64,000 nucleotides of DNA from Myxococcota bacterium (GTDB taxonomy: Bacteria; Myxococcota_A; Polyangia; Polyangiales; Sandaracinaceae). The position numbers were made by a program, and so were the translations under genes. Positions 1 through 64,000 of this stretch are shown here, one piece after another. A model generated the notes under the pieces. It saw nothing but the letters and a program-made list of their open reading frames with translations, did not search any database and was not told the DNA's origin. The stretch covers positions 32,001 to 96,000 of the forward strand of contig JAYZQJ010000007.1 of NCBI GenBank assembly GCA_036149055.1, in the 5' to 3' direction. Position 1 is the first letter of the stretch. Every line of letters starts with the position of its first letter.

Positions 1-73
1 CCTCGAGGAGCCCCGGCAGCTGCCGGCGTAGCGGTGTCAGGTCGCCAGCGATGAGGACCACCGACTTGCTCAT
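1..73 (-). CDS. possible 5' end of a hypothetical protein running off the window (MSKSVVLIAGDL...)
   Basis: ATG at 73, open to position 1, same orientation as the neighbouring orphan genes. An alternative ATG at 137 is in another frame. Confidence 0.3.
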   Translation of the reverse strand, partial: MSKSVVLIAGDLTPLRRQLPGLLE

Positions 74-164
74 CGGAGAATCGCCACCTTCGCTCCAGCT
101 CGGAGCCGTCGGGACGACGCGCGGCGATCCAGGGCATCGTGCGTCACGACGCGCACACCCCCTC

Positions 165-773
165 CTAGGACTCGTCCACGGCGTCAGCGTGTCCAGGCCA
201 GAGCTCGGGGTCGCCTGCGCTCAGGTAGGGCGAGTCCGGTCCGCCTCCCGACGCGGGATCAGCCCACATCAGCCCTCCTCCGCCTGACGCCTCGACCACG
301 CACTGGAGTCCTCCCTCGTGTCGACGAATGCCGAGCATGATCTCCTCCCCGTGATCGCCCTTCCCCAGCGTGAACGCCGAAGACCGAGACCTCGAACCGA
401 TACAGACCGAGCGCGAGAGGAGCTCCTCTCGGGCGTACCTGAGGGCCTTCGATAGCAAGTCCGGCAGCTGCGATGAGCGCCCCAGGAGCCCCAGAGGCTC
501 AGCCAGGACGACGCCCGCCTCCGGATCGCCCGACAACGCGTCCTGGATGAAGCGAAGACTCTCGGCTCTCGACGCCCTCACCTCCGAGCAACGCCACTCG
601 TGCGCCATCAGCTCACCGAGCCACTCGAGGTGCGCATCCGTTGCCAGAGTGAGCCCCATGTCGAGGGCTCGTGCGTGGGCCTCGCGCCGTCGATGGTCGG
701 CCAGCTTCCGGAGCCTCTCGGGAAGCTCACCGGTCATCGTGTTTCGCAGAGGAGCGGCTGATGTCAGGGCCAC
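165..773 (-). CDS. hypothetical protein (orphan island)
   Basis: 202-aa ORF with protein-like composition; start overlaps the end of the upstream gene; no motif recognised. Confidence 0.55.
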   Translation of the reverse strand: MALTSAAPLRNTMTGELPERLRKLADHRRREAHARALDMGLTLATDAHLEWLGELMAHEWRCSEVRASRAESLRFIQDALSGDPEAGVVLAEPLGLLGRSSQLPDLLSKALRYAREELLSRSVCIGSRSRSSAFTLGKGDHGEEIMLGIRRHEGGLQCVVEASGGGGLMWADPASGGGPDSPYLSAGDPELWPGHADAVDES

Positions 774-1222
774 GATTCGACTTCATGAAAGTCTCCGTAC
801 ACGGGGTCGTTCTGTGCGTGGTCGAGGGTGACGCCCGAGCTCAGGTCTTCCGATACGGCCGAGAAGCCCTCGAACCCGCTCGACAGACAAGCGGACAGGA
901 AGGCGTGCGACAGCGATCCAGCGAAGAAGCCGCTGCCGCCCGAGCCAGAGTAGAGCTCGACGAGCGCACACTCCAGCCTCGAAGCGAGCGCGAGGAACTC
1001 GCGCACCGCGCCATCGGCGGTGTCGTGCCGACTGACGCGGAGCTGGCCCCGCTCGCGGAACCACTTCGAGCGCGAGTAGAGACACGTCTGAAGGCGCAGC
1101 GAGCGCTCCGCGAGGACCGGGACCAGCGGCGGCTCTCCGAGCATCCGTCTCAACGCGTCGACCTCACGGCCGGCCTGCCGCTGCGCGCGTCGATGGTGGA
1201 GTATGCGCGCTCGCGTGGTCAT
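764..1222 (-). CDS. hypothetical protein, possibly immunity-like
   Basis: 152-aa ORF in the co-oriented array; size and acidic/aromatic C-terminus (DHAQNDPVYGDFHEVESWP) resemble toxin-immunity proteins (inference). Confidence 0.55.
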   Translation of the reverse strand: MTTRARILHHRRAQRQAGREVDALRRMLGEPPLVPVLAERSLRLQTCLYSRSKWFRERGQLRVSRHDTADGAVREFLALASRLECALVELYSGSGGSGFFAGSLSHAFLSACLSSGFEGFSAVSEDLSSGVTLDHAQNDPVYGDFHEVESWP

Positions 1223-1243
1223 GGGGTTCTCGCTGCGGCGGCA

Positions 1244-2152
1244 TCACGGTCGTTTCGGTTTGCCGCGTAGCCTGTCGTGGAGCCCGAGCGGGCGTGCTCG
1301 GCCCTGTGAGTCCTGACGTATCGTGATGCTACCTCCCGGCGGCAGCTCCAGGTGAAGCTCGCGAGTCAGAAGTCGCCCATCGGCTCCTCGTTCCTCTCGC
1401 CAAGCCGCGCTCAGGCCCGGAATCGCCCTGAGGAGGCGCGCGGGATCAGGGGTCGTCGTGGCGGCGTCGGTGGAGCCGACCATGAGCCGTCGCGCCGCGT
1501 ACCCTCTGGCCGAGAAGGTCAGTCGAGAGCGGGGCGTCGTGCTGAAGACGAGGTCGAACAGCCGAGGGTCTGGGCGGCGAAACGACGGGGGGAGGAAATC
1601 CAACCTGCTCGCGCAGCGTCGCCGAGCGAGGCGGCGGGTCCCGAGGCTGCGTAGTCTCTCTCGCATCGCGGCGGCGAGCTCGGGCAGTGCGGAGCCCGGT
1701 AGCGGCTGGTAGGTGAAGGAACCGTCGATCACGGAGAACGCGACGCGGTACCAGTGATCGGCGTAGACCGGCCAAAGCCGGCTCAGCCAGAGCTCGTAGA
1801 CCACGATTTCCGCGCCGTCGCTCGGACCCGCCGCAACGAGCTCGGCGAGGTCGCTCGGTCCCACATCGGCAGGGAGGTCCGCGGAGCACGACAGATGCCA
1901 ACAGGGATCTCCCACCGCCAACCACTCGATGGCGCCGCCACACTGCGCCGCGCGCTCGAGCTCGTCCCGGTGGGTCGGGAAGAGCTCGTCGGTCAACTCC
2001 GCCCCATGCGGTCCGCTGATGCCATACAGCTCATGGGCCGCTGCCGCTGCGCGGGGTGCGTGTCGCGCGAGTTGTTCGAGGTAGCGACGCGCAACGCGCT
2101 TGGAGCCGGCGCCATACACTCGCCGTACGCCGACCTCCATGTCGTCCCCCAC
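1244..2152 (-). CDS. hypothetical protein
   Basis: 302-aa ORF rich in W/Y/F (YELWLSRLWPVYADHWYRVAF); tightly packed in the array. Confidence 0.6.
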   Translation of the reverse strand: MGDDMEVGVRRVYGAGSKRVARRYLEQLARHAPRAAAAAHELYGISGPHGAELTDELFPTHRDELERAAQCGGAIEWLAVGDPCWHLSCSADLPADVGPSDLAELVAAGPSDGAEIVVYELWLSRLWPVYADHWYRVAFSVIDGSFTYQPLPGSALPELAAAMRERLRSLGTRRLARRRCASRLDFLPPSFRRPDPRLFDLVFSTTPRSRLTFSARGYAARRLMVGSTDAATTTPDPARLLRAIPGLSAAWREERGADGRLLTRELHLELPPGGSITIRQDSQGRARPLGLHDRLRGKPKRP

Positions 2153-2228
2153 TGGCTGCAGCCTACCTCGCGAAATGTCTGCTCTTCGAGCAGCTTCTCG
2201 CTTGGGCCGAGCATCGCGCAGCCTCTGC

Positions 2229-3149
2229 TCAGAGCCGCTCGAGGTCCTCCAGCGCCTGCCATGCTTCCCAACGACGGCCTCCCAGCGTGTACCCGGAGCT
2301 CCCGGAGCCGTCTTCCAGCAGCGCAGTGAAGGTCAGATCCTCGAGCAACAAGAGAGAGCGAGGACCTTCTCTCCACACTCGCCATGCGGGCTCATCTCCA
2401 CTCGGCGTCGGGAGCGACGCGAGCTCGGGGTGCGATTCTACTTCGACGGCGTGGTCAGCATCGGAGAGTGCCGCGAGCGTGAAGGCTCGCGCGAGCTCCG
2501 GCCCCACGGCGGCCATTCTTGCGAGCGGCCGGACGCACCAGCTGCCATCCGGCGAGCTCCACACCAACACGCTCGCGAGCGAGCCAGCCGCACAAACGAC
2601 GCGCTCGACGTGCTTCAGAGCGTCGGCCAGCGCCTCCCGGTGCTCGGAGCCCACAACCGAGAGCGCCGGCCACAGCAGTCCCGATTCGACCGCGCCCGGA
2701 CCGATGCGAACCACGTCGGCTCGGAGCTCGTCGGGAGAAGTCGCTTCGACCGAGGAAGACCACTGCTCACGCGCCAGGAGAAGTCGCTTTCTAGCTTCGG
2801 ACGGCGCGAGGCCGTGCTCCGTGCTCACCTGCTCGATAGCCGAACGCATCCCGCTCCTGGCCCCGATTCCCACGGCCTCCTCGAAGAGATCGTCGTCGAG
2901 CGACTTCAGGGAGTGACGCACGCGCAGTCGAGTCGCCTGGCGATCCAGGATGCCCAGTTGAATGCGCATGAACGCTCGAAGACGCAGCAGTCTTCGCCAA
3001 GCATTCGCTACGTGCAGCCACTGCTCTGGTTCACGACCCATCGGAACCGCCTGGTTCGTGAGCCCCACGACTTCGCGATGGCAAGCCAATATCCGTGAGA
3101 GCAGGTTGATGCTGTCGTCATTCAGACGACCAGGGAGTGCCACCATCAA
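2229..3149 (-). CDS. hypothetical protein
   Basis: 306-aa ORF with GGAG upstream; the competing + strand ORF 2100..3098 looks like a shadow. Confidence 0.55.
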   Translation of the reverse strand: MMVALPGRLNDDSINLLSRILACHREVVGLTNQAVPMGREPEQWLHVANAWRRLLRLRAFMRIQLGILDRQATRLRVRHSLKSLDDDLFEEAVGIGARSGMRSAIEQVSTEHGLAPSEARKRLLLAREQWSSSVEATSPDELRADVVRIGPGAVESGLLWPALSVVGSEHREALADALKHVERVVCAAGSLASVLVWSSPDGSWCVRPLARMAAVGPELARAFTLAALSDADHAVEVESHPELASLPTPSGDEPAWRVWREGPRSLLLLEDLTFTALLEDGSGSSGYTLGGRRWEAWQALEDLERL

Positions 3150-3207
3150 AGGGCTCCTTCACGAAGAAGGTTCGCGGCGTGCTTCCAACCGAGACTTGGT
3201 CCGAGTG

Positions 3208-3654
3208 TCATGCCGGGACAGGACGCTCACCCGTTCGTAGTGCGGCGAGCACCACCGGTTCAGAGCTTCGGATGAACTTCTCGATCTCCTCGCGGAGGGC
3301 ATTCCACTTCCCGCTCGAACGCGGAGCTTCGAGCTTGGCAGCAACGGCGCGCTGACCCGCATCGAACGCTGACCCGAGGAGGCCGCCCTCTGGGTCACTC
3401 ACGACATCCGCGCTCACCAGAACGGCGTCGCCGCGAAGGGTGAGCACGACCTCGACGACGACCGCATCGAAATCCTTGTCGGCGGTCACGGGAAAGCTCG
3501 CCGCAAAGCTGCCGCATCTTTCGGAAGGCAGGTGAGCCTCCCGGGTGGGACGACCCATGCTTTCCGGTCCTCGCCGCCTCACCGAATCGACGAGCGAGGA
3601 CAACTCCAGGTCGATCACAGGGGCCAGGAAATCGAACAGTTTCTTCACAGACAT
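3208..3654 (-). CDS. hypothetical protein
   Basis: Start moved to MSVKKLFDF (ATG 3654) with GAAGAGG upstream. Confidence 0.6.
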   Translation of the reverse strand: MSVKKLFDFLAPVIDLELSSLVDSVRRRGPESMGRPTREAHLPSERCGSFAASFPVTADKDFDAVVVEVVLTLRGDAVLVSADVVSDPEGGLLGSAFDAGQRAVAAKLEAPRSSGKWNALREEIEKFIRSSEPVVLAALRTGERPVPA

Positions 3655-3806
3655 CACTTCGCCTCTTCCCGCCAGGGCAACGCACTTCCGGACGGTCAGC
3701 AGTCGCCCGACTTCGGCCGCTTCTCCTCGTCGCCGATGGCCGCTCGAACCTGGCACTCAGACTCCGCGTAGTGATGTCGTACTCGGTCCGGCGGACGGGT
3801 CGAAGC

Positions 3807-4340
3807 TCAATCGAAGACGTCCAGGACCCGCATTGGCCGTCCGGTATCCGCAGTGACTGCCGGTAGGCTGGAGTGCTTCTCCAGGACGAAGGCATAGCCA
3901 GCTTCAACGATCTCGCCGGCCATTCCGCTTCGTCGCCGGAACCCGGAGACGGACACAGCGTAGTTTCCACGGGGGACGGGGGCGGAAAGCCCTTCGTATG
4001 CGTGGGCGTCCGACCATTCCATCAGCTGCGCCACATCCGCGACTACCACTCCTCGGTCAACCCTGAGCGCATACACAGCGTTCGCGCAAACCACGTCCTC
4101 CATTGAGATGGGTTCCGTGGACACCGACACGGAGTAGGTGTCGGCGTCGATCGCCAGGATCGGTACCACTAGTCCCGAGCGTAGGACTTCGTCACCGCTC
4201 TCACTCGAGAGGTACTCTCGAAGGAGGTTTCTTCCGTCCTGCAACGTTGCGCCGTACGCCTCACGGAACACCACTGGATCGTAGAGAATGAGACCGTTCG
4301 CGTCTGTCGTCACCTCGCCCCGCCAGATCATCTCGTGCAT
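3807..4340 (-). CDS. hypothetical protein, possibly an immunity protein
   Basis: 177 aa, GGAAGAGG RBS, beta-rich pattern (TTDANGLILYDP...PRGNYAVSV), low-GC codon usage. Confidence 0.7.
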   Translation of the reverse strand: MHEMIWRGEVTTDANGLILYDPVVFREAYGATLQDGRNLLREYLSSESGDEVLRSGLVVPILAIDADTYSVSVSTEPISMEDVVCANAVYALRVDRGVVVADVAQLMEWSDAHAYEGLSAPVPRGNYAVSVSGFRRRSGMAGEIVEAGYAFVLEKHSSLPAVTADTGRPMRVLDVFD

Positions 4341-4517
4341 CCTCTTCCGGAGGTCAGCTACGGAATACGGAGGTGCGTCGCAACTCTCGAGCGGATGCGA
4401 GCGCGAATGGAAGCTCTGTACGCGCAGGCGCCGATTCCGCTGGCGTGAGCGCAGCCGCCATGGCTTTCTGCGGCCCTTCTACCACGACATCGATTGTCAG
4501 CAGTCGAGGGTGGGGCC

Positions 4518-4784
4518 GTGACCGATGACGACATCGTCAGGGCGCGGCGGAATCGCCTGATCGCGTTGGCGCTCGCGGGGACGACCGCGGGGCTCGCCGG
4601 GTGCTCCGAGGTGGCGGGGATCAAGACCGAGCGTCCGAAGCAGGAGCCGCCCGTGGCCGGGATGTCGCTGGAGCCTGCCATTCCACCCCCGCCCGCCGAC
4701 ATGGATCCGTTCTGCCCGCCGCCGCCCCGGGAGCGGCCGGACGAGCCGGAGGAGCCGCCGCGGCCGTGTTTGTCGCTGTTCTGA
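4518..4784 (+). CDS. small Pro-rich lipoprotein/peptide ending PRPCLSLF
   Basis: GTG start; RRNR followed by a hydrophobic stretch and an LAGC lipobox; Pro-rich tail. Confidence 0.6.
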   Translation: MTDDDIVRARRNRLIALALAGTTAGLAGCSEVAGIKTERPKQEPPVAGMSLEPAIPPPPADMDPFCPPPPRERPDEPEEPPRPCLSLF

Positions 4785-4870
4785 GGTGACGATTTGTCGC
4801 GGGGGCTCGACATTCGGAATCGATGGGCCCCATAGACCGTTCGCCTCCCCGGATGAGGAAGGACGACGGC

Positions 4871-5329
4871 ATGACCGCCTTGATGACCCTCGAACCCGAC
4901 GCGCGCCGATCGGTGCTCGGCCTCCTCGCCTGCATGGCCGGCGCGGACGGCGACGTGTCCGATGAAGAGCGCGAGGCGCTCCGCGGCGCCGAGCTGGCCC
5001 TCGGGCTGCCCGAGGGCTCCTGCCTCACGGTGCCGACCCTCGACGAGATCCCGCTCTCCCACCTCGACCGGAAGAGCCGGCTGCTCGCCTACGCGGGCGC
5101 GGTCTGGATGATGCTCGCCGACGGGCTGACGCTGCGCGGGGAGTCCTCGCTGCTCGCCGACCTGGCCGAGCGCCTGCACGTCGGCCCCGACATGGCGCGC
5201 TTCCTGGGCTCGTTCGCCCGCTGGGTGCGCACCGAGACCGATCTGCCGTGGCACCGCGAGGCGGAGCTGCTCTTCACCGAGGCGGCGCGGCGGCTCGCTC
5301 GGGTCGAGGCGCATCGGCGCGCGGCCTGA
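4871..5329 (+). CDS. TerB-like domain protein
   Basis: MAGADGDVSDEE and MLADG...E repeats typical of TerB-like folds. Confidence 0.7.
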   Translation: MTALMTLEPDARRSVLGLLACMAGADGDVSDEEREALRGAELALGLPEGSCLTVPTLDEIPLSHLDRKSRLLAYAGAVWMMLADGLTLRGESSLLADLAERLHVGPDMARFLGSFARWVRTETDLPWHREAELLFTEAARRLARVEAHRRAA

Positions 5330-5975
5330 CCGTCCCGAAGACCCAGTCCCACAGCGGGCTCGAGATGCCCCAGGCCGCCCGGCCTTCGTGCTCGTAGTGG
5401 TGCGAGAGGTGGTGGCGGCGGATGGCCCGCAGGAGACGCGAGCGCGGCCGGCCGTGGTGCGCGATGTGATGCACCGCCTCGTAGGCGAGGTAGGCCGCGA
5501 GGAAGCCGACCATCGCCATCCTCCAGCCGGCGCCGAGGGTCAGCTGGAAGACGCCCAGCATCAGCAGCGCGAGCGAGCCGATCTGCACCGGGGTGGCCGC
5601 CAGCCGCGAGGGCTCCCGCGGCGAGACGTGGTGGTGGCCGTGCACGATGAAGGTGGTGACCTTCCCAGGGTCCCTCCGGCTCGGGAAGTGGAACAGCCAG
5701 CGGTGCATGGCGTACTCGACCAGGGTCCAGCTCAGCGCGCCGAGCGCGACGAGGGCCGGGGCCCACGCGTTCCTCGGCGCGGCTTCGAGCAGCCAGCCGA
5801 TCGCCGGCGTCACGAGCAGGAACGGGAGCGCCGGGTGCCCGGCGAAGATGAGGTGCTCGGGCACGAAGCTCCGGAAGAGCCGCACCCGAGACGACGCCCG
5901 GGGGCCCCTCCGCGGGGTCCAGGGCCGCCGCGCCGCCTCGACGCACTCCTCCGTGAAGGGTCCCGTTCCGCTCAC
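5274..5975 (-). CDS. fatty acid hydroxylase / sterol desaturase family membrane protein
   Basis: His boxes EYAMHRWLFH, HGHHH, YEAVHHIAH, HHLSHH; TM segments; WGISSPLWDWVFGT. Confidence 0.85.
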   Translation of the reverse strand: MSGTGPFTEECVEAARRPWTPRRGPRASSRVRLFRSFVPEHLIFAGHPALPFLLVTPAIGWLLEAAPRNAWAPALVALGALSWTLVEYAMHRWLFHFPSRRDPGKVTTFIVHGHHHVSPREPSRLAATPVQIGSLALLMLGVFQLTLGAGWRMAMVGFLAAYLAYEAVHHIAHHGRPRSRLLRAIRRHHLSHHYEHEGRAAWGISSPLWDWVFGTVRPRADAPRPERAAAPPR

Positions 5976-5991
5976 GATCGGAAACGTAAGG

Positions 5992-7560
5992 TCAATCGAC
6001 CACGAATTCCTCTTCGCCGGGCGGGGTGTAGACGACCTTGTAGAGATCGGTGCGCCGGTCCATCCAGTTCTGGACGGTGCCGGTGCGGCGCGCGCGGCGG
6101 AGGAGCTCGAGGTCCACGTCCTGGAAGAGCACGGTCTCGACGTTGGGCTCCGCCTCGACCGCGACGCCGTCCCGCGCGAAGGGGATGTCGCTGGGGGTGA
6201 AGATGCCGCTCTGTGCGTAGTGGGTGTCGGCGTTCTCCACGAGCGGGAGGTTGCCGACGCAGCCCGCGTTGACGACGTAGACCTGGTTCTCGATGGCCCG
6301 GGCCTGGCAGCAGAGGCGCACCCGGAGGTGGCCGTGGCGGTCGTTGGTGTTCGAGGGGACGAAGAGGATCTTCGCGCCCTTCTTCACCGCCACGCGCGCC
6401 AGCTCCGGGAACTCGCTGTCGTAGCAGATGAGGATGGCGACCTTGCCGAAGTCGGTGTCGAAGATCTCGACCTTGTCGCCGCCCGCGATGCCCCACCACT
6501 TGGCCTCGTTCGGGGTGACGTGGATCTTCTTCTGCTTGCCGATCGTGCCGTCGCGGCCGAAGAGGTAGGCGATGTTGTAGAGGAGGCCGTCCTCCTCGAG
6601 GGCGAGCTGGCTGCCGCCGATGATGTTGACGTTGTAGTGCGTCGCGAGCCGGCTGAAGAGCTCGAGGTACTTCGGCGTGAAGTCGGCGAGGCGGCGCGCG
6701 CCCTCCTCGGGGCGGCGCTCGTCGATCAGCGACAGGAGCTGCACGGTGAACAGCTCGGGGAAGCAGAGGAAGTCGGCCTTGTAGTCGCTGGCGGTGTCGA
6801 CGAAGAACTCGCACTGCCGCTCGAACTCCTCCCAGCTCTCGAGCAGACGCATCTTGTATTGCACGAGCGAGAGGCGCACCGAGAGCACCGAGCGCCGCAT
6901 CTTCTTGCGGCGGGACTTCGGCACGTAGTCCAGGTTCGGCCACTCGAGGCAGGTGGCCCAGCCGGCCGAGTCCTCGTCGTTGGGGAGGTAGTCCTCGATG
7001 AGCTGCCGGAGCTGGAAGCCGTTCGACAGCTGGGTGGTGAGGACGGGGTCGTAGAGCTGCTTGGTGATGACCCGCTCGACGTACTCGTGCGCGGTCATCT
7101 CGTCCTTGTGGTCGGCGTACCCCGGGATGCGGCCGCCGATGATCATGCGCGCGCAGTTGAACTCGCGGGCGATGCGCTTGCGCTCCTCGTAGAGCCGCCG
7201 CGCGAGCTTCTGCCCGCGGTAGTCCGGGTGGACCATCATCTCGATCCCGTAGAGGGTGTCGCCCTCCGGGTCGTGGTTCTCGAGGTAGCCGTTGCCCGAG
7301 ATCTCGAGGTAGTCGTGCCAGTCGGTGTAGTCGTCGTACTGGACGACGAGCGCGGAGCTCGAGGCGACCATCACCCCGTCCACCTCGATGCAGACCTGCC
7401 CCTCGGGGAACTGGTCGATCATGCTCTTCATCTGCGCGGGCAGCCACGGCTTGAGCGTGGGGAAGCACTTCTTCAGGAGCCCCCGCCACTCCTCGTAGTC
7501 GTCGTGCCGGAGCTGCCGCACGCGGATGCGCGTCTCGAATTCGCTGAGGTCGATTCCCAT
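5992..7560 (-). CDS. bifunctional GNAT acetyltransferase / carbon-nitrogen hydrolase (nitrilase superfamily)
   Basis: GNAT motif VHPDYRGQKLA; nitrilase triad FPE, KIH, ICYDSEFPE; start MGIDLSEF at 7560. Confidence 0.9.
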   Translation of the reverse strand: MGIDLSEFETRIRVRQLRHDDYEEWRGLLKKCFPTLKPWLPAQMKSMIDQFPEGQVCIEVDGVMVASSSALVVQYDDYTDWHDYLEISGNGYLENHDPEGDTLYGIEMMVHPDYRGQKLARRLYEERKRIAREFNCARMIIGGRIPGYADHKDEMTAHEYVERVITKQLYDPVLTTQLSNGFQLRQLIEDYLPNDEDSAGWATCLEWPNLDYVPKSRRKKMRRSVLSVRLSLVQYKMRLLESWEEFERQCEFFVDTASDYKADFLCFPELFTVQLLSLIDERRPEEGARRLADFTPKYLELFSRLATHYNVNIIGGSQLALEEDGLLYNIAYLFGRDGTIGKQKKIHVTPNEAKWWGIAGGDKVEIFDTDFGKVAILICYDSEFPELARVAVKKGAKILFVPSNTNDRHGHLRVRLCCQARAIENQVYVVNAGCVGNLPLVENADTHYAQSGIFTPSDIPFARDGVAVEAEPNVETVLFQDVDLELLRRARRTGTVQNWMDRRTDLYKVVYTPPGEEEFVVD

Positions 7561-7665
7561 CGCGGCGCATCTTAGTCGCAACCCGCGGGCTCGCGAGCGG
7601 GAAACGATCTTCGGGCATTGACTTTCGATCTGAAGTGACTCAAGACGTCTCTCGGAGCTCTCATC

Positions 7666-7782
7666 ATGACGGCCCGGACCCCGCTCACGACCGACCTCAC
7701 GCGTGCCCCCTCGGCGCGCGGGCGGTGTGCTGCGTCCCGGCCGTCCTACGCGCTCCTCTCGGTCTGGCCGGTCTCGCGCTGA
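7666..7782 (+). CDS. putative leader peptide (uORF) MTARTPLTTDLTRAPSARGRCAASRPSYALLSVWPVSR
   Basis: GGAG 8 nt before ATG 7666; TGA at 7780-7782 is followed immediately by an 11-bp stem arm. Confidence 0.45.
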   Translation: MTARTPLTTDLTRAPSARGRCAASRPSYALLSVWPVSR

Positions 7783-7909
7783 CCGCGGCGGGATTCCCCG
7801 CGTGGCGCGCCCGATCTGCGTGCCCTCGCGTCCCCGCCGCGGTGTGAGCGTGTCACCCGACGTCCGTCCGGGCGTCGACCCTCTCGTCCGCCGCGAGCCG
7901 GCGCGGCGG
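7782..7909 (+). promoter_or_regulatory. alternative hairpins in the EF-G leader (attenuator-like)
   Basis: ACCGCGGCGGG 7782-7792 pairs with CCCGCCGCGGT 7833-7843; CCGCCGCG 7888-7895 pairs with CGCGGCGG 7902-7909; the segments are cross-complementary. Confidence 0.45.
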
Positions 7910-7940
7910 GCGTGCATCGGTACGTCTTCTGGAGGTCATC

Positions 7941-9935
7941 ATGACCGGAACAATCCCCCTTTCTCGCCAACGCAATCTCGGAATCATCGCGCACGTCGAC
8001 GCGGGCAAGACCACGCTGACCGAGCGGATCCTCTTCCACGCCGGCCGCATCCATCGGATCGGCGGCGTCGACGAGGGCACCACGGTCACCGACCACCGCC
8101 CCGAGGAGCAGGCCAAGGGCATCACCATCACCGCCGCCGCCGTGACCTGCGGGTGGGACGATCACGCGCTGTCGCTGATCGACACCCCCGGCCACGTCGA
8201 CTTCACGATGGAGGTGGAGCGCTCGCTCCGCGTCCTCGACGGCGCGGTGGTCCTCCTCGACGCGGTCGCCGGGGTGGAGCCGCAGACCGAGACGGTGTGG
8301 CGGCAGGCGGAGCGGCACGGCGTGCCGCGGATCGCCTTCGTCAACAAGCTCGATCGGGCCGGCGCCGACCTCGGTCGCGCGGTGCGCGCGCTCGAGGCAC
8401 GCCTCGGGGCTCGGCCTCTGGTGCTCACGCTGCCGGAGGGAGAGCCGCTCGACGCGCTCCTCGACGTGGTCCGCCGCGAGCGGGTCCGCTTCGACGCGGA
8501 GGGCCGCGTGGCGTCCCGCGAGCCGTGTGACCATCCCCGGATCGACGCGGCGCGCGAGGCGCTGATCGAGGCCTGCGCCGAGGTCGACGAGGGCCTGCTC
8601 GAGGCGTGGCTGGAGGGCGAGGTCGACGAGGCCGCGCTGTGGGCCGCGCTCCGGCGTGGGACCCTCGAGGGCCGGTGGCTGCCGGTGCTCGCTGGCTCCG
8701 CCTACCGCAACGTCGGCGTGCCGCTCCTGCTCGACGCGGTGGTGGCGCTGCTCCCGGATCCGTCCGTGGCGGCGCCCCTCGCGGAGGGCTGGCCGCGGAC
8801 CGTCGAGGCGCCGCTCGCGGCGCTCTGCTTCAAGGTCGACTTCGACGCCTACGGCGCGCTCGCGTTCGTGCGGGTGTACGCCGGGGTGCTGCGGAAGGGT
8901 GACGCCGTGGACGTGAACGGTCGCAAGCTCCGCGTCGGGCGGCTCGTCCGGCTCTTCGCCGATCAGCGCGAGGACGTCGAGGCGGCGCCCGCCGGGAGCA
9001 TCGTGGCCCTCGTGAACGCGGAGCTCTCGACCGGGGACACCCTGGCGGATCCCACGCGCCCGATCGCGCTCGAGCCGGTGACGGCGCCCGAGGCGGTGAT
9101 GCGGGTGGCGGTGGAGCCGCGTACGCGGGTCGATCGGGACCGGCTGCCGAAGGCGCTCGCGCGGCTCCGGCTGGCCGATCCGTCGCTCCGCGTGCTGGCC
9201 GATCCCGAGACGGGGCAGACGCTCCTGGCCGGGATGGGGCAGCTGCATCTCGAGATCGCCGTCAGCCGGCTCCGCACGGAGCACGGGGTGACGGTGGACG
9301 TCGGCGCGCCTCGCGTCGCGTATCGCGAGACCGTCGGGTCCCGCGCGCGCGTAGACGAGACGCTCCGGAAGCAGACCGGGGGGCCCGGCCTCTTCGCCCA
9401 CGTGGTGATGGAGGTCGAGCCGGCCGAGCCGGGTGAAGGCCTCGTCTTCGAGGACCGGATCCGCGGCGGGGCCATCCCCCGCGAGTACGTCTCCGGCGTC
9501 CGGAAGGGCGTGGAGGCGGCGGCCAGCTGCGGCGCCCTCGGGCACCCGGTGGTCGACGTGCGGGTGGTCCTCCTGGACGGCTCGACGCACCCCAACGACT
9601 CGAGCGAGCACGCCTTCGCGCTCTGCGCGGAGCAGGCCTTCCGTCGCGCCCTCGGCGAGGCGGGGCCGGTGCGGCTCGAGCCGCTCGTCCGCCTCGAGGT
9701 CACCGTGCCCGAGGCGCACGTCGGTGACGTGATCGGCGACCTGTCCGCTCGCCGCGGTCGGATCGTCGGCATGGAGACCGAGCGCGACGTGGTCCGGCTC
9801 GACGCCGAGGCGCCCCTGGCGGCGCTCTTCGGCTACGCGGCGGACCTCGGCAGCCTCGCCCGCGGGCGGGGCACCCATCACCTCGAGCTCGCCCGCTACG
9901 CCCCGGTCCCCGAGGGCGTCGCGGTCCGAGCCTGA
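7941..9935 (+). CDS. fusA: elongation factor G paralogue (stand-alone, outside the str operon)
   Basis: AHVDAGKTT, GITI, DTPGHVDF, NKLD, GSA, GMGQLHL, KQTGG, DGSTHPNDSS; GGAGG RBS. Confidence 0.93.
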   Translation: MTGTIPLSRQRNLGIIAHVDAGKTTLTERILFHAGRIHRIGGVDEGTTVTDHRPEEQAKGITITAAAVTCGWDDHALSLIDTPGHVDFTMEVERSLRVLDGAVVLLDAVAGVEPQTETVWRQAERHGVPRIAFVNKLDRAGADLGRAVRALEARLGARPLVLTLPEGEPLDALLDVVRRERVRFDAEGRVASREPCDHPRIDAAREALIEACAEVDEGLLEAWLEGEVDEAALWAALRRGTLEGRWLPVLAGSAYRNVGVPLLLDAVVALLPDPSVAAPLAEGWPRTVEAPLAALCFKVDFDAYGALAFVRVYAGVLRKGDAVDVNGRKLRVGRLVRLFADQREDVEAAPAGSIVALVNAELSTGDTLADPTRPIALEPVTAPEAVMRVAVEPRTRVDRDRLPKALARLRLADPSLRVLADPETGQTLLAGMGQLHLEIAVSRLRTEHGVTVDVGAPRVAYRETVGSRARVDETLRKQTGGPGLFAHVVMEVEPAEPGEGLVFEDRIRGGAIPREYVSGVRKGVEAAASCGALGHPVVDVRVVLLDGSTHPNDSSEHAFALCAEQAFRRALGEAGPVRLEPLVRLEVTVPEAHVGDVIGDLSARRGRIVGMETERDVVRLDAEAPLAALFGYAADLGSLARGRGTHHLELARYAPVPEGVAVRA

Positions 9936-9939
9936 GGCC

Positions 9940-9972
9940 AGGAGGCCGCTCCGAGCTGCGGGGCGGCCTCCT
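9940..9972 (+). terminator. 14-bp hairpin after fusA
   Basis: AGGAGGCCGCTCCG-AGCTG-CGGGGCGGCCTCCT; weak U-tract. Confidence 0.55.
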
Positions 9973-10009
9973 CCGTTCCGTCCCGGAAGGCGTGTAGAGT
10001 CGCGGCGCC

Positions 10010-11257
10010 ATGAGCGACTTCCCCGAGGGCTTCCTCTTCGGCGCGGCCACCAGCAGCCACCAGGTCGAGGGCGGCAACATGCACAACGACTGGTGGGACT
10101 GGGAGCAGGCCGGAAAGATCGCCGACGGGAGCACGAGCGGGGACGCGGCCTGCTGGTGGGACGGCAAGGCGGAGGAGGACCTCGCCGAGGCCGCTCGGCT
10201 CGGGCACCGCGCCCACCGCATGAGCCTGGAGTGGAGCCGGCTCGAGCCGGAGCCGGGGCGCTTCGACGCCGACGCCTTCGAGCGCTACCGCGAGATCCTG
10301 CGCTTCGCCGCCTCGCGGGATCTGGCGATCCTGCTCACGCTCAACCACTTCACGCTCCCGCGCTGGATCGCGAAGATGGGCGGCTGGACGCACCCGAACG
10401 TGCCCGCGCTCTTCGAGGGCTTCGCGGCGCGCGCGGCGACGGAGCTCGGCCCGCACGTGTCGCTGTGGGCGACCCTGAACGAGCCGAGCGTGCTCGCGTA
10501 CATGGGCTACGCCGGGGACCGCTGGCCGCCGGGGAAGGGCAGCATGCTCGCGTGCTTCACCGCGCTCCGGCACATGCTCGACGCGCACGCGCTCGGCTAC
10601 GAGGCGCTCCACCGCGCGCTCCCGCAGCCCCGGGTCGGCGTCGTGCTGAACCTGCCGCTCTTAGCGCCGGCCGATCCCGAGCGCGCCCTCGATCGCTGGG
10701 CCGCGAAGGCGCAGGACTGGGCGTTCAACGGGGCCGCGCTCCACGCGCTCACCGAGGGGCGCTACCTCTTCCCGCTCAGCGCGCTCCCGAAGGACGCGCC
10801 CCGGGTCCGGCGATCCTGCGACTGGGTCGGGCTCAACTTCTACGGGCGCTTCGACGTGCGCTTCGATCCGTCCGCCGCCGGCGAGGCGTTCGGCCGCCAC
10901 GTGCAGGAGCCGACGGTCCGCACCGCGCACAACGACTGGGGTCAGCCCGACCCGCGCGGCATGGTGCGCCAGCTCGAGCGCCTCTCGGCGCTCGGCGTGC
11001 CGCTCTACGTGACCGAGAACGGCACCTACGACGAAGCGCAGCGCGACGACTACCTCCGCAGTCACCTCGAGGCGCTCTCGGAGGGCGTGCGCGGCGGCCT
11101 CGACGTGCGCGGCTACTTCGTCTGGTCGCTGGTCGACAACTTCGAGTGGGCGGAGGGCTGGGAGACCCGCTTCGGCCTGCTCGCCCTCGACCGCGAGACC
11201 CAGGCGCGCACCGTCCGGGAGACCGCCCACACCTACGCCTCCATCATCCGCGGGTGA
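10010..11257 (+). CDS. glycoside hydrolase family 1 (beta-glucosidase-like)
   Basis: FPEGFLFGAATSSHQVEG, TLNEP, VTENG, DNFEW. Confidence 0.93.
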   Translation: MSDFPEGFLFGAATSSHQVEGGNMHNDWWDWEQAGKIADGSTSGDAACWWDGKAEEDLAEAARLGHRAHRMSLEWSRLEPEPGRFDADAFERYREILRFAASRDLAILLTLNHFTLPRWIAKMGGWTHPNVPALFEGFAARAATELGPHVSLWATLNEPSVLAYMGYAGDRWPPGKGSMLACFTALRHMLDAHALGYEALHRALPQPRVGVVLNLPLLAPADPERALDRWAAKAQDWAFNGAALHALTEGRYLFPLSALPKDAPRVRRSCDWVGLNFYGRFDVRFDPSAAGEAFGRHVQEPTVRTAHNDWGQPDPRGMVRQLERLSALGVPLYVTENGTYDEAQRDDYLRSHLEALSEGVRGGLDVRGYFVWSLVDNFEWAEGWETRFGLLALDRETQARTVRETAHTYASIIRG

Positions 11258-11273
11258 CGGCCACCGCGCGCTC

Positions 11274-11837
11274 TCACCAGGTTGCGACCTCGATGTCTTC
11301 GCCGTCGTAGCCCGGGTCGAGCGTCAGGCGGCCCTCGGGGGCCGAGCCCAGCGGAAGGCCCCACTGCACCTTCAACTCCGCGTTGACCGGGTCGTACGAT
11401 TCGGTCCACTCCCCCGGATCCCACTCGAGAGCCGCGACCGAGGCCGCGCCCGTGAAGGCGGAGCCGTCGACACCCAGGTACGCGGCCGACACCAACGCGT
11501 GGTCGAAGCGCCCGTCGGCCGTCTGGATCCGCAGGTGTACGAGGAGCCCCGCGTACGGGTCGCAGTCCTCACCCTCGTAGACGTCCGCGTCGTCGAGCGA
11601 GGTGAGGGTGAGGGTCGCCGTGGTCGTGGTGCCGTCGTCGGCCCACGTCAGAGGGACGGTCGTCTCCGTCGCCGCGAGCCGGTCGTCGGGAGTCTCCCCG
11701 CCGAGGAGCTCGAGGGGAGCGGAGGCATCGACGGATCTGAACGTGTCGGGGCAGGCGTTCGAGGCGATCCCTCCCGCGGGGGCGGAGCAGCCGACGAGAG
11801 GCAAGAGAAGAGTCAAACCGAGCAATCGTCGTCTCAT
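11274..11837 (-). CDS. hypothetical lipoprotein
   Basis: MRRRLLGLTLLLPLVGC lipobox. Confidence 0.7.
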   Translation of the reverse strand: MRRRLLGLTLLLPLVGCSAPAGGIASNACPDTFRSVDASAPLELLGGETPDDRLAATETTVPLTWADDGTTTTATLTLTSLDDADVYEGEDCDPYAGLLVHLRIQTADGRFDHALVSAAYLGVDGSAFTGAASVAALEWDPGEWTESYDPVNAELKVQWGLPLGSAPEGRLTLDPGYDGEDIEVATW

Positions 11838-11994
11838 TCGAGATGAATACGAGTTGTGCGGCAGTCGAGCCAGCCGATGAAGGGTGGGCGGAAGCTTCCG
11901 TCGAGGATGAGGAGAAAACGACGTTGCGTGGGGTGAAACCCCCATCTGGGGACGTGTTCAGCGCAGGGCGGCTGTCGTAGGCTCGACCCTCGCC

Positions 11995-12597
11995 ATGACG
12001 CTCCGCGAGGTCATTCAGCTCCCGCACGCGCGGGTGGTGGTCGAAGCTCGGGACACGCACCTCTTCCTCGACGAGAAGGGGGAGCTGCGGACCGTCGACG
12101 AGGTGGGGCGCTACACGCGAGCGGTGGACCGCCTGATCCGGCGCACCGGCCTGAAGAAGGGCGTGATCGACGCGCGCGGCGAGATCGGTGAGCCCAGCAA
12201 GGCGGTGCGCGACGCGATGTGGGCGTGGATCCTCGCGTCGGACCGTGGGTTCAACCAGGTGGCCTTCGTGCTGCCGACCGAGATGGCGGTCGCGCGGGTG
12301 AACATGACGGCGCTCTCGCACCGGGCGTTCGTGCGCGCGTTCGAGAGCGACTTCGCCGCCCAGCGCTGGCTGGTCCGGCCGCGCGCGAGCACCGGCAGCT
12401 TCCGGCCTCCGTCGTCGCGTCCGCCGCCGATGAGCTCGACCATCCCGCCGAAGGCGGCCCAGAGCCCGGGGCTCTACGTCTCGAGCGAGACGAAGTCCGA
12501 CGACACGCGCCAGAAGCTCCCCCGGTCGGGGACCATGCCCGCGCTCGGACCCGACGGGAGCCCGCGCCCGCCGAAGGCCAAGGCCAAGGGCGCCTGA
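11995..12597 (+). CDS. hypothetical protein, SpoIIAA/STAS-like fold with a low-complexity tail
   Basis: VIDARG...VAFVL...RAFES...AQRWL pattern followed by a Ser/Pro tail. Confidence 0.65.
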   Translation: MTLREVIQLPHARVVVEARDTHLFLDEKGELRTVDEVGRYTRAVDRLIRRTGLKKGVIDARGEIGEPSKAVRDAMWAWILASDRGFNQVAFVLPTEMAVARVNMTALSHRAFVRAFESDFAAQRWLVRPRASTGSFRPPSSRPPPMSSTIPPKAAQSPGLYVSSETKSDDTRQKLPRSGTMPALGPDGSPRPPKAKAKGA

Positions 12598-12608
12598 GCG
12601 AGGCCCGA

Positions 12609-12992
12609 TCAGCGAGGCAGCGCGCTCGGCTGCTGGGACGCGAGCGCCCGCTTCGCGCCGACGTAGGAGACGACGTTCATCGGCAGCGTCACCGCGGTGA
12701 CGAAGAAGCTGATGATGCCCCACCAGCCGAAGAAGCCGGTGACGAGGGTCTTCGTCCAGAACTCGCTGTCCACGCAGCGGCCGCAGAGCAGGCCCTCGGT
12801 GCGCGAGCCGAAGCGCATGACGAGGAGGCCCACGTTCTGCCCGAAGGAGACGTGGGCGAGGGGCGCGTCGGCGCCGCAGGCCTGGCAGCACCCGGGCGCG
12901 AAGCCGTCGTGCGCGAATCCGTCGTGCGGCGCGAGGCCCTCGTTGCGGAACGACTGGGGGAGGGCGTCCTGACGCTGCGGCTCGTAGTGCAT
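12609..12992 (-). CDS. Zn-ribbon membrane protein
   Basis: CQAC...CGRC, then a TM hairpin GFFGWWGIISFF. Confidence 0.65.
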   Translation of the reverse strand: MHYEPQRQDALPQSFRNEGLAPHDGFAHDGFAPGCCQACGADAPLAHVSFGQNVGLLVMRFGSRTEGLLCGRCVDSEFWTKTLVTGFFGWWGIISFFVTAVTLPMNVVSYVGAKRALASQQPSALPR

Positions 12993-13027
12993 GGCGACGA
13001 GGGTACGCCGCGCCGGCGCGGATCTCC

Positions 13028-13510
13028 CTACCGGACCTTGGTCTTGGCGCCGGCGAGCTTCAGGACGGTCTTGAAGTGCGCCTTGTCGACCGGCTGCACG
13101 CTGAAGCGGATGCCGCGCTTGATCACCATCATGCCGTCGAGCGCCTCGGCGTGCTCCTTGAGGACGTCGAGGCCGAGCACCTCGTCGAACTTCTCGACGA
13201 AGGCGAGGTCGACGAGCTGCCAGCGCGGCGCCTCCTTCGTCGACTTGGGGTCGTGGTATTTGCTCTTCGGGTCGAACTGCGTCGGGTCGGCGTAGGCCTC
13301 GGTGGCCACCTCGGCGACGCCGGCCACCCCCGGGGGCTTGGCGTTCGAGTGGTAGAAGAGCACGAGGTCGCCGACCGCCATCTCGTCGCGCATGTAGTTG
13401 CGCGCCTGGTAGTTGCGGACGCCGTCCCACTCGGCCTGGCCGTCTCGCTCCAGGTCCTCGATGGAGTAGACGTCGGGCTCGCTCTTCATGAGCCAGAACT
13501 TCTTGGCCAT
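13028..13510 (-). CDS. EVE domain protein
   Basis: WLMKSEP, WDGVRNYQARN, FYHS, RFSVQPV; ATG overlaps the upstream stop (TGATG). Confidence 0.93.
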   Translation of the reverse strand: MAKKFWLMKSEPDVYSIEDLERDGQAEWDGVRNYQARNYMRDEMAVGDLVLFYHSNAKPPGVAGVAEVATEAYADPTQFDPKSKYHDPKSTKEAPRWQLVDLAFVEKFDEVLGLDVLKEHAEALDGMMVIKRGIRFSVQPVDKAHFKTVLKLAGAKTKVR

Positions 13511-13890
13511 CACTCGGTCTCCTTGGCGATGCCGAACAGCTCCTCGATGGTCTGCTCGTGGAAGAGGCTCCCGCGCATGCCCACCACGCGCTCCTTCTCG
13601 CGGCCGCCCTTCAGGTAGATCACCGTCGGGGTGCCCTTCACCTTCATCCGCATCGCGCTCCGCGGCGCGGCCTGGCTGTTCATCTCGCAGACCTTCACCC
13701 GGCCGTCGTACTCGGCGGCGAGCTGCATGATGATCGGCTCGAGCTTCTTGCAGGGCTGACAGTTCGGGCCCCACACGTCGAGGATCACCGGCTCCTTGGA
13801 CTGGAGCACCTCACGCTGGAAGTTGTCGTCGTCGACGTGGACGGGCTGCTTCTTGGGCGTGATGCCGAGCAGCTTGGCGAAGAAACCCAT
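13510..13890 (-). CDS. thioredoxin family protein
   Basis: FQREVL...VILDVWGPNCQPC...TPT. Confidence 0.9.
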   Translation of the reverse strand: MGFFAKLLGITPKKQPVHVDDDNFQREVLQSKEPVILDVWGPNCQPCKKLEPIIMQLAAEYDGRVKVCEMNSQAAPRSAMRMKVKGTPTVIYLKGGREKERVVGMRGSLFHEQTIEELFGIAKETE

Positions 13891-13931
13891 GGCGCGTGGT
13901 CTACTCGTATCCGCGGGCTCCGCAAATAGGT

Positions 13932-13965
13932 GAAGCGCCCCGGGCGTGGCGGCCCGGGGCGCTTC
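13932..13965 (-). terminator. perfect 14-bp hairpin downstream of the orphan exbD-like gene
   Basis: GAAGCGCCCCGGGC-GTGGCG-GCCCGGGGCGCTTC. Confidence 0.55.
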
Positions 13966-14075
13966 TGGATGGATGGATGAATGGAACGATCGACTCGTCC
14001 GCGGCCACGTCTCCCGCGAACGAAGACCTCATCGCACCGACCCCGCGCAGGTTTCCTCCTTGGACGAAAAAAAGA

Positions 14076-14618
14076 TCACCGGAGGCCGGCGCTCAGCCGG
14101 ACGCGGGAGAACCAGGGCTCGTGGGCGTCGCCGCGGGCCGCGTCCATCGCCTGGACGACGTCCTCGTAGGGCACGAGCGGATCGGCGGTGAGGATCAGGG
14201 AGTCCTCCTCGGGAAAGCGGCGGTGCACGGCGCGCAGGCAGTCCCGCAGGCCGGCGAAGTCCTGGCCTCGAGCGGTCCGGGGCACCGTCACCACCGCCCT
14301 CGACGTGGTGTCCGCGCAGCCCGGCGCGAGGTGCGCGCCCTCGCCGGAGACGAAGACGCCCTCCTCGGCGACGGTCACCGAGAGGTTCAGGCTGCGGGGC
14401 GGACGCTGACAGCCGGTCGCGCACGTCGCCGGCAGCTCCACCTCGACCTGGGCCACGGCGATGGCGGCGGTGGTGGTCGCCAGCAGGAAGAGCATCACGT
14501 TCACCACGATGTCGAGGAAGGGCACGATGTTGAGCTCGCCGCCTTGCTCGGAAGGATCGAGGTCACGAGCCCGGGTGGCCCGGCGGACGAGGCGGCGCTG
14601 ACGCGGCGAGAGCTTCAT
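14076..14618 (-). CDS. ExbD/TolR family protein (AglS/AglV-like), orphan
   Basis: ELNIVPFLDIVVNVMLFLL TM helix with conserved Asp; ADPLVPYEDVVQAMDAAR. Confidence 0.85.
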   Translation of the reverse strand: MKLSPRQRRLVRRATRARDLDPSEQGGELNIVPFLDIVVNVMLFLLATTTAAIAVAQVEVELPATCATGCQRPPRSLNLSVTVAEEGVFVSGEGAHLAPGCADTTSRAVVTVPRTARGQDFAGLRDCLRAVHRRFPEEDSLILTADPLVPYEDVVQAMDAARGDAHEPWFSRVRLSAGLR

Positions 14619-14657
14619 GGCCCGAGTGACAATGTCCACGCGTCCGAGTTCCCGGGT

Positions 14658-15410
14658 ATGCTCGCCGCCGTGGCGCGCGTGACCCTCGCCTTCCTCCTCC
14701 TCGCCTTCGCGTCGCCGGCGGCGGCGCAGGGCGACGGGCTCGACGACATCCCGATCGCCAGCCAGCGCCCGACCTCGGGGGAGGCCTCGCTGCTGAGCGG
14801 CCGCACCCTCGGGGTGGGCGAGGTGTTGGTCGCGGGCGCGGCCGGCTGGCCGTGGATCTGGGCCCAGGCCGAATTCGCGCTGACCTCCAGCTTCAACGTC
14901 GGCATCCGGCCGGCGCTGCTCTACGGCTCGCCGTTCATGGCCCTCGAGCCCGGGGTCGGCGGGGAGCTCGCGGTGCCGATGCGCATCCACCTCTTCGGCG
15001 AGGGGGAGCTCGACCTCGCCGCGTTCATCACCCCGGCGGTGGCGGTCGGCGAGGCGGCGGCGACGGCGGGGGAGGGCGGCACGGTGTTCGCGGGTGAGCT
15101 GGGCATCGGCACCCGGCTCGAGCTGGGCGCCCGGATCGGCTACCGCGCGATGGAGGGGCTCACCTTCGTGCTCGGCGCGGGCGGCCACGTCGGCTTCGTG
15201 TACGCGGAGGCGGTCGGCGCGGCCGAGGTCATCGGCGCCGCCTTCCTGCAGGCGGGCCTCGAGGGGCTGATCTCGCGGGACACGATGCTCTTCGCGCTCG
15301 TCGACGGCGGCCTGGGCTTCACCCCGAGCCGCGGCGCCGGCTTCCCGCTCTTCCGCGAGAGCGTGCCGCCGCTCTTCCGCATCTCCCTCGGCGTGGCCTA
15401 CCTGCTTTGA
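14658..15410 (+). CDS. secreted / outer-membrane beta-barrel-like protein
   Basis: Signal peptide ending AAA-Q; alternating beta strands; C-terminal ISLGVAYLL. Confidence 0.7.
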   Translation: MLAAVARVTLAFLLLAFASPAAAQGDGLDDIPIASQRPTSGEASLLSGRTLGVGEVLVAGAAGWPWIWAQAEFALTSSFNVGIRPALLYGSPFMALEPGVGGELAVPMRIHLFGEGELDLAAFITPAVAVGEAAATAGEGGTVFAGELGIGTRLELGARIGYRAMEGLTFVLGAGGHVGFVYAEAVGAAEVIGAAFLQAGLEGLISRDTMLFALVDGGLGFTPSRGAGFPLFRESVPPLFRISLGVAYLL

Positions 15411-15441
15411 CGCCGAGGGGCGCGGACCCCATGACACCCGC

Positions 15442-16122
15442 GTGCTGATCGACGTCGTCATCCCCGCGCTCGACGAGGAGGAGGCGCTGCCCCACGTGCT
15501 GGCCGCGATCCCGGAGGGCGCGGTGCGCCGGGTGGTGGTGGCCGACAACGGGAGCCGCGACCGCACCGCGGAGGTCGCCCGCGCGGCGGGGGCGGAGGTC
15601 GTGCGCGAGCCGCGCCGGGGCTACGGCGCCGCGTGCCTGAAGGCGCTCGCCCATCTCCGCCGCGACCCGCCGGACGTGGTGGTCTTTCTCGACGGCGATC
15701 ACAGCGACCACCCGGAGGAGCTGCCCCGGCTGCTCGCGCCGATCGCGCGCGGCGAGGCGGACCTGGTGGTGGGCTCGCGGGCCCTCGGGCACGCCGAGCG
15801 GGGCGCGCTCACCCCGCAGCAGCGGGTGGGCAACGCCATCGCCTGCGTGGCGCTCCGGCTCGTCTACGGGGCGCGCTACACCGACCTCGGCCCCTTCCGC
15901 GCGATCCGGTGGGAGGCGCTCGAGCGGCTGGGCATGGTCGACCTGGACTACGGCTGGACGGTCGAGATGCAGATCAAGGCGGCCCGCCGGCGGATCGCGC
16001 ACGCCGAGGTGCCGGTGAGCTACCGGCGTCGCATCGGCGTCTCGAAGGTCAGCGGCACCCTGCGGGGCACCCTCGGCGCGTCACGAAAGATCCTCTGGGT
16101 CCTGGCCCGGCATGCGCGCTGA
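15442..16122 (+). CDS. glycosyltransferase family 2
   Basis: VVIPALDEE, ADNGSRD, GYGAAC, FLDGD, TDLGPFRA. Confidence 0.92.
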   Translation: MLIDVVIPALDEEEALPHVLAAIPEGAVRRVVVADNGSRDRTAEVARAAGAEVVREPRRGYGAACLKALAHLRRDPPDVVVFLDGDHSDHPEELPRLLAPIARGEADLVVGSRALGHAERGALTPQQRVGNAIACVALRLVYGARYTDLGPFRAIRWEALERLGMVDLDYGWTVEMQIKAARRRIAHAEVPVSYRRRIGVSKVSGTLRGTLGASRKILWVLARHAR

Positions 16123-16753
16123 GATCGCGGTCTTCGCCCGGGCGCCGCGGCCCGGCCGCACCAAGACCCGGCTGATCCCGGCGCTCGGCCCCGAAGGCGC
16201 GGCGGCGCTGTACGCGGCGTTCCTCGAGGACACTCTGACCAAGCTCGAGGGGCTCGACGCGCGGCTCTGGGCGGCGTCCGAGGCCGACGCGCCCGCGCTC
16301 GAGGGGCGGGGCTGGCCGGTGAGCGCGCAGGTGGGCGGCGACCTGGGCGCGCGCATGAGCCACGCGATCGCCGAGGGGCTCGGCCGCGCCGACGCGGTGA
16401 TCGTCATCGGGACCGACGCGCCGACGCTGCCGACCGCGCGGCTGCGCGACGCGATCGACGCCCTCCGAACCCACGGCGCGGTGCTCGGGCCGTCGGCGGA
16501 CGGGGGCTACTACCTCATCGGCAGCCGGGCGCCGGTGTCCTTCGGCGCGGTGCGCTGGTCGACGCGCCACGCGCTGGCCGACACGCTCGCCGGGCTCGGG
16601 TCTCCCGCGCGGCTGCTGCGGCCCTGGTACGACGTCGACACCCCGGACGACCTCGCGCTGCTCCGCGCTCATCTCGCCCTGCGGAGCCGCGACGCGCCGG
16701 CCACCTCGCGTGCGCTTTCGCGGCATTTTGACCACTCCGCGGCCGACGGTTAG
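16112..16753 (+). CDS. DUF2064 / TIGR04282-type glycosyltransferase-like protein
   Basis: FARAPRPGRTKTRL, GDLGARM, IGTDAP, LGPSADGGYYLIG, DVDTPDDL. Confidence 0.9.
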   Translation: MRAEIAVFARAPRPGRTKTRLIPALGPEGAAALYAAFLEDTLTKLEGLDARLWAASEADAPALEGRGWPVSAQVGGDLGARMSHAIAEGLGRADAVIVIGTDAPTLPTARLRDAIDALRTHGAVLGPSADGGYYLIGSRAPVSFGAVRWSTRHALADTLAGLGSPARLLRPWYDVDTPDDLALLRAHLALRSRDAPATSRALSRHFDHSAADG

Positions 16754-16805
16754 CCTACGGGCGTCCGTCATCGGCCGCCGTGCGTCCGTGCCGGCGGGTT
16801 TGACC

Positions 16806-17459
16806 ATGGCCGACGACCAGCTCTTCGCACGATTCGGCAGGACCTGTGAGCCGGGCGAGGTCCTCTTCCGGGAGGGCGAGCACGGCGATCAGATGTACGT
16901 GCTCCAGGAGGGCGCGATCCGGATCACCAAGGCGGTGAAGGGCGAGGAGAAGACCCTCGCGCTGCTCGGCCCGGGTGAGTTCTTCGGAGAGATGGCCATC
17001 CTCAACGCCAAGCCGCGCACCGCGACCGCGGTGGTGGAGCATCAGGCCAAGGTGCTCGTGCTCGGCGCCAAGGCGTTCGAGCGCATGGTGGTGAGCAACG
17101 CCGAGATCGCGGTCCGCCTCATCAAGCGGCTCGCGCGCCGGCTCGACTCCGCCAACGAGCTCATCGAGGTGCTCATGCACCGCGACCCCAAGGCGCGCGT
17201 GATCCTCGGGCTCAGCCGCGAGGCGCAGTTCCTCGGCCAGCGCCGCGAGGACGGCTCGGTGCTGGTGCCGCTCTCCGAGGAGGAGCTCGCCGAGCAGGTG
17301 GGCCTCTCGGAGGCCGAGACCGCCGAGGTGCTCAAGCGCCTGCGTCGCCTCCACATCGTCGATCCGGCCGGGCCCGAGGGCGTCGTCGTGCGGGACACCG
17401 CCCGCCTCGACGAGTTCTACGAGTTCCTCGAGATGCGCGAGAAGTTCGGGGACGGCTGA
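16806..17459 (+). CDS. Crp/Fnr-family cNMP-binding regulator
   Basis: LFREGE, FFGEMAIL, PRTATA; C-terminal HTH. Confidence 0.9.
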   Translation: MADDQLFARFGRTCEPGEVLFREGEHGDQMYVLQEGAIRITKAVKGEEKTLALLGPGEFFGEMAILNAKPRTATAVVEHQAKVLVLGAKAFERMVVSNAEIAVRLIKRLARRLDSANELIEVLMHRDPKARVILGLSREAQFLGQRREDGSVLVPLSEEELAEQVGLSEAETAEVLKRLRRLHIVDPAGPEGVVVRDTARLDEFYEFLEMREKFGDG

Positions 17460-18226
17460 TGGAGCTTCGCGTACTCGGCTGTCACGGCGGGGAGACCCCG
17501 CGGCACAAGACCTCGAGCTTCCTGCTCGACCAGCGCGTCGCCATCGACGCCGGCGCGGTCACGAGCATGCTCGAGCTGTCCGAGCAGAAGAAGGTCGAGA
17601 CGGTGCTCGTCAGCCACGCGCACCTCGACCACATCAAGGACCTCGCCACCCTGGCCGACAACCGCTGCCAGCAGGGCGGGCCGACGCTCACCATCGCCGG
17701 CGTCCCGGCGACCATCGCGGTCCTGCGCGACCACTTCTTCAACGACCTGCTCTGGCCGGACTTCTCCAAGATCCCCGCCGGGGACGGGCCGACGCTCCGC
17801 TTCCAGGAGCTCGAGCCGGAGAAGCCCACCCAGCTCGGCGACGTCGAGGTCCGCGCGGTGATGGTCGACCACACCATCGACACCTCGGCCTTCGTGGTCC
17901 GCAACCACGAGGGCGCCATCGCCTACAGCGGCGACACCGGCCCGACCGACCGCTTCTGGGAGGTGCTCGCGCAGACCGAGGATCTGCGGGCGCTCCTGAT
18001 GGAGGTCTCCTTCCCCGACGAGCACCACAAGCTCGCGAAGGTCTCCGGCCACCACACCCCCGAGACGCTCGCCAAGGACCTCGCCAAGCTCGACGGTCAG
18101 CGCGGGCTGCCGGTGCTGCTCTATCACATCAAGCCGGTCTTCGAGGGCGTGGTGGAGAAGCAGCTCACCAAGGTGCGCGGTCAGAACATGGAGATCTGCC
18201 GCCTCGGTGACCAGTTCCTCTTGTGA
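17459..18226 (+). CDS. class II 3',5'-cyclic nucleotide phosphodiesterase (metallo-beta-lactamase fold)
   Basis: VLGCHGG, IDAG, SHAHLDH, GDTGPT, EVSFP, HHTP, YHIKP; TGATG coupling to the Crp gene. Confidence 0.88.
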   Translation: MELRVLGCHGGETPRHKTSSFLLDQRVAIDAGAVTSMLELSEQKKVETVLVSHAHLDHIKDLATLADNRCQQGGPTLTIAGVPATIAVLRDHFFNDLLWPDFSKIPAGDGPTLRFQELEPEKPTQLGDVEVRAVMVDHTIDTSAFVVRNHEGAIAYSGDTGPTDRFWEVLAQTEDLRALLMEVSFPDEHHKLAKVSGHHTPETLAKDLAKLDGQRGLPVLLYHIKPVFEGVVEKQLTKVRGQNMEICRLGDQFLL

Positions 18227-18242
18227 GCCTAGGCTCCGGCCC

Positions 18243-18761
18243 ATGCGTACGCTGATGATGGTGACCGCCCTCGCGCTCAGCGCGTGCGGGGCGACCCAGT
18301 CCGGCTCGGGCGGGCTCCTCTCCGAGGGCGACCCGGCGCCGGACTTCGTGGCCCAGGACCAGGACGGAGAGATCCGTCAGCTCCGCGCGATCCGCGGCGA
18401 CCGGCCGGTGGTGCTCTTCTTCTATCCGCGCGACGGAACCCCCGGGTGCACCGCCGAGGCCTGCGCCTTCCGCGACGCGTGGGATCGCATCGAGGCCACC
18501 GGCGCGACGGTGGTGGGCGTGTCGACCGACGACGTCGCCGCCCACCGCGCCTTCGCCGAGGAGCACGGCCTCCAGTTCACGCTGCTCGCCGATCCCGAGG
18601 GCGAGATCCTCGAGAAGTACCGCGTGCCCAGCCGGATGGGCATGGCGGCGCGGCTCACCTACCTCATCGACGGCGAGGGCCGCGTCGCGCGCGTGTTCCC
18701 GGACGTCGACCCGGCGGTGCACGTCGACGAGGTGCTTGCCGCCATCGCTGCGCTCGAGTGA
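18243..18761 (+). CDS. bcp: peroxiredoxin (BCP type) with a lipoprotein signal
   Basis: LSAC lipobox; FYPRDGTPGCTAEAC. Confidence 0.88.
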   Translation: MRTLMMVTALALSACGATQSGSGGLLSEGDPAPDFVAQDQDGEIRQLRAIRGDRPVVLFFYPRDGTPGCTAEACAFRDAWDRIEATGATVVGVSTDDVAAHRAFAEEHGLQFTLLADPEGEILEKYRVPSRMGMAARLTYLIDGEGRVARVFPDVDPAVHVDEVLAAIAALE

Positions 18762-18904
18762 AGCGGTTGCGCGTCGAAGGCCTGACATCGCTGTCGGGGT
18801 CCCCACGCCCTCGTTCGGGGGTGGTGAGGCGAAAGCGCAGTCGATTTCTTGCCCGATCGTGGCGCATCCCCTCATGGCTAGAGGCGGGGCGCCTCGGCCC
18901 GGCG

Positions 18905-18921
18905 TTGGATCGGTCGTTGCA
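18905..18921 (+). promoter_or_regulatory. putative sigma54 promoter
   Basis: TTGGATCGGTCGTTGCA gives GG-N10-GC, 40 bp before ATG 18962. Confidence 0.55.
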
Positions 18922-18961
18922 CTCCCATGGTCGCGAGAGCGACGAGCGAGGGAGCCGGGAC

Positions 18962-19273
18962 ATGATGCACGCCAACGACAGCCGAGAGCAGATCCTCATC
19001 CGCCGGGCGCGCCGCCACGCGCGCAAGGGCGACTACCGAAAGGCGGCCATCGCGCTGCGAGAGCGCGTGGCCCTGCGCGGAGACGCCGCGTCCTGGGTGG
19101 CGCTGGGCGACATGCTGCGCCGCGCCCGCCGCGTCCCCGAGGCGGTGAAGGCGCTCAAGCAGGGCATGTTCCTGCACCGTCAGAAGGGCGCCGACGGCCG
19201 GGTCCGCACCGTGGCCCGCATGCTCGTCGCGCTCGACCCGTGGGACTCGAAGCTCGCCGACATGGTCGCCTGA
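18962..19273 (+). CDS. small TPR-like protein
   Basis: GDYRKAA...WVALGDML...EAVKALKQ helical repeat; GAGGGAG upstream. Confidence 0.75.
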   Translation: MMHANDSREQILIRRARRHARKGDYRKAAIALRERVALRGDAASWVALGDMLRRARRVPEAVKALKQGMFLHRQKGADGRVRTVARMLVALDPWDSKLADMVA

Positions 19274-19304
19274 GCCGAGAACGACACGCTCCCCTCACGC
19301 TCGA

Positions 19305-19335
19305 AGAGCCGGCCCCTCACCGAGGGACCGGCTCT
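19305..19335. terminator. hairpin between convergent genes
   Basis: AGAGCCGGCCCCTC-ACC-GAGGGACCGGCTCT. Confidence 0.6.
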
Positions 19336-19356
19336 CTCACGTTCGACCGATCGGCG

Positions 19357-20751
19357 TCACTCGGAGCCCTGGATGACCCCCATCGCCGAGTCGTGCGCCC
19401 GACGGATCACCGCGGCGGGCGGCTCGGCGGACGGCGCCTCCTCCGCCTCGTAGGCGTAGTCCGAGTCCGGGGCGGCCGAGGGCGCCATCGACGGGAGCGC
19501 CTGGCCGAGCACGCGCATGCTGCCCACCTGCTCGCGCACCGCCTCGTCGTGCGCGTACTGCTGCGCCTGGCGCTCGGCGCGGTCGAGGATGGCCCGGGCC
19601 TGGGCGATGTCGCCCTCGCGGGCCCGCTCGATCGCCTCCACCGTCTGCACCGCGGCGAGCATCCGGGCGGCGGCGCGCTCGACCTCCTCGTCGCGCCCCG
19701 ACTCCATCTGGGCGGTGTCCCCGGTGGCGCGGGCGCCGAGGAAGACCCGCCGCTCGAGCCGGCCCGCGTCGACCAGCGCGTCGTCGAAGGTGAGCACCGC
19801 GTCCATCAGCTCCACGACCGCGCCCTCCCGCCGCGGATCGGCCTGCAGGCGCACGATGACGTCGCGGCTCTCGCCTTCGCTCACGTCGCCGAGGGCCACG
19901 CGCACCGCGCCGCCGCCCGCCTGCATCGGCTGCCCCACCACGCCGGCGATGCGCACGCCGGGTCCGGGCCGGAGCTCGAGGGTCAGGTTGCGGGCGAGCA
20001 GGCGCTCGAAGCGGAGCACCTCGTCGCGGAACACGCCCGCGACCTGCTCGGACGCCTCGACGAAGTGGAAGCGGCCGCCGCTGCGCTGGGCGATGTGGCC
20101 GAGCAGGGTCTCGTCGTAGTCGAGCCCGAGGCCGAGGGCGGTGATGCGGATGCCGCGCTCTCCGGCCGCCTGGGCGAGCGGCAGCACCGAGGTCGCGTCG
20201 TTCGGCACGCCGTCGCTGAGCAGGACCAGGCGGTTGATGCCCTCCGGCTCGTAGTGCCCGACCAGCTCCTCGAGCCCGGCGCGCAGGCCGCCCGCGAGGT
20301 CGGTGGTGCCGCGCGCCTCCATGCGGCCGATCTCGCGGCGCAGCTCGCTCAGGTCGGCGCCCTCGAGCTGGGTCGACGGCAGCAGCACCTCGGTCTCGGA
20401 GTGGAACACGACCACCGAGAGCCGGTCCTGCGGGCGCATGATCTCGAGCAGGTCGAGCGCGGCCGCGCGGGCGTCGCCGATCGGCGCGCCGTCCATCGAG
20501 CCTGAGGTGTCCATCACCAGCGCGAGGTTGATCGGCGGGCGCCGCGCGTTCTCGAGCGCTCGGGTCTCGATGCGGATGCGCGAGATCACCTCCGCGCTCT
20601 GCCCCGCCATCACGTAGGCGTTGCCCAGGTCGCCGTGCAGGACGACCACCTCCGGGTCCTCGCCCTCCGGCGCCACGTCCGCGCCACCGCACGCGGCCAG
20701 CGCGAGCCCCAGGATCATCAGCCAAGCCAGTCGAGTCGTTCGCATCGTCAT
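19357..20751 (-). CDS. VWA-domain lipoprotein (YfbK-like)
   Basis: LAAC lipobox; MIDAS DTSGS, GTTD, LLSDG. Confidence 0.88.
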   Translation of the reverse strand: MTMRTTRLAWLMILGLALAACGGADVAPEGEDPEVVVLHGDLGNAYVMAGQSAEVISRIRIETRALENARRPPINLALVMDTSGSMDGAPIGDARAAALDLLEIMRPQDRLSVVVFHSETEVLLPSTQLEGADLSELRREIGRMEARGTTDLAGGLRAGLEELVGHYEPEGINRLVLLSDGVPNDATSVLPLAQAAGERGIRITALGLGLDYDETLLGHIAQRSGGRFHFVEASEQVAGVFRDEVLRFERLLARNLTLELRPGPGVRIAGVVGQPMQAGGGAVRVALGDVSEGESRDVIVRLQADPRREGAVVELMDAVLTFDDALVDAGRLERRVFLGARATGDTAQMESGRDEEVERAAARMLAAVQTVEAIERAREGDIAQARAILDRAERQAQQYAHDEAVREQVGSMRVLGQALPSMAPSAAPDSDYAYEAEEAPSAEPPAAVIRRAHDSAMGVIQGSE

Positions 20752-20833
20752 CCTCCCGTGGCCCGGTCGAGACGAGCGATGCGGCGTTCGGGTCTAACGA
20801 ATCTCGTCCGGCTTCGGTACGCTGTGCGACCGC

Positions 20834-22396
20834 ATGGCTGTCCGGCTCACGCTCGCGCTCCTCCTGCTCTTCACGGCGGCGGGCTGCGACGCGGGGGTGA
20901 CCCTGGTGGTGCAGCTGCGCACCGATCTGGTGCCCGGCCGCGAGCTGGCGCGGATCGAGACCGACGTCGAGGTCGGCGGGGTCGTGCAGACGACGTGGGT
21001 GACGCCGACCGCCGACGCGGACGAGGAGACCCTCTTCCGCGCCGCCGAGCTCGACGGGCTCGCCCCCGACCGGGCGCGCCCGATCACCCTTCGCCTCTTC
21101 GGGCCGGACGGCCGCGCGCTCGCCACCCTGCGCAGCCTCGCCAACAACCGCGAGTCCCGGGTGGTGACCCTGACGTTCACCCGGAACTGCCTCGGCGTGG
21201 AGTGCGCCGACGACGAGCGCTGCCTCGACGCCCAGTGCGTGGACGCCCGCTGCCTCACCGGCGTCGAGCCCGAGTGCGCGGGGGGCTGCGACTGCGCCCC
21301 GCTGAGCGAGTGCGACGACGCGCGCTGCGTCGAGGGCGCCTGCCTGCACCGGGCGAACGACGCGGTCTGCGAGGGCGTGTGCGCGCCCGAGGTCGGCTGC
21401 GAGGCGGCGCCGACCGACGCGGGCCCGCCGCCGATGGACGCGGGGCCGGGAGACGCCGGTCCGATCGACGCTGGGCTTCGAGACGCCGGGATCGACTCCG
21501 GACCCGGAGACTCGGGCCTTCGCGACTCGGGCCTTCGCGACTCGGGGATCGACTCCGGACCCTCCGACAGCGGGGTCTCGGTGTGTCGGGCGACGCCGAC
21601 GTCCTGCGACTACGTGCTGCAGGACTGCGGCGGCGGTCAGGGCTGCTTCCCGATCACCTCGGGCGGGCGGGTGAACGCGCGCTGCCGGACGTCGGGCAGC
21701 GGCCGCGGCGGCGCGGCTTGTAGCGGCCACGCCGACTGTCAGCCTGGCTTCCTGTGCAACGACGGCGAGTGCACTCCGCTCTGCTGCCCGGGCGAGGGGC
21801 GCACGTCGTGCCCGGGATCCCGTCGGTGCGAGCCGATGGTGGACGGCTACGTCGGGCTCTGCCTGCGGAACCGGGACTGCGATCCGCTCGACCAGACCGG
21901 CTGTGTGCCCGGCCGGGCCTGCTACTACCGCGACATGACCCGCAGCACCGTCGACTGCGAGCCGCCGGGCGCCGGCACCGACGGCGACGCCTGCACCGAC
22001 TCGAGCGACTGCGCGCCGCGCTTCGTGTGCACCGGGCGCTGCCGGCGGCACTGCGACAACGGCGGCTGCCCGTCCGGGTATCGCTGCTCGGACGCGCCCG
22101 GGCTGCCGTACGGCGAGTGCTACCCGATGGAGTGCGACCCGATCGCGCAGACCGACTGCGCGCCCACCGAGAGCTGCTACCCGACCGGGAGCCAGACCGC
22201 CTCGTGCCTGGTGCCGGTCGACAGTCGCTCGGAGGGCCAGACCTGCACCTACGTCAACGAGTGCGCGGCCGGCCTCGTGTGCAGCGGCGGCCGATGCCGG
22301 CGGACCTGCCGCGCCGGCTCGGGGGGCTGCCCGGCGGGCACGTCCTGCGTGGCCTTCGCCGGCCCGACCCCGCGCGAGTACGGCGCCTGCCAGTGA
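20834..22396 (+). CDS. Cys-rich modular surface lipoprotein
   Basis: AAGC lipobox; LRTDLVPG N-domain; D(A/S)G linker; three C-terminal Cys-rich units (CDP..QT.C....CY). Confidence 0.85.
   Translation: MAVRLTLALLLLFTAAGCDAGVTLVVQLRTDLVPGRELARIETDVEVGGVVQTTWVTPTADADEETLFRAAELDGLAPDRARPITLRLFGPDGRALATLRSLANNRESRVVTLTFTRNCLGVECADDERCLDAQCVDARCLTGVEPECAGGCDCAPLSECDDARCVEGACLHRANDAVCEGVCAPEVGCEAAPTDAGPPPMDAGPGDAGPIDAGLRDAGIDSGPGDSGLRDSGLRDSGIDSGPSDSGVSVCRATPTSCDYVLQDCGGGQGCFPITSGGRVNARCRTSGSGRGGAACSGHADCQPGFLCNDGECTPLCCPGEGRTSCPGSRRCEPMVDGYVGLCLRNRDCDPLDQTGCVPGRACYYRDMTRSTVDCEPPGAGTDGDACTDSSDCAPRFVCTGRCRRHCDNGGCPSGYRCSDAPGLPYGECYPMECDPIAQTDCAPTESCYPTGSQTASCLVPVDSRSEGQTCTYVNECAAGLVCSGGRCRRTCRAGSGGCPAGTSCVAFAGPTPREYGACQ
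21413..21573 (+). repeat. intragenic D(A/S)G pentapeptide-type repeat, including a 15-bp tandem GACTCGGGCCTTCGC x2.5 (21509-21546)
   Basis: PTDAGPPPMDAGPGDAGPIDAGLRDAGIDSGPGDSGLRDSGLRDSGIDSGPSDSG. Confidence 0.8.
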
Positions 22397-22399
22397 CGG

Positions 22400-22439
22400 A
22401 AAGAGAACGGGGCGGCACCCAGAAGAGGGGCCGCCCCGT
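22400..22439 (-). terminator. intrinsic terminator with minus-strand polarity
   Basis: Minus strand reads ACGGGGCGGC...GCCGCCCCGT followed by TCTCTTT. Confidence 0.7.
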
Positions 22440-22461
22440 GTGCTCGGAAACCGGAGGAGGA

Positions 22462-22533
22462 TCAGCTCGTGCGCTGCACCTCCAGGGCACGGGTCCGAGC
22501 ATGGTCGTTACCAATCATAGAGCTGTGGTTCAC
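22462..22533 (-). CDS. putative 23-aa sORF (MNHSSMIGNDHARTRALEVQRTS)
   Basis: Strong GGAGGAGGG SD, A-rich 9-nt spacer, GTG start, TGA stop. Confidence 0.45.
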   Translation of the reverse strand: MNHSSMIGNDHARTRALEVQRTS

Positions 22534-22747
22534 GTTTCGTTTCCCTCCTCCGGCGTGAGCCGGCGTCCCGGGGGCCTGGCCGTCCAACGCGGGCCGGCCC
22601 TCCTGCAGACGTTCCTGGGTGGGAGCGCTCTCCACCATGGAGAGCGCTCGCGTCATCGCGGCACGATTCCGAAAGGATTTCACACCATTGTGGGGAGGCT
22701 TTCCCATCGGCCGCGGCCCGCCGGGTCGACGAAATCGACCCAACGGC

Positions 22748-22756
22748 AAGATAACA
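22748..22756 (-). promoter_or_regulatory. putative extended -10 promoter (TGtTATCTT)
   Basis: Lies 6-7 nt upstream of the 5' hairpin GGGTCGA-TTTCG-TCGACCC. Confidence 0.45.
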
Positions 22757-22943
22757 CGCGACGTCCCCGATGCTTTCCAACCGCGCACATTTCGTACGGT
22801 CGGCCAGTGAGGCGGGAGCGCGATGAATCGCTGAAACCACAAAGATTTCAAACGCATCACCTGAATGGGGGCGATCCCGTGTCGGGCGGCGTGGACGGAT
22901 CCGTCGTGGTCCGATCGGGCGCTTCGTGCGATGGTCGCCGGCC

Positions 22944-23465
22944 ATGAAGCGCCACGACGCCGACTCCGCCGAGGTCCGGGTGTTCACCTACAAGGAGGGG
23001 CTGCTCTCCGCGGTGGCCCACGACCTCCAGCTCGAGGTGACCCGGTTCGAGATCGAGGTCGGGGAGGACCGGGCCATCGCCGCGACCTTCGATCCGAGGT
23101 CCATCCGCGTGCTCGACGCGATGGTCGACGGCCGCCTCTCGCCCGGCACCCTGGGCGCGAAGGACAAGGAGAAGATCCAGGGCAACATCGTCAAGGACGT
23201 CATCCCCGTCCGGAAGCACCCCGAGATCCGCTTCGAGTCCACCGAGGTGCGGGAGGTCGACGCCGGCTGGGAGATCCGCGGCAAGCTGACCCTCGCCGGG
23301 CGCACCCGGGACATCACCGTCCCGGTGCACCGTGACGACGGCCACTGGATCGGCGAGGTCTCGATCCACCAGCCCGACTGGGGCATCAAGCCCTACAGCG
23401 CCATGCTCGGCGCCCTCAAGCTCCAGCCCGGCGTGAAGGTCCGCGTCCGCGTCCCCGCGGAGTGA
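22944..23465 (+). CDS. YceI-like protein
   Basis: LLSAVAHDL, HPEIRFES, GKLTLAG, WGIKPYSA. Confidence 0.85.
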   Translation: MKRHDADSAEVRVFTYKEGLLSAVAHDLQLEVTRFEIEVGEDRAIAATFDPRSIRVLDAMVDGRLSPGTLGAKDKEKIQGNIVKDVIPVRKHPEIRFESTEVREVDAGWEIRGKLTLAGRTRDITVPVHRDDGHWIGEVSIHQPDWGIKPYSAMLGALKLQPGVKVRVRVPAE

Positions 23466-24572
23466 TCACACGTTGAATCTGAAGTGGACGACGTCGCCGT
23501 CCTTCACTTCGTAGGCCTTGCCCTCGATGGCGAGCTTGCCGGCGGAGCGGACGGCGGACTCGGCGCCGAGCTCGACGAGGTCCTTCCAGCTCATGACCTC
23601 GGCCTTGATGAAGCCGCGCTCGAAGTCGCTGTGGATCTTGCCGGCCGCCTGCGGGGCCTTGGTGCCGCGCTTGATGGTCCAGGCGTGCACCTCGGGGTCG
23701 CCCGCGGTGAAGAAGGTGATCAGGTCCAGCATCCGGTAGCCGGTGCGGATCACCGAGTTCAGGCCCGGCTCCTCGAGGCCGACGCTCTCGAGGAACTCGA
23801 CCCGATCCTCGTCGGGGAGCTGCATGATCTCCGCCTCGATCTTGGCGCTGATCACCACGACCGGGGCGCCCTCCTTCTCGGCCCGCGCCTTCACCGCGCC
23901 GACGAGCGGGTCGTCGTCCTCACCGAGCTGCTCCTCCTTCACGTTGCACACGTAGAAGTGGGGCTTGTTCGTCAGGAGGAACATGTCGCGGACGACGCCC
24001 TTGCTGTCGTCGTCGAGCCCCTCCTGGTCGAAGGAGCTGGCCAGCTTCCCCTCGTTGAGGTGGGCGGCGAGCGGCTCGCAGACCTCGACCGCCTTCTTCT
24101 CCAGGGCGTTGTTGCCCTTGGCGGCGCGGCGCGCCTTGTCGAGGCGCTTCTCGACCGTCTCGAGGTCCTTGAGCACGAGCTCGGTCTCGATGGTCTCGAT
24201 GTCGGCCACCGGATCGACCCGGTTGTCGACGTGGAGCACGTTGTCGTCCTCGAAGCAGCGCACCACGTGGGCGACCGCGTCCGCCTCGCGGATGTTGCTG
24301 AGGAACGCGTTGCCCTTGCCTTCGCCCTTGGAGGCGCCGCGCACGAGCCCGGCGATGTCCACGAAGTCCACCGTGGCCGGCACGACCTTGGCGGGCGAGA
24401 AGAGCTTCACGAGCGCGTCGAAGCGAGGGTCCGGCACCGGGACGACACCCACGTTGGGCTCGATGGTGCAGAAGGCGTAGTTGGCCGCCTCCGCCTGCTT
24501 CTCGGAGAGGGAGTTGAAGAGGGTCGACTTGCCCACGTTGGGCAGACCCACGATGCCTACGGAGAGACCCAT
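23466..24572 (-). CDS. ychF: ribosome-binding ATPase YchF
   Basis: GIVGLPNVGKSTLFN, FCTIEPN, DIAGLV, IHSDFERGFIKAE, HFRFNV. Confidence 0.97.
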   Translation of the reverse strand: MGLSVGIVGLPNVGKSTLFNSLSEKQAEAANYAFCTIEPNVGVVPVPDPRFDALVKLFSPAKVVPATVDFVDIAGLVRGASKGEGKGNAFLSNIREADAVAHVVRCFEDDNVLHVDNRVDPVADIETIETELVLKDLETVEKRLDKARRAAKGNNALEKKAVEVCEPLAAHLNEGKLASSFDQEGLDDDSKGVVRDMFLLTNKPHFYVCNVKEEQLGEDDDPLVGAVKARAEKEGAPVVVISAKIEAEIMQLPDEDRVEFLESVGLEEPGLNSVIRTGYRMLDLITFFTAGDPEVHAWTIKRGTKAPQAAGKIHSDFERGFIKAEVMSWKDLVELGAESAVRSAGKLAIEGKAYEVKDGDVVHFRFNV

Positions 24573-24750
24573 GCCGTCCTCGATGAATGGGGGGCTGGCT
24601 CAATAGCGCGGCGGGGCCGGCCGGGGCAACCGGGCCGAGGGGGTTCTCGCTGCCCTTCGAGGCGCTATGGTGGGGCCAGCGGTTCTTTCCTCTGTGACAC
24701 CGGTGGGTCACGAAGTCGTTGCCCGAGCATTCCAGCTTCGCGGGGCCTTG

Positions 24751-25437
<687 letters not shown>

Positions 25438-25474
25438 TTCTCGCGAGATCGGGGGTACCCTCCGACGCGGACTC

Positions 25475-27175
25475 ATGACCCGGAGCCTGCGCGCCCGTCT
25501 GCTGGGCTCGATGTTCGTCGTCACCGCGCTCGTCGTGGGGGCGGCGCTGTTCATCGCCGATCCGCTCGTGCGTGAGCGGGCGCGGGACGACGTGCTCCGG
25601 GCCCTCGAGCGCGCCGCCGAGGAGGTCGCGTCGGAGCCCGCTGCGATCGGGGTCGAGGCGGTCCGGGTCGCGGCCAGTCACGGGGCGATGGTCACCTGGA
25701 TCGCGCCCGACGGGCAGGTCCTCGCCGACACCGGCGGGCCGAGCCGGGGCGCGGGCGACCTCGACCACGTGCGCCACGCCGGCCGGGACGTGCGCGAGAC
25801 GCGCGACGACGAGGGCCGCCGGTGGCTGCAGCTCAGCGTGGCGAGGCCGGACGGCAGCGTGGTGCGGGTGGCGCGGCTGTTCCCCGAGAAGAGCGCGGCC
25901 CGCACGACCATGTGGCAGGTGCTGCTGCTGGCCGGCTTCCTCGCCTTGCTCGCCTCGGCGCTGCTGGCCGAGTACCTCACCCGCTCGCTGGCCGTCCCGC
26001 TGGCCGAGATGACGCGCGCCGCCCACGCCCTCGAGGACGGCGACATGAGCGTCCGGGTCCGATCCCGGCGGAGCGACGAGATCGGGCAGCTCGGCGCGGC
26101 GATCGACCAGATGGCCGACCAGCTCCAGGAGCGATACGAGGCGGTGCGCCGGGAGGAGCAGCGGCTGCGCACCATCCTCGACGCGATGATCGAGGGCGTC
26201 TTCGTGACCGACGCGAACGGCCGGATCGTGCTGACCAACGCCGCGCTCACCCGGCTGGCCGGCGACGACCTCGAGGGGCGCACCGCGGTCGAGGCCATCC
26301 GCAGCGCCGAGCTCCACGGCGCCGTCCGGCGAGCGACCTCGGGGGAGTCGGGCGCGGTCGACTTCGAGATGTCGGCGGGCGGGCGCCGCCGCTCGATCGC
26401 CGCCCAGGTCGCGCCGCTCGAGGGCCGCGAGGGGGTCGTGGCGGTGCTGCACGACGTCACCCAGCTCAAGCGGGCGGACGCGGTGCGCCGCGACTTCGTC
26501 GCCAACGCGAGCCACGAGCTGCGCACGCCGCTCACGGCGATCCGTGGCTTCGCCGAGACCCTGCAGAGCGGCGCGATGAAGGACGAGCGCATGGCCACCC
26601 GCTTCCTCGGCAACATCGCCGACAACGCCAAGCGGCTCGAGAGCCTGGTGGGTGACCTCATCGAGCTCAGCAAGGCCGAGTCCCCGGACAGCCGCGTCGA
26701 CCTGATGGCGACCGACGTCGTGCAGGCCATCGCGAAGGTGCTCGGCGGGCTCGAGACGCGGGCGGCCGCCAAAGGACAGCAGCTCGAGCTGCAGAACGCG
26801 GGCGCGGTCCTCCGGGCCTGGGCCGACGCGCGCGCCCTCGATCAGGTGCTGCTCAACCTGGTCGACAACGCCATCAAGTACACGCCCGAGGGAGGCCGCG
26901 TGACCGCGTCGGCGCGGCGCGAGGACGACAAGGTGATCGTCGAGGTGCGGGACACCGGTCCGGGGATCTCACGCGCCCACCTCGATCGGATCTTCGAGCG
27001 CTTCTACCGCATCGACAAAGGCCGCGCGCGCGAGCAGGGCGGCACCGGGCTCGGCCTCAGCATCGTCAAGCACCTCGTCACGCGCATGGACGGAGAGGTC
27101 GCGGTCGAGAGCGAGGTCGGCGAGGGCACGACCTTCCGCGTCATCCTGCAGGCCACGGCTCACTCGAGCGATTGA
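25475..27175 (+). CDS. phoR: PhoR-like sensor histidine kinase (TM-HAMP-PAS-HisKA-HATPase)
   Basis: RRDFVANASHELRTPLT, NAIKYT, FERFYRIDKGR, GGTGLGL. Confidence 0.88.
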   Translation: MTRSLRARLLGSMFVVTALVVGAALFIADPLVRERARDDVLRALERAAEEVASEPAAIGVEAVRVAASHGAMVTWIAPDGQVLADTGGPSRGAGDLDHVRHAGRDVRETRDDEGRRWLQLSVARPDGSVVRVARLFPEKSAARTTMWQVLLLAGFLALLASALLAEYLTRSLAVPLAEMTRAAHALEDGDMSVRVRSRRSDEIGQLGAAIDQMADQLQERYEAVRREEQRLRTILDAMIEGVFVTDANGRIVLTNAALTRLAGDDLEGRTAVEAIRSAELHGAVRRATSGESGAVDFEMSAGGRRRSIAAQVAPLEGREGVVAVLHDVTQLKRADAVRRDFVANASHELRTPLTAIRGFAETLQSGAMKDERMATRFLGNIADNAKRLESLVGDLIELSKAESPDSRVDLMATDVVQAIAKVLGGLETRAAAKGQQLELQNAGAVLRAWADARALDQVLLNLVDNAIKYTPEGGRVTASARREDDKVIVEVRDTGPGISRAHLDRIFERFYRIDKGRAREQGGTGLGLSIVKHLVTRMDGEVAVESEVGEGTTFRVILQATAHSSD

Positions 27176-27885
27176 ATCGCGCGGGCGCCGTGGCGGACGT
27201 CCTCGCCCTCGACCATGTAGACGACCATCTCGGCGATGTTGGTGGCGAGGTCGGCGATGCGCTCGAGGCACTTCGCGCTCGAGGTCAGGCCCATGCCGAC
27301 GTCGGCCAGCATCGGGTTCCGCTTCATGTAGGCGACGCTGCGAGAGAGCGCGCGGGCGTGCAGCGCGTCGACCGCGTCGTCCATCGCGAGCACCCGCTGC
27401 GCTCGCTCGACGTCCTCCTCCACGAAGGCGTCGAGCGCGAGGTCGAGCATGTCGGCGCCGCGCGAGCCCATCTCGTTGAGGATGGCCTTGATGCCGCGGA
27501 CCTCCTCGGCGTCGATGGCGAGGCGCGCGGCCCGCTCGGCCACGTTGACCGCCTCGTCGCCGATCGTCTCCAGGTCGGTGACCACCTTCAGCGCCGTCAC
27601 CAGGAGCCGCAGGTCGCGGCCGACCGGGGAGCGCAGCGCGAGGATGCGGACCGCGAGCTCGTCGCAGGCGAGGTGGTCGGCGTTGACCAGCCGATCGGCG
27701 TCGTCGACCGCCCGGGCCCGCGCCGCGTCGCCGTCCTCGACCGCGCGGAGCGCCTCCGAGATCAGCCGCTCGCACCGGCCGCCCATCGCGAGCAGGCGGT
27801 CCTTCAGCTCACGGAGCTCGGCGTCGAACTGACGGTCTGTATGGCGGAAGGGCGACGTCTTCTCCAGCTGGGCTGATCGTGTCAC
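27160..27885 (-). CDS. phoU: phosphate signalling protein PhoU
   Basis: PVGRDLR, DLETIGD, DDAVD, LERIADLATNIAE. Confidence 0.93.
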   Translation of the reverse strand: MTRSAQLEKTSPFRHTDRQFDAELRELKDRLLAMGGRCERLISEALRAVEDGDAARARAVDDADRLVNADHLACDELAVRILALRSPVGRDLRLLVTALKVVTDLETIGDEAVNVAERAARLAIDAEEVRGIKAILNEMGSRGADMLDLALDAFVEEDVERAQRVLAMDDAVDALHARALSRSVAYMKRNPMLADVGMGLTSSAKCLERIADLATNIAEMVVYMVEGEDVRHGARAIQSLE

Positions 27886-27886
27886 A

Positions 27887-27900
27887 GGAGGCCGGCCTCC
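27887..27900 (-). promoter_or_regulatory. perfect palindrome GGAGGCCGGCCTCC covering the phoU SD
   Basis: 14-bp palindrome containing GGAGG, 10 nt from the GTG start. Confidence 0.4.
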
Positions 27901-27901
27901 G

Positions 27902-27938
27902 AAAACGCGAAAGCCGCCGCCCGGGGAGGGCGACGGCT
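27902..27938 (-). terminator. terminator between the lipoprotein gene and phoU
   Basis: AGCCGTCGCCC-TCCCC-GGGCGGCGGCT followed by an interrupted U-tract TTCGCGTTTT. Confidence 0.65.
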
Positions 27939-27958
27939 CTCGGGTGGACCGGGAAGGA

Positions 27959-29317
<1,359 letters not shown>

Positions 29318-29338
29318 GTCGTTCCCTCTGGATGGGGC

Positions 29339-32254
29339 TCAGTAGGCGTACTGCAGGCCGAGGCTTCCGCTCATGCCGGGCTCGACGCGCTGCACCAGGA
29401 AGTCACCCATCGTGTAGTCCTGGACCTGGAACAGGATGTTTCGGAGCTTGAGTCTCAGTTGGAAGTGGTCCGCGAAGCGCCAGCCGAGGATGAGGTCCAG
29501 CGAGTGGAAGGGCGCTCGCTCGATCGGCGGCCGGATCTCGCCCGCCTGTCGGTAGCCGACGTTGGTGATCCGCGGGCCGACGACGTTGTAGACCAGGGCC
29601 GCCGTGACACCCGCGTCGGGTTCGGCAAACTGGAGTGACACGTTCGCGACATACGGCGCCTGCCCGGTGAGCGGGCGCTCGGCGCGGACCGAGCCCGACA
29701 GCTCGTCCGGGAGCTGAACGGTCGAGTAGATGACCGCGAGGCTCGCGCCGAAGCTGAACATGCGCAGCGCCTCGTGGAGGTGCCGCAGGCTGAACCGCAG
29801 CTCCGCCTCGCCGCCGACGTTGTGGGCGAGCTCGGCGTTGATGAACTCCGCGTCCCAGTTGTTCGGGTTGACGATCTGGAGCTCGATCGGCTGGTCGAAG
29901 TACTTGTAGAACGCGCTGAGCGCGAGGATCTCGCCGGTCCCGAAGAACCACTCCCAGCGGAGGTCCGCGTTCTGGATCAGCGTGCGCGACAGGAGCGGGT
30001 TGCCCTGCACGTTCCGGTCGAGGACGAAGTCGTAGTACTGGTAGGCGGCGAGCTCGCGGATCTGCGGGCGCGCGACCGTCATCCCGTAGCCCGCGCGCAG
30101 GAACATCTGGTCGGCGACCTGCAGTCGGAAGGCGCCGCCCGGGAGCACGTCGAGGTCGGTGCGGTCGGTCCCCTCCGAGCCCTCGGGCGCCTCGTCCGAG
30201 AAGGGGCTCCGCGGCTCGACCAGCTGCCGGAAGGCCTCGAAGCGGGCGCCGCCGGTGAAGCTGAGCGCGTCGCCGAGCGGGGTCTCGAGCATCGCGAAGC
30301 CCGCGTAGTACTGCGACTCCGCGTGGTAGGCGTCGTCGTCGCCGGTGAACTCGCGCATGCGGGTGAGGACGCCGATGTTCTCGGCGCTGAAGAGCTCCTC
30401 GACCGGCGCCTGGTACGCGGACTGATCGCTCGCGCCCGTGTCCTGCATCATGCGCAGCCGCCGGATGCCGAAGTCGCGCGCCGACATCCGCGCCTGGCCG
30501 CCCACCGTGCCCCAGCCCTCGGACCAGAGGGGGAAGCGGAGGTCGAGCGTCGCGCCACCGTCGACCTGGTCGAGGTCGGAGTAGAAGCGCTCGCCCGACT
30601 GTGACTTCTCGAGCCAGCGGAGCGCGGTGCCTCCGCCCTGCGGCCCGTACGTGACGGTGCGTCGGTCGGGCTCCTCGCGGGCGCCGTAGCTCCCGTACGC
30701 GCTCCAGCGGAGACGCATGCGCTCGCCGAACAGGTCGCGGTGGTCGCCCTGAAGCTGCGAGAACCACATCGACCGCGCGATGTGCTGGAGCTGCCAGCGC
30801 TCGGCGTAGCCGGCGAGCTCTCCGCTCTGCCCCGCGTAGAACGAGGTCTCGTCGACCATGGAGCGGTTGAAGAGCGTCAGGAACGTCAGCGAGTGGTCCT
30901 GCCCGAGCTCCAGGCTCGCCGTGCCGAGCGCGCCGAGCTGGACCTCCTCGGAGCCGGTCTCGGTGGCCCAGTCGTTGAACGCCTGGAGGTCGTCGTTGCT
31001 GCCGGTGGGACGCGGCCGGCTGAGCCCGATCGTGCGGACGTCCGCGTGGTCGTAGAACGCGGTGACGAGGTAGCCGAAGCGGTCGCCGCCGCCGAGGTCC
31101 ACCGAGTCGCCGACGGTGAACCCGAGGCCGAAGTTGGGCGGCGCGGTCGAGCGCTGGTACTGCCAGCGGTTCGGGAAGCGCTCGGCCACCTGCTCCAGCT
31201 CGTCGGGCGAGAGATCGGTGCGGCTGCCGACGATGCGGGTGCGGTCGAGGCCGCTCGGGAACGCGCGCGTGCCGTCGTCGAAGCCGAGCCAGTCGAGGTC
31301 TCCGCCGGCGTAGGTCAGCCGGTCGCGGAACGTCGTCATGCTGTTGGCGCCGACGCTCGCCTCGAGCTGGAAGGTGAACTCGGTCGGGAAGCGGACGGTC
31401 CGGATGTCGAGCACGCCGCCGGCGAAGTTGCCCGGCAGGTTCGGGAGGAACGCCTTCGAGATCTGGAGGTTGTCGATGATGCTCGTCGGGAAGAGGTCCA
31501 GGTCGACCGCCGGCACGTCCGGGTCGGTCGAGGGGAGCTGCACGCCGTTGAGCAGCACGATGGTGTAGCGGCCGCCGAGGCCGCGGATGTTGAGATTGGT
31601 GCCCTCGAGGGTGACGCCGACCACGTTCCGCGCCGCGCTGCCCGCGTCGCTCGCGCCGGACTGCGACATCTGCTCGCTGCCCATGCCCTCGCCGATGCCG
31701 CTCGACGCGGCGCGGAGCTGGTCCTGCGCTGCCGCGCTCGAGGTGTCGGCGCGGTAGACGATCTCGACCTCCTCGGCGACCGCCTCGGCGTCGATGGGGT
31801 CGAGGGTGAGCGTCAGATCGCTCCAGCGCCCCGAGCGCACGACCACCCGGGGCATGCGCGCCCCGTGGTAGAGGTCGGTGTAGCCGAGCACCGAGTAGCG
31901 GCCGGGCGGCACGACGAGCACGTAGCCGCCGGTGTCGCTGGTGATCGTGTTCTCCATCGTCTGCGGAGAGCGCGCGATCACGACCGCGTCCGGCAGCCCC
32001 TCGCCCGTCTGCGAGTCGACGATGCGTCCCCGGATCCCGGTGTCCGCGGTCGGCGGCCCGTCGTCGACGAGCTCGGCCTCGATCTCGGCCTCGACCTCGT
32101 TCTCGACCTCGGTCTCGTTCTCGACCTCGGTCTCGACCGAGGCGTCCGCCGTCTCCGGCACGCCGGCGTCTTGCGCGTGCGCAAAAGAGGTTGTCATTGT
32201 GACAACCCAGTAGATACACGTCACCCAGCAGAGATCTGCAATCGAAGGTCTCAT
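29339..32254 (-). CDS. TonB-dependent receptor with an N-terminal carboxypeptidase-regulatory-like domain
   Basis: Signal ending AHA-Q; IRGRIVD; plug IRGLGGRY...LDLFP...NFAGG; NPLL...DLRWEWF; C-terminal GLQYAY. Confidence 0.92.
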   Translation of the reverse strand: MRPSIADLCWVTCIYWVVTMTTSFAHAQDAGVPETADASVETEVENETEVENEVEAEIEAELVDDGPPTADTGIRGRIVDSQTGEGLPDAVVIARSPQTMENTITSDTGGYVLVVPPGRYSVLGYTDLYHGARMPRVVVRSGRWSDLTLTLDPIDAEAVAEEVEIVYRADTSSAAAQDQLRAASSGIGEGMGSEQMSQSGASDAGSAARNVVGVTLEGTNLNIRGLGGRYTIVLLNGVQLPSTDPDVPAVDLDLFPTSIIDNLQISKAFLPNLPGNFAGGVLDIRTVRFPTEFTFQLEASVGANSMTTFRDRLTYAGGDLDWLGFDDGTRAFPSGLDRTRIVGSRTDLSPDELEQVAERFPNRWQYQRSTAPPNFGLGFTVGDSVDLGGGDRFGYLVTAFYDHADVRTIGLSRPRPTGSNDDLQAFNDWATETGSEEVQLGALGTASLELGQDHSLTFLTLFNRSMVDETSFYAGQSGELAGYAERWQLQHIARSMWFSQLQGDHRDLFGERMRLRWSAYGSYGAREEPDRRTVTYGPQGGGTALRWLEKSQSGERFYSDLDQVDGGATLDLRFPLWSEGWGTVGGQARMSARDFGIRRLRMMQDTGASDQSAYQAPVEELFSAENIGVLTRMREFTGDDDAYHAESQYYAGFAMLETPLGDALSFTGGARFEAFRQLVEPRSPFSDEAPEGSEGTDRTDLDVLPGGAFRLQVADQMFLRAGYGMTVARPQIRELAAYQYYDFVLDRNVQGNPLLSRTLIQNADLRWEWFFGTGEILALSAFYKYFDQPIELQIVNPNNWDAEFINAELAHNVGGEAELRFSLRHLHEALRMFSFGASLAVIYSTVQLPDELSGSVRAERPLTGQAPYVANVSLQFAEPDAGVTAALVYNVVGPRITNVGYRQAGEIRPPIERAPFHSLDLILGWRFADHFQLRLKLRNILFQVQDYTMGDFLVQRVEPGMSGSLGLQYAY
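32096..32135 (-). repeat. 18-bp tandem repeat encoding an acidic linker (TEVENE)
   Basis: CTCGTTCTCGACCTCGGT x2.2 on the + strand. Confidence 0.75.
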
Positions 32255-32273
32255 GGCTGCCTCTGCGCGGCGG

Positions 32274-32708
32274 CTAGCGGAGCCGCTCCGTCATCACCGC
32301 GATGTGCGCGGCGCCCGCGGAGCGGGCCAGGTCCATCACCTCGACCGCGCGCTCGAAGGGCGCTCCGTCGTCGGCGTCGAAGTAGATCTTCCGCTCCTGA
32401 CGCGCGACGAGCATGCGGCGCAGGCGGACGGGGAACGTGGCGTCGGGGAAGACGTCCCGGTTGATCTGGATCTGCCCGTTCCGGTTGACCGTCACCACGA
32501 TCGGCGGGTTCGACTGGTCGACGGGCATCTGCTCGGCCTGCACGTTCGGTGGCAGGTGGAGCCAGAAGAAGCGATGCATGGCCGGCATCACGACCATGAA
32601 GATGATGAGGAGCACGAGCACCACGTCGACGAGCGGGGTGACGTTCATCTCGGGCTTGGCCTTGCCCTTCCTCTTGCCCTTCCCCCCGGTCTCGATCTCC
32701 ATGCCCAT
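32274..32708 (-). CDS. exbD: ExbD/TolR
   Basis: MNVTPLVDVVLVLLIIFMV; DADDGAPF. Confidence 0.92.
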   Translation of the reverse strand: MGMEIETGGKGKRKGKAKPEMNVTPLVDVVLVLLIIFMVVMPAMHRFFWLHLPPNVQAEQMPVDQSNPPIVVTVNRNGQIQINRDVFPDATFPVRLRRMLVARQERKIYFDADDGAPFERAVEVMDLARSAGAAHIAVMTERLR

Positions 32709-32725
32709 GACGGGTCTCCTTCAGC

Positions 32726-33172
<447 letters not shown>

Positions 33173-33177
33173 GGCGC

Positions 33178-33912
33178 TCAGGCGGCGGACGGGACGGCGT
33201 CCGCGGCGCCCTCCTCTTCGAGGCTCGTCTCACCCGAGACGGGCGGGGCGATCACGCCGGCCTCGAGCTGATCGACCAGCTCGCTGCCCGCGTTGGCGAG
33301 GCCGGCCTCGTACTTGGCGACCCGGCCGCTGAGCCAGTTGAAGACCAGCACCGCCGGGATGGCGACGAGCAGGCCGTAGCCGGTGACGATGAGCGCCTCG
33401 GAGATCATCGGGCCGATGGTGCCCATGCCGCCCGACGCCTCCTGACCGATGGCCTTGAAGGCGGCGAGGATGCCGAGCACGGTCCCGAGCAGCCCGATGA
33501 AGGGCGCCGTCGAGCCGGTCGAGGCGAGCACGCTGAGCCCCTTGTTCAGGCTCTCGCTCAGGTTCTCGCCCTTGCGCTCGAGGGCGCGCTGGGTGAACTC
33601 CGCCGACTTGTGCGCGGAGTGACCGGCCGCGCTGCGGTCGAGGAACGTCTCGACGCCGATGGCGATGAACTGCGCGAGGTGGCTCTTCTCGTGCTTCTTC
33701 GCGATCGAGAGCGCCGCCTCGTACTCCCCGCGCTCCAGCTTGGCGCCCGCCTCCGAGGCGAACGCGCGCGAGCGCGCGCCGGAGACGAGCAGGAGGATCA
33801 GCCGATCCACCAGCACGTAGATGCAGAAGAGTGCCTGGAGCGTCAGGACGATGACGACGCCTCGCACCAGGTTGTTCATGTTGGCCCACATGTGGAGCAG
33901 ATCCATCTCCAT
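33178..33912 (-). CDS. exbB: ExbB/TolQ proton channel
   Basis: LASTGSTAPFIGLLGTVLGI, ISEALIVTG, VAIPA. Confidence 0.92.
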   Translation of the reverse strand: MEMDLLHMWANMNNLVRGVVIVLTLQALFCIYVLVDRLILLLVSGARSRAFASEAGAKLERGEYEAALSIAKKHEKSHLAQFIAIGVETFLDRSAAGHSAHKSAEFTQRALERKGENLSESLNKGLSVLASTGSTAPFIGLLGTVLGILAAFKAIGQEASGGMGTIGPMISEALIVTGYGLLVAIPAVLVFNWLSGRVAKYEAGLANAGSELVDQLEAGVIAPPVSGETSLEEEGAADAVPSAA

Positions 33913-33934
33913 GGCGGCTACCTCGCTTGTTTGT

Positions 33935-34699
33935 TCAGAGAACGTCGGGGCGGAAAGTGAAAACGTACGAGAGGACGTAGGGCACCGGGCGACCCTCCAG
34001 GGTGGCCGGCTCGTAGACACGCGTGTTGACGCACGAGAGGATCGTGTCCTCCGGGATGAGGGCGTGCCCTTCGGCGATGGTGGCGCGCATGACGCGGCCG
34101 TCGGCGCCGATGACCACCCGGACCCGGATGCGGATCGTCTCGGCGGTCTGGCCCTCGAGGCTCTCGGGGCGCTCGGGCACCCCGCAGCCGGAGATCATCT
34201 GGGGCGCCTGCACCTCGACGCGCTCCTGCTGGGGCGGCGGGCGCGGCGGGGTCGGCGGCCCGGGCGGCGGCTCCGGCGGCGCAGGCGGCTCGGGCTCCTC
34301 GACCGGGCCGGTGCCGCCCTCGACGCCGCCCTCGACTCCGTCCACCGGCCCGACCTCGCCGGCCTCGGCCAGCTCGCCCTCGGCCTCGCTCGGGCGGGCG
34401 TCGGGGATCGAGCTCGGCGGCGCGTCGCTCGCGGCGGCCGCGGCGGGCGGCGGGCGGCGGCGCTGAGGCTCGGGCTCCGGCTCCGGCTCGGGCTCCGGCT
34501 CGGGCTCGGGCGCCTCGTCCAGGGTGGCGAACTCGACGTCCACCTCTTGCTCCTGCTGGACGATCTGGTGCGCGGTCGCGACCGCCCCGGCGATGCCCGC
34601 CGCGAGCAGCCCGAAGAGCGCCGCCGCGATCACGAGGGAGACGGTCCGCCGGCCGCGGCCCTCTTCCTTCCGAGCGTTCTTGTCGAAGTCGCTGAACAT
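33935..34699 (-). CDS. tonB: TonB-like energy transducer
   Basis: N-terminal TM anchor, (EP)n linker, C-terminal VVIGADGRV...YEPATLEGRPV. Confidence 0.88.
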   Translation of the reverse strand: MFSDFDKNARKEEGRGRRTVSLVIAAALFGLLAAGIAGAVATAHQIVQQEQEVDVEFATLDEAPEPEPEPEPEPEPEPQRRRPPPAAAAASDAPPSSIPDARPSEAEGELAEAGEVGPVDGVEGGVEGGTGPVEEPEPPAPPEPPPGPPTPPRPPPQQERVEVQAPQMISGCGVPERPESLEGQTAETIRIRVRVVIGADGRVMRATIAEGHALIPEDTILSCVNTRVYEPATLEGRPVPYVLSYVFTFRPDVL

Positions 34700-34759
34700 G
34701 CGCGAGCGCCCGCCGGACGAGACGTCGTCGGCAGGCACGCGCAGAGCTAAGGGCCGTCT

Positions 34760-34777
34760 GTGAACGGGTCGTGACAG
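34760..34777 (-). promoter_or_regulatory. putative Pho box
   Basis: CTGTCAC-GACC-CGTTCAC, an 11-bp-period direct repeat compared with E. coli CTGTCAT-N4-CTGTCAY; TAGCTC lies 10 bp downstream. Confidence 0.65.
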
Positions 34778-34901
34778 ACGGGGGGCGGTCCTCGGTCAAC
34801 CACTTCGAAGCTTCGGGACCGGGCGAATTCGCTATGTGACTCGTGAGAAACGTCATCATGACCTGACGCAGCGTCGCCGCAGTCCCGGCTTCGACGGATC
34901 G

Positions 34902-36311
34902 TCAGCGGCCGCGGGCGAGCACGAAGCGGACGGCCTCCGGGAGCACGTCGCGCAGGCGGTCGACCACGATCTCGTGGGGGAGGGCGCGGCCGGGTGGCAG
35001 CGCGAGCACCGCGCGGGCGTCGAGGGTGCGGCCCGGGTCCATGCGCGGCGCGTCCAGGAGCGCCTCGGCCAGCTGGCGGGCGTGCTCCAGGTCTCCGGTC
35101 GCCGCAGCGAGGAGGCGCAGGCGGGCCCCGAGGCTCTGGCGGGCCATGCGATCGTCGATCGCCCGGGCGGCGCCTCGGGCGTCCCCCTGCGCCAGCGACT
35201 CGAAGGCGACGAGCGGCGCCTCGTCCTCCACCGGCACCCGGGTCGCGACCACCTGGGAGCCGCGGCCGCGGGTGGCGCGCTCGCCGTCGAGGAGCTGCCC
35301 CGCCTGCGCCAGCCGCTCGATCGCCGCGATCGCGCCCCCGTCCGTGCCTCGCAGGCGCGCCGCCGCGGTCACCCGCTCGGCCGCGCGGAACCGGCCGGTG
35401 CTCACGCAGGCCGCCGCCACCGCCACCGTCTCCGAGCGGCCCTCCGCCTCGCGGAGCGGCGCCTGCACCCGCAGGTCGAGGACCAGCGCCGCCGCCTCGT
35501 CGATGCAGCGCGCGCAGGTGGCCACGTGCCCCTCCGCCCGGGCCCGGGCCGCGCCACGCAGGCTCCCGTCGACGAAGCCGGCCAGCGCGAGGTCGGCCAG
35601 GCAGCCGCCCGTCCTGGGGGTCAGCCGCGACAGCAGCCGCTCGCCGACCGCCCGCCACGTCTTCTCCACCCTCGCCCGGACCCGGCGCGCGTCCGGATCC
35701 TGCTCGGTGCGCAGGGCCAGCTCGACCCGCTCGGGCATGTCGGCCGCGTCGAGCAGGGCGCGGTAGCAGCGCGCGCTGAGCTCCGGCTCGCCGTCCTGGG
35801 CGAGGCGCGCCGCCACGCGCTCGAGGTTCGCCAGGGCCACCGTCGGGTTGAGGCCCAGGGTGGCGGCCATGTCTCCGCGCGAGAGCCCGCGGAGCCGCAG
35901 CCGGACGAGCGCCACGACGTTGGGCGGCAGCTTGGCGAGGATCTCCTCGACCCGGGCCGAGGGCTCGCTCACCGCCAGGTCCTCCAGGTAGAGCCCGCTC
36001 GGCGTCGGGGCGGGGGCGATGGCGGCGCCCGGGTTCGTGACCGAGGCGGCGTGGCGGAGCGTCGCGTGGCGCGCGGTGACGCCGAGGGCGCTCCGCAGCT
36101 GACAGGCGCCCGCCCAGCCCGCGAGGGGGCCGTCGGGGCGGCGCAGCTCCTCCCAGGCGGCGTCGACCACCGCCTCGAGGTCCGCCTCCGGATCGAGCAG
36201 CCTCGCCGCGACCGCCCGCACGAACGCCCCGTGCCGCGAGATCAGCGCCGACCACGCGGCCCCGTCGCCGGCCAAACCGGCGCGCACGAGGGCGTCGTCG
36301 TCCCCAACCAC
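34902..36311 (-). CDS. degenerate ECF sigma-like protein fused to a ZAS (zf-HC2) domain and a helical tail
   Basis: DDALV...GDGAAWSALI (sigma2), LAKLPP...GLSRGDMAATLG (sigma4), HVATCARC. Confidence 0.7.
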   Translation of the reverse strand: MVGDDDALVRAGLAGDGAAWSALISRHGAFVRAVAARLLDPEADLEAVVDAAWEELRRPDGPLAGWAGACQLRSALGVTARHATLRHAASVTNPGAAIAPAPTPSGLYLEDLAVSEPSARVEEILAKLPPNVVALVRLRLRGLSRGDMAATLGLNPTVALANLERVAARLAQDGEPELSARCYRALLDAADMPERVELALRTEQDPDARRVRARVEKTWRAVGERLLSRLTPRTGGCLADLALAGFVDGSLRGAARARAEGHVATCARCIDEAAALVLDLRVQAPLREAEGRSETVAVAAACVSTGRFRAAERVTAAARLRGTDGGAIAAIERLAQAGQLLDGERATRGRGSQVVATRVPVEDEAPLVAFESLAQGDARGAARAIDDRMARQSLGARLRLLAAATGDLEHARQLAEALLDAPRMDPGRTLDARAVLALPPGRALPHEIVVDRLRDVLPEAVRFVLARGR

Positions 36312-36384
36312 CCCGTCGATCTACGGCGCTCCCGAGCGGCCGGTCAACGCGCCGCGGAAAGCAGCCGAAATCACCGGGGATTCG

Positions 36385-36413
36385 TTGACACGGTGGGGCC
36401 CCCCCGACATCAT
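36385..36413 (+). promoter_or_regulatory. putative sigma70 promoter
   Basis: TTGACA-17 bp-CATCAT before the kinase gene. Confidence 0.5.
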
Positions 36414-36445
36414 TCGGCGCGAGGGTCAGCCCCCCTCGCCGACCC

Positions 36446-37807
36446 ATGTCCGACCGTATCGGCAACTGCAGGATCCTCGGTGAGATCGGCAGCGGCGGCA
36501 TGGCCGTCGTCTACCGCGCCGTACAGGAGCCGCTCGGCCGCGAGGTCGCCATCAAGTCGCTGAAGCCGTCCATCGCGGTCGACAGCGGCTTCGCGAAGCG
36601 CTTCGAGCGCGAGGCCCACTTCATGGCCTCGCTGCAGCACGAGAACATCCTCCACGTCTACGACTTCATCAAAGACCGCGGGACGATGCACATCATCATG
36701 GAGTTCGTGCAGGGCATCGACCTGTACGACCTCCTGGAGATCACGCCTCGCCTCCCGGTCGACGTCGCCTCGATCATCGCCCTGCAGGTGGCCCGCGCCC
36801 TGGACTACGCCCACTTCCGCGGCGTCATCCACCGCGACATCAAGCCCGCCAACATCATGATCAGCAAGCAGGGCGAGGTGAAGCTGATGGACTTCGGCAT
36901 CGCTCGCGACGACAAGCTGAGCGATCTGACCGAGACCGGGACCGGGCTGGGCACCCCGAGCTACATGAGCCCGGAGCAGATCCTCGGCGACAAGCTCGAC
37001 TTCCGGAGCGACGTGTTCTCGCTGGGCATCGTGCTCTACCAGATGGCCACCGGGCAGAAGCCGTTCGTCGAGGACGACGCCCGCACGGTGATGCAGAAGA
37101 TCCGGCTCGACCGGTACGTCAGCCCGCGCAAGCTCAACCCGGACGTGCCGCGCGCGCTCGAGCGCATCATGGCCCGCTGCATGGAGAAGATGCCGGCCAA
37201 CCGGTATCCGACCACGCAGGCCCTGATCGACGACCTGATGGACTTCCTCAGCGCGCGGGTGCCGATCAACCACAACGCGCGCGTGGTCATGTACCTGCGC
37301 GAGCTGGGCGTGGTGACCGAGGAGGAGGCCGACGAGATCCTCGCCGCCTCGACCCCGAACCGCAGCCGCCGCGCGAGCGGGGACACGGGCACCGTCCGGC
37401 TGATGTGGCTGGTCAACGCGGTGCTCTTCGCGGCCATCGTCGGCACCGGCGGCGCCATCCAGGCCACGGCCGGCAACCTCGAGGACGCGGCGCCGCGCTT
37501 CACCTCGCAGCCGAGCTCCAGCATCCTGCCCGAGCAGGCCGGGCACCTCTCCTTCGTCATCGAGCCGTGGGCCGAGGTCCACATCGCCTCGGAGCGGACC
37601 GGGGGCCAGTGGCAGCACCTCCTGACCACCCCGTCGGCGCGCCGCGTGGCGCTCGCCCCCGGCCGCTACTGGCTGAAGTTCCGCAACCCGTTCTTCGACG
37701 AGATCGTGCAGGTGGTGCAGGTCCGGGCGAACGAGAGCCGGGTGATCGAGCTCGACATGGAGCAGGGCGAGAGCGACGAGATGCCGGGCGAGGAGGCCCC
37801 CGAGTGA
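36446..37807 (+). CDS. membrane Ser/Thr protein kinase with a PEGA-like C-terminus
   Basis: GSGGMAVV, VAIK, HRDIKPAN, DFG, GTPSYMSPE; TM helix; PWAEVHI...PGRY. Confidence 0.93.
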   Translation: MSDRIGNCRILGEIGSGGMAVVYRAVQEPLGREVAIKSLKPSIAVDSGFAKRFEREAHFMASLQHENILHVYDFIKDRGTMHIIMEFVQGIDLYDLLEITPRLPVDVASIIALQVARALDYAHFRGVIHRDIKPANIMISKQGEVKLMDFGIARDDKLSDLTETGTGLGTPSYMSPEQILGDKLDFRSDVFSLGIVLYQMATGQKPFVEDDARTVMQKIRLDRYVSPRKLNPDVPRALERIMARCMEKMPANRYPTTQALIDDLMDFLSARVPINHNARVVMYLRELGVVTEEEADEILAASTPNRSRRASGDTGTVRLMWLVNAVLFAAIVGTGGAIQATAGNLEDAAPRFTSQPSSSILPEQAGHLSFVIEPWAEVHIASERTGGQWQHLLTTPSARRVALAPGRYWLKFRNPFFDEIVQVVQVRANESRVIELDMEQGESDEMPGEEAPE

Positions 37808-38961
37808 GAGCTCTCGTCCCTGCAGCGCGCGGCGAAAATGACTGCGCGCGCCTCGCCGGCGGGACGCCGCGCCCGGCGCGCCAGTCGCTCCTCCGAAATG
37901 CTAGAGCATTTCGTCGTCGGCCCGGCGCGCCGGACGCGACGTCGCGCTCGCCGATCCATCACGCGCATATTCGCCGCGCGCTGCTCGCCGCGCTCGCGGT
38001 GGTCACCCTCGGCGCCGCCGAGGTCCGGGCGGAGCCCACCACCTTCGTACACGTCGTGCGCCCGGGCGAGACGCTCGCGTCGATCGCCCAGCGCTACTAC
38101 GGCGACCCGCGCCGCGAGAGCGTGCTGGTGGCCGAGAACGGGCTGACCACCCAGGGCGGCGCCGCGATCGTGGTCGGCCTCCGCCTCGTCGTGCCCACCG
38201 TCTCCTACCACCGCGTCCAGGCGGGGGAGACCTGGGCCTCCATCGCGACGGCGCATTACGGGGATCCGCGCCGGGTCTCGGCGCTGATCGAGGCCAACTC
38301 TCAGGTCTCGGGCAACCAGCCCGACGAGGGCGCGGAGCTGCTCGTGCCCTATCCGCTCCGTCACGTGGCCCGGCAGGGCGACACGATGCAGCGGGTGGCG
38401 CAGCTCTACTACGACGACAGCTCGATGGCGCAGCAGCTGATGCGCTTCAACTCGATGCGGCGCCGGCGGCTCTCGCGCGGGCAGATCGTGCTCGTGCCGC
38501 TCCCGGATCTGCTGCTCTCGGACGAGGGGCGCGCGCTCATCGAGGACGACACCGGTGAGTCGTTCGAGGGCGGGCAGCTGCGCGATCTGCAGACGCGGAT
38601 CAACGAGCAGCTCCCGGTGCTGCGCGAGCACGTGCGGCGCGGCCGCTTCACCGAGGCGGTGGCCCTCGGCAACCACCTGCTCGGCGCGGGCGAGCTGACC
38701 GGCAACCAGGTCGTGACCATCCAGCGCGAGCTCGCCGTCAGCTACGTCGCCCTCGACCGGAGCGACCTGGCGGTGGAGGCGTTCGTGGCCGCGCTCGAGC
38801 GCCAGCCCGATCTCGAGCTCGACACCCGCCGCACCTCACCCACCGTGCTCGGCGCCTTCCAGCGTGCGCACGAGGCTCGGGAGGAGCGACGCGCGGACGC
38901 GGAGGCCGACGCGGGCGTGCCGGACGCCGGGACCGACCCGGGCTCCGACCCGGAGGAGTGA
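37804..38961 (+). CDS. triple-LysM protein with a C-terminal TPR (start uncertain)
   Basis: HVVRPGETLASIA, HRVQAGETWASIA, HVARQGDTMQRVA; in-frame GTG overlaps the kinase stop. Confidence 0.85.
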   Translation: MRALVPAARGENDCARLAGGTPRPARQSLLRNARAFRRRPGAPDATSRSPIHHAHIRRALLAALAVVTLGAAEVRAEPTTFVHVVRPGETLASIAQRYYGDPRRESVLVAENGLTTQGGAAIVVGLRLVVPTVSYHRVQAGETWASIATAHYGDPRRVSALIEANSQVSGNQPDEGAELLVPYPLRHVARQGDTMQRVAQLYYDDSSMAQQLMRFNSMRRRRLSRGQIVLVPLPDLLLSDEGRALIEDDTGESFEGGQLRDLQTRINEQLPVLREHVRRGRFTEAVALGNHLLGAGELTGNQVVTIQRELAVSYVALDRSDLAVEAFVAALERQPDLELDTRRTSPTVLGAFQRAHEAREERRADAEADAGVPDAGTDPGSDPEE

Positions 38962-38963
38962 CC

Positions 38964-41027
38964 TCACCGCCGCTGCAGGCGGAGCAGGAAGCCGTCGGTG
39001 GGGCCGACCGCGTCGCGAGACTCCAGGCCCACGCGCATGGAGCCCTCGAAGCTCCCGGCGACCGCGATCTGCCCGGCGTCGTCGACGCCGATCCCGAGGG
39101 CCACCACCTCGCTGCCTCCCAGCTCGAGCGCCCAGCGGAGGCCGCCGGTGCTCACCCCGAGCTCGGCCACGAAGCTCTCGCGCGAGCCGGCCGGGGTGAA
39201 GAACGGCGCGCCGTCCACCAGCGGCAGGTCGCCTCGGAAGTAGCCGGTGACGAAGACGGCCCCGGCGCGGACGGCCACCCCGTGGAGCACGTCCTCGCCG
39301 GCGCCGCCTCGGGCCTGCGTCCAGAGCACGGCGCCGTCGCGATCCATGCGCGCCACGAAGGCGTCCCCGTCCGATCCTCCGCCGGCCAGCGACCGCCCGC
39401 CGAGCTGACCGCCGCTGGTCTCGCCGACGACGATCGCGTCGCCGCTCGCCTCGTGCACCGCGACGCCGAGCGCCTGGTCGTCGCCCGGGCCGCCGCCGGT
39501 CACGTCCGTCACGTACGCGCCGTCCAGACCGAGCACCGCGATGAAGAGGTCTGCGCCCGTCGCGCTCCGCGTCGGCCCGCCGAAGCTCGCGCCGTCTTCG
39601 AAGGAGCCGACCACGAACACCCGGTCTCCCGACACCGCCACGCCTCGCGCCTCGTCCGCGCCGGGCCCGCCGAGGAAGCGCACCCAGACCACCGAGCCGT
39701 CGCCTCGCACCCGGGCCGCGAACGCGTCACGGCCGCCCGCGAGCGCGCCCTGGAACTCGTAGGGCGAGGTCGCCACCACGGCGTCGCCCTGCACGTAGCC
39801 GACGACGATGGCGTCGTCGCTGCCCTGGATGGCGTCGACGTCGTGCCCGAAGTCGACCCCCGCCCGGCCGTCGCGACCCGAGCCGACGTGGCCGCCGCGC
39901 GCCGCGTCGTAGTGCGCCCACCAGGCGTCGATGTTGCTCGTGCTGAAGCTGGGGCCGCCCGGAGGGCTCGTCGTGCCGCGCGCCTCGCCGGTCCACCACA
40001 CCTCGCCCGGCACCTTCAGGGTGACCCCATTGACGGTCGTGAAGCCGGTGCTCGGCGTCACGAGCTGGTCGGTCCAGGCGCCGGCCGCGTCGTAGCCCAC
40101 GACGAAGCCGGCCGTGCCGTCGGCGTCGAGCGGGGGCCCGCCGAAGTCGGCGATCCCCTCGAGCCGACCGACGACGACGATGGGGCCCGACGCGTGGGCG
40201 TCGAGCGCGAAGGGCAGGACCCGGGAGCTCGGGCCGCCGAACGCGGCGAGGCTGGTCACGTCGACCAGGACCTCGCACGCGCCGCTCACGCAGGCCTGGT
40301 GGGAGGCGCAGACGACCTCGCACGCGCCGCAGTGCAGGCGGTCGCTCTCGAGGTCGACCTCACAGCCGTCCGCGGCGTCGCCATTGCAGTCCGCGGTGCT
40401 CCGGCTGCATCCCGACCCGGCGTCCACGCCCCCGTCCGCTGGCGCGGGAGCGACCGACCTGCAGCCGACGTCCGGGTCGCACCACTCTTCGTCGCCGCAC
40501 GCGCCGGTCACCGGGAGATCGAGGCAGGCGCCGGCCACGCACTCGGCGGTGAGGCAGCTCTCGGTCGCGGGCTCGCAGTCCGTGGCCGCCTCGCACAGCA
40601 CGTCCGCCGGGCAGGCCTCGGGCGTCTCGGGCGTGCACTCGTACGGGACGCACTCGCCGTTGAGGCAGGCCTCCGCGCAGGTGAGGCTCGCGCACGCGCG
40701 ATCCACGATCGCCGGCACCACCCGGTCGCTCTGCAGGCGCACGGCGATCTCGGTGCCGTCGACGACCGCGCCGCCGGCGAGCAGGGTCACCGCGACGCGG
40801 TGGTTGCCCGCCGGGAGCGACAGCGAGGCCACCCGCAGCCCCCGCCGCACCTCGTCGCTCCGCGCGATCGCCCGCTCCACCATCTCCCCCGCGACCTCGA
40901 CCCGGACCGCGTCGAACTGCACCGCTGGCTCGTAGTCCGTGTAGAGCTCCACGAGGAGGGCGTGGTCTCCGGTACAGCCGGCGCAGAGGAGCGCGAAGGC
41001 GAGAGTCGGACGGTTCAAGGCGTCCAT
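38964..41027 (-). CDS. modular surface lipoprotein: N-domain, Cys-rich region, beta-propeller repeats
   Basis: CAGC lipobox; LYTDYEP; DCNGDAADGCEVDL..D..HCGAC; repeated DAFVARMD..G.V.W....GG. Confidence 0.85.
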   Translation of the reverse strand: MDALNRPTLAFALLCAGCTGDHALLVELYTDYEPAVQFDAVRVEVAGEMVERAIARSDEVRRGLRVASLSLPAGNHRVAVTLLAGGAVVDGTEIAVRLQSDRVVPAIVDRACASLTCAEACLNGECVPYECTPETPEACPADVLCEAATDCEPATESCLTAECVAGACLDLPVTGACGDEEWCDPDVGCRSVAPAPADGGVDAGSGCSRSTADCNGDAADGCEVDLESDRLHCGACEVVCASHQACVSGACEVLVDVTSLAAFGGPSSRVLPFALDAHASGPIVVVGRLEGIADFGGPPLDADGTAGFVVGYDAAGAWTDQLVTPSTGFTTVNGVTLKVPGEVWWTGEARGTTSPPGGPSFSTSNIDAWWAHYDAARGGHVGSGRDGRAGVDFGHDVDAIQGSDDAIVVGYVQGDAVVATSPYEFQGALAGGRDAFAARVRGDGSVVWVRFLGGPGADEARGVAVSGDRVFVVGSFEDGASFGGPTRSATGADLFIAVLGLDGAYVTDVTGGGPGDDQALGVAVHEASGDAIVVGETSGGQLGGRSLAGGGSDGDAFVARMDRDGAVLWTQARGGAGEDVLHGVAVRAGAVFVTGYFRGDLPLVDGAPFFTPAGSRESFVAELGVSTGGLRWALELGGSEVVALGIGVDDAGQIAVAGSFEGSMRVGLESRDAVGPTDGFLLRLQRR

Positions 41028-41066
41028 CGTAACCCATTCGGGGGAGGCCGTCTGGCACGCTCTGGC

Positions 41067-41083
41067 ACGGCACGATCCGTGCG
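41067..41083 (+). promoter_or_regulatory. putative sigma54 promoter (near-leaderless), preceded by TCTGGCACG x2
   Basis: CGGCACGATCCGTGCG gives GG-N10-GC, 13 bp before ATG 41096. Confidence 0.6.
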
Positions 41084-41095
41084 ATGTAGACGTGC

Positions 41096-42256
41096 ATGCT
41101 TCGCTTCCTCCTTCTCTGTCCCGCCCTCGCGCTGATCGGCTGCTACGAAGACCATGGCCTCCGCGGCGCCGCCCCCGAGGCGCCCGATGCGGGGCCGGCC
41201 GTCGACTGCGTGGAGGTCCCCGCCGAGGACCCCGAGGCCGTCCGCCCGGAGAAGGTCGACCTTCTCCTCATGGTCGACAACAGCAACTCCATGGACGAGG
41301 AGCAGGACTCGCTGGCCCGCTCCCTCCCGGGCTTCGTCCGGGCCCTCGTGAGCGGGGACGCCGATCTCGACGGGCGGGTCGACTTCGCGCCGGTCGGGAG
41401 CCTGCACGTCGCGGTCGTCAACTCCGACATGGGCACCGGCGCCCACGAGGTGCCCACCTGCGAAGACGCCCGCTTCGGCGACGACGGCGTCATGCGCCCC
41501 GCGAACACCGCGCTCGACGGCTGCGCGCCCGACGACGCGCCGTTCCTGACCTTCGAGCCGGGCGGCGACGAGTCGGTCGACGCGTTCGCCGCGCGCGCCG
41601 CCTGCCGGACCACCGTCGGCACCGGCGGCTGCGGGTTCGAGCAGCAGCTCGAGGCGGCGCTCAAGGCGGTCACCCCGAGCACCTCGCCGATCCGCTTCTT
41701 CGGCGACTCCGTGGGTCACGGCGACGGCGCCAACGCGGGCTTCCTCCGCGACGACTCGATCCTCGCGGTGGTCGTGGTGACCGACGAGGACGACTGCTCG
41801 GCCCGCGACCCCGCTCTCTTCGATCGGGACTCCTTCACCTACCGCGACACCGACCTCAATCTCCGCTGCAACCTCCACCGGGACGCCCTCTACGGCGTGT
41901 GGCGCTACGTGGCCGGGCTGATCAGCCTCCGCGAGCGGGAGCCCGGGCGGCTCGTCTACGCGACGATCGCCGGCATCCCGTCCGACCTGAGCGGTGAGCC
42001 CGAGGCGGTGAGCCTGCTCGACCTCCGGCTGGAGGAGCGGGTGGACCCGGACATGCGCAACCGGCTCCTCCCGTCGTGCGACGTGACCGGGCGCGGTCAG
42101 GCGTTCCCGCCGCGCCGGCTCCTCGAGGTGGGCCAGCGGCTGCGAGAGGCGGGCGCGCGCACCACCCACATCTCGATCTGCCAGGAGGACTTCAGCCCGG
42201 CGGTCGCCCTGGTCCTGGAGGAGATCCGGGCCGCGGCCCGGCCGGTGTGCGAATGA
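41096..42256 (+). CDS. myxobacterial VWA-like lipoprotein
   Basis: LIGC lipobox; KVDLLLMVDNSNSM, GCGFEQQLEA, VTDEDDCS. Confidence 0.85.
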   Translation: MLRFLLLCPALALIGCYEDHGLRGAAPEAPDAGPAVDCVEVPAEDPEAVRPEKVDLLLMVDNSNSMDEEQDSLARSLPGFVRALVSGDADLDGRVDFAPVGSLHVAVVNSDMGTGAHEVPTCEDARFGDDGVMRPANTALDGCAPDDAPFLTFEPGGDESVDAFAARAACRTTVGTGGCGFEQQLEAALKAVTPSTSPIRFFGDSVGHGDGANAGFLRDDSILAVVVVTDEDDCSARDPALFDRDSFTYRDTDLNLRCNLHRDALYGVWRYVAGLISLREREPGRLVYATIAGIPSDLSGEPEAVSLLDLRLEERVDPDMRNRLLPSCDVTGRGQAFPPRRLLEVGQRLREAGARTTHISICQEDFSPAVALVLEEIRAAARPVCE

Positions 42257-42306
42257 CGTCACCGTCTTCGACCTGCGCCCGGGGTGGGTTCGGGTCATGA
42301 TCTCCC

Positions 42307-43533
42307 ATGCGCGAGGTCGCGTTCGTCCTCTGTCTCGTCGCCTGCGGCGCGCCCACGGCGCCGGAGGACGCGGGATCGGACGCGGGCGCCCCGGACGACG
42401 CCGCGGCCCCGGACGCGGGCGCGAGCCCCTGTGACGCGGTGCGGGTGCCGCCCCGGACGGTGGAGGCGGACACCTCCTGGCCCTGCGGGCGGTGGACGCT
42501 CGACGGCCCGGTCACCGTGCGCGCCGGCGCCACCCTGACCCTCGAGCCGGGCAGCACGATCGAGGCGGGCGACGAGGACGCGCGGGTGGTGGTCGAGCGC
42601 GACGGTCGGCTGATCGCCGAAGGCACGCCGGCCCGCCCGATCGTGATCCGAGGCGCCGACGGCTGGGACGGCGTGCACCTCCGCGGCGCCGCCCGGATCA
42701 ACGTGGGGGCCTGCTTCGAGGACCCGCGCCCCGACACGCCGGAGTGCGAGCTGCCCGGCTGGCGCGAGCGGCAGGATCCGCGCGGCGCCTACGGCGGGGA
42801 CGACGACACCTCGGACTGCGGCGTGCTGCGCTACGTGCGGGTGATCGGGGCGCCGCTCACCTTCTCGGGCTGCGGCTCGGACACCCTCGTGAGCCACGTC
42901 CGGGTGGACGACGCGCCCGGCGACGGAGTCACGGTCCGCGGCGGGGTGGTGCCGCTCGGGCACCTGCTGGTCGTTCGCCCCGAGGGGCGCGGGCTCGTGG
43001 TGGACGAGGGCTATCGCGGCGACGTGCAGCTCCTGGTGGTGGACCACGCGGGCGACGACGCGCTCCGGATCGGCAGCCGCGCCGATCGCCCCGAGGCGCC
43101 CCCGCGGACCGACGCGCGCCTCTGGAACGTCACCCTCCTCGGCGACGAAGACGGCCGGCCGCTGTGGATCGGCGACGGGGCCTTCGCCGCGGTGCGCAAC
43201 CTCGTCGCCGTCGACTTCGGCGAGGGCCCGCGCTTCGAGGTCGAGGACGAGGCGTGGCCGGGCAGCGTGAGCCTCGCGCACGCGCTGCTCGTCCGGGTGG
43301 CCGAGCCCGGGTCCGAGCGCGACGAGGAGTGGCTGGACGATCCGGAGCGCGCCATCCACACCGAGCCCGACCCGGAGCTCGAGGGCTACGCGCCCGGGCG
43401 ATCGCTCCCGGAGGGAGAGGAGCCGTCGTTCGGTCCCTTCACCCCCGCCGACTTCGGCAACCGGCGCGCGGTCTTCCTCGGCGCCGTGCCCTTCGCCGGC
43501 GACGACTGGACCCGCGAGCTCGGCCCGCCGTGA
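42307..43533 (+). CDS. beta-helix lipoprotein, paralogue of 27959..29317
   Basis: LVAC lipobox; GATLTLEPG, GTPARPIV, YGGDDDTSDCGVLRYVRV. Confidence 0.82.
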   Translation: MREVAFVLCLVACGAPTAPEDAGSDAGAPDDAAAPDAGASPCDAVRVPPRTVEADTSWPCGRWTLDGPVTVRAGATLTLEPGSTIEAGDEDARVVVERDGRLIAEGTPARPIVIRGADGWDGVHLRGAARINVGACFEDPRPDTPECELPGWRERQDPRGAYGGDDDTSDCGVLRYVRVIGAPLTFSGCGSDTLVSHVRVDDAPGDGVTVRGGVVPLGHLLVVRPEGRGLVVDEGYRGDVQLLVVDHAGDDALRIGSRADRPEAPPRTDARLWNVTLLGDEDGRPLWIGDGAFAAVRNLVAVDFGEGPRFEVEDEAWPGSVSLAHALLVRVAEPGSERDEEWLDDPERAIHTEPDPELEGYAPGRSLPEGEEPSFGPFTPADFGNRRAVFLGAVPFAGDDWTRELGPP

Positions 43534-44663
43534 GCGTCGACCGCCCGATCTTCGATCGGCTGCCCGGCTTCGACGCGCCGTGGGAGCCGCTGGGCGACTT
43601 CCCGACCCCGGTCGAGCCGATGCGCGAGACGGGAGCGCGGCTCGGCGCCCCGGACGCGTTGTGGATCAAGCGAGACGATCTCTCGTCGCCGGTCTACGGA
43701 GGCAACAAGGTCCGCACCCTGGAGGCGCTCTTCGGGCTGGCGAAGGCGCGAGGCGCCGCCCGCGTCTACTCGACCGGCGCCTACGGGAGCAACCACGCCA
43801 CCGCCACCGTGCTGCACGCCCCGCGCGCCGGGCTCGAGCCGGGGGTGATCCTCTTCCCGCAGCCGAAGAGCCACGCCGCGGTCGAGAACCTCCGGGTGAT
43901 GCTCTCGCGCCGGCCGGCGCTGCGGGCCCTGCCGCACTGGTCGTTTCTCCCTCTCGGCATGCAGTGGCAGGCGCTCCAGGACCGCCGGGCCGGGATCGAG
44001 GCGTTCCAGATGGTCCCCGGCGGCGCGACCCCGGAGGGCGCGCTCGGCTACGTGTCGGCGGCGCTCGAGCTGGCCCTCCAGGTCGAGGCGGGCGAGGCCC
44101 CGCGACCGCGTCAGGTGCTGCTCGGGGTGGGCTCGACCTGCACGAGCGCGGGGCTCCTGCTCGGGCTCCGGATCGCCGCGGCGCTCGGGATCGGCTGGAA
44201 GACGCCGCCCCGGATCGTCAGCGTGCGCGTCACCCCGTGGCCGGTCACGAGCGCCTTCCGCATCGTCGGCCTCGCGGTCCGCACCGGCCAGCTCCTCGCG
44301 CGCATCACCGGCGAGCGTCGCTGGGGGCGGTCCCGCGCCGAGCTCGCGGCCGGGCTCGAGGTCGACGGCGGCCAGCTGGGGCTCGGCTACGGTCGCCCGA
44401 CCGCGCGCGGCGTCGAGGCCATCCGTTGGGTCCGCGAGGCCGAGGGGCTGGAGCTCGACACGACCTACAGCGCCAAGGCGTTCGCGGCCGCCCTCGCGCG
44501 GGCCCGCGCCCACGCCGCCCGGACCGACGAGCCGGGCCCGCTCCTCTACTGGTCGACCAAGAGCACCGCGCCCCTGCCCGAGGTCGACGAGGCCGACTGG
44601 CGCTGGGCCCCCCGCGCGATGACGCGGTGGATCGAGCGGGCTCAGAAGAAGCCGCGGGCCTGA
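43530..44663 (+). CDS. PLP-dependent D-cysteine desulfhydrase / ACC deaminase family
   Basis: PTPVE, WIKRDD, YGGNKVR, GSNH, LDTTYSAKA; GTGA overlap. Confidence 0.88.
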   Translation: MSVDRPIFDRLPGFDAPWEPLGDFPTPVEPMRETGARLGAPDALWIKRDDLSSPVYGGNKVRTLEALFGLAKARGAARVYSTGAYGSNHATATVLHAPRAGLEPGVILFPQPKSHAAVENLRVMLSRRPALRALPHWSFLPLGMQWQALQDRRAGIEAFQMVPGGATPEGALGYVSAALELALQVEAGEAPRPRQVLLGVGSTCTSAGLLLGLRIAAALGIGWKTPPRIVSVRVTPWPVTSAFRIVGLAVRTGQLLARITGERRWGRSRAELAAGLEVDGGQLGLGYGRPTARGVEAIRWVREAEGLELDTTYSAKAFAAALARARAHAARTDEPGPLLYWSTKSTAPLPEVDEADWRWAPRAMTRWIERAQKKPRA

Positions 44664-44926
44664 TCCGGGGTCACCCCGTCGACCGCGACCCGCTTGCTCC
44701 GCCCGGTCTCGCCGCTGGTGATGCGCACCGCCGACTTCGCCACCCCGAGGCGCTTGGCGAGGAGCTTCACGAGCGCCGCGTTGGCCGCGCCGTCGACCGG
44801 CGGCGCGGTGAGCGACACCTTCAGCGCGCCGTCGTGGGCCCCGCCGATCGCGTCTCGGCTCGCCCGCGGGCTGACCCGCACCCGGAAGGCGCAGCCGGTC
44901 TCGGTGGCCTCGATCACCACGGTCAC
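44642..44926 (-). CDS. yggU: DUF167 / YggU family
   Basis: VRVSPRA, APPVDGAAN, SGETGRSK. Confidence 0.9.
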   Translation of the reverse strand: MTVVIEATETGCAFRVRVSPRASRDAIGGAHDGALKVSLTAPPVDGAANAALVKLLAKRLGVAKSAVRITSGETGRSKRVAVDGVTPDQARGFF

Positions 44927-44962
44927 TCGACGGAGCCTAGCCGCTCGGCCAAGCTCCGCGCG

Positions 44963-45517
44963 ATGGCGAACAAGACGGGGCTGCCGGGCGCCCCGAAGGA
45001 GAAGCTCGGCGCGCCGACGATCATGGACCGCGCGCTCGCCGCGAGTCACGGCGTCACCTACGTGCACCTCGCGGTCTTCTCGATCGACGTCGACCGGATC
45101 CGCGAGGCGGTCGAGGGCTACGACGACCCGCGCCCCTTCGGCTGGGAGGTGTTCCTCACCGAGCAGTACCTCCTGACCCACTTCGACCCGGCCAAGCGCC
45201 CCGAGGAGGCGGCGTTCTTCGAGGAGGTCGTGCTCTCGATCCTCGACGGCCGGCCCGACGCGCTCGGCTCGCAGCTCTCGTTCGCGGTGTGGGACGCGAT
45301 CCAGCGCGGCCGGTTCCCCAAGCGCCTGGAGGGCGCGTTCCGGAGCTGGAAGGCGCGGCCCAAGGAGCTGGTGAAGGATCTCGCGAAGCTGTGGGCCGAC
45401 GAGGAGGCGCTCCGGGAGTCGCTCGCGCGCGGCTGCCTCGAGGTCACGCTCGAGCCGCCGCTCGCCCCGCCGACCGTCGAGGCGCTCCGGGATCTTGCCG
45501 ACCCCCTGGTCGGTTGA
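44963..45517 (+). CDS. hypothetical protein
   Basis: Host-like codon usage from ATG 44963; no motif recognised. Confidence 0.75.
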   Translation: MANKTGLPGAPKEKLGAPTIMDRALAASHGVTYVHLAVFSIDVDRIREAVEGYDDPRPFGWEVFLTEQYLLTHFDPAKRPEEAAFFEEVVLSILDGRPDALGSQLSFAVWDAIQRGRFPKRLEGAFRSWKARPKELVKDLAKLWADEEALRESLARGCLEVTLEPPLAPPTVEALRDLADPLVG

Positions 45518-45550
45518 CCCGGGCCATCCCTCGGACGAGAGTTCGCGCCG

Positions 45551-46462
45551 ATGCACCCGATCCTGTTCGAGATCCCCGGCGTGGGCCCCGTCTACTCGTA
45601 CGGAGTGATGCTGGGCACCTCGCTCTTCGCCGCGTGGTTCCTGATCATGTGGCTCGGGGAGACCAAGGAGGGCCTCGACACGGACACGATGGCCGGCACC
45701 TTCATCACGACCGCCATCGTCGCGATCGTGATGAGCCGGGTCCTCTACATCCTCACCAACCCCGAGGACTTCGGCGACCCGGCCGACTGGTTCAGGCTCA
45801 GCGCGGGCGGGCTCGTCGCCTACGGCGGCTTCCTCGGCGGGCTGCTCGGCTCCTGGCTCTATCTGCGCCGCAAGCCGGGCGCGAGCCTGCTCGGGTGGGC
45901 CGACGTGGTCGCGCCGACCCTGGGCATCGGGCTCGGGGCGACCCGGATCGGCTGCTACCTCTACGGCTGCGACTTCGGCGCGCCGCTCTCGGCCGACGCG
46001 CCCTCCTGGCTGCGCGATTGGGGCACCTTCCCGCGGCACGCCGACGGCACCGGCTCGCCGGCCTGGTCGCACCACGTCGCCGAGTACGACCTGTCGCCGC
46101 TCAGCGACTACAGCCTCCCGGTCCACCCGACCCAGCTCTACGAGTCGCTCTTCGGCTTCGCGCTCGCCGGCCTCGCGCTCTGGCTCTGGCGGCGCCGCGC
46201 CTTCAAGGGCCAGATCATCCTCACGATCACCGCCCTCTACGCCGTCTGGCGCTTCTTCATCGAGTACGTGCGGGACGATCCGGAGCGCGGCTTCTACCTC
46301 GGCTTCTCGACCTCGCAGCTCATCTCGCTCGCGCTGCTCCCGATGGTGGGCTTCCTCTATCAGCAGCTCGCCAAGCAGGCGAAGCAGGCCCCGGTCCCGG
46401 CCGAGGAGCCGCCGGCCGAGAAGCCCCGGAAGAAGAAGGCGAAGAAGAAGAAGCGCGCCTGA
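45551..46462 (+). CDS. lgt: prolipoprotein diacylglyceryl transferase
   Basis: MHPILF, YG, GGLVAYGG, RIGC...GC.FG, HPTQLYE, RFFIEYVR. Confidence 0.92.
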   Translation: MHPILFEIPGVGPVYSYGVMLGTSLFAAWFLIMWLGETKEGLDTDTMAGTFITTAIVAIVMSRVLYILTNPEDFGDPADWFRLSAGGLVAYGGFLGGLLGSWLYLRRKPGASLLGWADVVAPTLGIGLGATRIGCYLYGCDFGAPLSADAPSWLRDWGTFPRHADGTGSPAWSHHVAEYDLSPLSDYSLPVHPTQLYESLFGFALAGLALWLWRRRAFKGQIILTITALYAVWRFFIEYVRDDPERGFYLGFSTSQLISLALLPMVGFLYQQLAKQAKQAPVPAEEPPAEKPRKKKAKKKKRA

Positions 46463-46584
46463 CGGCCTGTCAGGAGGCGCCCGGGGGCGATGACAGAATG
46501 TCAGCCACCGGGGCGTCGGGCGGCCCGGATCCTCGCGGGATCGGCCTCGACACGCTCGGCACGCCGGCTGCAATGCCTGAAGGC

Positions 46585-47028
46585 ATGCAGTCCCGATTCG
46601 TGCTCTACAGCGTGCTCGCGACCCTCTTCATCGGCGGCTTCGCCTTCGTGGCGGACGCGCTGGTGGTCTCGGACGAGGAGCACCTCGGCGAGCTGGCCGA
46701 GGCGGTGACCGAAGGCGACGGCCAGGCGCGGGTCGACGCGGCGATGCGCTGGATGGATCTCTCGCGCGCCGAGGTGACCGTCCGGCAGAACGGCTCGAGC
46801 GCCACCTTCGACGAGGGCGACGGCTTCCGGCTCCAGCGGGAGGTCGAGGACGCGCTCTCGGCGTTCCGCGACCCGGACGCGGAGGTGGTCCAGCGCTCGG
46901 TCGACGTCGACGGGGAGCGAGCCACCGTCGCCGTCCGGGTGCGCACCGGCGGCGCGGCCCACGACGCGAGCTTCCACCTCGTCCGGAGCGGGCAGGGCTG
47001 GCTCGTGGAGCGGCTCTCGACGCGCTGA
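46585..47028 (+). CDS. hypothetical membrane-anchored protein (NTF2-like C-terminus)
   Basis: N-terminal TM; VDGERATV...HLVRSGQGWLV. Confidence 0.7.
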   Translation: MQSRFVLYSVLATLFIGGFAFVADALVVSDEEHLGELAEAVTEGDGQARVDAAMRWMDLSRAEVTVRQNGSSATFDEGDGFRLQREVEDALSAFRDPDAEVVQRSVDVDGERATVAVRVRTGGAAHDASFHLVRSGQGWLVERLSTR

Positions 47029-47068
47029 CCTTTGCATCGGGCCCCGGCCTCCCTATGTCGGTGTCGTC

Positions 47069-48430
47069 ATGCACGTCATCAACCCGACCACGGGCGAGAA
47101 GGGCCAGCAGTTCGAGCTCCACACCGACGAGGAGGTGGAGGCGAAGCTGAAGCTCGCCGCCGGCTCCCAGGCGCAGTGGGCCCAGACCCCGCTCCATCAC
47201 CGCGCGGAGCTGCTCCGGCGCGTGGCCGAGAGCCTCCGGTCGCAGAAGCGGCCGCTCGCCGAGCTCATGACCCGGGAGATGGGCAAGCCGATCGCCCAGG
47301 GGGAGAGCGAGGCGGAGAAGTGCGCCTGGGTCTGTGACTACTACGCCGAGAACGCGGCCGCGTTCCTGGCCCGGGAGGACATCGAGACCGACGCGAGCGA
47401 GAGCTACGTCGCCCACCGCCCGTACGGCGTGGTCCTCGCGATCATGCCGTGGAACTTCCCCTTCTGGCAGCTCTTCCGGCACGCGGCGCCCGGGCTGATG
47501 GCCGGCAACGCCATCCTGCTGAAGCACGCCGCCAACGTGCCCGGCTGCGCCGAGGCGATCGAGCGCATCTTCGTCGAGGCCGGCTTCCTCCACGGCCTGG
47601 TGACCAACCTGCGCATGGACCACGACGTGTCCGAGCGGGTCATCCGCGATCCCCGGGTCGCGGGCGTCACCCTCACCGGCTCGACCGCGGCCGGCAAGAA
47701 GATCGCGTCGATCGCGGGCGAGGCGCTCAAGAAGACCGTGCTCGAGCTCGGCGGCAGCGACCCCTACGTCATCCTCGACGACGCCGACCTCGAGGAGGCG
47801 GTGGAGGCCTGCGTGAAGAGCCGGCTGATCAACAACGGCCAGAGCTGCATCGCGGCCAAGCGCTTCATCGTCACCGAGAAGAACCACGACGCCTTCGTCG
47901 AGCGCATGGTCGCGCGGATGGCGGACCAGTCGATGGGCGACCCGATGGAGGAGAGCACCGACGTCGGGCCGCAGGCGCGCGAGGACCTGCGCGACGAGCT
48001 GCACGCCCAGGTCGAGAAGAGCGTGGAGGCGGGCGCGACCGTGGCGCTCGGCGGGGAGATCCCCGACCGGCCCGGCTTCTTCTATCCGCCCACCGTGCTC
48101 ACCGGGGTGGCGAAGGGCATGCCGGCCTACGACGAGGAGCTCTTCGGCCCGGTCGCCGCGGTGATCCGCGCGAAGGACGAGGAGGAGGCGATCGCGATCG
48201 CGAACGACACCTCCTTCGGGCTGGGGGCGGCGGTGTTCACCGCCGACGTCGCGCGGGGCCGCGAGATCGCCGAGACCCGCCTGCACGCGGGCTGCTGCTT
48301 CGTGAACACGTTCGTGCGGAGCGACCCGCGGCTGCCGTTCGGCGGGGTGGGGGAGAGCGGCTACGGCCGCGAGCTCGCCCGCCAGGGCATCCTCGAATTC
48401 GTCAACCAGAAGACCGTCTACGTCGCCTGA
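47069..48430 (+). CDS. NAD(P)-dependent succinate-semialdehyde dehydrogenase family
   Basis: MPWNFP, LTGS, LELGGSD, GQSC, EELFGPV, GYGREL. Confidence 0.92.
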   Translation: MHVINPTTGEKGQQFELHTDEEVEAKLKLAAGSQAQWAQTPLHHRAELLRRVAESLRSQKRPLAELMTREMGKPIAQGESEAEKCAWVCDYYAENAAAFLAREDIETDASESYVAHRPYGVVLAIMPWNFPFWQLFRHAAPGLMAGNAILLKHAANVPGCAEAIERIFVEAGFLHGLVTNLRMDHDVSERVIRDPRVAGVTLTGSTAAGKKIASIAGEALKKTVLELGGSDPYVILDDADLEEAVEACVKSRLINNGQSCIAAKRFIVTEKNHDAFVERMVARMADQSMGDPMEESTDVGPQAREDLRDELHAQVEKSVEAGATVALGGEIPDRPGFFYPPTVLTGVAKGMPAYDEELFGPVAAVIRAKDEEEAIAIANDTSFGLGAAVFTADVARGREIAETRLHAGCCFVNTFVRSDPRLPFGGVGESGYGRELARQGILEFVNQKTVYVA

Positions 48431-48548
48431 TCGTCCGCCGACCGGGACCGTGTCGCTTTTGTGACGGGGCGCCGAAACGTGTTGAACGAATCGATTCGGG
48501 GAACATGATCGCGGCGTCTTGAGCGGAGACGAAAGACCATCTGGGAAG

Positions 48549-49652
48549 ATGGAGGGGCCGAGCGGTTTCGGGCTCGCCAACCTCTACGACTTCTTCGTCG
48601 AGATCGTCGTCCGCGAGCGGGTCTTCCTCACCCTGCTCGGCGTCGGCTTCCTGGTCGCCGCGCTCACCTACGACATCCCGCGGATCGCGATGTGGGTGGG
48701 CTTCGGGGTCGCCGGCTACTCCGCGGTCGCCAACGACAGCATCCAGACCATCGGCACCTTCATCGCGTCCAACCGCGAGCAGCGCTGGTGGCATCTCTGG
48801 CTGTTCATCGGCGGCATCTGGCTCGCGACCGTAGGCTACAGCTGGTGGGCCTACGACGGCGACGTCACCTACGGGCGACTCGCGGCGAAGGGCTTCGACG
48901 AGTCGCCGACCAGCTTCTCGTTCCTGCAGGTCGCGGCGCCGCTCTTCCTGCTCGTCCTGACCCGGCTGCGCATGCCGGTCTCGACCACCTTTCTCCTGCT
49001 GTCGAGCTTCGCCGCCGGCGCAGGCAGCGTCGCGTCGGTGATGACCAAGAGCCTGGCCGGCTACGGCGTCGCGTTCGGGGCGGCGTTCGTGATCTGGATG
49101 GCGACCACCAAGATCATGGACCGGCACTTCACCGGGCCGCCGGCTGGCTTCTGGCGGCCGTTCCAGTGGGTGACCAGCGGGCTGCTCTGGAGCGTCTGGA
49201 TCCAGCAGGACGCGGCCAACATCGCCGTCTATCTCCCTCGCCAGCTGAGCCCCATCCAGGTGCTCGCGTTCGGCGGAGTCGTGTTCGTGGGGCTCGGCTT
49301 CCTCTTCAAGATGGGCGGCGAGCGGGTCCAGGAGATCGTCGACGAGAAGTCGAACGTCGTCGACGTGCGCGCGGCCACCGTGATCGACCTCGTCTACGCG
49401 GTGATCCTCTACGTCTTCAAGATCTGGTCGAACGTGCCGATGAGCACGACCTGGGTGTTCATCGGGCTGCTGGGCGGCCGCGAGCTGGCGATGTCGATCC
49501 GCAAGAGCTCGGAGCTCAGCCTGAAGCAGGCCGGCAAGCTGATGGGGCGCGACGTGCTCGCGGCCGGCATCGGCCTGATCGTCTCGCTGGCCCTCGCCTA
49601 CGCGGTGAACCAGGACTTCCGCGACGAGGTCTGGAACACCTTCGCGGGTTGA
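48549..49652 (+). CDS. PiT-like multi-TM permease
   Basis: ANDSIQTIGT and QDAAN (PiT GAND-like), PVSTT and PMSTT repeats. Confidence 0.7.
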   Translation: MEGPSGFGLANLYDFFVEIVVRERVFLTLLGVGFLVAALTYDIPRIAMWVGFGVAGYSAVANDSIQTIGTFIASNREQRWWHLWLFIGGIWLATVGYSWWAYDGDVTYGRLAAKGFDESPTSFSFLQVAAPLFLLVLTRLRMPVSTTFLLLSSFAAGAGSVASVMTKSLAGYGVAFGAAFVIWMATTKIMDRHFTGPPAGFWRPFQWVTSGLLWSVWIQQDAANIAVYLPRQLSPIQVLAFGGVVFVGLGFLFKMGGERVQEIVDEKSNVVDVRAATVIDLVYAVILYVFKIWSNVPMSTTWVFIGLLGGRELAMSIRKSSELSLKQAGKLMGRDVLAAGIGLIVSLALAYAVNQDFRDEVWNTFAG

Positions 49653-49666
49653 GCGAGACTGCCGGC

Positions 49667-50176
49667 ATGAGCGACGAGCAGCGCATCGAGTCCTTCGAGG
49701 AGTTCTGGCCCTACTATCTGTCGGAGCATCGGAACCCGACCTCCCGCCGGCTGCACTTCGTCGGCACGAGCGGATTCCTGGCGAGCTGCGCGGCCAGCGC
49801 CGCCCTCCACCCGGTCCGCTTCCCGCTGGCGATGGCCGGCTTCGCGGCGATCGGGCGCGACGCGCTGAAGAAGGGCGAGACCGACGGCCCGTCCTTCAAG
49901 CACATCGCCGGCATGCTCGCCTGCGGCGTCGCCGGCTCCCCGCTCACCTTCCCCGCCGGCGTCGTCTTCGCCTACGGCTGCGCGTGGATCGGGCACTTCA
50001 AGGTGGAGCACAACCGCCCCGCGACCTTCAAGTACCCGCTCTGGTCGCTCGCGAGCGACTTCAAGATGTGGTCGCTGATGCTCCGCGGGAAGCTCTGGAG
50101 CGGCGACCCGCTCGAGGAGCTCGGCCTCGAGGACCCCGACGTGGAGCCGCCCCCCGCGCCCCACGTGATGGCCTGA
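49667..50176 (+). CDS. DUF962 / Mpo1-like membrane protein
   Basis: FWPYYLSEH, LHFVG, AWIGHFKVEHNRPATFKYP. Confidence 0.9.
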   Translation: MSDEQRIESFEEFWPYYLSEHRNPTSRRLHFVGTSGFLASCAASAALHPVRFPLAMAGFAAIGRDALKKGETDGPSFKHIAGMLACGVAGSPLTFPAGVVFAYGCAWIGHFKVEHNRPATFKYPLWSLASDFKMWSLMLRGKLWSGDPLEELGLEDPDVEPPPAPHVMA

Positions 50177-50186
50177 GTCCCCGACC

Positions 50187-50214
50187 TGGGAGGAGGGGAC
50201 TGGGAGGAGGGGAC
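50187..50214. repeat. 14-bp tandem duplication TGGGAGGAGGGGAC x2
   Basis: Copies at 50187-50200 and 50201-50214. Confidence 0.8.
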
Positions 50215-50279
50215 GGAGTGAACTTGTGAACTCACGTCGGCGTCATGCCTACGTAAGTTCACAAGTCAACTCCGTCCCC
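50209..50279. repeat. 71-bp inverted-repeat element (REP/MITE-like)
   Basis: 33-bp arms GGGGACGGAGT..ACTTGTGAACT.ACGT.GGC with 4 mismatches and a 5-nt loop. Confidence 0.8.
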
Positions 50280-51750
50280 ATGTCTTCGGATGGGGGCGGC
50301 GTCGGCGGCGGACCCACGGGGCGGCGAGCAGGACGGTGAGCCAGAGGGCGCTCGGGCGGGAGCGGGTCGCGCGGCAGCCGCAGCCTGCTGACTCGGGCGG
50401 CGAGGCGGGGCCGGCGTCCAGGGGCGCGCCGGCGTCGGGGCCCGGCGGCGCGAGGCCGAGGAGAGTCCGGAGCGCGGGCGCGGGGGCGACGACGCCGCGG
50501 CCATAGAGCGGGTCGTGGCCGGTCTCGTCGGGGGTCGCGAACGGCGCCGGCCGCGTGGTCTCGAGCAGCACGTCGTGGATCTCGGCGGCCGTGGCCTCGG
50601 GATCGGCGCTGAAGAGCAGGCCGGCGACGCCCGCCACCACGGGGCAGGCGGACGAGGTGCCGCCGAAGAGGCTCGTGTAGTCGGTGTCGTTCTCGCCCTC
50701 GGCGCCCTGGATGTCGGTCGTGAACGTGCCGGTCGGCGCGGTGAGGTCGAGCGACGGGCCGAAGTTGCTGAACGGCGCGGCCTCGTCGAAGAGGGTCAGG
50801 GCGCCCACCGCGATCACCCCGCGCACGCCGGTCAGCTCGTCGTCCGACAGCGCGCGGTTGTCGTTCCCGGCGGCGAAGACGACGAGCGCGCCGAGACCGC
50901 CGCGCCCGTTGTCGTGGAGGTCCTCCAGCACCGCCCGGAGCATCGGCGGGGCGTCGATGGGCTCGGCGAAGCCCCAGCTGTTCGAGACGACCGCCGCGCC
51001 CTGATCGAAGGCGTAGCGGAAGGCGGCGATGTCCGCGCTGAGCGGCGTGAGGCTGCCGCGCGTGCCCAGCAGGCGGACGCAGCGGAGCGTGCACTCGGGG
51101 CAGACCCCCGCCACGCCGACGCCGTTGTCGCCCACCGCCGCCGCGATGCCCGCGCACGCGGTCCCGTGCTCGTTCCCCGGCTCGCCCGGGACGAAGCTCG
51201 GGTCGTCGTCCTCGTCTCGCACGTCCCGGCCGCCGAGCAGCGCGGCCTCCAGGTCGGGGTGCGTCATGTCGCAGCCGTTGTCGACGATGACGATGGTGGT
51301 CGACGGGTCGCCGGTCTCGATCGCCCACGCCTCCTCGACGCCGATCCGCTCCAGGTACCACTGCCCGCCGTAGCGCGGATCGTTCGGGGGCACGTCGATC
51401 GCTTCCGTCTGCCGCGGCAGGTAGAGGTCGGGCATCACGTCGAGGAGGGCGCCGTCGCCCGCGAGGCGATCCGCCAGCGCCGCGCCGTCCCCCGACGCGT
51501 CACGCACCCGCCAGATGCCGAGCCGCGGGTGGATCGCGCGGGGCACGTCCAGGTCGCGTGAGGCGGCCCAGCGCGCGGCGTCGACCCCGGGCCGAACCCG
51601 CACCAGCGCGTGCGCCCCGACCTGCGCCTCGATGCGCGCGCCGCCCGCTTCGTAGGTCGTCGCCGTCAACGCGTCCGGCGCGGTCTGCGCAGACGCCATC
51701 GCGCCCTGCAGAAGAAAAAACGAAGCGATGAGATTGACAGCCGTTCTCAT
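50266..51750 (-). CDS. S8 subtilisin-like protease with a MYXO-CTERM-like tail
   Basis: IVDNG, HGTACAG, AAGN, GTSSACP; GCGC-TM-RRRRR tail; signal MRTAVNL...ASA. Confidence 0.92.
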   Translation of the reverse strand: MRTAVNLIASFFLLQGAMASAQTAPDALTATTYEAGGARIEAQVGAHALVRVRPGVDAARWAASRDLDVPRAIHPRLGIWRVRDASGDGAALADRLAGDGALLDVMPDLYLPRQTEAIDVPPNDPRYGGQWYLERIGVEEAWAIETGDPSTTIVIVDNGCDMTHPDLEAALLGGRDVRDEDDDPSFVPGEPGNEHGTACAGIAAAVGDNGVGVAGVCPECTLRCVRLLGTRGSLTPLSADIAAFRYAFDQGAAVVSNSWGFAEPIDAPPMLRAVLEDLHDNGRGGLGALVVFAAGNDNRALSDDELTGVRGVIAVGALTLFDEAAPFSNFGPSLDLTAPTGTFTTDIQGAEGENDTDYTSLFGGTSSACPVVAGVAGLLFSADPEATAAEIHDVLLETTRPAPFATPDETGHDPLYGRGVVAPAPALRTLLGLAPPGPDAGAPLDAGPASPPESAGCGCRATRSRPSALWLTVLLAAPWVRRRRRPHPKTWGRS

Positions 51751-51751
51751 T
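51733..51751. promoter_or_regulatory. putative Fur box overlapping a perfect -35 (TTGACA 51734-51739)
   Basis: ATTGACAGCCGTTCTCATT (minus strand GAGAATGAGAACGGCTGTCAAT) compared with the Fur consensus GATAATGATAATCATTATC; upstream of HmuY and TonB receptor genes. Confidence 0.65.
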
Positions 51752-51798
51752 CTCACCAAGGTAGCGCACCTTCGCGGCCCCACGGAAGAGGAAACACG

Positions 51799-52593
51799 AT
51801 GCGCTTGATACTCGGCCTGACCCTGACTCTCTTCGCCGTCGGTTGTGACGACGGCGCGATGGTCGTCGACGACGCCGGGACGACTCCCGAGACCGACGCC
51901 GGCCTCCCGCCCGGGGACTCGGGCGCTCCGCCCGTCGACTCCGGGGCGGCACGCGAGGTCGCCTGCGTCGACGAGTCGATCTCGCAGCTGATGCTCTTCG
52001 ACGACGTCTCGAGCGGCGCCATCACCGAGGAGAGCGCGGAGAGCGGCACCTTCGTGCACCACGTCGACGCGACCGCGGGCGGCCGGGCGCCGACCGAGAG
52101 CTACGTCTACGCGCGCTTCACCGACGCGGGCCTCGAGAAGGTCGAGATCGACGACGAGTCGGCGTTCGAGTCCAACGACTGGCACATCGCGCTCCGCCGC
52201 TTCGTCATCCGCGTCAACGGCGGCGTCTCGGGCCCGGGCACCGTCACCGCGGCCCGCACCGCCCCGGACACCGCCTTCGAGACCCTCGACGCCGTGCCGG
52301 ACGGGCTGATGTACCGCGAGGAGGCGTACTTCACCGACACCTGCGAGTACGTCTCCGACGGGTCGGGCATCGGCTCTCCCGCCACCGCCCTCGCGAGCTT
52401 CTGGACGTACGCCGGCTGCGTCGCGATGACCGGCAACGTCTACGTGGTCGCGCTCCCGAGCGGCCGTCACGTCAAGCTGCAGGTCCTCTCGTACTACAGC
52501 CCGGACGTCCAGACGACCTGCGACGAGAGCAGCACCATCAGCAGCCCGTCGGGCGCGGGCAACCTGCGAATCCAGTGGGCCTTCATCGACTGA
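51799..52593 (+). CDS. hmuY: HmuY-family lipoprotein
   Basis: AVGC lipobox; VDAT...YVY, WHIALRRFVIRVNGGVSGPG, VKLQVLSYY. Confidence 0.82.
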   Translation: MRLILGLTLTLFAVGCDDGAMVVDDAGTTPETDAGLPPGDSGAPPVDSGAAREVACVDESISQLMLFDDVSSGAITEESAESGTFVHHVDATAGGRAPTESYVYARFTDAGLEKVEIDDESAFESNDWHIALRRFVIRVNGGVSGPGTVTAARTAPDTAFETLDAVPDGLMYREEAYFTDTCEYVSDGSGIGSPATALASFWTYAGCVAMTGNVYVVALPSGRHVKLQVLSYYSPDVQTTCDESSTISSPSGAGNLRIQWAFID

Positions 52594-54056
52594 TCGCGCT
52601 CGGCGCGGCGTGCCTGACGCTCGCCTGCGAGGCGGACGTGGGCGCCACGCGCGCCGCCCAGCGCCCGGACACGCCGGACACCACCGATCTCCCGCCGGTG
52701 TTCGGCGACGCCGACGTGGTCGAGACCCACGACTCGGTGGGGGGGCGCTTCCGCGTCCACTTCACACGCGCCGGACAGCACGCCGTGCCCCTGGACGACG
52801 ACGACATGGACGGAACCCCCGACTACGTGCAGGAGGTCGGCGAGGAGTACGAGCGGGTGCTCGCGTTCTTCACCGACGAGCTCGGCTTCGCCGCCCCGCT
52901 CTCCGACGCGGACGTGCCCGACAACGGCGGCGACGATCGCTTCGACGTCTACCTGCTCGACTTCCCGCCCGGCGCCGACGGCTCGTTCCGGCGCGACGAG
53001 TGCACGCTCGCGCCGACGCGCTGCCCCGGCCACATGCTGCAGGAGAACGACTTCGCCGGCCGGGGCTATCCCTCGCGCTCGGTCGCGACCCGCATCCTCG
53101 CCAGCCACGAGCTCTTCCACGCCGTACAAGCCGGCTACGAGGCCGAGCCCGGCGTCGTGGTCGGGGAGGGCACCGCGGTGTGGGCGTCCGAGGCCTACGA
53201 CCCGAGCCTCGACGACTTCGAGAGCTTCGTCGGCGGGTACCTCTCTCGGCCCGAGCGATCGCTCGGCCAGGAGCCCACCGGGCCGGTCGACCCGTTCTCC
53301 TATGGCGCCGGCCTCTTCTTTCGCTTCCTCGAGGAGCGTCACGACCGCGGGGTGATCCGCGAGCTGTGGGAGACGCCCGCGCCTGGTGGCGCGATCGACT
53401 GGCTCGCGGCGCTCGACGCCGTCCTCGCGACCCGCGGGAGCAGCTTCCCGGAGGCCTTCGCCGAGCTCGCCCGGTGGAACCTCTACACCGCGCGCCGCGC
53501 CGACGCGGAGCTGGCCTGGGCCGAAGGGGCCGCCTACCCGCCGGTCACCGAGCGCGCGGTCGAGCTCCCCTACGCCGACGACCTGGTGCGCGTGTTCCCC
53601 GCCTCGGTCCGCTACTACGCGGCGCCCACCGGCGGCCGGGGTGAGGTCGAGGTGGCGTCGACCGCGGCCGATCCGGCGGACCTCGCGGACGTGCGGCTGC
53701 TGCTGGCGTTCGAGGAGGACGGCCGCATCACCCACACCCGGGAGACCGCCGAGGCCCGGCTGAGCGCGCCCGCGCAGACCGCCACGACCGTGCACGTCGC
53801 GCTCGTCGGCACCGCGACCTCGGGCGGCAGCCGGCGCGTCGGGCTCTGCGTCGGCTCTCCGGCCGAGGTCTCGGCGTGCCTGGGCGAAGGGACCGAGGCG
53901 GACGGCGGGCCGACCCCGGTCGACGCCGGCGCCCCCGACGCAGGGCTCGCCCCTCCCACTTCCGGCGGCTGCGCGGTGGGCACGCCGCGCGCCCTGCCCG
54001 CGGGGTGGGCGCTCCTCGCGGCCCTCGGGCTCCTCGCGCGCAGGAGGCGGCGGTGA
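52575..54056 (+). CDS. zinc metalloprotease (HExxH; MXAN_6640-like) with MYXO-CTERM
   Basis: D.D.DGTPDYV, HELFHAVQ, EGTAVW; GGCAV-TM-RRRRR. Confidence 0.85.
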   Translation: MGLHRLIALGAACLTLACEADVGATRAAQRPDTPDTTDLPPVFGDADVVETHDSVGGRFRVHFTRAGQHAVPLDDDDMDGTPDYVQEVGEEYERVLAFFTDELGFAAPLSDADVPDNGGDDRFDVYLLDFPPGADGSFRRDECTLAPTRCPGHMLQENDFAGRGYPSRSVATRILASHELFHAVQAGYEAEPGVVVGEGTAVWASEAYDPSLDDFESFVGGYLSRPERSLGQEPTGPVDPFSYGAGLFFRFLEERHDRGVIRELWETPAPGGAIDWLAALDAVLATRGSSFPEAFAELARWNLYTARRADAELAWAEGAAYPPVTERAVELPYADDLVRVFPASVRYYAAPTGGRGEVEVASTAADPADLADVRLLLAFEEDGRITHTRETAEARLSAPAQTATTVHVALVGTATSGGSRRVGLCVGSPAEVSACLGEGTEADGGPTPVDAGAPDAGLAPPTSGGCAVGTPRALPAGWALLAALGLLARRRRR

Positions 54057-56092
54057 AGCGCGCGCTCGTCGCGGTCCTGTTCATCGGGCTGGGCTCCACG
54101 CCCGCCGCGGCACAGGAGCGCGAAGCCGATGACGTCGTGCTGAGCGACGAGGACGTGCTGAGCGACGAGGACGTGCTGAGCGACGGGGACGTGCTCGAGC
54201 CGGCGCAGACCGAGGACGGCGACGAGCGCGATCTCTTCGACGAGGACGAGCTCACCGTGCCCGAGGTGGTCGTCACCGGCTCGCGCATCGAGGAGCCGGC
54301 CGGGCAGGCGGCGGTGGCGACCGAGGTGATCCGCCGCGAGGAGATCGAGCAGATGGGCGCGCGGGACGCCGCCGAGGTGCTCGAGGAGCGCGCGGGCCTG
54401 CAGCTCCAGCGCTCCTTCCGCGGCACCGAGCTGTGGCTGCGCGGCATGGACCCGGCCTACACGCTCGTGCTCGTGGACGGGGACCGGGTGCCCGGTCGGA
54501 TCGGCGGCGCCGTCGACCTGTCCCGCTACGGCGTCGAGAACATCGAGCGCATCGAGATCGTGCGCGGCCCGAGCTCGGCGCTCTACGGCTCCGACGCGAT
54601 CGGCGGCGTCGTCAACCTGATCACCCGCGACTCGGACCGCGACTTCGAGGCGGACGCGCTCGCGTCGTACGGCCTCAACAACGTCATCGACGCCACCGCG
54701 CGGGTCGCGGGCCGGCCCGAGGAGCACCTCCGGCTCCGGCTCGCGGGCGGGCTCCACTACGCCGACGCCTTCCGTCGCGGCGACGACGAGGCGACGACCG
54801 GCAGCTCCCGCCTCCAGTGGTCGCTCGGCGGTCGCGTCGACTGGCGGCCCGACGCCCGCCACCGCTTCCGGGTCAACGTCGACTACCTCCAGCTCCAGAT
54901 GCAGGGCGTGGACGAGGGCGCGGGCGGCGCGCTCTTCGACCGCACCCAGCTCCAGGAGCAGGCCCGGGTCTCGGGCGAGCACGTGCTGCGCGGCGCCGAC
55001 GGCCTGACGCTGCTCACGCGCTTCACCTACAACCAGTTCCGCGAGCAGTACCTCAACGACCAGCGCGGCAGCAGCCAGCTCGACGACTACGAGGACAACC
55101 GCGAGCACATGGGCCAGGTGACGACGCTCGTGCGCTTCAACCTCGAGGGGCTCGGCACGCACTCCGTCACCGTCGGGTTCGAGGAGCTCTTCCAGTCCCT
55201 CGACTCGGATCGGCTGACGACCTTCGCCCGCCGCGCGCGCTTCGCCGCGCTCGCTCAGGACGAGTGGATCCCCTGGGAGGACGGCGACGCCTCCCTGACC
55301 ATCGTCCCCGGGCTGCGCTACGACGTCGACTCGCAGTTCGGCGATCAGCTCTCGCCCAAGCTCTCGGTCCGCTTCGACCCGGTCTCGCAGCTCGTCCTGC
55401 GCGCCACCTACGGCCGCGGCTTCCGCGCCCCGTCGTTCCAGCAGCTCCTCCTGCGCTTCGAGAACCCGACCGTCGGCTACATCGTCGCCGGCAACCCGAG
55501 CCTCGGCGCGGAGACCTCGCACGGCGTCGACGCCGGCTTCGAGTGGCGACCGATCGACGAGCTCTCGCTCTCGGCGAGCTTCTTCCGCAACGACATCGAG
55601 GGGCTCATCGCCACCGTCACCGTCGACGACCCGACCGCGACCGGCACCCTCTTCAGCTACGCCAACGTCTCGAGCGCGTGGACCATGGGCGTCGAGTCGA
55701 CCGCGACCTTGCGGGTGGACGACGTGCTCGGCGTCATCGCGGGCTACACCCTCACCGAGACCTGGGACGGCCAGAACGAGCGGCACCTCGAGGGGCGCGC
55801 CCGTCACCGCATCACCGCCGCCGCGCGGGTGGCCTACGAGCCCTGGGAGATCAGCTTCGTCGCGCGCGGCGCGCTCATGGTCGACCGCGTCTACTACGTG
55901 GACGTCGACGACGACGGGATCGAGGAGGCGCTGTACCCCGATCCGATCGCGCAGGTCGACCTGCGCCTCTCGAAGACGTTCACGCGCCACCTCGAGCTCT
56001 TCGTCGGCATCGACAACCTGCTCGACGCCGGAGACGCCTACAGCGTGCTTCGGCCCTTCACCGTCTACGGCGGCGCACGCGGCCGCTACTGA
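54053..56092 (+). CDS. TonB-dependent receptor (CirA/HmuR/BtuB-like)
   Basis: VVVTGSR, LVLVDG, IERIEIVRGPSSALYGSDAIGGVVNLIT, GFRAPS, GNPSL, DNLLD; ends RGRY. Confidence 0.95.
   Translation: MKRALVAVLFIGLGSTPAAAQEREADDVVLSDEDVLSDEDVLSDGDVLEPAQTEDGDERDLFDEDELTVPEVVVTGSRIEEPAGQAAVATEVIRREEIEQMGARDAAEVLEERAGLQLQRSFRGTELWLRGMDPAYTLVLVDGDRVPGRIGGAVDLSRYGVENIERIEIVRGPSSALYGSDAIGGVVNLITRDSDRDFEADALASYGLNNVIDATARVAGRPEEHLRLRLAGGLHYADAFRRGDDEATTGSSRLQWSLGGRVDWRPDARHRFRVNVDYLQLQMQGVDEGAGGALFDRTQLQEQARVSGEHVLRGADGLTLLTRFTYNQFREQYLNDQRGSSQLDDYEDNREHMGQVTTLVRFNLEGLGTHSVTVGFEELFQSLDSDRLTTFARRARFAALAQDEWIPWEDGDASLTIVPGLRYDVDSQFGDQLSPKLSVRFDPVSQLVLRATYGRGFRAPSFQQLLLRFENPTVGYIVAGNPSLGAETSHGVDAGFEWRPIDELSLSASFFRNDIEGLIATVTVDDPTATGTLFSYANVSSAWTMGVESTATLRVDDVLGVIAGYTLTETWDGQNERHLEGRARHRITAAARVAYEPWEISFVARGALMVDRVYYVDVDDDGIEEALYPDPIAQVDLRLSKTFTRHLELFVGIDNLLDAGDAYSVLRPFTVYGGARGRY
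54137..54195 (+). repeat. 18-bp tandem repeat (VLSDED x3, third copy VLSDGD)
   Basis: GTGCTGAGCGACGAGGAC x3.3 with one mismatch. Confidence 0.85.
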
Positions 56093-56100
56093 GGTACGAG

Positions 56101-57735
56101 ATGACACGATACGTGACGTGGTTCATGGCGCTCACCCTGCTGGGATGCGCGCCCACCCTCACCCCGGACGGCGACGACGCCGGGGTGATCGACTCCGGCC
56201 CGTGGACCGGCGGGGACATCCCGCCGTCGAGCGGCAGCTTCACCCACTCCGTCGCGGACGGCGTCGTGACCACGGTGGTGGACGCGACGAGCGCCACGGA
56301 CTGGCAGCACCTCGACATGGACAGCGGCCACTCGGTCGAGCCGAGCGAGGGCTGGGAGCTGGCCTTCTCGCGTTTCCGCGTGCGCATCAACGGCGGGACC
56401 ACCGGGAGCGGGGGGGTGCAGGTCGCGGCGCTCGACGGCGTCGCCTGGGACGACGTGACCCGGGCGCCCGAGGAGGGCTGGACCGTCCCCGGGCCCGACG
56501 GTGAGGTCGACGACGACACCGAGCCCGACAACGTGTTCAACGACGGCGAGCGCGACTGGTACGACTACGACGTCGAGACGCACACGCTGACCCCCCGTGA
56601 CGTGACCTACGTCGTGGCCTCGACCGAGGGGGCCTTCTTCAAGCTGCGCTTCGAGGCCTACTACGACGACGCGGGCTCACCCGCGGTGGTGCGCTTCCGC
56701 TGGGCCCCGGTCGCGGCGCCCGCCTCGATGCTGCCCGACGCGGGCACGGGCGGCCCGGTCGACGGCGGCGTCGCTCCCGACTCCGGCACCGAGCCGCTGC
56801 CCGACCACGCCATCACGGTGAACGCCGGCGACGGCGCGGCGTGGGTCTACGTCAGCGCGACCGAGGGCGTCGTCACGCCCGCCGACCCCGAGAACGACCC
56901 GAGCTGGGACATCGCGTTGCGTCGCACCGAGGTCCGCACCAACTCCGGCACCAGCGGGGTCGGCCTGGCCGGCGCCCGGATCGACGGCTCGGGCCTCGCG
57001 TTCGACGCGCTGACGGACGCCTCGACGTTCGGCTTCGTGGTGGACGAGGTGGTCGACACCGGCCGGCCCGGCACCGAGCCGACCAGCCTCAGCCCCGTGC
57101 TCACCGACTGGTACGACTACGATCCGGCCACCCACAGCGTGGCGCCGAGCGACCTCACCTTCGTCGTGCGCACCGGGGTCGGCGGCTACGCGAAGCTCCG
57201 CATCTGGGGCTGGGACGACGGCACGTACCAGCTCTCGCTCGTGCCGATCGAGCGGCGTGTCGAGCGCCTGGAGCTCGACGTCGACGCGACGAGCAGCGAC
57301 GCGTGGACCTACCTGAGCCTGCGCGACGGCGCGCTCGTGACGGTGATGGACCCGAGCGCCGAGACGCACTGGGACCTCGGGATCTCGCGCACCCGGTTCC
57401 GCACCAACTCCGGCACGAGCGGCGGAGGCATGGGCGCCGCGGTGGAGACCCCCGTCGACACGATCGCCGCGCTCGGCGACGCGCCGACCGAGGGCTGGAC
57501 CCCCGACGAGACCATCACGCCGGCCCGCCCCGGCGCCGAGCCCTACAGCGCCAACCCGGTGCTCGAGGGCTGGTACGACTACGACCCGGCGACCCACGTC
57601 GTGTCGCCCCGCCCGGTGGTCTACGCCGTGCGCACCGCGGACGGACACGTCGGCGCCCTGCGCATCCTCAGCTACGCGAGCGGCACCTACCGCGTCGCGA
57701 TCGCCTTCGCTGGACCCGGACGTACTTCCTTCTGA
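56101..57735 (+). CDS. lipoprotein with three tandem HmuY domains
   Basis: LLGC lipobox; three repeats of W(E/D)(L/I)..(S/R)R....N(G/S)GT.G followed by WYDYD..TH. Confidence 0.85.
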   Translation: MTRYVTWFMALTLLGCAPTLTPDGDDAGVIDSGPWTGGDIPPSSGSFTHSVADGVVTTVVDATSATDWQHLDMDSGHSVEPSEGWELAFSRFRVRINGGTTGSGGVQVAALDGVAWDDVTRAPEEGWTVPGPDGEVDDDTEPDNVFNDGERDWYDYDVETHTLTPRDVTYVVASTEGAFFKLRFEAYYDDAGSPAVVRFRWAPVAAPASMLPDAGTGGPVDGGVAPDSGTEPLPDHAITVNAGDGAAWVYVSATEGVVTPADPENDPSWDIALRRTEVRTNSGTSGVGLAGARIDGSGLAFDALTDASTFGFVVDEVVDTGRPGTEPTSLSPVLTDWYDYDPATHSVAPSDLTFVVRTGVGGYAKLRIWGWDDGTYQLSLVPIERRVERLELDVDATSSDAWTYLSLRDGALVTVMDPSAETHWDLGISRTRFRTNSGTSGGGMGAAVETPVDTIAALGDAPTEGWTPDETITPARPGAEPYSANPVLEGWYDYDPATHVVSPRPVVYAVRTADGHVGALRILSYASGTYRVAIAFAGPGRTSF

Positions 57736-57748
57736 AAGGGACAGGATC

Positions 57749-59740
57749 ATGCGCGCTCGAATTCTCATCGCACTCCTCCTGACCGCCTGCGGGAGCGCCT
57801 CGGCGCCGCCCGTCCAGTCCGCCGACGACTCGGCGGGCGTGAGCGAGGCGCCCCCGGCGCCGCCCGGCGACGACGGCGTCGACGTCGAGGCGGGGCTCTT
57901 GCCGCCGATGCCGGTGGCCGTGACCAGCTTCGGGGCGGCCGTCTCCGGCGACCACCTCTACGTGCTCGGCGGCCACCACGGCACGCCTCACCAGTACTCG
58001 CGGGAGGGGCAGTCGCGCTCGCTGTGGCGCGTCCCGCTCGTCGGCGGCGAGTGGGAGCAGGCCGGGCACATCGAGCACGGCCTCCAGGGCCTCGCGCTCG
58101 TCGCCCACGACGGAGTGGTCTGCCGCTTCGGCGGCAACCGCATCCTCAACCCCGCGGGCGAGCCGGCGAACATGCGCTCGGTGGACGACGCCGCCTGCTT
58201 CTCGCCGGCGACGAACGAGTGGACGGCGCTGCCGGAGCTGCCCGCGGGCCGCTCGTCGCACGAGGCGGCGGTGATCGGAGAGGTCGCCTACGTCGCGGGC
58301 GGATGGCAGCTCGACGACGGCGGTCCGACCGACGCGACCTGGGCCGAGGACGTGCTCGCCCTCGACCTGCACGGAGGAGATCGGGAGTGGCGCCGCATCG
58401 AGGCCCCCTTCCGGCGCCGCGCCGTGGGCGTGGCCAGCGCCGCCGGCAAGCTCGTCGTGCTCGGCGGCCTGACCCCGGAGCGCGAGGTCTCGCGTCAGGT
58501 GGACGTGCTCGACCCGGCCACCGGCGAGTGGAGCCGCGGTCCCGACTTCCCGAGCGACGCGTTCGGCGCCGCGGCGGTCGGCGTGGGCGACCGCGTCTAC
58601 GCCTCGGCGCGCGACGGCGTCGTCTACGCCTGGCAGGTGGGCAGCGAGGCGTGGGCCCCGGCCGCGTCGCTCGCGTTCCCGCGCTTCTTCCACCAGCTCC
58701 GGCCCGCGGCCGACGGGGAGCTGATCGCGGTCGGCGGCATCAGCGGCATGCACACCGCGGGGCGGACCCGGCACGTGGAGCGCGTCGCCCTCGACGCCAC
58801 CGCGCCGCAGCTCCTCACCTGGACCGCGAACTACCCGGGCGCGGCGAAGAACCGGCAGGCGGCGTTCGTGAACGACGACTACCTCTACCTCTTCGGCGGC
58901 AACAACAGCCTCGGCCAGCACGACTTCGAGCCGGAGAACTTCGTCTCGGACGGCTGGCGGCTGCACCTCCCGTCGATGACCTGGGAGTCGATCGCCCCCT
59001 ACCCCGCGAACCGCCAGACCATGCAGACCGTCACCCTCGGCGGCCAGGGCGTCGCGGTCGGCGGCTTCGGCCACGACGGCGAGGCGGCGGTGACCCATCC
59101 GCAGGCGTTCGCCTTCGACTTCGCGTCCGGCCAGTGGTCCGAGCGCGGGGGCCTGCCCCGGGGGCGCACCCAGTTCGGGCTCGTGAGCCACGGCGAGCGC
59201 CTCTGGATCTTCGGAGGCCTCAACTACGATCCGTCGCGAGAGGGTCAGGCGGCCTTCGATCACGTGACCGGCTCGCTGGCCACGCCCGAGGGCGAGCCCG
59301 GTGGCGCCTTCGCGGACGCCTCGGTCGAGCTCCCCGGCCCCCGCCGCGCGTTCGCGGGCGCCGCGCTCGAGGGCCGCTACTACATCGTCGGCGGCATGCA
59401 GGAGGGCTTCCAGCTCGTCGACGACTGCCTCGTCCACGACTTCGACTCGGGCGACTTCGCGCCGATCGCCTGCCCGCGCCGCACGCGGCTGAGCGGCCAC
59501 CTCATCCCCCTCGAGGGCAAGCTCTACCTGCTCGGCGGCTCGTACCGCGGCGACGACAGCATGGAGACCGATCGCTCGGTCGAGGTCTACGACCCGGCCA
59601 CGAACACGTGGGAGGTCCTGGTGGAGGAGCTCCCCTTCGACACCCGGCACATGCACGCGCTCGCCTACCGCGATCGCATCCTGATGTTCAGCACCCACAC
59701 CGAGGACCCGAGGGCCCGGGTCGCGCTCCTGGCGCCCTGA
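57749..59740 (+). CDS. Kelch-repeat (likely double propeller) lipoprotein
   Basis: LTAC lipobox; many LYVLGG / YIVGG...W repeats. Confidence 0.85.
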   Translation: MRARILIALLLTACGSASAPPVQSADDSAGVSEAPPAPPGDDGVDVEAGLLPPMPVAVTSFGAAVSGDHLYVLGGHHGTPHQYSREGQSRSLWRVPLVGGEWEQAGHIEHGLQGLALVAHDGVVCRFGGNRILNPAGEPANMRSVDDAACFSPATNEWTALPELPAGRSSHEAAVIGEVAYVAGGWQLDDGGPTDATWAEDVLALDLHGGDREWRRIEAPFRRRAVGVASAAGKLVVLGGLTPEREVSRQVDVLDPATGEWSRGPDFPSDAFGAAAVGVGDRVYASARDGVVYAWQVGSEAWAPAASLAFPRFFHQLRPAADGELIAVGGISGMHTAGRTRHVERVALDATAPQLLTWTANYPGAAKNRQAAFVNDDYLYLFGGNNSLGQHDFEPENFVSDGWRLHLPSMTWESIAPYPANRQTMQTVTLGGQGVAVGGFGHDGEAAVTHPQAFAFDFASGQWSERGGLPRGRTQFGLVSHGERLWIFGGLNYDPSREGQAAFDHVTGSLATPEGEPGGAFADASVELPGPRRAFAGAALEGRYYIVGGMQEGFQLVDDCLVHDFDSGDFAPIACPRRTRLSGHLIPLEGKLYLLGGSYRGDDSMETDRSVEVYDPATNTWEVLVEELPFDTRHMHALAYRDRILMFSTHTEDPRARVALLAP

Positions 59741-59748
59741 GCGTCAGC

Positions 59749-61185
59749 TCACCAAGGGACCGGGCGGTAGTCCTTCAGGAAGAGCCCGTAGGGGTGCTCC
59801 CCGGTGAGGAAGCCCTCGAAGATCGGGTCGACGATCCGGGCCGCGCCGTCGACGATGTCGAGCGGGGGGTGGAAGCCGTGCACCTCGGTCTTCCTCGTCG
59901 CGATCGCGGCCGGGTCCTCGTCGGTCACCCACCCGGTGTCCACGCTGTTCATGTGGATGCCGTCGGCGAGGTAATCGGAGGCGGAGGTGCGCGTCATCAT
60001 GTTGAGCGCGGCCTTCGCCATGTTCGTGTGAGGGTGCCGGTCGGTCTTGAAGCGGCGGTAGAACTGCCCCTCCATCGCGCTGACGTTGACGATGTGCTTG
60101 TCGCGCCCGGGCGTGCGTCGCATCAGGTCGCGCAGCCGCGCGTTGATCACGTAGGGCGCCACCGCGTTGACGAGCTGCACCTCGAGGAGCTCCACCGTCG
60201 GAACCTCGTCGAGCGCGAGCCGCCAGGAGTTGCGTCCGCGGAGATCGACCTGCTGCCCGTCCGCGTCGAGCTGGTTCGCGGGGAAGAGGCGGAGATCGCG
60301 GCCGAGGTCTTCGGGCAGCAGCGCGCTCTGGGAGAGCGCCGCCGAGTCCGGGAGATCGGCCTCGGCGCGGACCTCGACGAGCGAGCGCGCCTCCGGGGGC
60401 AGGGCCTTCGCCTCCTCGCCCTGCATCAGGTGGCGATAGAAGCCCGCGGGGCGACGCACCGTCTGGCACGCGTTGTTGAGGATGAAGTCGAGGCGATCGC
60501 GGGTCTCGTTCACGTGCGCGCAGAAGCGCTCCACGCTCGGCGTGTGCCGGAGGTCGAGCCCGTAGACCGCGAGGCGATCGCGCCAGTCCTCGAAGTCGAC
60601 CTCGCGCGCGTAGCGAGCGGCGGCGTCGTGCGGGAAGCGCGTGGTCACGATCACCGAGGCGCCGGCCCGGAGCAGCTTGATGGCCGCCTGGTAGCCGATC
60701 TTCACGCGTGAGCCGGTCACGATCGCGACCCGCCCCGAGAGATCGGCCGACCGCGTGCGGCGCTCGTAGTTGAGGTCGCCGCAGGGGATGCACATCTGGT
60801 CGTAGAAGTGGTGGACCTCGCGGAAGGTCCGCTTGCAGATGTAGCACTTCCGGTCTTCGCTCAGCTCCGGCGCGTCGCCCTCGGGCAGCGGCGGCGGGAG
60901 CGCGGGGGGCGTCTCGTAGAGCGCGGCCGTCCGGGCCCGACGGATCCCGGTGCTGCGCAGCACCGCCTCGTCGCGCGCCTTCGCGGCCAGCTTCTTCTTT
61001 CGCCGCCGCGCCTTGGCCGCCGCGCGCAGCTCGGACTTCAGCGGGAGCGTCACCCGCCCGGCCGCCTCGAGCAGCGCCCTCCGCGCGTCCTCGGGGAGCA
61101 CGTCGAGCAGCGTGCGATCCTCGGCGATCGCCTCCAGCGTCTCCCGGCACGCCTCGAGCTTCCCGGCGATGTCGTCTCGACTCAC
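59749..61185 (-). CDS. atypical SDR oxidoreductase with an N-terminal Zn-finger
   Basis: CYIC...CIPC, TGSRVKIG, NNA, NVSAMEG, HTNMAK, VDTGW. Confidence 0.88.
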   Translation of the reverse strand: MSRDDIAGKLEACRETLEAIAEDRTLLDVLPEDARRALLEAAGRVTLPLKSELRAAAKARRRKKKLAAKARDEAVLRSTGIRRARTAALYETPPALPPPLPEGDAPELSEDRKCYICKRTFREVHHFYDQMCIPCGDLNYERRTRSADLSGRVAIVTGSRVKIGYQAAIKLLRAGASVIVTTRFPHDAAARYAREVDFEDWRDRLAVYGLDLRHTPSVERFCAHVNETRDRLDFILNNACQTVRRPAGFYRHLMQGEEAKALPPEARSLVEVRAEADLPDSAALSQSALLPEDLGRDLRLFPANQLDADGQQVDLRGRNSWRLALDEVPTVELLEVQLVNAVAPYVINARLRDLMRRTPGRDKHIVNVSAMEGQFYRRFKTDRHPHTNMAKAALNMMTRTSASDYLADGIHMNSVDTGWVTDEDPAAIATRKTEVHGFHPPLDIVDGAARIVDPIFEGFLTGEHPYGLFLKDYRPVPW

Positions 61186-62027
61186 GCGGGGGGCATAGCG
61201 TCGAGAGCGGCGGCGCGCATGATCTCGACCGGCGCCTCCCGCCCCGTCCACCGCTCCAGCGCGAGCGCCGCCTGCCAGACGAGCATGCCGAGGCCGTCGA
61301 CCGCGCGGAGGCCGAGGCGCCGGGCCCGGGCCAGCGCGGCGGTCTCGAGCGGGGCGTAGACGAGGTCGACGACCACCGCGCCGGAGCCGAGCGACTCGAG
61401 CGGGAGCGCGGCCGCGAAGCCCTCGGGATCGGCGGCGCTCTCCAGGGTCGCGCTGGTGGCCTGCACGAGCAGATCGGCCTCGCCCTCGAGCGGGCCGTGA
61501 GAGAGGCGGGCGCCCGCGAGGGGCTCGAGGTCCGCCACCAGGGCCTCCGCCTGCGCCGGCCGACGCGCGTGCACGCGGATGGAGGCCGCGCCCGCCTCGG
61601 CGAGCCCGGCCACCGCCGCCCGCGCCGCGCCGCCCGCGCCGACCACCCACACCCTCCGCCCGGCGAGCGCGACGCCGGCGTCCTCCAGGGAGCGCACGAG
61701 CCCCGGCGCGTCGGTGTTGGAGCCGACCAGCGCGTCCCCCTCCCGCGCGATCGTGTTCACCGCGCCGATCGCCGCCGCCGCCGGCTCCACGCGATCGAGG
61801 TGCGCCATCACCGCGCGCTTGTGGGGCACGGTGACGTTGGCCCCGAGCGCGCCGAGGGCCCGGAGCCCCTCGACCGCGGCGCCGAGCGCCTCCGGGCGCA
61901 CGTCGAACGCGAGGTAGCGCGCGTCGACGCCCAGGGCCGCGAGCGCGGCGGCGTGGATCGCGGGCGAGCGGGAGTGCGCGACCGGGTGCCCCAGGAGGGC
62001 CAGCAGACGGGTGGCCGCGGTGCTCAC
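61182..62027 (-). CDS. aroE: shikimate dehydrogenase
   Basis: GHPVAHSRSP, NVTVPHK, GAVNT, NTD, GAGGAA, DLVY, DGLGMLVWQA. Confidence 0.95.
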   Translation of the reverse strand: MSTAATRLLALLGHPVAHSRSPAIHAAALAALGVDARYLAFDVRPEALGAAVEGLRALGALGANVTVPHKRAVMAHLDRVEPAAAAIGAVNTIAREGDALVGSNTDAPGLVRSLEDAGVALAGRRVWVVGAGGAARAAVAGLAEAGAASIRVHARRPAQAEALVADLEPLAGARLSHGPLEGEADLLVQATSATLESAADPEGFAAALPLESLGSGAVVVDLVYAPLETAALARARRLGLRAVDGLGMLVWQAALALERWTGREAPVEIMRAAALDAMPPA

Positions 62028-63517
62028 TCCGCATCTCCCGGCCGCGAGTCGATCACCTCGGCCTCGAGTTCGCCGCGCGCGAGCCGGACCCGGACGCGGT
62101 CGCCGGCCGCCACCTCGCCCGCGTCGAGGAGGGCCCGGCCGGTCTCGGCCGAGAGCGCGATGGCGTAGCCGCGCTGCAGGACCTCGAGCGGAGAGAGCGC
62201 CGAGAGCCGGCCCACCACCGCCGCGAGCCGCGCCCGATCCGCCGAGACCCGAGGCGTCATCAGGCGGCGGAGCGACTGGTCGAGGCTCTCGAGGGCGCGG
62301 CGCCGGCGCTCGACGAGGGGCGGCGCGGCGGCGGCGACCGCGGCCGCCTGCTCGTCCAGCGCGCGGCGCCGGGCGGCCAGCGAGGGCGGCAGCGCGCGCC
62401 CCAGCCGGGCGACCAGGGCGTCGAAGCGAGCGCGGTCGCGGCCGAGGGAGGCGCGCGGATCGCGGCGGTGCAGCCGGTGCTGGAGGTGCACGTGGCGCTG
62501 CCGGCCGCGCGCGATCTGCGCCTCGACCGACCGCTCCAGAGACGCCCGGGCCACGTGCAGCCGATGCGCGATCTGCTCGAGGGCGCGCGAGGGGTCCGCC
62601 ACCCGGTGCCCGAGGCGCTCGAAGGCGTGTCGGCGCCGGCCGAGCGCGGCGTCCATCGCCTGCTCCAGCTGGCGCGTGCGGGCCCGGAGCTCCCGCTCGA
62701 GCGCCTCGCGGTCGGGCACGACGAGCTCCGCCGCGTTCGACGGCGTGGCGGCGCGCACGTCGGCCACCAGATCCACGACGCAGGCGTCGACCTCGTGCCC
62801 CACGCCGCTGACCAGCGGGACCGGGCAGGCCGCCGCCGCCCGGGCGACAGACTCTTCGTCGAACGCGCTCAGGTCCACGCTCGCGCCGCCGCCGCGGGTC
62901 AGGATGACCACCTCGAGGTCGGGGACCTGCCCGATCGCCTGGAGCGCGCGCACGATGGAGACGGGCGCGTCGGGGCCCTGGACCTGACAGTGGGCCACGA
63001 CGATGCGCACCGGGGCGCGGCCGCGGGCGACCCGGATCACGTCGTGGAGCGCGGCCCCTCGGCGGCTGGTGACCACGCCGATGACCCGAGGGTAGATGGG
63101 CAAGGGGCGTTTCCGCGAAGCGGCGAAGAGGCCTTCGGCGTGCAGCTTCTTCTTGAGCCGCTCCACTCGCTCGCGGCGGTCCCCTTCGCCCACCGGCAGC
63201 GCGAGCCGAGCGACCAGCTGGAAGCCGCCCCGCGGCTCGTAGAGCGAGAAGCTCGCCTGGAGCCGCACCAGCTCGCCTTGCCGGAGCTGGGCCCGGCTGT
63301 GCGCGACCTCGGTGCGAAACATGATGACGCGGATGCGCGCCTCGGCCTGGGGATCGCAGAGCGTGAAGTGGAAGTGCCCGGTGGCGCCGCGGTTGACGTC
63401 GGTGATCTCTCCCTCGACCCACACCGTGCCCCAGCGCTCGAGCTTCTTGCGCGCGAAGTGGTTGAGGTCGCGCACGCGGAGCACGCGGGGTTTGCCGTCC
63501 GACACGAGCGCGAACAT
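62024..63517 (-). CDS. xseA: exodeoxyribonuclease VII large subunit
   Basis: VWVEGEI, GHFHFTL, GAALHD, RGGG, SGVGHE, ATPSNAAE, LQRGYA. Confidence 0.95.
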   Translation of the reverse strand: MFALVSDGKPRVLRVRDLNHFARKKLERWGTVWVEGEITDVNRGATGHFHFTLCDPQAEARIRVIMFRTEVAHSRAQLRQGELVRLQASFSLYEPRGGFQLVARLALPVGEGDRRERVERLKKKLHAEGLFAASRKRPLPIYPRVIGVVTSRRGAALHDVIRVARGRAPVRIVVAHCQVQGPDAPVSIVRALQAIGQVPDLEVVILTRGGGASVDLSAFDEESVARAAAACPVPLVSGVGHEVDACVVDLVADVRAATPSNAAELVVPDREALERELRARTRQLEQAMDAALGRRRHAFERLGHRVADPSRALEQIAHRLHVARASLERSVEAQIARGRQRHVHLQHRLHRRDPRASLGRDRARFDALVARLGRALPPSLAARRRALDEQAAAVAAAAPPLVERRRRALESLDQSLRRLMTPRVSADRARLAAVVGRLSALSPLEVLQRGYAIALSAETGRALLDAGEVAAGDRVRVRLARGELEAEVIDSRPGDAE

Positions 63518-63539
63518 AGCAGCCGTGCCAGGGTGGGGG

Positions 63540-64000
63540 ATGCCGGCCGCGATCATCGGCCTCGGGTCGAATCTGGGATCTCGCGAGGCGCTGCTCCGAG
63601 CCGCGATCCGCTCGCTCGACACCCACCCCGGCATCGAGGTCGCGGCCCAGTCCAAGCTCTACCGCAGCCCGGCCATGCTCCCGGACGGCGGCGGCCCGCA
63701 GCCCGACCACCTGAACGCCGCGGTTCGGCTCGAGGTCGCGCTCTCCCCCCGCGCGCTGCTGACCGTGCTCCACCGGGTCGAGCAGCGCTTCGGTCGAGAG
63801 CGTCGGGAGCGCTGGGGCCCGCGGACCCTGGACCTCGACCTGCTCCACTGGAGCGAAGGCGAGATCGAGGAGGAGGGCCTGACCGTCCCTCACCCGGGGC
63901 TGGAGGCGAGGCCGTTCGCGCTCGCGCCGCTCCTGGACGTCGCGCCGGAGCTCGAGCCGCGGTACGGCGCCGTGCTCGCCGGGCTGGACAGCCCCCTGGA
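63540..64000 (+). CDS. folK: HPPK (FolK), 3' end beyond the window; missing from the ORF track
   Basis: MPAAIIGLGSNLG...LNAA...RWGPRTLDLDLL...LTVPHP. Confidence 0.93.
   Translation, partial: MPAAIIGLGSNLGSREALLRAAIRSLDTHPGIEVAAQSKLYRSPAMLPDGGGPQPDHLNAAVRLEVALSPRALLTVLHRVEQRFGRERRERWGPRTLDLDLLHWSEGEIEEEGLTVPHPGLEARPFALAPLLDVAPELEPRYGAVLAGLDSPL

Follow-up and report, generated by a model that had tools for sequence, protein, structure and literature searches.

The locus discussed here is best introduced through the Hmu system of Porphyromonas gingivalis and its gingipains (HmuY, HmuR and Kgp/RgpA; PMC10100897, in its accessible part), which it resembles in that HmuY-fold surface lipoproteins are encoded beside a TonB receptor and that surface proteases would free the heme. 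The gingipains, however, are general cysteine proteases with genes of their own, whereas in this locus a HmuY gene is accompanied by genes for an S8 protease and an M30-like zinc protease, one of which is predicted to bind the HmuY protein. Furthermore, the locus lacks both the His/Met ligand pair and hmuSTUV (no hmuS, T, U or V was seen in the plus-strand gene run), and its host is a free-living marine myxobacterium with heme biosynthesis genes. As in the Bacteroidota hmuYRSTUV operon, a HmuY gene is next to that of a TonB-dependent receptor, which Y3 directly follows here. A second comparison is the hemin locus of Myxococcus xanthus (MXAN_1314/1316-1321), for which hemin transport by MXAN_1316-1321 is a prediction in the available text: it shares the order receptor then HmuY, a Fur box, and induction of the M. 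xanthus genes during predation and in tan variants, but the locus studied here differs from it by a triple HmuY, a Kelch lipoprotein in place of the HemS/ABC genes and an attached protease module. The pair MXAN_6641-MXAN_6640 shows the same genes in the same order, with a putative Fur box and co-induction in M. xanthus; in the accessible text MXAN_6641 had been flagged as a HmuY homologue with such a box, and MXAN_6640 is given as a hypothetical protein, without mention of a role as a protease, of a complex, of an S8 partner or of synteny. Orthology with this pair is presumed from the family name and three Myxococcus loci (L107, L111, L148) rather than from a DK1622 alignment. The earlier note knew of no characterised myxobacterial system of this form and we found none described in the literature, mostly open-access papers, although its parts had been flagged in M. 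xanthus (MXAN_6641, MXAN_1316-1321).

All six open reading frames that the earlier note had described are present in the window, by which we mean the whole 64 kb stretch analysed. The gene for the subtilisin-type S8 protease (50266..51750, minus strand; 494 aa, with a signal peptide and a C-terminal Cys-TM-polyArg tail) diverges from five plus-strand genes, its start codon 48 bp from that of Y1. Y1 (51799..52593; 264 aa) is a single-domain HmuY-fold lipoprotein of a disulfide-rich myxobacterial subfamily and the presumed MXAN_6641 orthologue. It is followed by HEX (52575..54056; 493 aa), an HExxH+E zinc metalloprotease of the MXAN_6640 family with a lipobox-like N-terminus, a beta-sandwich domain and a MYXO-CTERM tail; by the TonB-dependent receptor TBDT (54053..56092; 679 aa), a likely heme importer and the counterpart of MXAN_1316; by Y3 (56101..57735), a lipoprotein whose three HmuY domains span about 56293-56703, 56839-57216 and 57295-57684; and by a Kelch beta-propeller lipoprotein (57749..59740; 663 aa) with Kelch Pfam matches. 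Along this strand the first two junctions are overlaps of 19 and 4 nt and the last two are gaps of 8 and 13 nt; the run stops at the Kelch gene, which faces a convergent neighbour. Neither a sigma-70 promoter nor a terminator was found at the locus. Lipobox-like cysteines were seen by eye in HEX (whose start codon is uncertain), Y1, Y3 and Kelch; in Y1 and Y3 a hydrophobic stretch precedes Cys16, the predicted lipid anchor, and long low-complexity linkers follow it. A profile search of the whole source genome returned four PF14064 matches and one NF045524 match, all at this locus.

The tight spacing proposed for a single operon thus stands here, but the six genes are not a conserved unit. The locus is composed of two modules: A (S8, Y1 and HEX), conserved across Myxococcota, and B (TBDT, the multi-HmuY gene and Kelch). 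Among 178 non-redundant HEX loci, Y1 lies within 8 kb in 149 and S8 in 93, in several gene orders, so that both proteases are co-conserved with the single HmuY. Similarly, 301 genomes gave 66 NF045524 matches over the cut-off, of which 40 have a HmuY gene directly upstream on the same strand and 45 have one within 5 kb; among the 42 Y1-clade matches, 34 have an NF045524 match no more than 5 kb away. The modules are usually separate and are joined in 22/178 loci, those with a receptor within 8 kb; counting receptor, Kelch, ABC or HemS genes together gives 30/178, in 21 gene orders dispersed over the HEX tree (194 rows, built by a quick method with L254 left out), on which repeated joining and repeated loss look alike and whose label counts, contrasting just two labelled groups, were set aside. 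Neither protease accompanies any of the 20 multi-HmuY loci examined. One conserved six-gene operon was rejected on the positions of the modules in two genomes, A at 2.90 and B at 7.20 Mb on the single contig of G303, and A at 4.65 and B at 0.34 Mb in G319. A same-genus genome (G301) has module B, and HEX was not found in it with the query used; three others (G073, G088, G143) have Y1 without an over-cut-off HEX. Judged from gene content, S8 appears dispensable to module A: an orthologue was not found in four Myxococcus, Hyalangium and Nannocystis genomes (two of them Myxococcus), and in G151 S8 has neither Y1 nor HEX within 19 kb.

Y1 belongs to the HmuY family by profile (PF14064, 38.8 bits against a cut-off of 27, with Y3 at 179.1 bits over three stretches) and by structure, its model (pLDDT 97.2) showing the all-beta HmuY fold and all 11 Foldseek matches listed with E < 0.001 being HmuY-family structures. 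The best match in both sequence and fold is Bacteroides fragilis BfrB (HmuY Bf-2, 8B6A), which likewise has no axial ligand. The His-His, His-Met or Met-Met pair of classical HmuY hemophores is absent from Y1; no His or Met is conserved (M210 is M in 68 and T in 56 of 125 sequences). What is conserved are C56, C182, C207, C241, Y104, R134, R138, Y204 and Y233 (103/103 aligned), the pocket residues R134, R138, Y204 and Y233 being invariant in 125/125 and position 135 aromatic (F/Y) in 121/125. BfrB R88/Y89 align to R134/F(Y)135. Y1 departs from BfrB in having V208 at the position of Y165, with the invariant Y204 close by in sequence; it is also predicted to form two or three disulfides, and an additional helix at its N-terminus makes up the predicted protease interface. 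The HmuY fold is not proof of heme binding, because the third B. fragilis homologue fails to bind either heme or PPIX (PMC12106395). A search for longer Y1 forms gave one full-domain match, P0001, a Cys-rich lipoprotein without a HEX domain.

Both proteases are intact. HEX is a member of the MXAN_6640_HExxH family (NF045524, 234.5 bits; cut-off 140) in which H178, E179, H182, E198 and Y243 are invariant (122/122), giving the HExxH motif and third-ligand Glu of a gluzincin. A Pfam search gave no match, ESM Atlas clusters were of the DUF6055/MXAN_6640 type only, and no solved structure related by sequence was found. By fold its closest relative is the M30 (hyicolysin-type) protease lugdulysin (7BB8; Z 21.5, rmsd 3.5, 287 residues aligned; next Z 14.0), which shares HExxH and a downstream Glu; HEX differs in its 13% identity, its membrane anchoring by predicted signals and a C-terminal PPC-like sandwich. 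In S8 (PF00082, Peptidase_S8, 149.7 bits) the triad D157, H195, S366 and oxyanion N296 are invariant in 66/66 aligned orthologues; in a profile search the nearest solved structure is that of mirolase (8EHE, E 2.5e-62). The sorting tails attributed to both proteases hold for HEX (TIGR03901, 24.3 bits against a cut-off of 20); for S8 the Cys-TM-polyArg layout is visible but scores 17.4, under the cut-off. A loose Cys-TM-basic pattern occurs in 67/75 S8 and 125/136 HEX homologue tails. In some relatives S8 and HEX are encoded as one polyprotein. Simple domain fusion was rejected for these S8-HEX frames and for long HEX-HmuY frames, since the linkers carry a full MYXO-CTERM plus lipoprotein signal (L063 was left out as a frameshift artefact, and the identical pairs L052/L099 and L142/L199 were each counted once).

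A direct complex of Y1 and HEX is supported by structure prediction. The modelled pair reaches an ipSAE of 0.61 against 0.00 for the best of three controls, a mark attained by 116/157 solved complexes and 2/215 mismatched pairs, although that comparison is rough here, with alignments of our own and with ligands, heme among them, included. Runs share at least 68% of contacts with partner pLDDT of at least 92, and because no sequence relative of HEX is solved, the model is unlikely to have reproduced a similar complex from its training data. HEX would contribute loop 224-240 and its beta-sandwich (R339, S419), and Y1 its N-terminal helix (D58, I61-L64), E120 and loop 184-193. The ring-binding residues R134, F/Y135 and Y204, together with R138 and Y233, do not appear among the listed contacts, which would leave the pocket unobstructed. 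R339 is kept in 120/125 Y1-linked pairs, tied for the most conserved residue of its domain, and is lost in HEX linked to other HmuY types (n=23; top residues I/N/S); this pattern follows clades, and thus kinship can explain it. D58 is kept in 115/125 and E120 in 97/125. Covariation over 125 pairs gives the contacts a mean Z of 0.91, reached by 0/2000 random sets yet by 8% of within-interface permutations, and none of the top 100 covarying pairs falls in the interface; covariation was therefore given no weight in the case for the complex. The complex model and the S8/HEX polyprotein are new in the present analysis.

In module B, the receptor has the expected barrel and plug (PF00593, PF07715) but falls below every NCBIfam cut-off, its B12 and hemin models tying at 190.8/189.8 bits, and sequence alone does not class it as a heme receptor: it scores 189.8 against 316.85 for TIGR01785 and 150.6 against 323.75 for TIGR01786, and a Myxococcus orthologue beside HemS is also short (181.8). 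The case for heme comes from neighbours. Orthologues of about 40% identity are grouped with HmuY and HemS/ChuX in five loci (L246, L247, L078, L085, L124); in a Myxococcus sp. genome the receptor's top match (41%) opens the series TBDT-HmuY-HemS-PBP-FecCD-ABC, which in L124 continues on a single strand into Y1-HEX. The heme context claimed for the receptor is in this sense borne out by HemS/ABC genes beside its orthologues. A TBDT orthologue lies directly upstream in 20/20 multi-HmuY loci fetched. Each Y3 domain has a WYDYDxxTH motif, the His of which is conserved, without a second His/Met, in an alignment of 19 homologues. Kelch is present in 12/20 module-B loci, with H81, H315, H391, H505 and M550 invariant in 20/20; in the ESM Atlas it falls into generic Kelch clusters with low recognition.

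The Fur-like box (51730..51748, with an overlapping second site at 51736..51754) has 12/19 identity to the E. coli consensus. It scores 18.1 bits in a matrix scan, the top site in the window and rank 12 in the genome, with a matrix whose training set was 22 sites preceding TBDT orthologues at other loci. The box reported by the earlier note is there, though it covers the first seven codons of S8, 51-69 bp upstream of Y1, rather than the 48 bp gap; relatives have it in the same position (e.g. L046, L053, L108, L121). Receptor upstream regions carry a box in 22/27 cases and shuffles in 0/27, and 5/6 of the top-scoring loci examined in the source genome precede iron uptake or storage genes. That genome also encodes Fur (PF01475, 132.4 bits), so both regulator and box are present. 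A box of at least 14 bits precedes Y1 in only 25/139 cases. Iron-type co-expression, another expectation of the earlier note, is seen in published tables for the presumed M. xanthus orthologues of Y1 and HEX, which rise together with hemin genes in two datasets, in the parts of these sources available: after 2 h on S. meliloti, log2FC is 2.57/2.38 for MXAN_6641/6640, similar to 2.22/2.38 for MXAN_1316/1317 (PMC9548883, Table S2A), and in wild-type tan, iron-scavenging variants MXAN_6641/6640 are up +25/+12-fold (PMC3986340, supplement).

Based upon these observations, we consider it on balance probable that the locus specifies a heme-harvesting line, repressed by iron and anchored at the cell surface, in which Y1-HEX cuts and holds while Y3 and the TonB receptor import, a variant of Hmu-type uptake with dedicated proteases whose mechanism we infer as follows. 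In low iron, Fur would leave one box common to the divergent S8 and Y1 promoters, a step that draws on the in silico site and on regulation in M. xanthus. S8 and HEX, through MYXO-CTERM signals (a putative one in S8) and lipoprotein signals, would be anchored at the surface (by analogy with PMC11980579). HEX, clasping Y1 as predicted, would cleave heme proteins of prey or detrital origin, perhaps opened or pre-cut by S8 as an optional helper, and the freed porphyrin would be held by Y1, which likely grips the ring without His/Met axial ligation in the manner of BfrB. Y3 may relay it to the receptor, as in HmuY/HmuR, and a heme oxygenase encoded elsewhere (PF01126, contig C218) would free the iron. 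The source genome has hemB and ferrochelatase, and with heme synthesis of its own the gain from uptake is therefore probably iron. HemS (PF05171) had no match in this genome (96% complete), nor did the Myxococcus periplasmic binding and permease proteins by tblastn. HugZ-like matches there (contig C14) and in L255 were rejected as heme oxygenases, being far under TIGR04109; a HugZ-like query in the neighbourhood survey of HEX loci marked only L120, itself with a receptor.

A rather improbable extension concerns covalent heme c: HEX would excise the heme-bearing CXXCH peptide of cytochromes in prey, while Y1, having no axial ligands itself, would grip the ring of a heme that keeps its own histidine and hand it to the receptor. 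If true, protease and hemophore would be physically coupled, an iron pool beyond ordinary hemophores would be opened, and the arrangement would be spread across predatory Myxococcota, with, in some Sandaracinaceae-level relatives, both proteases made as one polyprotein and separated by myxosortase and lipoprotein signal peptidase. We regard as unlikely, though less so than the heme c extension, that module A serves for protein degradation at the surface in general, with Y1 as a heme-free adaptor, chaperone or inhibitor of HEX and a Fur or heme-gene link only in some lineages. It would account for the missing axial ligand, for the rarity of the box at Y1 loci and for a receptor orthologue (E 1e-60) in just 10/39 genomes with a Y1-clade gene (drafts, four candidates scored per genome), and the predicted interface meets the HEX loop that immediately precedes the invariant Y243, a place where an inhibitor could also sit. 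It fits poorly with a pocket kept outside the contacts, with a heme-gene linkage recurring in so many gene orders and with the co-expression in M. xanthus.

That HEX or S8 instead cuts the linkers of Y1 and Y3, releasing soluble hemophores without digesting prey proteins, seems to us more doubtful still. Kgp sheds HmuY from its lipid anchor in P. gingivalis (PMC10100897, accessible part), both lipoproteins have long low-complexity linkers and a stable Y1-HEX contact would favour it, but the contact is modelled on the folded domain of Y1 (the linker being outside the model), module B lacks nearby proteases in all 20 multi-HmuY loci examined, and two unrelated proteases seem too many for shedding. 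Least probable in our view is a tetrapyrrole cargo other than iron-heme, such as metal-free porphyrin, a chlorophyll breakdown product or a corrinoid, whether imported or sequestered. BfrB, to which Y1 is closest among solved structures, prefers PPIX (PMC12106395), the receptor scores equally on B12 and hemin models, and near-identical DNA comes mainly from seawater metagenomes; against this stand the HemS/ChuX genes adjoining receptor orthologues, the Fur-like boxes and the lack of any Rfam match, cobalamin riboswitch included, in 47000-62000.

Iron competition shapes myxobacterial predation, with siderophores the focus of the available text (PMC11388931), and under the heme-harvesting reading the locus offers a concrete conserved candidate for the capture by predators of heme iron from prey proteins. 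The candidate is accessible in M. xanthus through MXAN_6640/6641, MXAN_1316-1321 and an existing furA mutant. The uncharacterised NF045524 family gains a predicted binding partner and pathway, a protease-bound HmuY-fold protein would show this family working in another way outside the host-associated Bacteroidota, and the S8-HEX polyprotein form bears on MYXO-CTERM sorting.

Contigs assembled from one RNA run (X20) cover scattered pieces of the locus, with no bearing on transcript level or strand. Misassembly as the origin of the A-B join was ruled out: contigs from three other runs, belonging to three studies, bridge the S8-Y1-HEX-TBDT junctions, and a metagenome contig (L166, 99%) carries all six genes in the same order.

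The locus probably represents a new form of Hmu-type heme uptake in which the proteases are dedicated and probably bound. Its component families are known, and both of the modules described below were flagged before in M. xanthus tables. We found no description of a protease-HmuY module, its synteny or its complex in a search that covered few subscription journals. Both FurA and iron's part in predation are established (PMC11388931), and the main text of that paper, as far as available, does not mention heme.

The six open reading frames of the earlier note, with their spacing and families, were borne out by reading of the frames and by profile searches. The S8 protease gene (50266-51750, minus strand) is divergent from the other five, which run on the plus strand in the order Y1 (a single HmuY domain), HEX (an HExxH metalloprotease), TonB receptor, Y3 (three HmuY domains) and Kelch lipoprotein. 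HEX scores 234.5 bits in a profile search with NF045524 (cut-off 140), and the HmuY and NF045524 matches of this locus are the only ones in its genome (G000). No catalytic residue varies in either protease alignment (122 HEX and 66 S8 sequences). Sorting tails had been claimed for both proteases; that of HEX is over the MYXO-CTERM cut-off, whereas the S8 tail scores 17.4 against a cut-off of 20. HEX additionally has an apparent N-terminal lipobox (Cys18; window 52575-52628), which would make it doubly anchored, and a loose lipobox pattern was found in 46 of 123 homologues. The closest named record to HEX is a Sandaracinaceae MAG (L086, 65%). Near-identical DNA comes mainly from seawater and marine metagenomes, and the span from S8 to the receptor start is bridged by contigs from three runs in three studies, with a possible source run left out. 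A short 18-bp tandem repeat (54138-54183), at which Logan contigs break in three runs, lies in the receptor's acidic N-terminal extension.

The earlier note treated the six genes as a single system. This stands for the proteases, both of which recur with the single HmuY, but module A (S8, Y1 and HEX) and module B (receptor, Y3 and Kelch lipoprotein) are apart in most relatives. Among 301 genomes drawn from the phylum and surveyed with profiles NF045524 and PF14064 (HmuY), the former scored over its cut-off 66 times, in 56 genomes, and the latter matched in 83; for 40 of the 66 NF045524 matches the gene immediately upstream on the same strand was a HmuY match, and for 45 there was one within 5 kb. 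We also pooled 178 non-redundant HEX loci (tblastn, at least 140 bits; excluding the window and L166, a 99% twin), which are the best matches to HEX rather than a random sample, many on short contigs; here Y1 occurred within 8 kb of HEX in 149, S8 in 93 and a receptor in 22. For the 99 loci flanked by 5 kb at each end, these numbers were 86, 60 and 13, respectively. The S8 proteins make up a separate clade, with 22 matches across 20 genomes scoring at least 445 bits (next score 284). Of the 22, 20 are no further than 5 kb from HEX, but the profile had been built from 17 of them; among the remaining five, three adjoin HEX, one sits on a different contig and one is isolated. The S8-Y1-HEX trio takes various gene orders and orientations. 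The 20 multi-domain HmuY loci fetched have a receptor directly upstream in every case and a Kelch gene in 12, with either protease in none and Y1 in two. One genome (G296) holds three full copies of module A (C40, C100 and C118). Eight records (L125, L127, L128, L130, L136, L140, L141 and L161) titled Pseudomonadota, Enterobacterales, Klebsiella or Comamonas carry a module A nested among Myxococcota in the HEX tree and are likely mislabelled. The window genes flanking the locus, a weak PHO4-like membrane protein (48519-49652, under cut-off) and an Mpo1-like protein (49667-50176), were not found beside module A in relatives.

S8, HEX and HmuY are separate genes in the window; elsewhere they can be joined. 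In five distinct loci a single reading frame spans S8 and HEX, with joints at 10361-10546 (L052, minus strand), 2484-2669 (L060, minus), 10448-10633 (L061, minus), 8809-8994 (L062, plus) and 7812-7997 (L102, plus). Each joint is a complete internal MYXO-CTERM whose polyarginine also begins a lipoprotein signal, giving what is, from sequence, an apparent two-protease polyprotein. No ATG, GTG or TTG occurs among the 62 codons inspected at the L062 joint; the other four have possible internal starts. In two distant lineages, HEX continues without a stop via MYXO-CTERM into a HmuY lipoprotein (L047, 9025-9210, minus, where an ATG is available for the second protein; L142, 7917-9986, plus). The words 'polyprotein' and 'internal' were not found in the accessible part of a MYXO-CTERM preprint (10.1101/2023.06.07.544157).

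Module B is likely a heme locus. Profile and further sequence comparison assigned the receptor to no class, and its orthologues (40-41%) in Myxococcus sp. and Nannocystis genomes have HmuY and HemS/ChuX downstream. The Myxococcus sp. locus additionally encodes a periplasmic binding protein, a permease and an ATPase, as in the arrangement that the available portions of two studies (PMC3986340, PMC9548883) give for M. xanthus MXAN_1316-1321. HemS is also present with L078, L085 and L124; the genome G000 carries a Fur gene, heme oxygenase, hemB and ferrochelatase, and gave no HemS match in a profile search. The E. coli Fur consensus, at a threshold of 12/19, was matched by 22 of 27 receptor upstream regions and 0 of 27 shuffles, and the 22 sites were built into a matrix. 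The Fur-like box reported at the locus (51730-51748) was recovered with this matrix, ranking first within the window and 12th genome-wide. Five of the six top-scoring box loci examined in G000 lie ahead of imelysin, FecCD/ferritin, PepSY or receptor genes, and the sixth ahead of a transhydrogenase.

Module A is tied to this heme pathway, though not everywhere. Receptor, Kelch, ABC or HemS genes lie within 8 kb of HEX in 30 of the 178 loci, in 21 gene orders, and the receptor-linked loci are dispersed over the HEX tree; Y1-HEX closes a full hemin operon in L124 and follows ABC genes in four Nannocystis loci. In the available M. xanthus tables, MXAN_6641, the presumed Y1 counterpart, is listed as a HmuY homologue with a putative Fur box and is upregulated while M. 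xanthus preys on S. meliloti (log2FC 2.57/2.47 at 2/6 h), as are MXAN_6640, the presumed HEX (2.38/1.64), and MXAN_1316/1317 (PMC9548883, Table S2A); none of these has an entry in Table S3A for the E. coli and Streptomyces comparisons. Supplementary data for four tan, iron-scavenging strains, as far as available, show MXAN_6641 up 25-, 103-, 41- and 7-fold and MXAN_6640 up 12-, 44-, 14- and 3-fold (PMC3986340). A box of at least 14 bits precedes only 25 of 139 Y1 genes (shuffles 1.2%); for Y1 genes whose locus includes a receptor the figure is 9 of 16, for the rest 16 of 123. A receptor orthologue was found in only 10 of 39 genomes carrying a Y1-clade gene. Both counts speak against a universal role for module A.

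The folds and the Y1-HEX complex are predictions. The Y1 model has a HmuY fold (pLDDT 97.2; best match BfrB); that of HEX (pLDDT 96.3) is an M30-like gluzincin (lugdulysin, Z 21.5) to which a C-terminal beta-sandwich is added. Co-folding with Zn and heme gave an ipSAE of 0.61 (best control 0.00), a mark attained by 116 of 157 solved complexes and by 2 of 215 mismatched pairs; both counts apply only approximately to this case. The runs share at least 68% of contacts, with Y1 pLDDT of at least 92, and this modelling supports binding of Y1 to HEX. The predicted interface places HEX 224-240, 327, 337-341 and 418-419 against Y1 58-69, 97, 99, 120 and 184-193, and residue numbering would put the protease cleft near the Y1 pocket. 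In 125 non-redundant Y1-linked pairs, HEX R339 is kept in 120, Y1 D58 in 115 and E120 in 97, whereas R339 is absent from the common residues of the 23 HEX proteins whose linked HmuY is of another type; this pattern tracks clades.

In characterised members of the HmuY family the ligand pairs are His-His, His-Met or Met-Met, BfrB binds heme via Y89 and Y165 without iron ligation, and BfrC binds nothing, according to the part of PMC12106395 available. The Y1 alignment contains no conserved His or Met. Equivalents of BfrB R88/Y89 are kept (R134 in 125/125, F/Y135 in 121/125), that of Y165 is missing, and Y1 has an invariant Y204. Ring binding without axial ligation is most likely; a HmuY protein of this kind would depend on a protease for release of its ligand, in keeping with the Y1-HEX gene pairing. 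Besides four invariant Cys, there are two more that are jointly present or absent in 102 of 103 sequences, which makes disulfide bracing of the domain likely. In Y3, a WYDYDxxTH motif supplies Tyr and His as candidate ligands. In the Kelch lipoprotein (57749-59740), H81, H315, H391, H505 and M550 are retained across 20 homologues together with two Cys, suggestive of a site for a metal or heme.

Taking the observed genes, motifs, synteny and box together, we lean modestly towards a model in which Fur-controlled, surface-located proteases would open heme proteins, Y1 held on HEX would capture the porphyrin, and Y3 and the receptor would import it for its iron. The closest solved relative of S8 is mirolase, which degrades hemoglobin. 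We infer the substrates, ligand hand-over and regulation in this organism, and the surface location would follow the available part of PMC11980579. The scarcity of boxes before Y1 and of receptor orthologues in Y1 genomes could suit an adaptor or inhibitor with no heme role, a reading we consider unlikely; set against it are the linkage to heme genes in 21 gene orders and the retained R134 and F/Y135. By analogy with the shedding of HmuY by Kgp (PMC10100897, seen in part), the proteases might instead release lipoproteins, which seems to us distinctly improbable. The cargo may be another tetrapyrrole; with HemS/ChuX beside receptor orthologues, we think this very unlikely.

G000 has other box-associated loci as well. 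Strong Fur-like boxes at C137:28701 (L248) and C230:1742 (L253) head gene sets with imelysin, di-heme oxidoreductase or DUF4856, and HTTM/VKGC-like genes; imelysin and HTTM come after module B in L067. Another strong box (C169:10744, L252; 24.1 bits) lies upstream of NAD(P) transhydrogenase genes. Finally, a repeated motif with a spacing of ~41 bases scores on the Fur matrix at C47:6498-6580, C196:284-366 and C70:23573-23655, and is probably a repeat array rather than a set of Fur boxes.
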